Notes: generated from the letters alone by a model not told the origin. Positions 1 through 43,511 are shown, numbered from the stretch's first letter. The stretch: 43,511 nucleotides of DNA from a virus (IMGVR_UViG_3300005573_000146:1-43511), one strand, 5' to 3'. Numbers and translations: made by a program.

Positions 1-1
1 C

Positions 2-310
2 TTCCTCCAGTTCCTCTTGCAGCAAGGCCAAGGCCCGCCATGCGAGCTTCGCCGTGTGCCGCGTCCCATCAGTGTCGATGGTGCCGCGTTCGATCAGGTG
101 CCGCTCGATGCAATCAGCGTGATCGGCGGACTTTTCCCGAGCCCAATGCATCGGCTCGCCGGGGTTGTGCTGCTGATTCCCGACGTAGCTGACGAAGGCA
201 ACCTCAGCGATCGCGTTCGGGAAGTAGTCCAGCACGCCGCGGGCAATCGGTCGCTCCTTGCGAGCCTGCTTATCCGTGGGAAGTGGTACGCGAACAGTGG
301 TCTCCGGCAT
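2..310 (-). CDS. dATP/dGTP diphosphohydrolase N-terminal-like (DUF5664-type) protein, 3' end outside the window
   Basis: Not in the ORF track. My translation from ATG at 310 (GGAGG RBS upstream): MPETTVRVPLPTDKQARKERPIARGVLDYFPNAIAEVAFVSYVGNQQHNPGEPMHWAREKSADHADCIERHLIERGTIDTDGTRHTAKLAWRALALLQEELEE. The pattern AIAEVAxVSxxG...W...H...H..K.AWRAL matches my recollection of this family. Confidence 0.7.
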   Translation of the reverse strand, partial: MPETTVRVPLPTDKQARKERPIARGVLDYFPNAIAEVAFVSYVGNQQHNPGEPMHWAREKSADHADCIERHLIERGTIDTDGTRHTAKLAWRALALLQEELEE

Positions 311-323
311 TGCTGCCCTCCAG

Positions 324-2672
324 TTAGGAATGAATTCTGCGGAACGCCACGCGGCGATGTCCGCCCATCTTCTTCGCCCATACGATCTCGACCCCGTACA
401 GCGTCTTGAGTGTAGGGGCCAGTCGATCGAGACAGTTAGTTAGCCCACGAGTTGTTTTGGGCCAGTCTCGCCGCAACGTCTGCGATCCACCGGCCCGGTT
501 CAGTCGGTCGAACAGATCGCCCACGGTGCCGGTCCACTCTTGATTGCTCTCAATGATGGACAGGATCGCCGGGCCGATTGCGTTAGATTCGACAACGCCT
601 TCCTGAGCGAGACGCTGATTGTCGGCGAACGCCTTCAGGTAAGTGCCGTCCTCCCACCCCATCGCCCGCTCAATGGCAACAGCCCAGCGGGTATAGTCCA
701 CGAGACGCGGGGAGGAGTGGAGGGAGACTTCAGGGAGACGCTTCATCGCCGCTGCAACCAGCGACAGACAGCCGCCCAGCACGCGGGGACGCAGCCGCTC
801 GAAGTCTTCGCGAAGGCTCGCCTCTGATCTCCGCTGATGCGGCTCCAGGGGCGGGAGGGCCAGCACGATAGCGCGATCCAACAGGTCGCCGCGATCCGCG
901 ACTTCCTCGATTCCGTTCAGGATGATCTGCCGCCGCACATGGATCAGTGTCTCGTCAGTGTTGCTGTACAGGGTGCGGGTGCCGAAGCCGGTGCCACTGG
1001 CGATGCGGCAGAACGCATCACTGAGCCACGTGTCGAGATGGGAGATGTTGTCGAAGACGAGCACCGCCGAGTTCGACGCGGCAATCAGGAGATCACGTTC
1101 ATCGGACGGGAGCGTGCGAAGCCCCGCCTTGTTCGGGTCGATCAACTGCCGCAGCACGTCGCAGGTGAAGCTCTTGCCGCTGCCATGCTGGGCACGCAGG
1201 ACAAGCACGGGGAGCGTACCGGCAGGATTGAAGCTGGCGAGGATGAACGGCACGACCAGTGTGAATTGTGCATCGTCCAGGGTGAGCAGCGGCCGAAGCT
1301 CCTCCACGCTCCCGGTGAACTCCGGCACCGGCAGCGGCTCCATGCCTGGAGGACGGATGAACGGGATCGGTGAATCGCTCAGAAGCTTTGGGCCGCTCGG
1401 GCTGATCTCTACAACTTGGCCTTTCGTGTTGGCCAGATCGAGATAGAGCCTGCCGCCCTTGTGTCCAAAGCGGATGAATGGCGTCCCGCGCTTCCCCTCG
1501 TACCGTGCCTTGGCTGCCATTGTGTTTGTTACCTTGTCGAGATCGCGGGCGTCGGGGGCCTTGGACGTAGCCTTGAAGAAGCCCATGCACAGGTGCGAGC
1601 GGAAGCCCTCGGAATGCACGGCGAAGGTCTCGGAATGCCCGTTGATCTTGACCGTGGCGTATGCCCTGTCGCCGTCGTGGAACAACTCCGCCTGATCCGC
1701 GATCACCATGAGGGCGGCGGCTTGCGAATCTTCGTCGGCCGCAACCGCAACCTCAGCAGTCTTCAGTTCCGCCGATATCCGCGTCTGCCCGTGTTCTTGT
1801 ACATACTTCAGGAAGCCCTCGCGAGTGAGCCCGTAATTCACCTTCCAGGCTCTCAGGTCTTTGACGTGCGGCGGTGGCAGGACCATTACGACATCGCGGC
1901 TTACCTTGGATAGCGACTTGTGGGCGGCGATCATGCCCTCTTTGCCGGGCTCGCGGCCGTCAGTCTTCCGATCGTTCTCGCCGACGACAATCGCCGGACG
2001 ACTTCGGGCCAAATCCGCTAGTTCGTCCATGCAGCCGAGATTGCTGGGGCGTCCAACAGCGACAAAGCCAAGGTCCATCGCGGCAGCGGTGTCACTCATC
2101 CCCTCAACAACGACGATTGGATCGTCGCTGGGCGGCAAGGCTGATGAGCCCGTTGTTACATTGCCCTCCGTCTTGCGGATGTGCAGAAAGCCAAACTTCA
2201 TTGGCCGCACCGCACCGTCCTTCACGCGGATACAGATAACGGCCTTGGGGTCAGCCGGGGCTTCAGCCGAGAGCAGGCACCCGTCAGGCTTCTCACAGAC
2301 GGGGCATGGTACGCCCGCGTCCATCGTCCTGATCCAGTTATGGGCTCCGTGCTGATAGCCCATGCCGCCGCGTTCGTGGTCCGCGTTCACTTCGTACACG
2401 AGCCCGTGCTTCGTGCCGGGCAGCATGACCTTACAGTCGTCCTGTGAACGCAGGCTCAGCCCAACAGGCTTACCATTGCCGTCACGCTCCGGGATCACCC
2501 ACCATCCCTGATAGTTCTTGCCCTTCTTGAATTCGACGATGGGTGCCCATCCGAGAGCAAGCCGACGTAGCGAATCAGCGGAAACGCCTAGATGCTCGGC
2601 GAGAGCATCGAGCATCGCCGGGTAGGCGTTCCCTTGGAACTTCTCAAGTAACTGTTCGATCTTAGTTGGCAA
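324..2672 (-). CDS. Primase (TOPRIM with Zn finger) fused to a P-loop ATPase/helicase
   Basis: CPVCEKPDGC Zn motif, TOPRIM motifs VVVEGMSD and VVGEND, Walker A AQHGSGKS, Walker B-like VLVFDN; lies in the replication arm. Confidence 0.8.
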   Translation of the reverse strand: MPTKIEQLLEKFQGNAYPAMLDALAEHLGVSADSLRRLALGWAPIVEFKKGKNYQGWWVIPERDGNGKPVGLSLRSQDDCKVMLPGTKHGLVYEVNADHERGGMGYQHGAHNWIRTMDAGVPCPVCEKPDGCLLSAEAPADPKAVICIRVKDGAVRPMKFGFLHIRKTEGNVTTGSSALPPSDDPIVVVEGMSDTAAAMDLGFVAVGRPSNLGCMDELADLARSRPAIVVGENDRKTDGREPGKEGMIAAHKSLSKVSRDVVMVLPPPHVKDLRAWKVNYGLTREGFLKYVQEHGQTRISAELKTAEVAVAADEDSQAAALMVIADQAELFHDGDRAYATVKINGHSETFAVHSEGFRSHLCMGFFKATSKAPDARDLDKVTNTMAAKARYEGKRGTPFIRFGHKGGRLYLDLANTKGQVVEISPSGPKLLSDSPIPFIRPPGMEPLPVPEFTGSVEELRPLLTLDDAQFTLVVPFILASFNPAGTLPVLVLRAQHGSGKSFTCDVLRQLIDPNKAGLRTLPSDERDLLIAASNSAVLVFDNISHLDTWLSDAFCRIASGTGFGTRTLYSNTDETLIHVRRQIILNGIEEVADRGDLLDRAIVLALPPLEPHQRRSEASLREDFERLRPRVLGGCLSLVAAAMKRLPEVSLHSSPRLVDYTRWAVAIERAMGWEDGTYLKAFADNQRLAQEGVVESNAIGPAILSIIESNQEWTGTVGDLFDRLNRAGGSQTLRRDWPKTTRGLTNCLDRLAPTLKTLYGVEIVWAKKMGGHRRVAFRRIHS

Positions 2673-3459
2673 GGCTCGCTCCTATCTCATAGTCCTTGGC
2701 CACAGTCCCATTCTTCGCGTTGCCCTTTAGGCACGGCGGAACGAAGAACCGGCCCGCGTACTTCCCGAATAGCAGGCCCTTTCCGAACTCCGGCCCATAT
2801 TCGGCGAAGTGTCCTCGGCACACATGGCGGGGCATCGTCCCGATGTCGATGCCGGGGGAATCATGCTTCGCTCCCGGCGGACGTACAATCAGAGTGTGAT
2901 AGCGATAGGACGTGCTATCGCCTCCGAAACGACGGGACGCTCTCCGCACTTGCTGCGGCTCTAGGTGCTGTGGATTTAAGGATACGTTTTTGCAGCCGAG
3001 CAATGACAACGTATCACAGGCAAAGCCCTGTGCGGCCTTCCCGGCAACTCTGAACTCTTCAAGGCCGTAAGTGGCCTCGGAAATGAGGTATCTCCGACTG
3101 TCCAGCACCATGTCTCCCCGCTCATCGAACTTACAGGCATACCCGCCAAGAAATACCGGGGGTGAGTACTCGAACGCGGTAACGAGCAGAAAAGTTGCGT
3201 CGGTGCCGGAGTCTGTGCGGTGCGAAGTCACATGCACCCCGGCAGCAGCATACTTCCACTCAGGGAACTCGATCCACAGCGACGGGAACGGAAAAGCGAT
3301 ACGCTTGGCGTCTTCTACGAGTAGGTCTCTGCCACAACTACGAGTGTCTACTATTATCGTGGCGGTTACAATTGCTCGCTGTAGAGCGTCGTCTTCTCCT
3401 GTATGACGCGGATGGACGCCCTCGTTCAGTATTCGCTTCCACAGTTGAGCGTGCTTCAT
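2662..3459 (-). CDS. Hypothetical phage protein with C-terminal PRHxxRGHF motif
   Basis: 265-aa ORF overlapping the primase start. The C-terminus PRHVCRGHFAEYG...FVPPCLKG resembles an uncharacterised phage family. Confidence 0.6.
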   Translation of the reverse strand: MKHAQLWKRILNEGVHPRHTGEDDALQRAIVTATIIVDTRSCGRDLLVEDAKRIAFPFPSLWIEFPEWKYAAAGVHVTSHRTDSGTDATFLLVTAFEYSPPVFLGGYACKFDERGDMVLDSRRYLISEATYGLEEFRVAGKAAQGFACDTLSLLGCKNVSLNPQHLEPQQVRRASRRFGGDSTSYRYHTLIVRPPGAKHDSPGIDIGTMPRHVCRGHFAEYGPEFGKGLLFGKYAGRFFVPPCLKGNAKNGTVAKDYEIGASLAN

Positions 3460-3462
3460 AAA

Positions 3463-3537
3463 TGGGCCGGGTGAGGGTCGAACTCACACTATGACCTGAT
3501 TGTGTACAGGTGCCTCTACCGATTGGGCTACCGGCCG
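3463..3537 (-). tRNA. Degenerate tRNA / tRNA-like element with an abnormal 8-nt anticodon loop
   Basis: Minus strand: GGCCGG TA GCCCAATCGGTAGAGGC ACCTG TACACAAT CAGGT CATAGT GTGAG TTCGACC CTCAC CCGGCC CA. The acceptor stem, D arm and T arm (GTTCGA) all pair, and the element is intergenic. Confidence 0.75.
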
Positions 3538-3559
3538 CCGCCTTGCTCTGCTGCGGATA

Positions 3560-4555
3560 TCACACAGTCAAAGCAAGGTCTTTAATCACCACGTCGCGGA
3601 CCTTCGCCCAATCCGCCCCGGTGAAGTCCTTCTCATCCCTGTTGCCGCCGATTTCGCCGCACGCGGCGAGCCATGCGTCAGAGACCGCACCGTCCTCGTT
3701 GTCGCCCTTGTGTTCGCAGATGAAATTCCATGCGTCGATCTGCGTGGTTTCCCTCGGCAACTCCGAAGTATCAGCAGACTCCTCCTTGGCCGGCGGGGGC
3801 GGAGGCGGGGTCTGCTTCTTGGGCGGGGACTTGGACTTGGAGGCGGGCGTTGAGGGAGACGACGAATCGGGCGAGCTTGTCGCGGACGGCTTCTTGCTCT
3901 CCGGGGAGGGCGAAGCCGGGGACTTCGAGGGGGCAGCCGATGCCGTGCTTCCAGACGGGGCGTCCGCAGCCGGGGCAGTGGTAGCAGGAGGTTCGGCCGC
4001 AGACGTTGCAGGCTTTCCCGGCTTGGCGGGGGCGGCCTTGGCAGCGGCGGCGGCCGGTGCCTTCGTGATCTTCAGCCTCTTGCTGAGGGCGGCGACTTCG
4101 GCGGTGTCCAAAGTCCTGAGCTTCCGCACCGGGTCGGCGTCCCAAGTGTCGATCCACGACACCTGCATACTCGTCTTGCCTTCGTACTCGTGATCCTCGA
4201 CGCGGAAGCTGATCTTCTTCCCGGCGAAGGTCATCAGTGAGTCGAACTCCGTGCCGTCCCATCCCGTCGCGGCCTGAAGCTGTTCGTAATTCAGGAGGGA
4301 GGTTTCCTTCGTGAACTCCTCCGCGCTCTTGAACAGCACCATGTAGCAGAGGATTTCTTCCTCGAAGCTCGACCAGTCCACCCACGCGGGCTCGGACAGC
4401 TTGAAGTGCTCCATCTCGCTCTTGCTGTCCACCCACTTCTCCAGGGCTTTCAGCCGGGCAACCCACTGCGGGAAGCCGGACTTCTGCGTAACGCCGAGGC
4501 CTGATTCGAGAATCTCGCCCCGGTAATTTCCCATCGTGTCAATCTTGTTCGCCAT
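3560..4555 (-). CDS. Putative single-stranded DNA-binding protein with a long Pro/Ala/Ser-rich linker
   Basis: Beta-rich N-terminal domain (GNYRGEILESGLG...FRVEDHEYEGK), low-complexity linker, and position downstream of the AAA_24 ATPase and exonuclease, as in Sak4/SSB modules. Confidence 0.55.
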   Translation of the reverse strand: MANKIDTMGNYRGEILESGLGVTQKSGFPQWVARLKALEKWVDSKSEMEHFKLSEPAWVDWSSFEEEILCYMVLFKSAEEFTKETSLLNYEQLQAATGWDGTEFDSLMTFAGKKISFRVEDHEYEGKTSMQVSWIDTWDADPVRKLRTLDTAEVAALSKRLKITKAPAAAAAKAAPAKPGKPATSAAEPPATTAPAADAPSGSTASAAPSKSPASPSPESKKPSATSSPDSSSPSTPASKSKSPPKKQTPPPPPPAKEESADTSELPRETTQIDAWNFICEHKGDNEDGAVSDAWLAACGEIGGNRDEKDFTGADWAKVRDVVIKDLALTV

Positions 4556-4633
4556 ACTTTCAGTTTCCAGAAAGACGCCCCCTTCAATTTCACATGAGCC
4601 CTCGCGGGCAACGCTTACAAATCGGCTGATCCG

Positions 4634-5023
4634 TCAGCGGTTGTGGTCATCAGCCGGCCAATTACGGTTAGGGTCCACCGCCTTCGCCTGCGGCGGCTGG
4701 CTGAGTATGCCGATGATGCTGCTTTGCTCGAAGCAGTGATACAGTTCCTCGCCGTCGCGATACGGCAGGCCCTCGTCCTCGAACGTGGAGGCGTTGGCAC
4801 CGACGCGGATTTTCTTCTTGTGCTTCACCCACACCCGCTGACCGGGCATCAGGTCGAACGTCTCACTCCGGCCGCCCTCGGCCGAGACGTTGCCGGGACC
4901 GACCGCGATCACTTCGGCCTCGGTGTAGCACTCCTGATTCGTCGGCACCGTGATGGCACCGACCTTCCGCTCTGCCGCAGTGATGAGCTTCACCACGACG
5001 AGCGTGTTGCGGGGTTGAATCAT
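4634..5023 (-). CDS. groES: GroES/Cpn10-like co-chaperonin
   Basis: Start refined to ATG at 5023. MIQPRNTLVVVK...GAITVP...AEVIAVGPG...PGQRV...IIGIL matches the Cpn10 pattern. Confidence 0.8.
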   Translation of the reverse strand: MIQPRNTLVVVKLITAAERKVGAITVPTNQECYTEAEVIAVGPGNVSAEGGRSETFDLMPGQRVWVKHKKKIRVGANASTFEDEGLPYRDGEELYHCFEQSSIIGILSQPPQAKAVDPNRNWPADDHNR

Positions 5024-5060
5024 TCGGGACTCCAATCTCCACGCTGAGCGTGGTAAAAAG

Positions 5061-5966
5061 TTACTCGACCCTCGCCCCCTCGAATACGAACTGCCACAGG
5101 GAATTGTCTGTGGCGGAATCGAACGTGATGAGGGGCGGAATGCGGTATCCATCGACGGGCCGGGACTTCGCGATGAAGTGCGACGCCCCGCCCGTGAACA
5201 CCGCCCGCTTGGACTCACCGGCCTGGACCTTGCCGGCCTTCGCCTTGTCGTTGTCCTTCTCGACGGTGAACTCCGAGTAGCCGATACGGAAGACGTGATC
5301 GGACCACTCGCACAGTTCGGTGCGGACGCTGTACTGCTTGTTGTGCTGGAGCTTCGGCCCATCCTCCAGGTAGTCCAGGCCCTCGGCGTTGGCGACCGTG
5401 ATCTGTGCAAGCTGAGCAAGGAGGATCACGTTGCGGCCGGTGCGGACCAGAGCGTCCAGGTCGGACAGCATCAGGCGGTAGCATTCGAGCAGATGGGCGG
5501 GGCCGTCCCACCCATACTTGCGCATGCTCGTCGCGGTCTGTCCGCCACTGAGCTTGTAGTGCTCGAAGATGTACGGCTCCATCAGTTCTTCCAGCTTCGT
5601 CACGGTGTCGATGACGAGCGTGCAGTCCTTCGGCCAGAGGCTCGACTGATGAATCGCGTCGCGGATGTCCTGGAAGTCAGCGATGCCGGACACCGCCATC
5701 ACGGGCTCGCCTGTGAGCGGGTTGCGAATCTTCCGGCCGCCGTCGTCGATGCCGATGAAGATGGCACCGGGAGCCATCGCCGCCAGCGTCGTCTTGCCGA
5801 TGCCGCTCTTTCCATACATCAGAATCTTCTCGCCCTCGTCGGCGTCAGTCCACGGCTTGACGCTGAACGCCTTGGCCGCCCGTGCCGCCGGCTTTGCCAC
5901 TCCGGGCTTCGTCGGCATCTTCATCGGGGGTTTCGATGTTGGGGGTTTGCTGGGTGGAACGCTCAT
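5061..5966 (-). CDS. AAA_24 / Sak4-like ATPase (recombination)
   Basis: KILMYGKSGIGKTTLA (Walker A), TLVIDT (Walker B), WSDHV, AKSR. Start refined to ATG at 5966 after a GGAGGA RBS. Confidence 0.85.
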   Translation of the reverse strand: MSVPPSKPPTSKPPMKMPTKPGVAKPAARAAKAFSVKPWTDADEGEKILMYGKSGIGKTTLAAMAPGAIFIGIDDGGRKIRNPLTGEPVMAVSGIADFQDIRDAIHQSSLWPKDCTLVIDTVTKLEELMEPYIFEHYKLSGGQTATSMRKYGWDGPAHLLECYRLMLSDLDALVRTGRNVILLAQLAQITVANAEGLDYLEDGPKLQHNKQYSVRTELCEWSDHVFRIGYSEFTVEKDNDKAKAGKVQAGESKRAVFTGGASHFIAKSRPVDGYRIPPLITFDSATDNSLWQFVFEGARVE

Positions 5967-6034
5967 CTTGTCCTCCAAAAAGTTTGCTCTCAGTTGCTCA
6001 GGATCGGGGAACGCGGGATCGTCCGAATCGGACA

Positions 6035-7270
6035 TCACTCATCCGCGACAATTTCCTTCTGCTTCGGGTCAGCGAAGATCCGCACAAAGCCCGGCGGCAC
6101 AGTCACACCGTCGCACACGGCGTCGGCACCGGGTCCGTAACAAATCGGGATCATGTCGCAGGCCCGCGTCGCCCGGCACTGCCGCTCGTTCTCGTACCAG
6201 CAGCCGGTGCGGGCGAAGATGCGTTTCGCCTGATAGATGTTGTATAACTCCACCCTGAACTTACGGATTTCCTGATCTGTACGGGCGATCTCCCGGCGGA
6301 CGTAGTAGTGCTCCGGCCGCTCGTAGATGTCCGCGAGGAGCCGAGCCCCGAACATTCCGATCGTCTCGCGGATCGCCGGCTTGCCGGACTTTCCGACTTC
6401 AAACTCCGCTTCTTCGTCGTCCACCTTGACGCTGGCGAGCTTGCCTTCAGAATCCGTGCTGTACGTCGTGCGGAACGTCTGACCGCAATAGGTGCCGGAA
6501 TTCAAGAACGCCTCAGTCTCGGCCTGCGTGAGCTTAGCCGGCTTGATCGTCGGCCGACGCCACACGTCGTACAGCGTGCTGCCGACGCGACCCTGCCGCC
6601 CGCTCATCGCAATCCGCGTCGCGATGTCCGGCGGTACGCAGCCGGCCGCCATCATGTCCCTGAACGCGAGAGCGTACATGCTGACCTGCGTGTCCTTCTT
6701 GGCTTTGTCCCAATAGTCGGAATCGTGGTCGATGCTGCGGGTCGTGCTCTTGCGTTCCTGCACGCCGATCATCCCCTGCCACATAATGAGGTGGTCGATC
6801 TTACCGACGCGGACAACCTCTCGCATCAGCAGCGGAAGGCCGGTGCGGGGCTCGTGAAGTGGAAGCTCGAAGGGGATTTCACTGGCCAGCGTCTCGATCG
6901 GGTCATCTTGATAGTACCACAGGTAGCCGATGAAGCACGTCAGTAGAACCTGCCGCTCAAGCCCCCACTCGAACGACGTTTTGCTCGCGGGCATCTGCTC
7001 ATACCGCGTGTTGAGCAGGCTGACGACAGCGGTAAGGGCGTAGTCCTTCGGGTCGAGCGGTGCGTTTCCGCCCGGATGCTCACACGAGTTTATAGCGTTC
7101 GCATAGGTCTCGTGCATCTCGTGCCAGTTCGTCCCGATACGCTGGCTGTCGGTGTCCACGGCTGGACGTAAGCCCTCCCGGTACTTCAGCCGGTACAGGG
7201 TCGGGCAGTCCTTGAACGCGATGACGGACGACGAGGACTCGTGGTAGCACTCCGGATTTACTTTTGGCAT
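6035..7270 (-). CDS. PD-(D/E)XK exonuclease (PDDEXK_1 / Cas4-like, Cys cluster)
   Basis: SSSSVIAFKDCP, IGTNWHE, GKIDHL...ERKST, QVSMY, C-terminal C..C...C. Start refined to ATG at 7270, downstream of a promoter. Confidence 0.85.
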   Translation of the reverse strand: MPKVNPECYHESSSSVIAFKDCPTLYRLKYREGLRPAVDTDSQRIGTNWHEMHETYANAINSCEHPGGNAPLDPKDYALTAVVSLLNTRYEQMPASKTSFEWGLERQVLLTCFIGYLWYYQDDPIETLASEIPFELPLHEPRTGLPLLMREVVRVGKIDHLIMWQGMIGVQERKSTTRSIDHDSDYWDKAKKDTQVSMYALAFRDMMAAGCVPPDIATRIAMSGRQGRVGSTLYDVWRRPTIKPAKLTQAETEAFLNSGTYCGQTFRTTYSTDSEGKLASVKVDDEEAEFEVGKSGKPAIRETIGMFGARLLADIYERPEHYYVRREIARTDQEIRKFRVELYNIYQAKRIFARTGCWYENERQCRATRACDMIPICYGPGADAVCDGVTVPPGFVRIFADPKQKEIVADE

Positions 7271-7283
7271 AGGGGATTCCAAC

Positions 7284-7312
7284 ATTATACCCCAGAATCG
7301 GTCAATCGGCAA
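7284..7312 (-). promoter_or_regulatory. Sigma70-type promoter for the recombination genes
   Basis: Minus strand TTGCCG-17 bp-TATAAT, 14 nt upstream of the nuclease ATG. Confidence 0.65.
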
Positions 7313-7943
7313 ACATTTTCAATGCTTTCATGGGCCGCTTGCTCCGGCCATTGAAGACGGCGGCGAACAACTCCGGGCTATCCTTGCCGAATTTGCGACC
7401 CACGCTCTCGGCCCCCTCGCGAGTCCTGATCCGCAGGAAGTGGGCGATCAGCAGAGCGTCCATCCGCCCGTCCAAGATGCCGCCCTTCGGGCCACGGATC
7501 AGGCCAGCGTGCTCCTGGTAGTAGGCGTCGAAGAACTCGGCGGCACGCTGATTGGCCCCGGCTACGTCCTTCCCGTCGAGTCCGAGCCGTCCTTTCCAGA
7601 GGTTCGGTGGGATCAAGAAAAACTCCAGCCCCTTCAAAAACGCGAAGGCATGGAGGATTCCCTTCTGCCGGCCGAATCGTTCTGCTCGTTCGGCCCCCTC
7701 GCCGGGTCTCGTCGTCGGCCACTCGATGCCGACAGCGACATCAGGTAATCGACGGAGGACTCCGAATAGATCGCGGAGCCCCGGTAAGTCAAGCTCCCTG
7801 TCACGGTCTCGTTTGCCCTCGGCCACAGGCATATCGTAGACACGCAGATAGCTCCCTGCGGCGTTCATCACCGCAACGGCACCATTGAAGCCGGGGTCTA
7901 TTCCGGCGAAGTGCAGATGATCTCTGACAGGCAGCGTAGGCAT
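7302..7943 (-). CDS. RuvC-like Holliday junction resolvase
   Basis: FAGIDPGFNGAVA, VGIE, PNLWK, DGRMDALLIA are the RuvC acidic motifs. Confidence 0.85.
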   Translation of the reverse strand: MPTLPVRDHLHFAGIDPGFNGAVAVMNAAGSYLRVYDMPVAEGKRDRDRELDLPGLRDLFGVLRRLPDVAVGIEWPTTRPGEGAERAERFGRQKGILHAFAFLKGLEFFLIPPNLWKGRLGLDGKDVAGANQRAAEFFDAYYQEHAGLIRGPKGGILDGRMDALLIAHFLRIRTREGAESVGRKFGKDSPELFAAVFNGRSKRPMKALKMFAD

Positions 7944-10141
7944 CAGTGCCCTCCGTACCGATCAGAGACCACACCCTCGGCACCGAGCGGGCAATCAGGA
8001 GCCCAGCTTGGCCGGCGACTCAACTCCTCAATGCCCGCCATCAGCGCGCCCTCAGCCTGAGACTCGGGAACGCACATGACTACTTCATCGTGGACATGAT
8101 GGGCGGTGTGATACCCGCGAGCTTCAAGCCGCAGGATCGCTTCGGCGAGGATGTCGCGGGACATGGCTTGCACCACGTTCTCGCACAGCGATCCGCCCCA
8201 TGTGTGCCCCCAATGGTGCTCGCGGCTGTTCCATACTTCGATCGTCTCGCCGCATTCGCTGGGGACGATCTTGACCTTGTGATAGTAAAGCTCGCGGCCA
8301 CAGGGCAGCGTGATTACCACGTCGCACTCAGGCAGCGAGTGAAAGCGAAGCCCTCGGGGCATCTCGCACGGCTTGCGGTACTTGGCGGTGTACAGAACGG
8401 CCCGCTCGATGTCGCCCCAGAACCGCACGATGTTCGGATTCTCGGCCCGGTACGTATCCCTGATCTTCAGGGCGGTGTCCATGTCCACTTCGCCGTCGGC
8501 ATACTCGAAGATTCGGGTCTGCCCCATGCCGTACCCGCAGCCGAGCACGCCGATCTTTCCGATGCTGTTGCGGGCCCATTTCATGCGGGCTTCGATCTGG
8601 GGGATACCGCCCTCTTTCCTCGGCTTGCGGACGGGCCAGCCCAGAACCTTCGACGCGAAGCCGCAGTAGATTTCCTCGTTGTTGGCGAACTTGCGGACAA
8701 GCTCCTCCTCGCCAGCGATCCACGCGAGGACACGCGCTTCGATCTGCGACGCATCGACGATCGTCAGCTTGTGGCCGGGCGGGGCAATCAGCATCTCCCG
8801 CACCGCGTTGACTAACTCGTGGCCCTTGCTGCCGAGGTTCTGCAGGTTGATCCCCTCACCGCCGGACCATCGGCCGGTGTGGGCTCCGCAATACTTCAAG
8901 GCGATCGGTAGACGTCCCCCCAACGCCCGAGCCTGAGCCATGATCTTACGAACACGCTTGATATGCGTCGGCCAAGACCCGATCGCGATACGGGCCTGCA
9001 TGAGAGCACGCACGGCCGGGTCTTTGTGCTTCAGCAGCAACTCGCGTTCGGGGTCGTCCTTCGCCTCGGCGAGAATGTACCCCTTCTTGCTCGGCTTGTA
9101 GTAGACCTGCGGATTCTCGTCGGCAGCTTCGAGGGCTCGGTCAAGCAGCCCCCAGAACGATCTGTCGCCGCTGAGTTCCTCGCGGGTGTGGCCGGTGGGA
9201 GTGACAACCTTGTCGATCTCCGCTTCCATCAGGCGGATAAGCCCCTCACCCTTCTCGAAGTCCACCATGAGCACGGGCTTTGTGAACAGTTCCAGCGTGT
9301 GCTGCATCACCCGCAGTTCAACCTTCGGCCGGCTGAGACGTGGGAGCATGACGGTGAAGACTTCCCATTCGCGCATCGCGTCGTTGGCTGCATACCGGGA
9401 CAGGCTCACGATCTGCTCGTCAGTGATGGTCGGCACCTGAATCGGCAGCTTCGGCCCCTTCTTCCGGCTCTTTGATTTCGTGTACCGCTTGCGGAACGTG
9501 AGCCCCTTGAACTCCTGCGTGTCTCCCTTGGGCGGCAGCTTCAAGTCCTTGGCCAGCGAGCCGAGATCGTGCTTCCTGCGGGCGTCCCAATTATACGCGA
9601 GGCCCCGCGTATCAATGACGTGGGGCGGGTAGATGCCGTAACGATGGGCGAGAATAGAGGCGTCGAACGTGGCATTCTGGATCACGACTGTCGCACGTTC
9701 CAGGTGCTCGCCGTACTTGTCCTGAAGGTGCTTGAGGACGCGCGTAACGCCCTCCTCACCGACCCAGAACTTCGACCGCTGTTCATAGTCGGGGAAGTTC
9801 TCGAACACGTCCAGGACCGCGAGGCCGAGAACCTCGAACCGCTGATCCATCACGTACTCAATGGTACTCAGGCCCCCGCCCTTCATGGTGTACTCGTCAT
9901 CGAAGTACGTCTCGAAGTCGAGCACGACCACGTTGTCGGGATAGCCGCAGTCACGCAGCATCGCCCGCCACTCAGGAACGTACTGCTCCCGCATTGGCGG
10001 GGCGTACCGCTCAAGCTGTCTTGGGGCGATACCGGGGCGATCCTGGTCTATAAGCTGGTGGACCTTTAGGCCGCCCTTGAACTTTGGGGGCGGGGGTGCG
10101 GGCTTTGTTGGCGGCTTCACGTAGATCGGCTTGCTTTGCAT
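7943..10141 (-). CDS. Family A DNA polymerase with 3'-5' exonuclease domain
   Basis: Exo motifs LDFETY, QNATFD and YAAND; HTGRWSG, NLQNL; motif A DASQIEAR, motif B RNSIGKIGVLGCGYG, ENVVQ, motif C HVHDE. The start may be further downstream. Confidence 0.95.
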   Translation of the reverse strand: MQSKPIYVKPPTKPAPPPPKFKGGLKVHQLIDQDRPGIAPRQLERYAPPMREQYVPEWRAMLRDCGYPDNVVVLDFETYFDDEYTMKGGGLSTIEYVMDQRFEVLGLAVLDVFENFPDYEQRSKFWVGEEGVTRVLKHLQDKYGEHLERATVVIQNATFDASILAHRYGIYPPHVIDTRGLAYNWDARRKHDLGSLAKDLKLPPKGDTQEFKGLTFRKRYTKSKSRKKGPKLPIQVPTITDEQIVSLSRYAANDAMREWEVFTVMLPRLSRPKVELRVMQHTLELFTKPVLMVDFEKGEGLIRLMEAEIDKVVTPTGHTREELSGDRSFWGLLDRALEAADENPQVYYKPSKKGYILAEAKDDPERELLLKHKDPAVRALMQARIAIGSWPTHIKRVRKIMAQARALGGRLPIALKYCGAHTGRWSGGEGINLQNLGSKGHELVNAVREMLIAPPGHKLTIVDASQIEARVLAWIAGEEELVRKFANNEEIYCGFASKVLGWPVRKPRKEGGIPQIEARMKWARNSIGKIGVLGCGYGMGQTRIFEYADGEVDMDTALKIRDTYRAENPNIVRFWGDIERAVLYTAKYRKPCEMPRGLRFHSLPECDVVITLPCGRELYYHKVKIVPSECGETIEVWNSREHHWGHTWGGSLCENVVQAMSRDILAEAILRLEARGYHTAHHVHDEVVMCVPESQAEGALMAGIEELSRRPSWAPDCPLGAEGVVSDRYGGH

Positions 10142-10171
10142 GTTGCTTCTCCAGCCTGGCCGCGATCTCCT

Positions 10172-11173
10172 TCAGCAATTCGACGCGGGCCTCAGCTCCT
10201 CGCTCCCACCAGGTGCGCCGCCCTCGATAAGGCGGTGGATCTGCTTGGTGCTGTGGCCCTCGACGTTCACGGGCATGATCACGGCCTGGATAACGTCCTC
10301 CCCGCGCTTCGCCATCATTTGCAGGGGCCGGTTGGGGGCGGGCCAGTGGGCCTTGACCGGCGCGTCGCCGGCGGCGCGCATAAGGAACTCCATCGCCTCC
10401 AACAGAAATTCGGGATTCATCCCGCCCAGGTCCGTGCCGTTCTCGGAGAAGTTGATCTCCGCCTGTCCCGCGCTGGTCATTGCGGCCAGGCCGATCCCGC
10501 CGCTGGGGTTGCGGCTGACCAGGACCACCTTGCTATCATTCTCGAAGATCGCCAGTAGCTTTCGGAGCTGGGGGATCAGGGTCTCGGGGTAGATGGTGAA
10601 GATCTCATCGGCGGGGAGGCTCTTGAAGTTGGCGACGATGTTGTCATACGGGGGCTTGGACTCCTCGCCGGGCTTGCCCAGCTCTCCGGTCTTGGGGTCG
10701 AAGCCATCATTGAGGATGTAGGTCCCTTCGTCGCCCCAGGTCGTGCCGCGCTTCAGGCGGATCATGTGGATGCGGTAGCCATCGGTGGCGACGGCATCGC
10801 GGCCCTTGTTGGCGATAATGAGGCCATTCATCGTGTAGCGGCCCTTGGGCATGATCGGAGCCAGGCTGGCCAGCAGCTCACCAGGCGTTACCGCGATCTT
10901 GGGCAGGGCGCGCAGGCCGGGGACCTTCTTCTTGCCCTTGTCCCACTTGGGCCTAGTCCAGCGCTGCTTGGCGACCTTGGCCATCTCCTTGGCGATCGCC
11001 GCCAGCTCCTTCTCATGGCCAGGCAGGGCGAAGAGCTGGGTATCGGGCTGGCCGCTCTGGACCGGGACATAGAGCGTCCGGTAGGCGGCGTTGTTGGCGT
11101 CGAGGCTGGCCACGTTGATCGCTGGATCTCCCATGTGATAAGGCTTCACGTAGATCGGCGGCATCGTTGACAT
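10172..11173 (-). CDS. DNA polymerase III beta-clamp (DnaN)-like protein, central and C-terminal domains
   Basis: RYTMNGL...AVATDGYRIH, PPYDNIV, MNPEFLLEAM, NRPLQM, AVIMPV match DnaN motifs. The N-terminal ~100 aa are not clamp-like. Start taken at ATG 11173 (GGGAG RBS). Confidence 0.7.
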   Translation of the reverse strand: MSTMPPIYVKPYHMGDPAINVASLDANNAAYRTLYVPVQSGQPDTQLFALPGHEKELAAIAKEMAKVAKQRWTRPKWDKGKKKVPGLRALPKIAVTPGELLASLAPIMPKGRYTMNGLIIANKGRDAVATDGYRIHMIRLKRGTTWGDEGTYILNDGFDPKTGELGKPGEESKPPYDNIVANFKSLPADEIFTIYPETLIPQLRKLLAIFENDSKVVLVSRNPSGGIGLAAMTSAGQAEINFSENGTDLGGMNPEFLLEAMEFLMRAAGDAPVKAHWPAPNRPLQMMAKRGEDVIQAVIMPVNVEGHSTKQIHRLIEGGAPGGSEELRPASNC

Positions 11174-11306
11174 GCGGGAACTCCCGAGCGGCACGGTCGA
11201 GGGCGACGTAAAAGCTCACGCCCTCCTCTTGCATGATCCCCTTCGCCCTCGCCATCACACGGCGAGAGCGTTCACGCTGTTCAGGCGTGATCGGCTTGCT
11301 TCGCAT
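11013..11306 (-). CDS. Small hypothetical protein (MRSKPITPEQ...)
   Basis: ATG at 11306 with the same GGAGAAGCAAC-ATG initiation region as the polymerase. The 3' part overlaps the clamp-like gene out of frame. Confidence 0.45.
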   Translation of the reverse strand: MRSKPITPEQRERSRRVMARAKGIMQEEGVSFYVALDRAAREFPHVNDAADLREALSHGRSSDQRGQPRRQQRRLPDALCPGPERPARYPALRPAWP

Positions 11307-11748
11307 GTTGCTTCTCCAGGGCTGCGACCGCATTCTTAGACAGCAGGCACCATCCGGCCTGATCGCTGCCGTAAGGCTGGAATTCCTCCAGCCTGGCCGC
11401 GATCTCCTTCAGCAATTCGACGCGGGCCAACAGATGCTCCGCTGGCTGGCCCCGCACCGCGTCGTAGTAGGCGAGGATCGCGTTGCCGATGTGGAAGCAA
11501 ATCAGGTCGCCGTACCCCCGATACGTCGAGAAGTCGTGGTTGAGCGGGTGCGGCCGAAGGGCTCGCGGAAACTCGCTGCCGCCGGTCAACGACATGGCGG
11601 GGCACACGAGCCGCAAGTAGGCGTCCGTGATGCTGCGGAGTGACGTGTTGACCTTCGGCCCGATGGCAACGATCGCGGTGCGTATGTCGTTCGCGACAGC
11701 ACTCAAGTTGATCCGATTCGCGGTCTCCTGCTTCTTCTGCTCAGCCAT
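11281..11748 (-). CDS. Hypothetical protein
   Basis: ORF MAEQKKQETANR..., overlapping both neighbours in the leftward operon. Confidence 0.6.
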   Translation of the reverse strand: MAEQKKQETANRINLSAVANDIRTAIVAIGPKVNTSLRSITDAYLRLVCPAMSLTGGSEFPRALRPHPLNHDFSTYRGYGDLICFHIGNAILAYYDAVRGQPAEHLLARVELLKEIAARLEEFQPYGSDQAGWCLLSKNAVAALEKQHAKQADHA

Positions 11749-12079
11749 TGGTGACAACCCTTTCCAGTTCGGCGAGATCGGCTGGGGCTTCCCGTTCAAG
11801 GCACGCCCGCACCGCGTCGCACAGGTCCATCAGTTCTTTGTCAGTCGGTTTATTGGTTAGCCGCCAGCCGTGTATCTGCATCAGCAAGGCCAGCGGCGTC
11901 CACTCAAGCTCGGTGATCTTGCCCGCCGGTCGCATCCTCGGACAAAAGGGGTCGGCCGCCCATCTCCAATCAGGGCGACCGACCGGCGAGGGAGAATACG
12001 TTGGCGGTCCTTTGGGGGCTGCGGTCCGGTAGACCGGCGGGCGTGCCCGGTCGGTAGTTGCCTTCGTGACGCCTCTCAT
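11741..12079 (-). CDS. Small hypothetical protein (start uncertain: 12079 or 11935)
   Basis: The 3' part (MRPAGKITELEW...) looks globular and overlaps the next start. The 5' extension is Pro-rich and overlaps a repeat-rich, potentially structured segment. Confidence 0.5.
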   Translation of the reverse strand: MRGVTKATTDRARPPVYRTAAPKGPPTYSPSPVGRPDWRWAADPFCPRMRPAGKITELEWTPLALLMQIHGWRLTNKPTDKELMDLCDAVRACLEREAPADLAELERVVTNG

Positions 12080-12215
12080 AAAGCCTGTCTACGCTCATAA
12101 CCCGCAGCCCCCAAGCCGTAAAGCGACCGACGGCACTGCGGGCCGCCGACCGCTAGAAGGAGAATACGTTCGCGACTCGCTCACTGTGCGGGAGCCCGTG
12201 GTCCCGAAGATACCC

Positions 12216-12449
12216 TCATGCTCCGACTCCTGATAGGGCACCGCGTCGCACGCGATGCTTGATTTCCATTTCCATCCCCAGCCGCAGGATCGCGGAATAG
12301 GGCACTTCGTAGCGGCCTTGTTGCCCGATCACCCTGATTTGCAGGTACTCCGGGTAAAGAGTAAACTCCATTTGTCGCTCTTTGCCGCCAGAGAACACAG
12401 TGGGCACGGGGACGATCGGGCCATCAGGCTTCTTGATGTGGCGGGCCAT
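12216..12449 (-). CDS. Small hypothetical protein
   Basis: 77 aa, coupled by a TAATG overlap to the acidic protein gene. Confidence 0.65.
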   Translation of the reverse strand: MARHIKKPDGPIVPVPTVFSGGKERQMEFTLYPEYLQIRVIGQQGRYEVPYSAILRLGMEMEIKHRVRRGALSGVGA

Positions 12450-12763
12450 TAGTCGTCCTCGAAGTCGTCCTCGAAGTCGTCCTCGAAGTCGTCCTCGAAG
12501 TCGTCGAGGAGATCGTCGAGGAGATCGTCGAGGAGATCGTCGAGGAGATCGTCGAGTTCGTCATCATCGAGGGACTCGAAGTCGTCCTCGTCGTCGAACT
12601 CGTCGTCCTCGTCGAAGTCGCCCGCGTCGGGGTCTTCATCCTCCAAGTCGTCCTCATCGTCCGCCCGATTGGCTTTTTCGAGGTAGTCTTCGAGATTGAC
12701 GTCGCGGTCGCCTACCAAACCACTCGAATCGTCAACGTCTTCCTTACGCATACGTGCTCCCAT
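12449..12763 (-). CDS. Highly acidic protein with (DDLL)4(DDFE)4 tail
   Basis: AAGGAG RBS upstream. About half the residues are Asp or Glu. The stop overlaps the next start. Confidence 0.7.
   Translation of the reverse strand: MGARMRKEDVDDSSGLVGDRDVNLEDYLEKANRADDEDDLEDEDPDAGDFDEDDEFDDEDDFESLDDDELDDLLDDLLDDLLDDLLDDFEDDFEDDFEDDFEDD
12452..12556. repeat. Two adjacent 12-bp tandem arrays (in-frame VNTR)
   Basis: (GTCGTCCTCGAA)x4 at 12452-12499 and (GTCGAGGAGATC)x4 at 12503-12550, all perfect copies. Confidence 0.95.
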
Positions 12764-12936
12764 TGGGTCTCCTTATTTTTCAAGCGACTACATCCGAGCC
12801 CGCGAACGGCGTTGTTCAACTCCCCTTGGCGTCGAACCGACGGATCACGGAGCACGTGCTGAGCACCGGACGACCCGCCGCCCCCGTACCGGGGGCTGCC
12901 CGCAGCGATTAGAAGAATTACGGAATCGCTAAATCG

Positions 12937-13173
12937 TCAGCCCGCAGCCTTCACGGCTACGGACTCGGGAAACAAAGACAGGGCGCGTTGAAGAAGGGCC
13001 GCATCCGCGAGACTCGGCCTCGGGAAACGTGCTCGAATAGAAGGGGGAGCAGACGCAGTGAGTTGCTGAACGGTCGCAAGCAGCTTGGCGGTCGCCACTG
13101 CAAGCCATTCCTCGGCCTGTCCAATAAACTCAACCTCGCATCCTCGCGGGGCGGTATCCTCTGACGGTGCCAT
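12937..13173 (-). CDS. Small hypothetical protein
   Basis: ATG preceded by GGAGG; first ORF after the promoter at 13262-13290. Confidence 0.5.
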   Translation of the reverse strand: MAPSEDTAPRGCEVEFIGQAEEWLAVATAKLLATVQQLTASAPPSIRARFPRPSLADAALLQRALSLFPESVAVKAAG

Positions 13174-13261
13174 ACGACCCTCCGAATTCTTACCCCGACC
13201 GCCTGTCTACGCATTCACAACCCTCGGTGCCCATTCTCGAAGCGCGACAAACAGCCATGTC

Positions 13262-13290
13262 AATATACCACACAAACGGGCAAGCGTCAA
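13262..13290 (-). promoter_or_regulatory. Sigma70-type promoter heading the replication operon
   Basis: Minus strand TTGACG-cttgcccgtttgtgtgg(17)-TATATT with extended -10 TG. Confidence 0.75.
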
Positions 13291-13291
13291 T

Positions 13292-14725
13292 TTATTGGGC
13301 AATTTTGCGGGCCGCCCTATCCCTGTTCTCCCACGTATCCTCGGACGTTCCCGCAGTCAGGACGGTACGGAGAGCCTCGTTGAGCCTATCGACGAGGGCT
13401 TGACCCTGCGGCGTCTCTGCAACCTTCGCCATCGCGTAGCAGAGGCAATCCAGGATCGCGATGCCCTTCTGTAGCCGGGCGTTGGCGACAAGCTGCACGA
13501 GTGGGTGCCGCTTGTTGTAATCCAGGACTGTCCGGCCATCCGCCTTCGTGATCTTGAACAGCTTATCGGATGTGCCGTGATCGCTCTCCTGGAAGTCTAT
13601 GGGCAACTGCGGCAGGATCGGCCCGTCATTGGCGAGCTTCGCGGTCGTTGGCCGGGGCAGCAGGAGCGACCTGGACAGGTCGTGCGTCAACTGCGTCTTG
13701 CTGATCGCCCGCTCACGTCCCTCGCGGCCGGACTGCTCGATAAATCGCCGCGTGGCGTGCTGAATCTTATCGAGCATCTGATCGTTGGGCAGGATGCTAG
13801 ACTTCTTCACGTCCACATGGAAGTCGTGGTCTAGCTCACCCGTGAACGAAAGCTCAGCCCGGAAGTGGCTGTAGCTATGGTGATGCTTGTAGAAACCGAA
13901 CGTCTGGGCTCCCATAATTTCGCGACGGTTGCGGACGATATAGAAGCCGCTACGCTGGGGCGTGATGTTATTAGCCTCGTCCTCAGCCGGTCCAAGGTCC
14001 GGAAGCTCAACGACAGTTAGGTGCGCCTGTTTACCCCACCCAAGGTCCACGTCGCCGTCGTGGCGAATTTCGGTCAACTCATGCTCCCGCATCAGTGGAT
14101 CAATCGGCACCACTTTTTTGCGGTTCACCGAGATATTCAGACCATCCTTCAAAAAGTACCTGAACGTCTGCCCGATCCGTTCCCGCAACGTGGCGGAGAA
14201 CCGCGTGACGTTCGTGTCGTCCAGGCGGTCCACGTTCGTAAGCTGAACCGTCGTGCCGAAGTCCCCGATCGAGTCCCACACATGCTTAGTGCTCGCCGGC
14301 TTCAGTTCGATCACGAACTGTCCGTGTCGCTCCACGGTCGGCACATCAAACTTGGCTTCCCATGCCTGCTCACCTGATCGCCTGGACATCACGAGAATCG
14401 TCTTAGCGATGCTGAGGCTGGCTGTCACGAGCCCCATGCCGTACTTTCCGAGATCGCTACGTACGTCTTTCTCAACATCGCTGCCAAGGCGGAGGGCTTC
14501 CTTCAGTCCGTCCTTTGACATTCCGCACCCATCGTCAGCGATTTCGATGACGTGGCTCTTACCAATTTGCTTAACCGTAAGCGACATATTCTTGGCCCCT
14601 GCGTCGATGCTATTGTCTATCAGATCACAGACGGCAGACACAGAGTCGTAACCTAGCTCACGAAGCGCTGCGAGCGTACGCGCAGCATTGGGGGGGATCT
14701 CTACGTAGTTGCTATCCTTGCTCAT
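13292..14725 (-). CDS. GHKL ATPase of the prokaryotic MORC / HATPase_c_3 type
   Basis: LRELGY, DLIDNSIDAGA (N box), IADDGCGM (G1), LGKYGMGL (G2), GTTV, followed by an S5-like region GFYIVRNRREI...RAELSF...VDVKKS. Confidence 0.88.
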   Translation of the reverse strand: MSKDSNYVEIPPNAARTLAALRELGYDSVSAVCDLIDNSIDAGAKNMSLTVKQIGKSHVIEIADDGCGMSKDGLKEALRLGSDVEKDVRSDLGKYGMGLVTASLSIAKTILVMSRRSGEQAWEAKFDVPTVERHGQFVIELKPASTKHVWDSIGDFGTTVQLTNVDRLDDTNVTRFSATLRERIGQTFRYFLKDGLNISVNRKKVVPIDPLMREHELTEIRHDGDVDLGWGKQAHLTVVELPDLGPAEDEANNITPQRSGFYIVRNRREIMGAQTFGFYKHHHSYSHFRAELSFTGELDHDFHVDVKKSSILPNDQMLDKIQHATRRFIEQSGREGRERAISKTQLTHDLSRSLLLPRPTTAKLANDGPILPQLPIDFQESDHGTSDKLFKITKADGRTVLDYNKRHPLVQLVANARLQKGIAILDCLCYAMAKVAETPQGQALVDRLNEALRTVLTAGTSEDTWENRDRAARKIAQ

Positions 14726-14782
14726 GGTGCGTTCTCCTCGACCGTGTTTTCACCCGGGACACCGCAGACTTCTATCGACTGT

Positions 14783-14810
14783 AATATACCCCCTCTTCAC
14801 AGCAAGTCAA
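14783..14810 (-). promoter_or_regulatory. Promoter for the GHKL ATPase gene
   Basis: Minus strand TTGACT-16 bp-TATATT, upstream of a GAGGAG RBS. Confidence 0.55.
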
Positions 14811-14922
14811 AGATAATGCACCCACTTCGTCCGAGTATCGCGATACCGGGAGACGGTCAAAGTGTGTAGCCCTGAGTCATCATCGGCCCGCGTGGGGCAC
14901 CCGATTTCGGGGTATCGTTGGC

Positions 14923-14961
14923 TTTTGAGTCCATCGCGTCTGCCAATTCCGCCAAGAGGCC
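14923..14961 (-). pseudogene. 5' half of tRNA-Leu(CAA), ending at the anticodon loop
   Basis: Minus strand GGCCTCT TGGCGGAATTGGCAGACGCG ATGGA CT CAA AA: Leu-type D arm and CAA anticodon. No T arm or 3' acceptor strand follows. Confidence 0.85.
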
Positions 14962-14962
14962 C

Positions 14963-14991
14963 TTGCACTTTTCCTAGGAATAATGCATATT
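14963..14991 (+). promoter_or_regulatory. Possible integrase promoter
   Basis: TTGCAC-17 bp-CATATT upstream of the integrase RBS (GAGGAG). Confidence 0.4.
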
Positions 14992-15054
14992 TAGCTGTGT
15001 CAGGCCGCCTGCATGCGACCTGGACGATACTCGGACGATACTGGAGAGGAGCCT

Positions 15055-16323
15055 ATGAAACCGCCCGCAAAGCCCCGTCCTGACTTCCCGCTCACGCCGA
15101 TCGGCAATGGGCAATGGAGAAAGGTCGTCAACGGACAGGCGTACTACTTCGGCTCGTGGCGTGATGATCCACGAGGCGAGGCCGCCCTGAAGGACTGGCT
15201 CGCCCGGAAGGATGCGATCTATGCCGGCCTGGATCATATCTCTCGACAACTCGTACCCGATCCCGCAGAGCTTACGGTGATCGAGCTTGTACGCAAGTAC
15301 CTGAAGATTCGTAGTGCTGACGTGGAAGCTGGAAACCTCTCGCCCGCCACGTTCCGCGACTACACTATCAACCTTAACGACTTCTGCAAGCACATCGGGC
15401 CGACCGCTAAGGCGTCGGGGCTCAAGCCCCAGCACTTCGCCGCGTACCGTGTCCGCCTGGATGAGAAAGGCACGCTCGGCCCCCATGCGATCAAGCGGGT
15501 TATCGCCTGCATCAAAGCCGCTTTCAACTATGCGATGGATGAAGAGTGGATCAAGCCCGTCCGCTTCGGGCGTGGCTTCATCGCTCCTGATACAAGCAGC
15601 GAAGCAATCGGCCAATGGTGTCTCCGCAAGGGCAGGGAGGACCGCACCGAGCGTATCCTGACGCGGCGGGAGATCAGGAAGCTGTTGCGTCACTCGAAGC
15701 ATGAGCCCCGCTGGCGGGCGATGGTGCTGCTGATGCTCAACACGGGCATGAACCCCGCCGAGCTTGCCCGGCTGAAGTGGAAGGAGATCGGATTCAAAGC
15801 CGGCCGCCTCCGTCGCCGTCGCTGGAAGACAGGCATCGTCCAGGAGTGCTACCTGTGGAAGCGCACCCGCAAGGCACTCGAAGCCCTGCCGCATGAGCAT
15901 GAGGATTGGGTGTTCATCCGCAAGAATGGCCAGCCCCTCGTACAACAGGTGTCGGTGAAGACTGAGGACGATACCGCCATTGCCAAAGTGAAGAACCTGA
16001 ACCGTGTCACCCGCCCCTTCCGCGACTTCGCAGAGGCGGCCGGAGTTAAGGGCATCACGCCGTACACCCTGCGACGCACTGCCCGCACCGTCGCTGCCAA
16101 TTGGCCTGATGACAACGCGGCAAAGCGGATGATGGGGCAGCGGCTCACGGGCAGGGACCATACCTATGTTAAAGGCAAGTTCCCCCTTGCCCGCCTGCAC
16201 AAGATCAGCGTGACGATCTACCGCCGCCTATTCCCAAAACCGACGCCCCCAGAAGTAGAAGTAAAGAAGGACGACGTAAAAAGCAATCGCCCCAAGGGCG
16301 GCAAGTACCCGCGAGCAGCTTAG
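15055..16323 (+). CDS. int: Tyrosine recombinase / phage integrase with variant catalytic residues
   Basis: Arm-binding N-terminus (GQWRKVVNGQAYYFG), core-binding helices, box I LMLNTGMNPAEL, box II PYTLRRT...MMGQ...HTYV. Start at ATG 15055 after GAGGAG. Confidence 0.9.
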   Translation: MKPPAKPRPDFPLTPIGNGQWRKVVNGQAYYFGSWRDDPRGEAALKDWLARKDAIYAGLDHISRQLVPDPAELTVIELVRKYLKIRSADVEAGNLSPATFRDYTINLNDFCKHIGPTAKASGLKPQHFAAYRVRLDEKGTLGPHAIKRVIACIKAAFNYAMDEEWIKPVRFGRGFIAPDTSSEAIGQWCLRKGREDRTERILTRREIRKLLRHSKHEPRWRAMVLLMLNTGMNPAELARLKWKEIGFKAGRLRRRRWKTGIVQECYLWKRTRKALEALPHEHEDWVFIRKNGQPLVQQVSVKTEDDTAIAKVKNLNRVTRPFRDFAEAAGVKGITPYTLRRTARTVAANWPDDNAAKRMMGQRLTGRDHTYVKGKFPLARLHKISVTIYRRLFPKPTPPEVEVKKDDVKSNRPKGGKYPRAA

Positions 16324-16595
16324 CCGGCGATCTTTCGCGTTGGGGGCGGCGGCCATGCAACTACCTCCGCTTCTACTATCGGCCTGTTGCGTGTCCGCCT
16401 TTTGCCTGTCTCTTTCGGCGCGACAAAAACGGGCTGGACCTGGAACAACGCGGCGGAGTCGATCCGATAAATCCGCTTCCGGCCCAGCCCGTAATTGACA
16501 GCGGGCAGCTTGCCCGCGTCGATGAGACGCCTGATTGTGCGGGGGTGAACCTTTGCCCGTTCCGCCGCTTCCCGTTCCGTCAACAACTCAGACAT
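16320..16595 (-). CDS. xis: Excisionase / HTH_17 DNA-binding protein
   Basis: MSELLTEREAAERAKVHPRTIRRLIDAGKLPA...YRID; GGAGG RBS; convergent with int. Confidence 0.85.
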   Translation of the reverse strand: MSELLTEREAAERAKVHPRTIRRLIDAGKLPAVNYGLGRKRIYRIDSAALFQVQPVFVAPKETGKRRTRNRPIVEAEVVAWPPPPTRKIAG

Positions 16596-16626
16596 ACACC
16601 CTCCGAACAACAAAGAGGGCGAGGCG

Positions 16627-16821
16627 TCACGCGACGCCCCGATCGAGGACGTTCTTCTCATCGCCCTTCACGCAGAGCGCGGCCAACAATCGCGCGACGC
16701 GCATCTCCGTGAAGAACTGGCCCAGAGTCTTGCGCTTCTCCTTCGGCAGCGCAAGCTCATAGGCTCGCAGCCGATCCCGGAGCGTGGTAAGCAGGTCATT
16801 CTGGGATACAGAGGTTTCCAT
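16627..16821 (-). pseudogene. N-terminal stub of an N6-adenine DNA methyltransferase
   Basis: RKTLGQFFT...VARLLA...NVLD is the motif X to motif I lead-in. It breaks off where DP.xGxG should follow. Confidence 0.75.
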
Positions 16822-18694
16822 TTCGCATGAAGCGCGCTTCTAGCAACCTGTAAAACTGCTCAGCGTCCAAGGGTGGCGCGGCGTGGCCCACCATGTATCT
16901 GGCTATGAAGCGTGAATAAAGCCGCTGCGGCGAACGCTCGTCGTTGTTCGTTGACCGCACCGCATGGAAGACGAGGTCGTGGATTACGCTCGCGCAGGAA
17001 TCCAGTGCTTGCGGCCGAGTGGTGGGCGCGGGGCGCAGGAGCAGCAGGGCGTCACCCTTGGCATGGTTTGCAGTGGTCACCTGCTTGAAACTCCCTTGTC
17101 TCTTGTCGAGGATGCTGGCTTCGGACACGGCGAAACCCGAAGCCTTGAAGGTGTTCACAAGCGCCTGCCATACGGAGGCCTGCGTCGAGTGAAACGCCAC
17201 AGTGGCGAGGCCCGATGGCTTGAGAATGCGTCGGAATTCGCTGAAGCACTTGGTCAACAGCGCTTGGTACCCGCCCACATCCTTGCCCTGCGCAGGACTA
17301 ACAATGGCCTCGTCCGAAGTTTCCGTCAGCTTCCCGAGCCATGCCTCGCTGATGTAGTTGGCTTCACTATACGGAATGTTGCCACCGAACGGCGGATCGG
17401 TGAAAACGTAGTCCACCGATCCGTCTGGCAGATCGGTGGCTATGCTCGACCCCTGCACGACCCTCACGTCTCCCTCAAGTGCCTGCACTTCAGCGAAAGC
17501 TTGGCTGATGGTGGTGAGCTTCCGGCGAAGGCCTCTGAACACGTTCTTCTCGACCGGCAGGGCGCTCACATACAAGACACCAGGCTGGTTGCTCGTTACG
17601 ACCAGATCATCTGTGTTCTTCTTTGCCACAACGCGCGTCATGATCGTTGAATGCGATGCGTTATAGCTGGACAACCAGAACTCCAACGCTTGTCTGATCG
17701 GCCCTACTTCCTGGCCGACCAGTTCATTCAAGGCCGCCATGGCGATGAGGTTCCGGCGGGTGTAAAACTGGTGGACGTGGGTAATCCCCTCATGGTAGCC
17801 GGCGCGGTATAAATCACCCCATCTCATCGCAGCAACTGGAAATGCACGCGGGACCAGCTCTTCTTGAATCCGCTTTAGAAGTTTTAGGTCGCTCGCAACC
17901 GGCGAACGCGCCCATGTACGCCGGCCGGTGACTCCATATACTCGTGCCACACGACGTAGGCGGGTGGTAACTTCCTGGGCGAGTACATCATCCAAGGTGG
18001 TCGTCTTTCGACGTGCGGCCGCATCGACATCCTGCTGTTTGTGGCACTTGCGGCAGGTGAACTGACTGCCGATGTTGGCAGGTTCCAGAGAGACGCAGCC
18101 TTCCCAAAAGGTGTTGTCGGAGCCACAATGACCGCACACAAGCACGTCCGTCCAGATGATGTGACGAACCTCACCAACACGGCCCTGGTCGTCTTCTGCC
18201 TGGTAGATCCAGCCGTAGCGGGTTTCCGCTTGCCGCAAGACGGCTTCGGCCCTCCGACGAAACAGGTCAGGATCGATCCGCAACGTCAGTGTTCGTCCGA
18301 TAAAGGCACCTAAGCCGCTAAGCTCGTAGACCACCACGTTGCGCGAGCCCCATCGGGGAGCAAGACCGAGCGACTTGGCCTTGGACCGTAACTCATCCGG
18401 GGGATTTGAGCACAACAGGGCCCCAATCGCTGTCGTTCCACTCCCCCCAAAACCGTCGAAGACCACATCCCCTGGCTTTGTGTGGCATGCGATCAGCAAC
18501 GCAATGGCGACAGGATCGATCTTCGTCGGGTATGGATGCGCGCAAAACAGTGCGCCGCCACGACTTGAAGTCAACGGCACGGAGTAGACGGATAAGTCAA
18601 CGTCAGGACTATTTGCCCGTTGGGGCAAACAGTCCGGCCTCGCAGGCAGTTTCGACGCCTCCACAACTCGTTCCGCTGATGTCAGTTCTGGCAT
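16796..18694 (-). CDS. DNA amino-methyltransferase (N6A/N4C) with Zn-ribbon insertion
   Basis: HPYPTK, motif I FDGFGGSGTT, CGHC...CRKC, motif IV DYVFTDPPF, EFRRILKPSG. Start likely MPELTS at 18694. Confidence 0.88.
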   Translation of the reverse strand: MPELTSAERVVEASKLPARPDCLPQRANSPDVDLSVYSVPLTSSRGGALFCAHPYPTKIDPVAIALLIACHTKPGDVVFDGFGGSGTTAIGALLCSNPPDELRSKAKSLGLAPRWGSRNVVVYELSGLGAFIGRTLTLRIDPDLFRRRAEAVLRQAETRYGWIYQAEDDQGRVGEVRHIIWTDVLVCGHCGSDNTFWEGCVSLEPANIGSQFTCRKCHKQQDVDAAARRKTTTLDDVLAQEVTTRLRRVARVYGVTGRRTWARSPVASDLKLLKRIQEELVPRAFPVAAMRWGDLYRAGYHEGITHVHQFYTRRNLIAMAALNELVGQEVGPIRQALEFWLSSYNASHSTIMTRVVAKKNTDDLVVTSNQPGVLYVSALPVEKNVFRGLRRKLTTISQAFAEVQALEGDVRVVQGSSIATDLPDGSVDYVFTDPPFGGNIPYSEANYISEAWLGKLTETSDEAIVSPAQGKDVGGYQALLTKCFSEFRRILKPSGLATVAFHSTQASVWQALVNTFKASGFAVSEASILDKRQGSFKQVTTANHAKGDALLLLRPAPTTRPQALDSCASVIHDLVFHAVRSTNNDERSPQRLYSRFIARYMVGHAAPPLDAEQFYRLLEARFMRNGNLCIPE

Positions 18695-18835
18695 TCTCTC
18701 AACTCTCCGAAGAATTCTTCCACGACCCCCTTGACAACCACAGTTGTCATGTCGTATATTTCCCTTGTCCTCCTTGCCGGTAGAAGGTCTGCGCGTAAGC
18801 AGACGCAAGTTAAAAGTATACCACAAGAAAGCGTC

Positions 18836-19041
18836 TCGTACTTGCGCCGCCAGGTGTAAAAGGTGGGCTCCGACACCCCGTGGGCCCGACAGAGCTCCCC
18901 GATCGTCTTCACCCCTTTCTGCGCCTCCTGCAAAATCCCGATGATCTGTTCCTCACTGAACCGCTTGCGATTCATCGCTCCCTCTTTCTTCAAGAGGGGA
19001 TTCTATACTTTCCGCTGGCCCGGTTTTCGGGGAGCAGGTCA
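18836..19041 (-). mobile_element. IS3-family remnant: left inverted repeat and truncated orfA
   Basis: Minus strand begins TGACCTGCTCCCCG at 19041. MNRKRFSEEQIIGILQEA...LCRAHGVSEPTFYTWRRKY (HTH_Tnp_1) ends abruptly, with no orfB and no right end. Confidence 0.85.
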
Positions 19042-19062
19042 CAGGGGCGACGGGGTTCTTCT

Positions 19063-19260
19063 TCAGCAGTCTTCTTGCACCTCGCGGAGTGACTCGTTGT
19101 CGAAGTGGTCGAAACTGTCCGTCGTGAACCGCACGCGCGTCATCGGCGTAAGCCCGCGCTCTTTGAACCACTCGTCGTCGAGCACAATCCCATCCCGCTC
19201 CATGTCGTGGCCGTAGGCCGCCAGCATCTCATCGACTGTCATCGTTTGTTTTTGTCGCAT
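19063..19260 (-). CDS. Small acidic hypothetical protein (early region)
   Basis: 65 aa with an AAAGGA RBS. Confidence 0.55.
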   Translation of the reverse strand: MRQKQTMTVDEMLAAYGHDMERDGIVLDDEWFKERGLTPMTRVRFTTDSFDHFDNESLREVQEDC

Positions 19261-19310
19261 GTTTTTCTATCCTTTTGTTAGTTAATTAGATTATACCGTT
19301 CCAGGCACCC

Positions 19311-19652
19311 TCATTTGAAGAAAGACCAACCCTGACCCTGACCCGTCAGTGCCTGGAGGACTGCTGCCCTCGCCTCGGCTCGATTACGCCCACGAACGAA
19401 GACACGGATGGGGGGGTCGTTCTGCGTGGTATCAGGCGAGAACGCGCACCACACTGACCCGCTCTCCGATCCCCCGCCCCAATACGCCCCGCCCGTGTCA
19501 TAATCGCCTGACACAAACCGCAGGCGTTGCAAGTGGAGGCGTTCGGGCGTCCCCTCGACCTGGCTACGCCTCCCCATATCAGCCCCGCGGATGCTGCAGC
19601 CCCTGTTACAGGGCAACGCCAGTATCTTGTTGATGTCGGGTGTGCTCATCAT
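19311..19652 (-). CDS. Hypothetical phage early protein
   Basis: RGADMGR...LQRLR...GDYDTGGAYWG...FVRGRNRAEA resembles a recurring uncharacterised phage family; GGAG RBS. Confidence 0.7.
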   Translation of the reverse strand: MMSTPDINKILALPCNRGCSIRGADMGRRSQVEGTPERLHLQRLRFVSGDYDTGGAYWGGGSESGSVWCAFSPDTTQNDPPIRVFVRGRNRAEARAAVLQALTGQGQGWSFFK

Positions 19653-19685
19653 GTTCAGCTCTCCGATAGTGAAACTACTCGTCAG

Positions 19686-20228
19686 CTAGTCGACGGGCTT
19701 GCCGTCCGCCGTGAAGAAACGCTCACCCCAATTGGCGAACATATTATCCTCGCTCTGTCGCTGTTCGAGGTTCGACTCCATCATGCGGCCGGCAACGGTG
19801 GCGAGCCCCTCCAGAGCGTGCGTCAACGTCTTCCCACCGTTCAATGCCGCCCACGTTTCTTCCAGGAGAACATCGTCCGCATAGTAGCCAGTCAACCCGC
19901 ACACTCCAGGGAACCGGACACGGCCGTTCTCACTCACGTAACCGAGCGGGCAGAGAACGTTCCGAAGAAACCACTCGCGGTCACGCTCATGATCGTCAAT
20001 GCCCTGCACCCTAGCGGAGCATGCAGAGTACGCCCCGATTGACCAGTCAACAAGTTTGCCGCCGCAACGGTCTACAACCGCTCTGAGGCTGGCAAACGTC
20101 TCATCAGCCCAAGGAGTGTCGCTGGTGCGGGCGACAAGATCGGCCCATTGTTCATGCACTCTTTTGACGGCGACAGGGAACATGCGACTCAACTCCGCCA
20201 GATTGTAGACCGTCACTTGTTTACTCAT
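19686..20228 (-). CDS. Hypothetical phage early protein
   Basis: Start refined to MSKQVTVYNLAEL (ATG 20228, GAGAGGG RBS); first gene after the leftward promoter. Confidence 0.7.
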   Translation of the reverse strand: MSKQVTVYNLAELSRMFPVAVKRVHEQWADLVARTSDTPWADETFASLRAVVDRCGGKLVDWSIGAYSACSARVQGIDDHERDREWFLRNVLCPLGYVSENGRVRFPGVCGLTGYYADDVLLEETWAALNGGKTLTHALEGLATVAGRMMESNLEQRQSEDNMFANWGERFFTADGKPVD

Positions 20229-20298
20229 ATCTACCCTCTCACAGTTAGTGAAACCACAGGCCAGCCCCAGCCGTGGCCGGGGGCGGGCGTGTGAGGAC

Positions 20299-20327
20299 AT
20301 TATGCACTACGTTCGGCGAGCGGTCAA
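20299..20327 (-). promoter_or_regulatory. Leftward early promoter
   Basis: Minus strand TTGACC-17 bp-CATAAT. Confidence 0.65.
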
Positions 20328-20375
20328 ATACGCTGACTATCTATCCAAACTGTAAGCGAGGGCTAGCGTAGGGCA

Positions 20376-20676
20376 ACGTCACAACGTCACATAGTACGTC
20401 ACATACGTCACACGTTCATAAGCTCAGCGGACGCAATGGGTTATCATTTGGGCATGTGACGTTGTGACGTATGTGACGTTCACTCCTATTTCCAGAGCAA
20501 AGAGGATGTAAGGGAGAGAAGGAAGGAAAGAAGGAAAGAAAGTATATATATAGAGAGAGAGAGATGGCGGACAACGTCACATACGTCACAACGTCACATA
20601 GGGCAAACGCAAGCATTGAACGCATAACAGGTTACATCAATCGGCAGGATGTGACGTTGCATGTGACGTGTGACGT
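20376..20676. repeat. 13 copies of ACGTCACA in four clusters of alternating orientation (iteron-like; candidate origin)
   Basis: Plus copies start at 20376, 20384, 20396, 20405; minus at 20455, 20463, 20472; plus at 20574, 20583, 20591; minus at 20650, 20662, 20669. A purine tract and (TA)n(GA)n run lie in the centre. Confidence 0.9.
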
Positions 20677-21174
20677 GCTCGGCCAAAAACGGTAGTCAAA
20701 GATGACAAATAACGCCCGTTCTCGCCCTGGGGAGCTGCTACTATCGCCACTCGACGCCCTCCCCGCTCGCCTATTTCGTTCTTTGCCTTGCGCCTGTCCA
20801 GGCGTTCCAGGGCGAGGGCTGGCCGTCGCCCTGCCCTTCGCCCTGATCTCCTGGGCGAGCGGGAACACGAGCGATAGTATCGCCGTCCAGTATCGCCTAC
20901 AACTCTCTCTTCCCTAAGTCTTGTAATAGCACCACTTAGCGTCAGGCAGGCAATGGATACGTAGACCATTGCCGGTCCCATAACCACGATCTCCGCACAT
21001 CCCGCCCAGCAAGCTTGCGATACCCGCCGGTCCCACCCTTGTGTCCCGGCCCGGCCCGAGTGATTCTTTTCATCTGTCGCCCCCCGCGTAACTTACATTC
21101 AACTTTGACAACTTTGACTAGGCAATAAAGTGCTAAACTGGACAACTTTGACTAGCAAAATCCGTGCCGTGGAT

Positions 21175-21203
21175 TTGCCACCCGCCCGTTTTTGTGGTAT
21201 AAT
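21175..21203 (+). promoter_or_regulatory. Rightward promoter heading the packaging/structural arm
   Basis: TTGCCA-cccgcccgtttttgtgg(17)-TATAAT with extended -10. Confidence 0.75.
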
Positions 21204-21301
21204 TCTGCTTTCCGATCCCATGTTTCCATCCGGAGGCGATATGCGCCTGTAACACGCGGAGTTCCTCGGGACGTGGGCTTTCGTGTGGTGGAGGCCGTAG
21301 C

Positions 21302-21922
21302 GTGACGTGGAGGCTTGAACGGCTGGAGTCCCGCTGTCTCATGTCCATGCCCCTCGACCTAGAGGGCGTGGACGATCTCGTATTGTGCGGGATTAACATC
21401 GTCGGAGGGGCCAACAACATTAGCCTTTTCGACAGCCGCCGCGTCACGATCCTTGGCGGCCGGCTCATGTCCCCCAAGGGCGAGCCTGGTGCCGACAACC
21501 ACAACCTCCTGCTCAATAACACCCGCAATGTTGTCGTGCGGGATGTGCTCATGGGCTCCGTCCGCCCCCGTGGCGACGCGATCTCCGTTTACAATTCCAG
21601 CCGAGTCGTAATCGACGGCGTGCGGATCAGCGGGCCGTTCGACATGAAGACCGACAAGGCGGCGGACATCGTGATTGACGGGACGGGCAAGGGCGGCCAC
21701 GGGGACATCATCCGAAACGTGCGGGTCAAGAAGATCGTGATTGCAGCGGGCGGGTTTCACCGGCTGGAGAACGTGCGAGCCGTGACAGTGGAGATCAGCG
21801 GTGCCGCGTACTCGGGCAATCCCCGTCGGCTCGTGCATGACATCACGATACGCCACAGCATCATCAAGCACCTGTGGATCGACGGGCAGACCGTGAAGCG
21901 AGTGATGAGGATAGCAGCATAA
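21302..21922 (+). CDS. Right-handed beta-helix protein with an N-terminal LEPR-XLL-like (planctomycete extracellular) motif
   Basis: N-terminus WRLERLESRCLMS; repeats such as NVVVRDV, RVVIDGVRI, IIRNVRV, DITIRHS and GDAISV; GGAGG RBS before GTG. Confidence 0.7.
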   Translation: MTWRLERLESRCLMSMPLDLEGVDDLVLCGINIVGGANNISLFDSRRVTILGGRLMSPKGEPGADNHNLLLNNTRNVVVRDVLMGSVRPRGDAISVYNSSRVVIDGVRISGPFDMKTDKAADIVIDGTGKGGHGDIIRNVRVKKIVIAAGGFHRLENVRAVTVEISGAAYSGNPRRLVHDITIRHSIIKHLWIDGQTVKRVMRIAA

Positions 21923-22044
21923 AACCGGGCTTAGACCGGCGGGATCTCGGGTCTCCCCCGCCGGCTACCCCGGTCATCGGAGGCGTCTATGTGGCCTTGG
22001 GACGATGACTGGCAGGACGATCTGCCATCGGAAGACGGGGCGAC

Positions 22045-22230
22045 ATGAACGGAAAAGGCGACAAGCGGCGGCCTTGCCTCGTTTCTTACGGGCAGTATGC
22101 CGCGAATTGGGATCAGGCTTTCGGGAAGGAGAAAACATGCAAGGGCGATTTGTTCGCATTGAGTTCTATTCCGCTGACGCACAGGCCGCCGCAGCCGTCA
22201 AGCTCTATGACGAAGACGGAAACGAAGTGA
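22045..22230 (+). CDS. Small hypothetical phage protein
   Basis: MNGKGDKRRP...YAANWDQAFGK resembles a recurring small phage peptide family. The tail overlaps the next gene. Confidence 0.5.
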   Translation: MNGKGDKRRPCLVSYGQYAANWDQAFGKEKTCKGDLFALSSIPLTHRPPQPSSSMTKTETK

Positions 22231-22529
22231 CGCTCGCGGCCAACGAGCGGCTGTTGATCGACACGCTTAACTTGTTCGGCGTCGCTGCCGTCACGTCTGC
22301 GATCCTGTTCGACGACCGGGCCGCCAACGGCACCCCGGCGGCGGGCGAGTACATCGCCGTCTTCGGCAACGGCAGCAACCACTTCGAGGGCGGCCCCGAG
22401 GGATTCGCATGCATGAAGGGGGCGGCCCCCAAGGTCAAGGCGGCTGCCGCCGGCATTGTCTCCGTGTCTGGCTCCGGGCACATCATCCAGAACGGCGATA
22501 GCAGCGCGGCCCAGACCTGGAAGGCATGA
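22137..22529 (+). CDS. Hypothetical beta-rich protein, possibly virion-associated
   Basis: Start refined to MQGRFVRIEF (AAGGAG RBS); Ala/Gly/Val-rich. Confidence 0.65.
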   Translation: MQGRFVRIEFYSADAQAAAAVKLYDEDGNEVTLAANERLLIDTLNLFGVAAVTSAILFDDRAANGTPAAGEYIAVFGNGSNHFEGGPEGFACMKGAAPKVKAAAAGIVSVSGSGHIIQNGDSSAAQTWKA

Positions 22530-22532
22530 GCG

Positions 22533-22931
22533 ATGGCGGCACCCACGAAGCTCAGCACGAAAGCCCTCACTCGTTACCTCAACGAGATGGGGGCTCTCGT
22601 GCATACGGTGGACGATGAGGGCAACCCGATCTCTCGGGAACAGGCTCTCGCTGATCTGCTGTGGAAGAAAGCCCTCGGCTATACGGAGATGGGCCGGGAC
22701 GACGACGGCAATCGGTGTGAAGTCGTCCACAAGCCCGAGGCGTGGGCGATGCAGTACATCTTTGAGCGTCGCGAGGGCAAGGCCCCCGCGGCTGTGCAGA
22801 CCGAGGACGCTGACCGCATCCGGGCTGCGGACAAGGTGCGGGAATTGGCCAGGGAACGGCTGAACAAGCTCGCCGCCGCGAAAGCTGGACCGAGCGGACC
22901 CCCGACATACAAACCGAAAGGATCGGCATGA
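22533..22931 (+). CDS. Putative terminase small subunit
   Basis: Helical 132-aa protein (LWKKALG...YIFERREGKA) just upstream of the terminase large subunit. Confidence 0.6.
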   Translation: MAAPTKLSTKALTRYLNEMGALVHTVDDEGNPISREQALADLLWKKALGYTEMGRDDDGNRCEVVHKPEAWAMQYIFERREGKAPAAVQTEDADRIRAADKVRELARERLNKLAAAKAGPSGPPTYKPKGSA

Positions 22932-23068
22932 AGTTCCGACGACTGGCGTTCTGGTGTCTGACTCCGATCACTGTCCCGGTCTTGATCGCGTCGTGCACCA
23001 TGGTCGGTGTGGCTCAGGCGGTCATTGACGAACTCGACAGCTACGAGCGATGGCCGTTTAGGTTCTAA
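22928..23068 (+). CDS. 46-aa membrane / putative lipoprotein
   Basis: Not in the ORF track. MKFRRLAFWCLTPITVPVLIASCTMVGVAQAVIDELDSYERWPFRF; ATGA overlap with the upstream gene and TAATG overlap with terL. Confidence 0.6.
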   Translation: MKFRRLAFWCLTPITVPVLIASCTMVGVAQAVIDELDSYERWPFRF

Positions 23069-24981
23069 TGGGTAACGTATTCGCAGCACAACCTCAGCTT
23101 GACGCGAACTTCCCGAAGATCGCCCGTCTGTGGACGGACCCGATCTCGGGTTTATCCGTTCCCAAAGACCCCGACGCGAATCTGCAATGGCGGGCGGAGA
23201 TGCTCGCTGCTGCGGAGAGCGACCGCGAGCTTCAGGTGGACCTGTACACCGCCTGCTCGCAGTCGATCCTGTTTTGGGTCAACGCCTTCGCCTTCACGCT
23301 CCGCGTCTTCGAGCCCGACGGGGCGGGCAAGGTTCGACAGGCCACGCACACGCACCTTCCCTACGTGACATGGGAAGTCCAGGACAAGCATCTGCTGCGG
23401 CTGGAGTCAGCTATCGAGAACGGCGAGAGCCTGCTGACGGACAAGAGCCGCGATATGGGGGCGACGTGGGATCACGTTGCAGTATACGTCCACCGCTTCT
23501 TGTTCCGCGACGACGAGACGCACCTGATGATGAGCCGTAAAGAGGATGCCGTGGACATCCTCGACGGCGTGCCCAAGGCGTACCCGTACGGCCCGCTGGC
23601 TGATCCGGGCACGCTGTTCGGCAAGCTCGACTACATCCTGAGCCGGCTCCCCGAGTGGATGCTGCCGAGGATGAGCCGCAAGAAGATGCACCTTGTCAAC
23701 CTGGATACGCGGACGCGCATCGACGGCGAATCCTCGAATGCGACGGCTGGCTCCTCCGACCGCCGAACGTCGATCTTCCTGGACGAAATGGCGAAGATGG
23801 ACGAGGGCGAGGCGATCAAGCGGAGCACGGCGGACGTGACGGCGTGCCGCCTCGTATGCTCGACGCCGAACGGGGCGGGTACGGCGTACTCGAAGTGGCG
23901 GCTGAGCGGCACGATTCCGGTGTTTATCCTGCCGTGGTGGGAGCATCCCGAGAAGGGCAAGGGGCGGTATACGGTTCAGGACCATCTCGGCCGGTGGAAG
24001 ATTCGCTCGCCGTGGTACGACGCCGAGGAAAAAAAGCGAACGCCGAAGGAAATGGCGGTTGAAATCGACATGGATCATGTCGGCAGCGGCGACTTGTTCT
24101 TCGAGTCGAACATCATCGAAGAACACAAGAAGATGTTCGGCCGCACGGCACCGAAAAAGCTGACGATCACGTTCCGCAAGGGCACGTCGGACGAGAAGAT
24201 TTCCGAGTCCCTGACGCGGCGGGACACGTCAGTTATCGCCTACATCTCCAACGGCGGCATGTGGCGGGTGTGGGGCTCGCTGGTGAAGGGCCGCCCCGAT
24301 CAGTCCAAGACGTACACGATCGGCGTGGACATCAGCAAGGGACAGGGTGCCTCAAACAGCACCATGTCCATCATGTGCAACGAGACCCGCGAGAAGATCG
24401 CCGAGGCGGCGTCTGCTGACCTACCGCCCTACGAGTGGGCAAAGGCCGCCTGTGCGGCGGCGTTGTGGTGCGGGGGACGCAACCGGCCGCTCCTGATCTG
24501 GGAGAACAACGGCGATCCCGGCTTCGACTTCGGCCGGCAACTTGTCCACGTCTACCACTACCCGAACATCTACTTCGACCGTGTGGCCGGCACCATCGCC
24601 GAGAAGCGTGGCAAGCGGTATGGCTGGCGGTCGAATCCCGAGAAGAAGGCTGCGGCCCTCGGCCTGCTGCGGCGTGCCTACGCACGCGGCACGTTCATCA
24701 ACCACAGCGTCGAGGCACTCGACGAGGCGTTGACCTACGTGCATTACGACGGCGGCGGCATCGGCCCCGCGTCGCTCGTTGAGGAGTCCGACGCCGTACG
24801 CAAGGCTCACGGCGACCGCGTGATTGCGGACATGCTGTGTGTTGTCGGCATCTCCGAGATGCCCAAGACCCGACGCGGCGAGATGCCGACTCCGAAGCGA
24901 TCGTTCGGGCACCGGCTCAAGCAGTTCCAGCGAAACAAGAAGATGAGTAAGCGGGAAGACCGCTTTGACTTTTTGAGGTAA
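23068..24981 (+). CDS. terL: Terminase large subunit
   Basis: KSRDMGATW (Walker A), IFLDE (Walker B), STPNG coupling motif, nuclease motifs IGVDISKG and HGDRVIAD. Confidence 0.92.
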   Translation: MGNVFAAQPQLDANFPKIARLWTDPISGLSVPKDPDANLQWRAEMLAAAESDRELQVDLYTACSQSILFWVNAFAFTLRVFEPDGAGKVRQATHTHLPYVTWEVQDKHLLRLESAIENGESLLTDKSRDMGATWDHVAVYVHRFLFRDDETHLMMSRKEDAVDILDGVPKAYPYGPLADPGTLFGKLDYILSRLPEWMLPRMSRKKMHLVNLDTRTRIDGESSNATAGSSDRRTSIFLDEMAKMDEGEAIKRSTADVTACRLVCSTPNGAGTAYSKWRLSGTIPVFILPWWEHPEKGKGRYTVQDHLGRWKIRSPWYDAEEKKRTPKEMAVEIDMDHVGSGDLFFESNIIEEHKKMFGRTAPKKLTITFRKGTSDEKISESLTRRDTSVIAYISNGGMWRVWGSLVKGRPDQSKTYTIGVDISKGQGASNSTMSIMCNETREKIAEAASADLPPYEWAKAACAAALWCGGRNRPLLIWENNGDPGFDFGRQLVHVYHYPNIYFDRVAGTIAEKRGKRYGWRSNPEKKAAALGLLRRAYARGTFINHSVEALDEALTYVHYDGGGIGPASLVEESDAVRKAHGDRVIADMLCVVGISEMPKTRRGEMPTPKRSFGHRLKQFQRNKKMSKREDRFDFLR

Positions 24982-24984
24982 CAC

Positions 24985-26877
24985 ATGCCACTGAGCATCA
25001 CCCCACGCAAGGTCCAGGAAGCCGTCCATCGCGGAGTGAAGCGGATGCACAACTTCCGTGCCGCTCGGCTCATGTTCCTGCGGAACTACGTCGGCCAGTA
25101 TTACGACCGTGCGAGCGGCGAAGTCGGCACCGAGGCGTTGGGCCTGATCTTCAACGCGATCCGGGCACTCGTGCCCCATATCGTGATGAACTTCCCGCAT
25201 TTCAACCTTCGCAGCCCCTATCTGGCCATGCAGGACTACGGCGAGCTTCTGGGGTTGGCGATCGACCAGCACAGCATCAAGATCGACGTGAAGTCGAAAT
25301 ACCGCCGGGGTCTGGTGGACTCCATCTTCACGCTGGGCGTCTGGAAAACCGGGCTCGCCCAGAGCAACAGCCTGTATGCCATCGACCCCGACGACCGCAT
25401 TGACGGGGGCACGGTATACACCGAAGTCGTGGACTTCGATAACTTCGTAGTTGACCCCAATTCCCGCGAGCATCTGTTTGCGGACGCCCGCTTCCTCGGC
25501 GACCGAATCTACATCTCCCGGCAAAAGCTCCTGGACAGCGGCCTGTACAAGAACGATTTGGTGGAGCGGCTGCCGCGTGTGGATTCCATGCACGCCCGCG
25601 ACCACGCCTACGAGCTTTCGATGCAGGGCATCCAGATCGACGAGAACTTCGAGATGGAAGACATCGTGGAAGTCATCGAACTATGGGTGCCGGCTGCTAG
25701 GGCGACGGTGACGGTGCCGGGTTCGCGGGAAGTCACGTTCGAGGATTTCCTGCGGGTGGACGATTTCTATGGGCCGGATGAAGGGCCGTACACGCTGCTC
25801 GCCCTGACGCCCCCGGTCCCCGGCAATCCGCTGCCGATCCCGATGGTGGGCGTGTGGAACGATCTGCACATCCTCGCTAACAAGATGGCGAAGAAGATCG
25901 TGGATCAGGCGTTGCGGCAAAAGGACATTGTAACCTACCGCCGGGCGGCGGCTGACGACGCTCAGGAGATGCTCGACGCACAGGACGGCGAGTCGATTGC
26001 TTGTGATGACCCGGATGGCGTGGCGGTCAAGAGCTTCGGCGGGCAGCAGAACAGCAACGAGGTTCACCTGTCGCAGCTTCAGGCGTGGTTCAACTACATG
26101 GCGGCGAACCCCGACGCCCTCGCGGGCCTCGGTATGAATACTGGATCGGCGACAGAGACGCGCGTGCTGGCAGGCAACGCCAGCGTCGGCCTCGAAGACA
26201 TGCGGGACATGATGTACTCGGCCGCCGCAGCCGAGGGACGCCGTCGGGCGTGGTACTTCCACACCGATCCCCTGATTGAAATTCCGCTGGTGCGTCGCAA
26301 GCCCATGCCGGCTCAGTACGTGCCGGGTATGAACGGGCCGCTCATGGTGACGCCCGCCCAGATCGTCGAGGAACAGGTGCTTCTGACGCCTGAGGCCCGG
26401 CGAGGCGACTTCATCGACTTCGTGTTCAGTGTCGAGCCCGAGTCGATGGGGCGGCGTGATTCCCGCACGCGGTTCGCTCAGGCCCTCGACTTCGCCACGA
26501 AGATTCTGCCGGCCGCCGCGTCTTCTGCACAGACGATGGCGTTGCTCGGCATTCCGTTCTCCGCGAAGGAGTTCATCGTCCGCATGGCCAAGGATGCGGG
26601 GATCGACTGGATGGATCAGGTCTTCTACGACCCCGAGTTCCAACAGCAAATGGCGATGCGGATGATGTCCGGCCCGCAGCCGCAGGACTCGAAGGGGCAG
26701 TTGGGCCAGAAGGTCCAGCCGAATCCGAGCGCGGGCGGAAGCCTGATGGACCAGATCGCCCAGAATGGCCAGCCGGCAAACGTGATGAACAACCCCGACC
26801 TAACGGAGCAGGCGATGGCCGAGTTCCAGTCGGGGGCCAATGAGGGGCAGGCGATGGTGAAGAAGGAGATGTTCTAA
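24985..26877 (+). CDS. Portal protein
   Basis: 630 aa directly after terL; GVWKTG, FVVDP, SATE motifs and a Gln/Met-rich C-terminal tail typical of podoviral portals. Confidence 0.82.
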   Translation: MPLSITPRKVQEAVHRGVKRMHNFRAARLMFLRNYVGQYYDRASGEVGTEALGLIFNAIRALVPHIVMNFPHFNLRSPYLAMQDYGELLGLAIDQHSIKIDVKSKYRRGLVDSIFTLGVWKTGLAQSNSLYAIDPDDRIDGGTVYTEVVDFDNFVVDPNSREHLFADARFLGDRIYISRQKLLDSGLYKNDLVERLPRVDSMHARDHAYELSMQGIQIDENFEMEDIVEVIELWVPAARATVTVPGSREVTFEDFLRVDDFYGPDEGPYTLLALTPPVPGNPLPIPMVGVWNDLHILANKMAKKIVDQALRQKDIVTYRRAAADDAQEMLDAQDGESIACDDPDGVAVKSFGGQQNSNEVHLSQLQAWFNYMAANPDALAGLGMNTGSATETRVLAGNASVGLEDMRDMMYSAAAAEGRRRAWYFHTDPLIEIPLVRRKPMPAQYVPGMNGPLMVTPAQIVEEQVLLTPEARRGDFIDFVFSVEPESMGRRDSRTRFAQALDFATKILPAAASSAQTMALLGIPFSAKEFIVRMAKDAGIDWMDQVFYDPEFQQQMAMRMMSGPQPQDSKGQLGQKVQPNPSAGGSLMDQIAQNGQPANVMNNPDLTEQAMAEFQSGANEGQAMVKKEMF

Positions 26878-26878
26878 G

Positions 26879-27220
26879 ATGCCGATGTACGACTACAAAT
26901 GCGATTACTGCCACGCTGAGCGGGATGAATTCCAGAAGATGAGCAGCGAGCCGTTGACGGTATGCCCCGTGTGCGGGGCCTCGGCGTACCATCGCGTACC
27001 GTCCCTGCCTAGCACCGACCTGAAGGAGTTCGATAAGCCGATCGAGATGTTCTCGATCGGGTTGAACGACGATGAGGAGATTCGGGAGTTCAAGGCCAAA
27101 TGTCCCGATGTGGACGTGGCGACAGACCCGAACGATCCACTCTACGGCGTACCGATCGCCCGCAGCCGGAGCCAGAAGAAGACGGCTCTGGCGGCGATGG
27201 GGTTCGTGGAGCGTAACTAA
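26879..27220 (+). CDS. FmdB-family zinc ribbon protein
   Basis: MPMYDYKCDYC...EFQKMSSEPLTVCPVCG. Confidence 0.85.
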   Translation: MPMYDYKCDYCHAERDEFQKMSSEPLTVCPVCGASAYHRVPSLPSTDLKEFDKPIEMFSIGLNDDEEIREFKAKCPDVDVATDPNDPLYGVPIARSRSQKKTALAAMGFVERN

Positions 27221-27247
27221 CAGGAGGCGAACAGACCGCAAATTTAT

Positions 27248-27276
27248 TTGACAGAACAGTGTTTGTGTGGTATAAT
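27248..27276 (+). promoter_or_regulatory. Consensus sigma70 promoter for scaffold/capsid genes
   Basis: TTGACA-gaacagtgtttgtgtgg(17)-TATAAT, perfect -35 and -10 with extended TG. Confidence 0.85.
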
Positions 27277-27343
27277 TCCAGTTGCAGACTTCGATTCTTT
27301 GGCCCCCTACCCCGGCATAGCCGGCAGCGGGCCGGGAGAACCC

Positions 27344-28462
27344 ATGCCGAATCTTGAAGATGGAGCCTCCGTGGAGGCTCAGGCTGCGGAAACGCAGCAG
27401 ACCGAAACCCCGTCGTTCGACCGTGCCGCTCTGGAGGCGAAAGTCTCCGAGAGCCTCGCCGCCGCGTTTGGTGACGACACCGAGGAAACCGCCCCAGCTA
27501 CTGACGAATCGGCTGATTCGTCAAAGGCCGAGGAGAAGGAAACCGAGGAAGCGAAGACCGGCGAGGATGAAGGTCAGGGTGCGGAGGAGCAGGGCAAGGA
27601 GGAGATCGAGATCGAAGGCAAGCCGGAGGAGACGGAGGAAGCAGCGGCCGAGGCCGGGAAGAAGCCGGACAACGCCCCTACCCTTCCCGACGCGTACCGC
27701 CGCAGCCTGAAGGCGTACGGATGGCAGGATGAGGATATCGACAAGAACCTGTCGCTCCTCGGCAACGAGTTCCTCAAGACCGCTGCCCTGATCCACTCCA
27801 ACCGGAACGCCGAAACCGCCCGGACGGCGGAGATCGGGCGTCAGGCCCGCCAGCAGCAACAGGAGCAGGCCGGCAACGCCCAGCAGCAGAAGGCCAGCGG
27901 CGGCATCGAGCCGCTGAAGCCGGTGGATGCTGATGCCCTGAAGGAGCATTTGGGCGATGACCCGATCGTGGAAAAGCTGGTTGGGCCGGTGAATGCCGCC
28001 ATTGAGCGGATCAACCAGATTCTTCCCGAAGTGTACACCTACCGTCAGTCTGCCCAGCAGGCCGAGCTTGAAACACTCGGTAAGCAGATTGACGAGTTCT
28101 TCGGGGATAAGGGTCTGGAGCCGTATCGCGAAGTGTACGGCGACGGGACGAGGACGCTGACGGAGCAGCAGATTCGAGCCCGCAACAAGGTGCTGGAGAC
28201 GGCGGACGCCCTGGTCTTGGGTGCGAAAATCCAGGGTCGCAAGCTCACTCTCGGTGAGGCGTTGCAAGCCGCTCACGATTCAGTCTCCGGCGAGTTCAAG
28301 GAGAAGGCTGTTCGCGCCACGATCAAGAAGACGCTGACGCAGCGGGCGAGGGGCATCACCCTGAAGCCCAGCAGCGGCAAGCCGTCCTCCGGCGGCGGAG
28401 TCGAGAGCCGTTCCGACCTGGAGAAGAAGACTGCTGAGCGGCTGCGGGCTGCGTTCGCCTGA
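27344..28462 (+). CDS. Putative capsid scaffolding protein
   Basis: Very acidic N-terminus and helical C-terminus, between portal and capsid. Start refined to MPNLEDG (GGAG RBS), because the track's start lies inside the promoter. Confidence 0.75.
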   Translation: MPNLEDGASVEAQAAETQQTETPSFDRAALEAKVSESLAAAFGDDTEETAPATDESADSSKAEEKETEEAKTGEDEGQGAEEQGKEEIEIEGKPEETEEAAAEAGKKPDNAPTLPDAYRRSLKAYGWQDEDIDKNLSLLGNEFLKTAALIHSNRNAETARTAEIGRQARQQQQEQAGNAQQQKASGGIEPLKPVDADALKEHLGDDPIVEKLVGPVNAAIERINQILPEVYTYRQSAQQAELETLGKQIDEFFGDKGLEPYREVYGDGTRTLTEQQIRARNKVLETADALVLGAKIQGRKLTLGEALQAAHDSVSGEFKEKAVRATIKKTLTQRARGITLKPSSGKPSSGGGVESRSDLEKKTAERLRAAFA

Positions 28463-28498
28463 TCGTTCTAGGAATCAAACGGAGAAGGAGAGTGAAGG

Positions 28499-29617
28499 AT
28501 GGGCGTTGACAATGATAAACTCGCTGACCTGATCGCGACTACCCTGAAGGACTTGCCCAAGGGGCAGTTCGAGGTCATGTGGGACAGCCAGGACTACGTG
28601 CTCTGCCGGATTTATCAGGAGCAGCGTCGTCAGATTGACGGCGGCACCAGCATCCAGCGAAACGTGATCCTGGATCGCAACGGGCGTGCTCGGTATCGTC
28701 GGCTGTATGACACCGATCAGCCCACCGTCGATCAGAACATGCACACGATCGACGTGCCGTGGACGCAGATCGGCACCGACTACTCGTGGGATGTCGTCGA
28801 AATCCTGCGAAACAAGAACTCCACCAAAGGGTTCATCAACCTCATGGAGTCCCGCCGCACCGAGCGCATGTGGGACTTGGCGGAACTGATCGAGGAACGC
28901 GGCTGGGCGACGCCGACGAGTGCGACCGACCGCCTCTACCCGTACGGCATCCCGTACTACATCAACTTCCTGGACAACGGCTCCAGCACCGGCGGCTTCC
29001 ACGGGAAGACGATCCGCTATCAGGGCGGCACCACGGGCACGATCTGTGCCGGCATCGACGCCGCGACCGAGGAGAAGTGGCGGAACTACGCCGACGTGTA
29101 CACGAAGGTCGATAACAGCCTGCTCCGCAAGCTGCGCTCGGCCGTGCGTCGCACCCGCTTCCGCCCCGCTCCGTTCGTGCCGCAGAACGGGCAGGATAAG
29201 CCGGGCCCGAAGATCGAGTTGTACTCCAACGACGCGATCGTGACGGAGATGGAAGACCTTGCCGACAAGAGGGACGACAACAACGCCCCGCAGGACTTGG
29301 CCGGCAAGATGCTGCACAGCTACGAGGGTGCGGTGTACTTCAACCGCATGCCGCTCCGGTACGTCCCGCAGTTGGACGGGCAGACGGTCGTGGACGGCGG
29401 CGGCAACACCTTCTCGCCTGATGCGATCTACTGCGCCGACTGGAGCAAGATGCAGCCGGTCGTGCAGGATGGTTACTGGATGGAGGAAAGCAAGCCGATG
29501 GTGGATCGTGGTCAGCACACCACGTTCACCGTGTTCCTGGACGGCTCGCACAACAACCTCTGCACGAACCGCCGGACGGTGGGCTTCGTGCTGCACAAGC
29601 TGATTCCCGCCGCCTAA
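28499..29617 (+). CDS. Major capsid protein
   Basis: 372 aa following the scaffold; IATTL, DGGTSI, N-terminal arm and C-terminal GSHNNLCTNRR pattern; strong RBS and downstream hairpin. Confidence 0.85.
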   Translation: MGVDNDKLADLIATTLKDLPKGQFEVMWDSQDYVLCRIYQEQRRQIDGGTSIQRNVILDRNGRARYRRLYDTDQPTVDQNMHTIDVPWTQIGTDYSWDVVEILRNKNSTKGFINLMESRRTERMWDLAELIEERGWATPTSATDRLYPYGIPYYINFLDNGSSTGGFHGKTIRYQGGTTGTICAGIDAATEEKWRNYADVYTKVDNSLLRKLRSAVRRTRFRPAPFVPQNGQDKPGPKIELYSNDAIVTEMEDLADKRDDNNAPQDLAGKMLHSYEGAVYFNRMPLRYVPQLDGQTVVDGGGNTFSPDAIYCADWSKMQPVVQDGYWMEESKPMVDRGQHTTFTVFLDGSHNNLCTNRRTVGFVLHKLIPAA

Positions 29618-29635
29618 ACGCGGCTGACGGTTACG

Positions 29636-29662
29636 GCGGGGCCGAGCGGTAATCGGCCCCGC
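29636..29662 (+). terminator. Hairpin after the capsid gene
   Basis: GCGGGGCCGA-gcggtaa-TCGGCCCCGC, 10-bp stem, weak U tract. Confidence 0.5.
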
Positions 29663-29719
29663 TTCTCGCATCGGGCGGGTGCCTGATGGAGAGACTTCTG
29701 AAGTGAGGAGAGTGACAAG

Positions 29720-30556
29720 ATGGGTTACGGACAGATTGGTTTTTCGCAGGTGGGCGACAGCAATCAGCCCTCCCCGAGCATCTGGGGCGATTGCCCTAAC
29801 ACGCTGCTCCAGGACAAGGGCCTCGGTTACTTCGCCCATGTGGATTTTCTGGGTGCCCCCACGGGCGTCCTCGCCACTGCACTAGACGCGACGACGTGCA
29901 GCTTCGGCGGCGGCTTGAAGATCAGTTGTGACACGGACACCGTGCTCGCGATGAAGGCTGCCGAACAGGGCGGCTATCTGGACATCGAGACGGACGGTGA
30001 CGACAACGACGCCGCTGCCCTGTTCAGCCAGCCCTTCGGCTCCATCGTGAAGAACAGCGGCAAGAAGCTGTGGTTCGAGGCCCGCCTTGAACTCGGTGCG
30101 ATCGGCGATCAGGGCGTGTTCGTCGGGCTTGTCGAGGAAGCCGGGGCGACGCTCGATGTGATCGCCGACAATGCCGGTGCCGATGGTGTCGTGGGCAAAT
30201 CCCTGATCGGGTTCGTGTGCGACAACGGCGACACCGATGCGTTCGACGCGATCTACCGCAAGGACGCGGGCGCTGTTGTCGATGTCCTGAACGACGTGAC
30301 GAACGCGACCGCGATCCCCAGCGACGAGCGTGCCGCCGTCGCTCGGGATACCGAAGTCAAGCTCGGCCTTCGCTTCGACGGTCGGGACAAGCTGACGTGG
30401 TACGTCAACGGCACCCCCGTCGCCCATCGGATCGTTGATGGCACGATCGACCAGAGCAAGAACTACTGTGCGATCGTCGGCATCAAGACGGGTGCCGCCG
30501 CCGCTCAGTCGATCGCCGTGGATTGGGTGCGGTTCGCCGCTCAGGTCCGCAGCTAA
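29720..30556 (+). CDS. Virion structural protein (decoration / lectin-like beta-sandwich)
   Basis: LWFEARL, KLGLRFDG..LTWYVNG, IAVDWVRFA are concanavalin-like strands; follows the capsid gene. Confidence 0.6.
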   Translation: MGYGQIGFSQVGDSNQPSPSIWGDCPNTLLQDKGLGYFAHVDFLGAPTGVLATALDATTCSFGGGLKISCDTDTVLAMKAAEQGGYLDIETDGDDNDAAALFSQPFGSIVKNSGKKLWFEARLELGAIGDQGVFVGLVEEAGATLDVIADNAGADGVVGKSLIGFVCDNGDTDAFDAIYRKDAGAVVDVLNDVTNATAIPSDERAAVARDTEVKLGLRFDGRDKLTWYVNGTPVAHRIVDGTIDQSKNYCAIVGIKTGAAAAQSIAVDWVRFAAQVRS

Positions 30557-30580
30557 GCCCCGAAATCCGTGAGAAAACCG

Positions 30581-30610
30581 GCCCCCTTCTCCTGACACGG
30601 AGGAGGGGGC
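30581..30610. terminator. Hairpin / putative terminator
   Basis: GCCCCCTTCTCC-tgacac-GGAGGAGGGGGC, 12-bp stem, intergenic. Confidence 0.55.
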
Positions 30611-30631
30611 TATCTGCGTGAAAGGCACCCC

Positions 30632-31660
30632 ATGTCCGAGCCGACCAGCACCCTCACCTTCGCTGACCTGATCCTCGAAGTCGCTCACAAGCTGGGCATC
30701 GCCTACTACGGGGCGGACGGCGACGAGGCGGCACAGGTGCCGGTGGACGCCCACGATCTCGATGAGTGCAAGCGGATCGTGAACAACGCGATCCGCATGT
30801 TCATCAGCGACGCCCCGCAGCCGAACGGCTGGCGTTGGCTCCGTCCGATCGCGACCGTAACGCTGTGGACCACGATCCCAGCGGATGTGACAAATACCAT
30901 CACGGCGGTCTATGACGCGGGGACGGGGAAGACGACCCTGACGGCGGTGCGTGAGTCGTTCTATCCGTCGATGGAACTCAAGTCGATCGTGCTCACCGAC
31001 ACAGGCACGTTCACCATTTCTGATTACGTGTCGGCGACGCAGATCAAGGTCTCTGGCAACGCCGCTGCGGCGAACGGCAAGACCTGGAGCATCGAGACGG
31101 ACGGCAACTACACGCTGCCCCAGACCTTCGGCGGCCAGTACAGCGGCGACATCACCTTCATCGCGGGCACGCGACGCGGCACCGGACTGGACTGGACCGA
31201 TGAGTCCGTGATCCGCAAATGGCGGCAGAACATCACCGACCATTCCGGCACGCCGTTCCTGGTTGCGGTTCGCCCGATGACGACGGGTACGCCTCGGCGT
31301 CGTTGGGAGCTGCTCATGTGGCCGAAGCCGATCGAAGTGCTGCACGTCGAGTTTCCGTACACCCTGCACTTCGATTCGCTCGTCAACCTGACTGACGTTC
31401 ACCCGGCACCGTTCGGCTTCGACGAGGCGGTCAAGGCCGCGTGCCTTGCTGTCGCCGAGAAGGAGAAGAACGACACGCTCGGCGTGGACTGGCAATACTA
31501 CCGGGAAGTGGCCCTTCCCAACGCTTATCGTGTGGACGCGATGAGTGCTCCGAAAAAGCTGGGGTACTTTGGCAATCCGGGTCCGGTCAAAGCATCGGAG
31601 GCGATTCGGTATTTCCGCAATCGCCTCTACCAGCGTCCGAGTGTGACCCTCAACGGGTGA
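30632..31660 (+). CDS. Putative head-tail adaptor (tail tubular A-like)
   Basis: LTFADLILEV, IVNNAIR...WRWL, YTLP..F, LLMWPKP, P..FDEAVKAACLA fit the adaptor pattern; position after the head genes. Confidence 0.65.
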   Translation: MSEPTSTLTFADLILEVAHKLGIAYYGADGDEAAQVPVDAHDLDECKRIVNNAIRMFISDAPQPNGWRWLRPIATVTLWTTIPADVTNTITAVYDAGTGKTTLTAVRESFYPSMELKSIVLTDTGTFTISDYVSATQIKVSGNAAAANGKTWSIETDGNYTLPQTFGGQYSGDITFIAGTRRGTGLDWTDESVIRKWRQNITDHSGTPFLVAVRPMTTGTPRRRWELLMWPKPIEVLHVEFPYTLHFDSLVNLTDVHPAPFGFDEAVKAACLAVAEKEKNDTLGVDWQYYREVALPNAYRVDAMSAPKKLGYFGNPGPVKASEAIRYFRNRLYQRPSVTLNG

Positions 31661-31697
31661 TTCGAATCTCCGAGTCCCCAAGCAAGGAGAGTGAGAG

Positions 31698-32420
31698 ATG
31701 AAGTTCAGTCTGAACAACTTCCTGTATGCCATCAAGCAGATTGTGACCGGCGACAAGGCGGAGGATGGCGGCTTCCTGAAGAAAGACGAGGGTATCTCCC
31801 TCGCGACGTTGCGGCCGGTTCTGAACCTGTCCGCGATCAAGGACAACACGGGCGGCGTGGTTTCCACCACGATCGCCAACACCGCCGGATCCGCCCCGAC
31901 CACGGCGGAGTTCGAGAACGCCATCGCTTCGATCGTGGCTCAGTTGAACACGATCGTCAATCACCTGTCCGGCACCGCGAGCGAGACGAACGCTCGGGTG
32001 CTCCAGGTGGAGAATGGCGTGGACACGATCGGCAACATCCGGTACGTCGTGCCCCGCGACTACGACGAGGCGGTGGACTCGCTGAAGCTCCGCGTGCTGG
32101 CCTCGGTGCTCGGCGTGGCGACGGACGGTGACGTGCAGCTTGACGCGGAAGTCTACGTCAAGAAAGCCGGTGTCGCACTGTCGGCGGACAAGAACCCTGA
32201 TAAGCCGGCGACGGTGTTGGCAGTGGCGGAGCAGTGGGTGGAGTTCGACCTGTCCGGCTATGGGCTCAAACGCGACGACATCGTGTACATCAAGCTCATC
32301 ACCGATGGGCACAACGACACGGTCGGCGAGGAAGTCCAGGTTCACGATCTGGAGCTTGTCTACCGCAGCACGCTCGTCAGCTACAACGAGAACGACTCCA
32401 GCGGGAACGGTCTCCGCTAA
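31698..32420 (+). CDS. Putative virion structural protein
   Basis: 240 aa, strong AAGGAG RBS, in the structural operon. Confidence 0.6.
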   Translation: MKFSLNNFLYAIKQIVTGDKAEDGGFLKKDEGISLATLRPVLNLSAIKDNTGGVVSTTIANTAGSAPTTAEFENAIASIVAQLNTIVNHLSGTASETNARVLQVENGVDTIGNIRYVVPRDYDEAVDSLKLRVLASVLGVATDGDVQLDAEVYVKKAGVALSADKNPDKPATVLAVAEQWVEFDLSGYGLKRDDIVYIKLITDGHNDTVGEEVQVHDLELVYRSTLVSYNENDSSGNGLR

Positions 32421-32427
32421 CTCAGGA

Positions 32428-32451
32428 TCGGACTCCCTAACGGGAGTCCGA
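32428..32451 (+). terminator. Putative intrinsic terminator
   Basis: TCGGACTCCC-taac-GGGAGTCCGA followed by a pyrimidine run. Confidence 0.6.
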
Positions 32452-32462
32452 CCCCTTTCCTT

Positions 32463-34790
32463 ATGGCAAAGCAAAACGCCAAGTATCAGTTCCCGATCAA
32501 GGGCGTCGTCAAGACGATGGGCTTCGAGGACCATCCAGCCGACGCGATGGTGGACGCCCTGAACGTGATGCCGTGGGATCGCTCTGGCCGGCTCCGCCTC
32601 TGCCAGCGAACCGGCACGTCGAAGCTGTACGCTGATCCGGTCGGGACTGGCGGCGTGAAAGCCATGATGCAGGTGACGCTCGGCTCTCAGCCGCAGTACG
32701 GCCGCACCGTGGAGTCGATCGTGAATCCGCTCCCGGAAGTCTGGGCGGAGCACTTCGTCGGCTGGGTGATTTACGTGGGCGACGGCATGTGGGCGTTGGC
32801 TCGGCCCGGCCTTTGGCTGCCGAGTGCGAACGGCTACGGCGACGCCTTGGCCCAGATCGGCATTGGCTCTGGCTTCGTGCCGAGCGAAGTGGCTGGCGGA
32901 CCTGATGGCGATGCGTTCCTTCGCATCACGCCCGGCCCCGCAAATCCTGGTGATGCCCAGAGCCGATCGCTGGCCCTCGGCGTCCAGGAAGTCGTGACGC
33001 CCGCCGACCACACGGCCTTTGTCTGGATGAATATGGACGCGGCCCCGGCCGGCACGACGGTCTATCTGTCGGCCCGGTACAAGCCGACGTACCTTGATTA
33101 CTCGCGGCTGGCCGGCATGATCCATCTCGCCATCACGGATCGCACGACCGTTCGTGTGATCTTCGGCAACCCCGATTCCGGGCTGGTGTTGTTTACGAAT
33201 GTGTGCGCACTGGCGGGCTGGGTCAAACTTCGCATCGACACAATCCCGGTGGACGGCACCGCGACCAGTGAGCAGCGTATCCACCACTTCTACATCAACG
33301 ACGTGCGGATTTTCTCCGTGCAGACTGCGACTGCCGCCGGGCCGGAATACGACACCAGCGATTGGGAGTTCACGCAGCACACCTTCGGCGTCGCGTTCAC
33401 CACGCTCAGCGGCTACGTCGATTTCGATTGGGCCGCCGGCTACGAGATGGACGTTGCCGATTCGGTCGTAGGGCTGAAACGTGACAACAAGATCGTGTAT
33501 GGCGTCGGCGGGGACGTGGCACTCGGCGACCTGAACAGTGTGACGACTTCCACGGCGGGCTCTGCCAAGTTGGATGTCATGGCTCCCTTCGTATCCGTCG
33601 CATCGTCTTCGCTGAAGGCGTACATCGTCGATGGAACGAACACGAAAGTCCTGGACCTGAAGACGAACACCCTGAGTGACTTGACCGCGACGGCGGGTGT
33701 GCTTCCGACGCGGTGCAAGCTCGCATGCATGTACCGGGACAGGCTCGTGCTCGCCGCTCCCGAGGGCGAGGAGCATTGCTTCTTCTTTAGTCGCGTTGGG
33801 CATCATACGGACTTCGACTACACGATCTTGAACGATCCGGCCGCCGCCTTCGAGGGCAATGCCAGCACGGCAGGCCATATCGGCGACCCGATTGTTGCCC
33901 TGATCCCGCTGTCGGACGATCAACTGCTGATTTCTTGCGATCACCAATTGTGGATCGTTCGAGGCGACCCGGCAGATGGAGGCAGCATCGACCTTCTCGC
34001 TGATGTCGGTGTGCTGGGTGCCTCGGCGTGGTGCAAAGACCCCAACGGCGTCGTGTACTTCGTCGGCACCGGCGGCCTGTATCGCATGATCCCCGGCGTC
34101 CGACCCGAGTGCCTAAGCAACGACAAATGGAATGAGTTCTTTAGCCGAATCGATCGCACCCGGAACGCGGTCTTGATGGCGTGGGACTTGGATGGGCAGG
34201 GGGCGTACATCTTCGTGACACCCTACGCCAGCGGCCCGAGCACAGCCCTTTGGTTCGACGGGCGGCTCTCGGCCGGAGACGCCCGTTGCAGCCTATGGCC
34301 CATCGCGATTCCCGCGAACCACGGGCCGCTGTCTGTGCTGGTATACGACGGCGATGGTGCCACTGATCGCCGCATCCTGCTCGGCGGCCGGGACGGCTGC
34401 GTTCGCGGTCTTTCGCATGTGGCGAAGACTGACGACGGCGAGACAGTTTCCAGCTACGCGATTCTCGGGCCGTACACCCTCGGCGAAGTCGAGGCGGTCA
34501 TGGAGTGGATCGACGTTGTGATGAGCCGGCCGATCGGAAGTGACGCCGCCTCTGATACGCACATGCTGCTACAGGTGCTCTCCGGCCAGAGTGCGGAGCA
34601 GGCGATGGCGGCCCCCTACCTGACGCGGAGCAAGACAATCTCCACGACGGGCCGGCAGGGTCGCTGGCTGAACCGCACTCGCGGCGTGACGTTTTTCCTG
34701 AAGGTGTCGAATTCCGTCGCCGGAAAAACCTTCGCGGTTGAGAAAGTGGACTTCGGCCTGTCGAGTTGCGGCATTGTGCGGAGGCGGTAA
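32463..34790 (+). CDS. Tail nozzle / stabilisation protein (tail tubular B / P22 gp10-like beta-propeller)
   Basis: DALNV...GRLR..RTG N-terminus, YRDRLVLA, FFSRVG, GDPIVAL, VYFVGTGGLYR blades; 775 aa. Confidence 0.72.
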   Translation: MAKQNAKYQFPIKGVVKTMGFEDHPADAMVDALNVMPWDRSGRLRLCQRTGTSKLYADPVGTGGVKAMMQVTLGSQPQYGRTVESIVNPLPEVWAEHFVGWVIYVGDGMWALARPGLWLPSANGYGDALAQIGIGSGFVPSEVAGGPDGDAFLRITPGPANPGDAQSRSLALGVQEVVTPADHTAFVWMNMDAAPAGTTVYLSARYKPTYLDYSRLAGMIHLAITDRTTVRVIFGNPDSGLVLFTNVCALAGWVKLRIDTIPVDGTATSEQRIHHFYINDVRIFSVQTATAAGPEYDTSDWEFTQHTFGVAFTTLSGYVDFDWAAGYEMDVADSVVGLKRDNKIVYGVGGDVALGDLNSVTTSTAGSAKLDVMAPFVSVASSSLKAYIVDGTNTKVLDLKTNTLSDLTATAGVLPTRCKLACMYRDRLVLAAPEGEEHCFFFSRVGHHTDFDYTILNDPAAAFEGNASTAGHIGDPIVALIPLSDDQLLISCDHQLWIVRGDPADGGSIDLLADVGVLGASAWCKDPNGVVYFVGTGGLYRMIPGVRPECLSNDKWNEFFSRIDRTRNAVLMAWDLDGQGAYIFVTPYASGPSTALWFDGRLSAGDARCSLWPIAIPANHGPLSVLVYDGDGATDRRILLGGRDGCVRGLSHVAKTDDGETVSSYAILGPYTLGEVEAVMEWIDVVMSRPIGSDAASDTHMLLQVLSGQSAEQAMAAPYLTRSKTISTTGRQGRWLNRTRGVTFFLKVSNSVAGKTFAVEKVDFGLSSCGIVRRR

Positions 34791-35143
34791 TGGGACACCT
34801 GGATCGAAATGCCGCTTCCCTGGATCGCCTCCGCCGCAATCAGCAGCGGATGCGGGCGGGTGGGGCCACGAGCGACGTGCGGGTCGCACTGCCGCTCAGG
34901 AATGACGGCTCACAGATTCGGCTCGACTTCGTGCAGGAAACCCCGGCTGGCACGATTGACGGCACGAACGCCGCCTTCGTGCTGACAGACGCCCCGGTCG
35001 CCGGGACTCTGATGGTGTTCGTGAACGGGCTGCTGATGACAGGGGACGGCAACGACTACACGCTGGCGGCCAAGACCGTAACGTTCGTCGCGGGTGCGGT
35101 CCCGGAGACGGGCGACATGATCCGTGTGGCTTACGTGAAGTAG
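34790..35143 (+). CDS. Tail fibre-associated protein
   Basis: Start refined to MGHLDRN (TAATG coupling). ETPAGTIDGTN..F.L...P...VFVNG...G.DYT...TF...P..GD.IRV.Y module. Confidence 0.65.
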   Translation: MGHLDRNAASLDRLRRNQQRMRAGGATSDVRVALPLRNDGSQIRLDFVQETPAGTIDGTNAAFVLTDAPVAGTLMVFVNGLLMTGDGNDYTLAAKTVTFVAGAVPETGDMIRVAYVK

Positions 35144-35153
35144 GAGGACGACG

Positions 35154-35630
35154 GTGGGTGTTACGAACATTTGCACTCGGCTGATCCGCGATCTCGCTGT
35201 CACGACAGCGAAGCTCGCTAATGCGGCCGTCACGCTGGCCAAGCTCGGGGCACTGACGACGAAGGGCGACTTGCTCACGCACGACGGTTCGGGTCATCAG
35301 CGACTCGGCGTCGGCACAGACGGGCAGTTGCTCGTCGCCGACAGTGCCTCTGCAAACGGCGTTAAATGGGCTGATCCTTCAGCCGGCGGCGGGTTGACAA
35401 GCTCGAACTTCGTGATCGGCGAAACGCCATCGGGAACAATCGACGGCTCCAATACGAACTTCACGCTCGCGAACACGCCGACCGCTGGCACCGAGCGTGT
35501 GTTCGTGAACGGCGTGCGAATGCGATCGGGGGCCGGGAACGACTACACGATCAGCGGCGGCACGATCACGTTCCTCACCGGAGCCATTCCGCAGACTGAC
35601 GACGTGATCCTTGTGGATTACATGAAGTAG
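35154..35630 (+). CDS. Tail fibre-associated protein
   Basis: AVTTAKLANAAVTLAKL repeats, KGDLLTHDG...GTDGQLL knob, and a second copy of the ETPSGTIDGSN module. Confidence 0.7.
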   Translation: MGVTNICTRLIRDLAVTTAKLANAAVTLAKLGALTTKGDLLTHDGSGHQRLGVGTDGQLLVADSASANGVKWADPSAGGGLTSSNFVIGETPSGTIDGSNTNFTLANTPTAGTERVFVNGVRMRSGAGNDYTISGGTITFLTGAIPQTDDVILVDYMK

Positions 35631-35638
35631 GAGCCCCG

Positions 35639-36826
35639 ATGGGCGTCACGCATATTAAAGGTCAACAGGTTCTCGACGGCACGATCAACACGAATGATCT
35701 TGCCGATGGTGCCGTTACGCACGCCAAGCTTAACGCGGACGTGCCGAATACGACTGAGGGAATGCACCTGGATACGAGCGGGTTGGGGGTGACGCTCTAC
35801 AGTCCGACAACCAAAGCGTCGGGATTGGTGTTCGACGCGTCAAACGGCGGCTTGAGGATTTACCTCCAGGATACCTCTCGCGGCTTGTTCCTTTCTTCCA
35901 CGACGGGGCTCCAGGTGCAATGCCTGAGTACGGGAGGTTTGACCCTCGCTGCTGGCGGCGTTCAGATCAAGCTCGACGGTACAAGCCTGTCCACGTCCGC
36001 GAATGGGGCGAAGGTCGCCTTGCTGGCCGGCGGCGGCATCACCACGGGCACGGGCGGCCTGCGACTGCCCCTCACCGCGAAGGGTCAGCTTCTCACGCAC
36101 AACGGCACCGACCACATCGTCCTCGCCGCCGGTGCGGACGGCACGCTGCTTCGGCGGTATGATACGGCGGCCTCGGGGCTGTCTTGGGACAAGGTATACC
36201 TTGCCGACCTTGGCGTCTTCTCGGGCAAGGGCCAGTTGCTCACGAACAACGGGGCCATCAACACCACTTTGGCTCCGGGATCAGACGGACAGGTCTTGGA
36301 GTCGCGGGCCTCTGCGGCGGCGGGCATTGCGTGGGCGGATCGGACCCGCGTGTTGGACGCTGCCGCTACAGCGTACGGGCCAATCACGGCGGTCAGTACG
36401 TACACGGATTTCGGATGGAACGGCAATTCGATCCCCTCGGCGTGGTGGGCGATCGGACGAGCAGTGCGGATAACGGCTTGGGGGGTTTACTCCTGCCCCG
36501 CCGCCGCGAATCAATTCATGTTCGTGCAATTCCGCATAGGAAGCTATGCGGCCGGTCTTGGGGGCGGAGTGCTGCTCCCGGCCAGCGGTGCGACTAACTT
36601 CCCGTGGCGTGCGAGCTTTATCGCCGTGTGCCGATCCGTGGGGACTAGCGGCGAGATTAACGCCGCCGTCGATGCGGATGCTTTTGCAGGCGGCCGGCAA
36701 TTAGGTGCGGTCGCGATCACAGGTTTCGACACAACTTCCGGCTGGGTGCCGACAGTCTGGGGATATCTCGCGCAGGCCAGTTGCTCGATGACGATGACGG
36801 GGGCTTTGATCGAACTTCTGAGTTAA
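35639..36826 (+). CDS. Tail fibre / receptor-binding protein
   Basis: Gly/Thr/Leu-rich shaft repeats, two KGQLLT.NG modules and a distinct C-terminal tip domain. Confidence 0.75.
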   Translation: MGVTHIKGQQVLDGTINTNDLADGAVTHAKLNADVPNTTEGMHLDTSGLGVTLYSPTTKASGLVFDASNGGLRIYLQDTSRGLFLSSTTGLQVQCLSTGGLTLAAGGVQIKLDGTSLSTSANGAKVALLAGGGITTGTGGLRLPLTAKGQLLTHNGTDHIVLAAGADGTLLRRYDTAASGLSWDKVYLADLGVFSGKGQLLTNNGAINTTLAPGSDGQVLESRASAAAGIAWADRTRVLDAAATAYGPITAVSTYTDFGWNGNSIPSAWWAIGRAVRITAWGVYSCPAAANQFMFVQFRIGSYAAGLGGGVLLPASGATNFPWRASFIAVCRSVGTSGEINAAVDADAFAGGRQLGAVAITGFDTTSGWVPTVWGYLAQASCSMTMTGALIELLS

Positions 36827-36838
36827 GGAGTATGAACG

Positions 36839-37633
36839 ATGCTGGGGATAGACACGATCTTGAACAACGTGGCCGAAACGATCGACAACGCGGCGGAGTG
36901 GGCCGGTGGCGGCGGGAGCGCACAGCCTTCAAGCGGGCCTACGTTTTACTCGTTACCGCAGGAGCAGGGGCAGCAGCCACAACGACAACAGCAGCAGAGT
37001 GGTGGAGGCGGAACGGGTGACGTGTTTGATATATTACGAGCCGGAGGTCATGTCGGCCGCTTGTCCAAAGACCCTATTGTAACTAACCCGTACGCGATGA
37101 AGGTGACTGGAGTCGGCGGAAACGTGAACAACCTGATCGGTCAGTTCATGGACGCCTACAACAAGTCGAATCAGGACAGCCTTGCTCAGTACAAGAATCT
37201 GCTCGCGTCCGTGAACCGGACGAAGGCAGACGTGGGCGGGCTGTTCCGCAAGGCGTTCGGCCAGTTGAAAGGCTACGGCAAGTCCGCCATGCAGGACATC
37301 GCCGACCAGCAGGTGACGCAGACGGGGCAGGCGATGCAGGATGCGATCTCGCGCGGCCTGAGCAACACGAGCCTCGCCATGAATGCCCTCCGTGGGGCGT
37401 CCCTCGACGCCGACAAGAAGCGGCTGCTCCTGCGAGACCAGATCGCCGGGCAGAAGTCGAATCTGCTGACGCAGCAGGCCGGAATGAACTTCAACCTCGG
37501 CAACCTGATGGCGGACTCGATCCTATCCCGCCAGAATCAGGGGCCGGACATGGGCCTGTACATGCAACTGATTCAGCAGTTGGCGGCGTCTCAAGCGGGG
37601 CAGAGTAGCGTCGGCGGTCTCGTTGGGAGGTAA
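36839..37633 (+). CDS. Putative internal virion (ejection) protein 1
   Basis: Gln/Gly/Ala-rich helical protein (ISRGLSNTS); first of three genes of increasing size after the fibres. Confidence 0.6.
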   Translation: MLGIDTILNNVAETIDNAAEWAGGGGSAQPSSGPTFYSLPQEQGQQPQRQQQQSGGGGTGDVFDILRAGGHVGRLSKDPIVTNPYAMKVTGVGGNVNNLIGQFMDAYNKSNQDSLAQYKNLLASVNRTKADVGGLFRKAFGQLKGYGKSAMQDIADQQVTQTGQAMQDAISRGLSNTSLAMNALRGASLDADKKRLLLRDQIAGQKSNLLTQQAGMNFNLGNLMADSILSRQNQGPDMGLYMQLIQQLAASQAGQSSVGGLVGR

Positions 37634-37636
37634 TCA

Positions 37637-38716
37637 ATGCCGGCACCTGTTCCTATTCAAATCCGGTACGGTCCTGCGGGGCTGGCCCTCCAGGCGGCTG
37701 CCTCGGCGGCCTATAACCAGCAGGCGAGCATTGACGCGGATCGGCAGCGGGCGATGGACATGCAGTTCCTCAATAGTGAATTGAACCGCCGGGAGCGTAT
37801 GGCGGAGTTCGCCGCCCAGAACGAACAGGAGCTACGCAAGCTCCAGATGGCCGAGGAATTTCAGCGGCAGCAGGCCGAGGCGAACAGGCAGCAGCAGCAG
37901 CAGCAGCCGTTGTACTTCACGGGCAATGGGGTCGGTGACTCACTCCAGAAGATGAAGGCGGCCCTCGCCCAGCAGGCCGAGGCCGCTGGAGTCACGGGGC
38001 CGCAGTTGGACCTGATTAAGCAGGTTGCGGCTGATCCCAAGGCGGATATCAACACCCTGCATTCGGTGACAACTGACGCCATGCGGCAGGCGCAGCTGTC
38101 CAAGTCGATCCAGCAGAACCGCGAAGCCAAGACGCAGTACCTCACCGAGGCCGCCAAGCGGGTTCCCGGTATCGACGTGCAGTTCAAGCCGATGTTGGAT
38201 GACGACAAGTTCTCCGCTCAGGATTTGCGAGTCGCGATCGACGCAGAAATCAACCGCCGCAATGTCGGCATTCGTACGAAGCTCAGCAAGCAGGAAAGCA
38301 ATCTCGACGATCAGATCGGCACTGTCCAGCAGCAGATGAAGGCCATCGAGAAGACGCTTCGCGACGCGGGCGTGGACCCGAACGCAAGCTCCGCCAAGCT
38401 CAACCCGCAAGTCGCCGATCTTAGCGGCACCACTCGCGGGCTCGGCTTCTGGGGCAACATCAAGGATGCGATGCCGTTCCTGAGCGGCAACCCCGTGTCG
38501 GGCGGCGATCCGGGCTTGATGGAGTCCCTGATTGCGTACTGGAGAGCGAAGCGGCAACTCGACGCTCTGATGAAGCAGCGTGAAGCCGTGGTCGATCAGT
38601 TTGTGGCCGCGGACGCGGCGATGTCTCCGACCCCTGCTCCTGCTGGTGTTGTTACCCTGAACGGGCAGACCCGCACGGCGGCTCCGGCGAACAACGATCC
38701 TCTCGGTATCCGGTAA
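37637..38716 (+). CDS. Putative internal virion (ejection) protein 2
   Basis: Gln-rich coiled-coil protein ending NDPLGIR, 3 nt before the giant ORF. Confidence 0.6.
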   Translation: MPAPVPIQIRYGPAGLALQAAASAAYNQQASIDADRQRAMDMQFLNSELNRRERMAEFAAQNEQELRKLQMAEEFQRQQAEANRQQQQQQPLYFTGNGVGDSLQKMKAALAQQAEAAGVTGPQLDLIKQVAADPKADINTLHSVTTDAMRQAQLSKSIQQNREAKTQYLTEAAKRVPGIDVQFKPMLDDDKFSAQDLRVAIDAEINRRNVGIRTKLSKQESNLDDQIGTVQQQMKAIEKTLRDAGVDPNASSAKLNPQVADLSGTTRGLGFWGNIKDAMPFLSGNPVSGGDPGLMESLIAYWRAKRQLDALMKQREAVVDQFVAADAAMSPTPAPAGVVTLNGQTRTAAPANNDPLGIR

Positions 38717-38719
38717 ACC

Positions 38720-41700
38720 ATGCCTACCTTTGAAGAAGCACAACAGAGTCTCCAGCGTGTCCGCGTGGAGTATCCGCAGTATGCGGACATGGACGATACG
38801 ACGCTCGCGACGCGACTGTCTCAGAAGTACCCGGAATACGGCGACATCGCTCAGGCGATCGCCAGCCGCCCGGCCCGGCGGGACGTGCCGATGGCCGAGC
38901 AGCAGATTCCGGGCGTGAGCCGCATCTTCGAGGGCATGGAGCCCGAGGCGTATTCCGGGCTCCTGAAGACCGGCATCACCCCCGGCACCGCCATGCATTT
39001 CGCCGCCGCTCACATCGAGCATGAGAACGCGATCCGTGCTCAGAACGGCGCGGCCCCGGTGTCGCCAGGCGAGCAGCTTGCGATTGAGGACATCTATAAG
39101 CAAGCCGCCGGACGCGGTGATCTCAGTAGCCACGACTTCTACCCGGAAGTTCGGCAAGAGCGGCTGGCGGCCCGCGATAAGACGGTGGGCGGGAGACTGA
39201 CAAATTTCGCGGTCGGCGCTGTGGACACCTTGGCAGCCCAGCCCATCAACGCGATGCTCAGTACCGTGGCCCCGGAGACAGCCCGCGATCTGCGGCGCGA
39301 AACGGAAATGGGCCTAGGCGTTGACCCGAAAAGCTGGTCAGGGTGGTCTGGGCACATGACCGGCAACCTCGCCAAGCTGGCTATCCTTCAAGGCGCAGGC
39401 ACCCTCCCGATGACAGCGGAGTTCGCGGTTGAAGGGTTTGGCGGCTCCCGCGCGGAGACCCAACAGCTTCGCGAGGAAGGCAAGGTTATCTCTGGTTGGA
39501 ATGACATCAAGACGGCGGCGGAGAGAGCGGCGGTACAAGCCGGTGTCGGTCTGATTCAGAACAAGATTTTCGGGGGGTCGCAGGCGTTCGGCAGGAAGCT
39601 CGTCGAGGACGCGGCGGTCTCGGGCGGTCAAACGCTGGCTGATAACTGGCTGGCCCAGAACATCGACCCGACCCGCAAGCTGAGCCAGGGCGTCGTTGAA
39701 GCCGTGGCAACGTCTCCGCTGTTCACCGCTGTCGGCCACGCTGTCGGAGTGAATGAGAGAAACCAGAAGATCAGGGAAGACAAGGTTCGCACGGCCAAAG
39801 AGATACTGCGCGAGATGGACGCGCGGGCCGCCAGTAACGAGACCATGGTCGCGGCCCGCGACGTGCGGCTCGGGGATGCGAGGGTGGAGGGGGAGACCGG
39901 AGTAAAATTAGAAGGAGTTTCAACGGATGCTGAAACCGCCCACCGGTTTGGTGAAAAGCCAACGGGGCTTTTCACCAAACCGGTGGGCGACGCGATCGGA
40001 TTCGACGATTCAGGATTACCGCACTCCTTGGAAGACAGGGCGTCGGATAACGGGTTCGTGGCGGCATGGAAAGACAAAAACACCGGAGAGATTTTCACCG
40101 GGGAGACGCACGACAAGGCCATTCCCGACAAATACTTGGACGCCCAAGGATTCCCTGACGAATCGCGGCTCGATCAGCTAATCGACGGCTTTGTCAAGGA
40201 CGGCAGGTTCCTTACCCGGGAAGAAACAAGCGCGGCGTTAAAGCAGAGTAAGCCGGTCAAAGACTTGACAGAGGCTCAGGTCAACATCCCCGACCCCGCA
40301 CGGCAGGCCGCCGTCGAGCGGCTGAAGGGCCTCGGGATCAAGACCCTGAGCGGCGAATGGTCGAAGGGCGAGAAGGTTCCGCTCGAAGACGCCCCGACGG
40401 AAAAGGTGCTGCGGGCCGAGCAAGTCGCCCGCGAGAAGGGTTTGCTGAAGGGCGGGGATCACGTCCAGGGCAAGCAGGATCAGGTGCAAGTCACGCAGCC
40501 AGGCGAGCCTGCGGGGCCGGAAGGCCGACGTAAGGTTCTCCCTGATCTGCCAGGAGACCACGGGAAGTGGAAGTATCAAGCCCTGAAAGACTGGGCGGAA
40601 GCGAACGGCTACGAGACGAAGGGCATCAAGGGTCGCGCGCATTTGCTGACAGCGATCGAGGCTCAACAAGCTAAGGCCCGTATCGACAAACTTTCCCGCA
40701 ACAACGTCACGGGCGGGTTGAACGCCGTGCTGTTCCAAGAGGGGTCGGAATCCCTACAGAAGCACTCCGACGAAACGGGAAAGCCGCATTCAATGATCGT
40801 GTTCGACGCGGCGAACCTGAAAACGTACAACGACAAACTCGGCGAACAGGCCGGCGACGACTATCTACGTCGAGTGATGCAGGCCGTCGAAGGGGGGACG
40901 CGCGTCGGCGACAGCAAGCGAGCCGGCGACGCCTATCACTATGGCGGCGACGAATTCGCGATCCTGCTCCCTAATACCGACGCGGCGGGGGCGAAGATCG
41001 TGCGGGATCGAATCGAAAAAGCATTCGGGAAGCATGAGATCGTTCACGGCGTCAGCGATTTCCTCGTAGGTGGAGTGGCTGAGTACAAGCCCGGCAGCGG
41101 CGAGGGGTACGAGGCCATGAAGAACCGGGCGTCCGTCGAAATGAAGGCTCGGAAGTTGGCCATGAAGAAAGCGATGGGGGAGGCCACGACACGCGAGGAA
41201 GCGGAGCGGCGGCTGAAGGATGCAGGCAAAGCCGCCCCCTTGGAGGAAAGCAAGCTAGGACTTGAACGGGCGGACGTGAAGGGCAACCTTGATCCCCGCG
41301 TGCTGGAGGTAGCGGAGAACGTGCGAGCCACTACGCCGAGCGATGGGCTGGAGGGCTTGAAGGCTGACCTGAAGGGCGTGCATGAGACTGCCTACAAGTC
41401 GCCCCCAATCATGGGGACGTACAACAAGTATCCCCGTCGTCGGTTCGAGGGCTTCGAGGATTGGGTTACGGGTATCGGCGACCGGATGTACGAGATCGCC
41501 CCCAGCGTCTTCGACCGCATGAAGCGAATGGACTTTCAGACGGGTGTTCGCCAGCAAGAGGTAGCTAAGAGTCTGGCGGAGCACGTACAGAATCTCTATG
41601 ACGCCGTAGGGGGGAAGAAGTCGCAGAAGTACCAGGAACTCGCCCTCGCTCTCTACAACATGGACCGGGCTGCCGCCGACAGACTCGTCGGCCCTGGGCA

Positions 41701-43511
41701 CCGGGCGGACTTGGATGCCGCGTATGCGAGTTTCCGAGACAGGATCAACGAAGCGAAAGCCGCAGGCGTGAAGGTCGGTGATTTGGGCGAGAACTACTGG
41801 CACCGCCGGGCCAGGGATTACGAGTCGTTGAGGAAGCTGCTGGGCAACAATATGGGGGTGTTCGAGGAAGCGTGGAAAGTCGCCGAGGAATCGTTGGGGC
41901 GGCCCCTCCGCGACAGCGAGAAGTACCAAGTTGCAGTCACATACATGGAAGGCCGCGGCCCGCGCAAAGCCGGCGAGTCGGGGCTTACGTTTCAGAAGGA
42001 ACGTAAGATCGACCTGATCACGAAGGAGATGCTTCCGCTGTACGCTGATCCGTTCGACAGTCTGCTGCGGTACAACAATGAGATGATCGCCGCGACGGAG
42101 CGAGCGAAGTTCCTCGGCAAGAACCACGATCCCGCGAACCTAAAGGATTCGGTGGGCCGGATCATCACGGAGGAGATCGCCGCCGGGCGCATGGACCCGG
42201 AGGCCCAGCGGGAAGTGAACGGACTGCTGCGGTCCCGGCTCACCGGCGAGATGCTGGGCATGACGCCGGGGTTCAGGGCGGCCAAGCAGAGTATCCTGCT
42301 CACGTCGCTGGTCCGCGTAACCAGCGCCCTCGCCCAGATCAAGGACGTGGGAATCTCCGCTTACGCACACGGAATAGGGAATACGGCGAAGGCTTTGTTC
42401 GGGCCGCGAGACCAGAAGATTTACACGGAGGAGCTAGGATTCCACGGGCACGGCGAAGAATTCAAGGATGTCGGTCGGCTCGCAAAGACATTGGATCGCG
42501 GTTTGAAGGCCGTCGGATTCACCCGCATCGATCGTCTCGGCAAGGAGACGTTCATCAACGCCGCGAGGATGGACTTCCAGAACGCGGCGAAGCACCCGGA
42601 GGGCAGCAGATACGCCAAAATCCGCCGGGATTGGGAGCCGGTTCTGGGTGCGGAGCGGTTCAAGGAAACGATGGCCGATCTGGCAAAGGGCGACTTCCGC
42701 TCCGAGGATGTCCGCTACATGCTCAACGTGGACATCTGCAAAGTCCAACCTATGACGCTTACGGAGATGCCCAAACAGTATCTCGACATGCGGAACGGCC
42801 GGCTGTTGTATACCCTGAAGTCGTTCACGCTCCGGCAGTTCAACTACTTCCGCAATGAAACGTTTCGGAAGATGGCGACGCCGGGACAGCGGGTGGAAGG
42901 CGTCCGCAACCTCGCCCGGTTCACAGCGATCGTCGGGGCGGCTAACTTCGGCGTAGACCTTCTCCGTGATTGGATCAGGGGCAAGCGTATCTCGATAGAC
43001 CAGATTCCCGATCGGGCGATTGACGCGGTGTTGGGCATTATCGGGGTCAACAAGTTCTTGGGCAAGGGTCTTTGGGAAGACCCGGTAGAGGGTCTGATGA
43101 AGATCATCGCTCCGCCGGCGGGAATCTTCAAGGCCGTGTGGCGGGACGCGACGGGCCAGGGCCACGGGGAAACCTTGCAGTACACCCCCGGCTTCGGGGA
43201 CTTCGGATACTACCGCCTCGGTCACGGTGCCACGCTGAACGAACAGGAGGCGAGGCAGGACTACAACAGCAGGCTCCGCAAGCTGCACACACAGGCGGCG
43301 GCGGCCAAGAATTCAGGCGACACCGCAACCGCTCGCTCGCTGATGAACGTCTATAACGAGAGCCTGAAGGAGACCCCCACAGGCGCGAAGCGGCGGAAGC
43401 CGTTGACGTTCCGTGACCTCGACTATCCGCCCATGGACAGCGGAGAGCGGGAGGACAAGAAGAAGGCAAACGAGGCGGCCCTTGAAGCCGTGAGAAGCGG
43501 CGACTTGGAAG
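38720..43511 (+). CDS. Large internal virion / ejection protein (more than 1597 aa, 3' end outside the window) with an internal GGDEF domain
   Basis: Not in the ORF track because it has no stop in the window. My translation is open from ATG 38720 (MPTFEEAQQSLQRVRVEYPQYADMDDTTLATRLSQKYPEY) to the end. GGDEF domain at ~40700-41170; the C-terminal part (ENYWHR, LLRY, GRLLYTLKSF) resembles podoviral large ejection proteins. Confidence 0.85.
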   Translation, partial: MPTFEEAQQSLQRVRVEYPQYADMDDTTLATRLSQKYPEYGDIAQAIASRPARRDVPMAEQQIPGVSRIFEGMEPEAYSGLLKTGITPGTAMHFAAAHIEHENAIRAQNGAAPVSPGEQLAIEDIYKQAAGRGDLSSHDFYPEVRQERLAARDKTVGGRLTNFAVGAVDTLAAQPINAMLSTVAPETARDLRRETEMGLGVDPKSWSGWSGHMTGNLAKLAILQGAGTLPMTAEFAVEGFGGSRAETQQLREEGKVISGWNDIKTAAERAAVQAGVGLIQNKIFGGSQAFGRKLVEDAAVSGGQTLADNWLAQNIDPTRKLSQGVVEAVATSPLFTAVGHAVGVNERNQKIREDKVRTAKEILREMDARAASNETMVAARDVRLGDARVEGETGVKLEGVSTDAETAHRFGEKPTGLFTKPVGDAIGFDDSGLPHSLEDRASDNGFVAAWKDKNTGEIFTGETHDKAIPDKYLDAQGFPDESRLDQLIDGFVKDGRFLTREETSAALKQSKPVKDLTEAQVNIPDPARQAAVERLKGLGIKTLSGEWSKGEKVPLEDAPTEKVLRAEQVAREKGLLKGGDHVQGKQDQVQVTQPGEPAGPEGRRKVLPDLPGDHGKWKYQALKDWAEANGYETKGIKGRAHLLTAIEAQQAKARIDKLSRNNVTGGLNAVLFQEGSESLQKHSDETGKPHSMIVFDAANLKTYNDKLGEQAGDDYLRRVMQAVEGGTRVGDSKRAGDAYHYGGDEFAILLPNTDAAGAKIVRDRIEKAFGKHEIVHGVSDFLVGGVAEYKPGSGEGYEAMKNRASVEMKARKLAMKKAMGEATTREEAERRLKDAGKAAPLEESKLGLERADVKGNLDPRVLEVAENVRATTPSDGLEGLKADLKGVHETAYKSPPIMGTYNKYPRRRFEGFEDWVTGIGDRMYEIAPSVFDRMKRMDFQTGVRQQEVAKSLAEHVQNLYDAVGGKKSQKYQELALALYNMDRAAADRLVGPGHRADLDAAYASFRDRINEAKAAGVKVGDLGENYWHRRARDYESLRKLLGNNMGVFEEAWKVAEESLGRPLRDSEKYQVAVTYMEGRGPRKAGESGLTFQKERKIDLITKEMLPLYADPFDSLLRYNNEMIAATERAKFLGKNHDPANLKDSVGRIITEEIAAGRMDPEAQREVNGLLRSRLTGEMLGMTPGFRAAKQSILLTSLVRVTSALAQIKDVGISAYAHGIGNTAKALFGPRDQKIYTEELGFHGHGEEFKDVGRLAKTLDRGLKAVGFTRIDRLGKETFINAARMDFQNAAKHPEGSRYAKIRRDWEPVLGAERFKETMADLAKGDFRSEDVRYMLNVDICKVQPMTLTEMPKQYLDMRNGRLLYTLKSFTLRQFNYFRNETFRKMATPGQRVEGVRNLARFTAIVGAANFGVDLLRDWIRGKRISIDQIPDRAIDAVLGIIGVNKFLGKGLWEDPVEGLMKIIAPPAGIFKAVWRDATGQGHGETLQYTPGFGDFGYYRLGHGATLNEQEARQDYNSRLRKLHTQAAAAKNSGDTATARSLMNVYNESLKETPTGAKRRKPLTFRDLDYPPMDSGEREDKKKANEAALEAVRSGDLE
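40700..41170 (+). other. GGDEF (diguanylate cyclase-like) domain within the giant ORF
   Basis: NNVTGGLN...SMIVFDAANLKTYNDKLGEQAGDDYLRRV...RAGDAYHYGGDEFAILLP...GGVAEY...RASVEMKARK. GGDEF is encoded at 40943-40957, in frame with ATG 38720. Confidence 0.9.

What the first reader, a model, noticed from the sequence alone, without database searches (positions are those of the whole stretch)
38720..43511. GGDEF diguanylate-cyclase-like domain inside a giant, probably injected, virion protein
Seen: an unlisted ORF of more than 1597 aa, last of three ejection-type genes, has at residues ~661-817 a full GGDEF domain with the metal-binding Asp (VFD), K..ND..G...GD and an exact GGDEF. There is no sensor domain. 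Deviations: the usual Arg two residues before GGDEF is His, GH is GE, and the RxxD (RAGD) sits 4 rather than 5 residues upstream. Established: GGDEF domains make c-di-GMP on dimerisation, podoviral ejection proteins enter the cell as oligomers with the DNA, and large phage proteins can carry enzymatic cargo. Inference: the virion may deliver a pre-oligomerised, possibly feedback-insensitive cyclase that changes second-messenger levels at entry, before any phage transcription. It could alter attachment, motility, receptor display or lysogeny, or interfere with nucleotide-based immunity by making a decoy or consuming GTP. This is the best candidate for a new system here; I cannot verify novelty without a search.
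Basis: partly seen in the sequence, partly recalled or inferred. Interest (0 to 1): 0.9.

Follow-up and report, generated by a model that had tools for sequence, protein, structure and literature searches.

The report
Phage ejection protein carrying GGDEF cyclase
An uncultured, integrase-encoding tailed phage, likely of Phycisphaerae bacteria, has a 1,628-residue protein, predicted to be injected with its DNA, that carries a phage-specific, swappable and likely active copy of the enzyme domain that makes the bacterial signal c-di-GMP; the design was predicted by computer in 2017 and I found no bench test of it.

Summary
The ORF at 38720 is a 1,628-aa gene, ending 31 aa past the window in a second assembly. 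Its GGDEF domain (PF00990 E 1e-15; WspR-like fold, Z 22) is not chimeric. Its C-terminal part weakly matches the PhiM1/T7-gp16-type ejection protein.

All metal- and guanine-binding residues are present. The domain belongs to a phage-specific GGDEF lineage (51 domains found, 46 in proteins of 1,000 aa or more). The 'deviations' are shared, co-varying changes of an 18-member subgroup, not decay. The cassette is swapped, gained and lost among ejection scaffolds, whose relatives carry ADP-ribosyltransferase, RNase or sigma domains. A syntenic prophage with its own GGDEF sits in a Phycisphaerae genome.

Best reading: an injected polyvalent-type protein that likely makes c-di-GMP at entry. 'Feedback-insensitive' is doubtful because the RxxD and its partner arginine are co-conserved, and GTP depletion is implausible. 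Iyer et al. 2017 already report GGDEF in phage polyvalent proteins with the same hypotheses, and this scan found the design before on other DNA. Activity and packaging are untested. New variant of a known kind.

The parts
38720..43511 (+). Giant last ejection-type gene; 1597 of 1628 aa lie in the window
39197..39754 (+). Gly/Ala-rich, weakly hydrophobic helical region (aa ~160-345), shared with relatives; inferred membrane-crossing region like T7 gp16 TMH I
   Evidence: hydropathy peaks of only 0.9-1.2; N-terminal homology; analogy from PMC8954989; inference
40037..40234 (+). Small unassigned domain (aa 440-505, H...GF..DGRFLTREE); not found in any other fetched protein
40532..40675 (+). HeH/Lsr2/Ish1-like two-helix module, 2-4 copies in 8 other relatives; putative DNA binding
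   Evidence: function inferred
40652..40696 (+). Stalk helix leading into the wide turn (NNVTG); an amphipathic stretch precedes the turn in the lineage members listed
   Evidence: model helix 41-55 = aa 645-659
40700..41167 (+). GGDEF domain aa 661-816: D696, D744, E745 (metals); N704, D713 (guanine); K701; K812, K816 (gamma-phosphate)
   Evidence: residue roles from PMC8041772 and PMC6456294
40919..40930 (+). RAGD (RxxD), candidate product-inhibition site, together with R764 at 41009-41011
40943..40957 (+). GGDEF motif; GGDE in 51 of 51 lineage members
41168..41233 (+). Lineage-specific C-terminal extension (K..GE.TTR.EAE helix) in place of the canonical GRN strand
41432..43510 (+). All-helical conserved scaffold; best structural match is the PhiM1 tetrameric ejection protein (8vb2_A)
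   Evidence: scaffold homologues P0041 and P0043 hit phrog_342 'internal virion protein'
36839..37633 (+). First ejection-type gene (264 aa), inferred from position; homologues at the same place in L038, L039, L040, L066
37637..38716 (+). Second ejection-type gene (359 aa), inferred from position and Gln-rich helical make-up
   Evidence: similar N-termini at the same place in relatives
23068..34790 (+). Podovirus-type virion module: terminase, SU10-like portal, major capsid, tail/nozzle gene
15013..16323 (+). Tyrosine integrase (temperate lifestyle inferred)

Best explanation
This is the phage's largest, likely virion-packaged gp16-type ejection protein, whose swappable middle slot carries a phage-lineage GGDEF domain that likely makes c-di-GMP from host GTP once the ejected ring clusters it on the cytoplasmic face of the membrane. 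Shown: the domain, its fold, its catalytic residues, the lineage, the cassette swapping, the gene position and a related prophage in a Phycisphaerae genome. Inferred, step by step: (1) 4-6 copies are packaged and ejected ahead of the DNA, as for T7 gp16. (2) The region between the two hydrophobic stretches reaches the cytoplasm. (3) Neighbouring subunits pair their GGDEF domains through the stalk helix and a re-wired interface, so no sensor is needed. (4) A few enzymes give a brief sub-micromolar to micromolar c-di-GMP pulse before phage transcription, probably capped by the RxxD/R764 site. (5) The pulse would push the host towards its attached, non-motile state or re-tune c-di-GMP-dependent surface structures, favouring establishment of this temperate phage and exclusion of rivals. 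Step 5 is the weakest.
For: Domain and fold: PF00990 E 1.3e-15. AF2 model at pLDDT 86; top matches are WspR, PadC, PleD; Z 21.9, rmsd 2.0 over 157 residues; model K816 aligns with PleD R446. Selection on the active site: across 51 lineage domains at 20-45% identity to this one, D696, N704, GGDE, K812 and K816 are each 51 of 51, D713 47 of 51 and K701 46 of 51, against a median column conservation of 0.43. These are the metal, guanine and phosphate ligands named for DgcR. Asp at 713 with GGDEF specifies GTP (PMC6456294 section 12). Dimer interface kept under selection: where canonical enzymes have the modelled cross-subunit pairs H/D and D/Y, 18 members including this one have acid709 with K809, 18 of 18. 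Ejection scaffold: last of three genes after the tail genes in this phage and in L037-L040. PhiM1 ejectosome chain is Foldseek's rank 1 (E 6.8e-3, prob 0.92), and in VIA-align it has Z 7.0 over 230 residues, twice the aligned length of any other row shown. T7 core protein is at rank 18. Two scaffold homologues hit phrog_342. Cargo: scaffold relatives carry ART-PolyVal, PBECR5, ECF sigma or a metallopeptidase-like domain. The GGDEF lineage also rides on LPD38 and DdrB-ParB proteins. GGDEF identity does not track scaffold identity (Spearman -0.14, 276 pairs), and presence changes at least 5 times on a 32-row scaffold tree. Host: a syntenic prophage (TerL 52%, portal 46%, capsid 48%) on a 112-kb contig of G255, class of G001 (Phycisphaerae); its last big gene also has a GGDEF; that genome has 9 PF00990 matches in all.
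Against: No activity, packaging or localisation was measured. The domain departs from canonical cyclases at several conserved sites: DxD second Asp to Ala (lost in 50 of 51, D or N in 217 of 217 other domains), DxLT to NNVT, R366 to His, H340 to Glu, and the cross-dimer R300 position is Ala here (Arg in 29 of 51). Intact motifs do not guarantee activity (PMC13725321 passages). The structural link to ejection proteins is weak: no PDB hit at E<=0.001, rmsd 6.5, Z below the level the tool calls safe for helical proteins. The window's own scaffold has no meaningful PHROG hit. Hydrophobic segments are weak. In PhiM1 the enzyme domain just before the matched region is a putative peptidoglycan hydrolase, which would be periplasmic. 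The 18-member covariation is one clade, so one event. No control class was searched for the host assignment, and the genomes are likely MAGs.
Confidence: 0.55

Rival explanations
1. The domain is an active injected nucleotidyl-transferase, but the lineage-wide changes alter its product (linear pppGpG, another linkage or a mixed purine dinucleotide), used as a decoy or jammer of nucleotide-based immunity.
For: Lineage-wide substitutions next to the triphosphate loop (A698 or G in 48 of 51, N699 in 47 of 51), R446 to Lys in a new helix, and a re-wired interface. The cross-dimer Arg affects product ratio in GacA and is Ala here. Slot-mates are conflict enzymes. Related palm enzymes make decoy nucleotides (PMC12657218).
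Against: D713 and N704 are the guanine-reading pair. Asp at this site made GacA a pure diguanylate cyclase. The fold is closest to WspR/PleD. A probable c-di-GMP I-site is co-conserved.
Confidence: 0.15
2. The domain no longer cyclises but binds GTP or c-di-GMP, acting as a sensor that couples DNA entry or the lysis-lysogeny choice to host state, or as a small sponge.
For: Loss of several canonical dimer and turn residues. RxxD and R764 retained together. It sits beside a putative DNA-binding module. Four members lack both K332 and D336 equivalents.
Against: A binder would not need GGDE in 51 of 51 including the Glu proposed for catalysis, K701 in 46 of 51 and compensated cross-subunit charges. 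Four to six copies make a poor sponge (inference).
Confidence: 0.17
3. The enzyme is active, but its effect matters late in infection, when the gene is newly expressed in bulk, or in the lysogen, and not at entry.
For: Few copies are ejected. Three 179-199-aa stand-alone or fragment members exist. Iyer 2017 suggests a role while integrated.
Against: 46 of 51 members are fused into proteins of 1,000 aa or more. Persistent fusion to virion-type scaffolds is hard to explain if delivery is irrelevant.
Confidence: 0.1
4. Assembly chimera or neutral captured host fragment.
For: One other assembly of this phage (L002) is chimeric 97 bases after the stop codon.
Against: Two assemblies and an independent-study contig span the domain. 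25 other proteins join the same GGDEF lineage to the same scaffold. Active-site residues are near-invariant.
Confidence: 0.02

Closest known systems
GGDEF domains of phage/prophage polyvalent proteins (Iyer, Burroughs, Anand, de Souza, Aravind 2017, PMC5512222; example Acetonema longum WP_004096050.1)
   Same: GGDEF inside a giant portal-terminase phage protein predicted to be injected; domains shuffled with ART, PBECR, DdrB-ParB, LPD38, MutS-I, HEH; same functional hypotheses.
   Different: Called 'not very widespread' there, with no lineage, residue analysis or host group in the sections read. Here GGDEF is the only recognised enzyme, on a gp16-like scaffold with no Pfam LPD hit. Whether the Acetonema domain is in this lineage was not tested, and the paper's FTP supplements were not seen.
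Canonical diguanylate cyclases WspR, PleD, DgcR, PadC
   Same: Fold (Z about 20-22), stalk helix and wide turn, metal ligands, guanine pair, lysines, RxxD plus R390 equivalent.
   Different: No sensor domain; DxA-N instead of DxD; NNVT; His for R366; acid709/K809 instead of the H340/D435/Y439 contacts; insert in the I-site loop; extra C-terminal helix.
T7 gp16 / Pectobacterium phage PhiM1 tetrameric ejection protein gp48 (PDB 8VB2; PMC11440229, PMC8954989)
   Same: Largest and last of three ejection-type genes; helical scaffold with a weak structural match; enzyme cargo N-terminal to the matched region.
   Different: Cargo is a nucleotide cyclase domain and not a peptidoglycan hydrolase; 10-15% identity; oligomer state unknown.
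Hypr GGDEF cGAMP synthases (GacA, PMC6456294)
   Same: GGDEF (not GGEEF) motif; cross-dimer Arg position not Arg in this protein.
   Different: The signature Ser/Thr is Asp713 here, which predicts GTP-only use.
Phage peptides activating host YfiN (PMC8085984; listing and abstract start only, plus passages in PMC11461919)
   Same: A phage raises host c-di-GMP.
   Different: They act on a host cyclase after expression; here the phage would bring its own enzyme in the virion.

Membership tests
GGDEF domain (PF00990) | Profile score over the curated cut-off | tested here: met
   58 bits vs 23.8, E 1.3e-15
GGDEF domain (PF00990) | Palm fold of diguanylate cyclases | tested here: met
   pLDDT 86; Z 21.9, rmsd 2.0, 157 aligned to WspR 3i5b
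Canonical (class I) diguanylate cyclase | Metal ligands D327/E370/E371 and GG[DE]EF | tested here: met
   D696, D744, E745
Canonical (class I) diguanylate cyclase | Guanine pair N335/D344 and lysines K332, K442, R446 | tested here: met
   N704, D713, K701, K812; R446 is conservatively K816
Canonical (class I) diguanylate cyclase | Full signature: DxLT, DxD, R300, H340, R366 | tested here: not met
   NNVT, DAA, A669, E709, H740; so not filed as class I, and fits the ambiguous class II of PMC13725321
Canonical (class I) diguanylate cyclase | Product-inhibition site RxxD five residues before GGDEF, with R390 | tested here: inconclusive
   RxxD at spacing 4 here, 4-10 in the lineage; co-occurs with R764 in 38 of 39; geometry not checked
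Canonical (class I) diguanylate cyclase | Forms a face-to-face dimer | not tested
   The complex predictor was not available; stalk helix predicted only
Canonical (class I) diguanylate cyclase | Makes c-di-GMP from GTP | not testable with these tools
   needs an enzyme assay
Hypr GGDEF (cGAMP synthase) | Ser/Thr at GacA position 348 | tested here: not met
   D713; lineage has D 47, N 3, G 1 of 51
Phage polyvalent proteins (Iyer 2017) | Multidomain protein in a phage with portal-terminase packaging, among virion genes | tested here: met
Phage polyvalent proteins (Iyer 2017) | Domains exchanged with the polyvalent repertoire among homologues | tested here: met
   ART-PolyVal and PBECR5 on scaffold relatives; LPD3, LPD38, DdrB-ParB, MutS-I, ART on GGDEF-lineage relatives; swapping
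Phage polyvalent proteins (Iyer 2017) | Several disparate activities in this one chain | tested here: inconclusive
   one recognised enzyme, plus a putative HeH-like module and an unassigned domain
Phage polyvalent proteins (Iyer 2017) | Packaged and injected | not testable with these tools
   needs virion proteomics
gp16/TEP-type podophage ejection protein | Largest, last of three genes after the tail genes | tested here: met
gp16/TEP-type podophage ejection protein | Structural homology to solved ejection proteins | tested here: inconclusive
   8vb2_A Foldseek E 6.8e-3; Z 7.0, rmsd 6.5, 230 aligned
gp16/TEP-type podophage ejection protein | Two membrane regions flanking a cytoplasmic hub | tested here: inconclusive
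   weak hydropathy peaks at 163-342 and 1192-1474 against the T7 layout
mCpol / Cas10 palm polymerases | GGDEF motif nearly absent; closer to Cas10/OptS than to cyclases | tested here: not met
   exact GGDEF; the rows shown in both fold searches are GGDEF proteins

The most novel reading that the evidence does not exclude
Tailed phages have domesticated their own GGDEF lineage, with a remodelled triphosphate loop and dimer interface, and inject it as a pre-clustered, sensor-free enzyme that makes a non-standard guanine nucleotide signal to jam or pre-empt nucleotide-based immunity before any phage gene is expressed.
Probability: 0.15. Interest if true: 0.85.

Novelty: new variant of a known kind. 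Interest (0 to 1): 0.5.

Why it matters
No virion-delivered second-messenger synthase turned up as experimentally shown in my searches. If the reading holds, a phage rewrites host c-di-GMP at the moment of entry, before transcription. The 2017 prediction becomes directly testable: a compact ~200-residue module, a defined lineage signature, 51 natural variants with and without the inhibition site, and a candidate host class. The architecture itself is in print, which limits the surprise.

Tried and rejected
- Chimera hypothesis: rejected.
- Hypr/cGAMP signature: absent.
- mCpol/Cas10 identity: rejected.
- A paired 'eraser': the calcineurin-like phosphoesterase downstream in L042 does not track GGDEF. 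It is found in L011 (no GGDEF), L003 and L040, and not in the fetched parts of L037-L039.
- GTP depletion: rejected by a rough sum from recalled values (4-6 enzymes against about a million GTP molecules).
- Atlas search of residues 438-512: no usable hit. Residues 900-1520 gave only unnamed viral clusters and one set with LPD39 on 28% of members.
- Annotated phage collection: 14 records at 28-35% identity, annotated (where annotated) as diguanylate cyclases, none close.
- Terminase not found in G001, so L041 is a different element.
- No RNA holder listed.
- VIA re-alignment of Foldseek hits was not obtained for the scaffold model.
- Whether L041's neighbours make a phage was not settled.

Full report
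Observation. The window is one phage record with a podovirus-type virion module, an integrase and a family A polymerase. The ORF at 38720 is open at the window end. The identical full protein is 1628 aa. Locus L042, from a 46,787-bp contig, matches window 30640-43511 at 100%, gives the stop 31 codons further on and continues into window 1-4561, so the genome closes with about 3.2 kb missing from the window. PF00990 matches residues 668-816 at E 1.3e-15. An AlphaFold2 model (pLDDT 86) is closest to WspR, PadC and PleD, with Z 21.9 and rmsd 2.0 over 157 residues to isolated WspR GGDEF. A 2,035-bp contig from another study spans the domain and both flanks.

The scaffold. A search with residues 880-1520 gave 68 proteins from the 7,991 candidates scored; 7 of 68, this protein included, carry PF00990. 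I scanned 28 distinct hits against Pfam: two carry ART-PolyVal plus PBECR5, one ART alone, one an ECF sigma factor with peptidase M15, and one a sub-threshold metallopeptidase-like domain. The scaffold model (pLDDT 87, all helical) has no PDB match at E<=0.001. Its rank 1 in Foldseek is the PhiM1 ejectosome chain 8vb2_A (E 6.8e-3), and T7 core protein is at rank 18. VIA-align ranks the same chain third (Z 7.0, rmsd 6.5), with 230 aligned residues against 39-113 for the other rows shown. This is weak alone. It agrees with gene position (last of three genes after the tail genes here and in L037-L040) and with phrog_342 'internal virion protein' hits for 2 of 3 scaffold homologues tested. T7 gp16 is present as four to six copies and places its middle region in the cytoplasm between two membrane regions (PMC8954989 passages). 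Here, weak hydrophobic stretches lie at 163-342 and 1192-1474, with GGDEF between them.

The GGDEF lineage. A profile of 16 domains was run against 1.84 billion representatives; the best 150 were listed. Of 271 domain matches among all fetched proteins, 54 scored 150 bits or more and the rest 102 or less. I dropped 3 near-duplicates, leaving 51, of which 16 were training rows, so the score gap is partly circular. 46 of 51 lie in proteins of 1,000 aa or more. With 40 of the 217 other domains, they form one side of a branch (SH-aLRT 99, quick search, signature columns included). D696, N704, GGDE, K812 and K816 are each 51 of 51, D713 47 and K701 46, against a median column conservation of 0.43. 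These correspond to the metal, guanine and phosphate ligands of DgcR (PMC8041772 passages); the alignment ends with K816 on PleD R446. Asp at 713 with GGDEF specifies GTP in GacA (PMC6456294 section 12). Lineage marks are loss of the second Asp of DxD (50 of 51, against D or N in 217 of 217), N699, F781 and a C-terminal helix.

The deviations. His740, Glu/Asp709 and Asn661 occur together in 18 of 18 members and in none of the other 33. The same 18 have Lys809 and have lost the acid at 805. Positions 705, 709, 805 and 809 are the cross-subunit contacts modelled for DgcR, so the interface looks re-wired and not lost. The 18 are one subgroup, so this is one event kept through long divergence. The cross-dimer Arg is Ala669 in this protein (Arg in 29 of 51), a real departure. 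An RxxD is present in 39 of 51 (100 of 217 others) at spacings of 4-10. It goes with Arg764 in 38 of 39, against 3 of 12 without (rows are related). Feedback inhibition is therefore more likely kept than lost, but the one-residue shift was not checked in three dimensions.

Cassette behaviour. Of 47 lineage members with sequence after the domain, 26 share this scaffold and 21 fall into 12 other groups. The others include LPD38, DdrB-ParB, MutS-I, ART and radical-SAM proteins. Among 24 proteins with both parts, GGDEF identity does not follow scaffold identity (Spearman -0.14; for example 72% against 22%, and 25% against 68%). On a 32-row scaffold tree, presence changes 6 times, 5 forced by starred branches. 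The nearest scaffolds, P0004 (probably N-truncated) and P0006, lack the domain. The domain is optional cargo, not part of the ejection mechanism.

Host. The one genome-collection hit for the lineage was an uncultured Phycisphaeraceae contig. In 401 genomes of that class, 8 match the capsid protein. G255 holds a syntenic prophage (terminase 52%, portal 46%, capsid 48%) followed by host-type genes on a 112-kb contig, and its 1674-aa last big gene has a more divergent GGDEF ending GGDEN. G255 has 9 PF00990 matches, one of them the prophage's. No control class was searched.

Mechanism. Most likely (0.55) the protein is ejected as a ring, its GGDEF domains pair through the stalk helix, and a short c-di-GMP pulse, capped by product inhibition, shifts host state before phage transcription. 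By a rough sum from recalled turnover rates, a few enzymes could make hundreds of molecules in minutes, enough to move a sub-micromolar pool but not to drain GTP. The downstream target is unknown. Rivals: nucleotide binder or sensor (0.17), altered product (0.15), late or lysogen-stage action (0.10), artefact (0.02).

Prior knowledge. Iyer et al. 2017 (PMC5512222; sections 6, 21, 22 read whole, plus passages) describe GGDEF in phage polyvalent proteins and propose interference with host nucleotide responses. Its FTP supplements were not seen and may already list members of this lineage. Passages only: PMC7824862, PMC6456294 (plus section 12), PMC8041772, PMC11440229, PMC8954989, PMC13725321, PMC12657218, PMC11461919. 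Listing and abstract start only: PMC8085984. Searches showed no experimental test of a virion-borne GGDEF; most subscription journals are not covered. This scan noted the design in five other genomes; no look-alike of this sequence was indexed. PleD residue numbers are derived from DgcR numbering plus 153 and from recall.

Verdict. Real, not chimeric, likely active. A new variant (a phage-domesticated, swappable GGDEF lineage on gp16-like scaffolds) of a kind predicted in 2017 and apparently untested. Interest 0.5.

Noticed in passing
L002:13906-14270: After 97 bases past the big gene's stop, this assembly diverges from L042 and reads as the C-terminus of a sugar-porter transporter (family recalled from its motifs); probably a chimeric join, since the integrase lies far away.
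   Followed up: partly
L042:14439-16352 (-), the part of the genome missing from the window: A calcineurin-like phosphoesterase and a dATP/dGTP diphosphohydrolase-DUF4406 fusion; the fusion is conserved in most close relatives and hints at nucleotide-pool editing or base modification.
   Followed up: partly
window 3463-3537 (-): tRNA-like gene with an 8-base anticodon loop (caca), unassigned by ARAGORN.
   Followed up: no
window 4634-5419 (-) and 13292-14725 (-): A GroES/Cpn10-like domain in a 261-aa ORF, and a GHKL (HATPase_c_3) ATPase near the integrase.
   Followed up: no
window 40532-40675: HeH/Lsr2/Ish1-like module found in 2-4 copies in 8 other relatives, with or without GGDEF; weak PHROG hit to the endonuclease VII C-terminus.
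   Followed up: partly
proteins P0173, P0190, P0210: 179-199-aa stand-alone or fragment members of the phage GGDEF lineage; context not fetched.
   Followed up: no
proteins P0003, P0009, P0010, P0134: A subgroup lacking the K332 and D336 equivalents and the RxxD, with ERR/DRR motifs just upstream of the domain; may bind or make something different.
   Followed up: partly
protein P0062: A scaffold relative carrying an ECF sigma factor and peptidase M15, a possible injected sigma factor.
   Followed up: no
proteins P0112, P0115, P0128: Giant proteins with two GGDEF domains (one also with a poly(A) polymerase/CCA head), and one with DnaJ, lineage GGDEF and radical SAM.
   Followed up: no
L068/L069 (G097:C10) and L070 (G202:C61): More distant related prophages in the same class, with giant genes of 2,600-3,500 aa that did not match the GGDEF or scaffold profile.
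   Followed up: no
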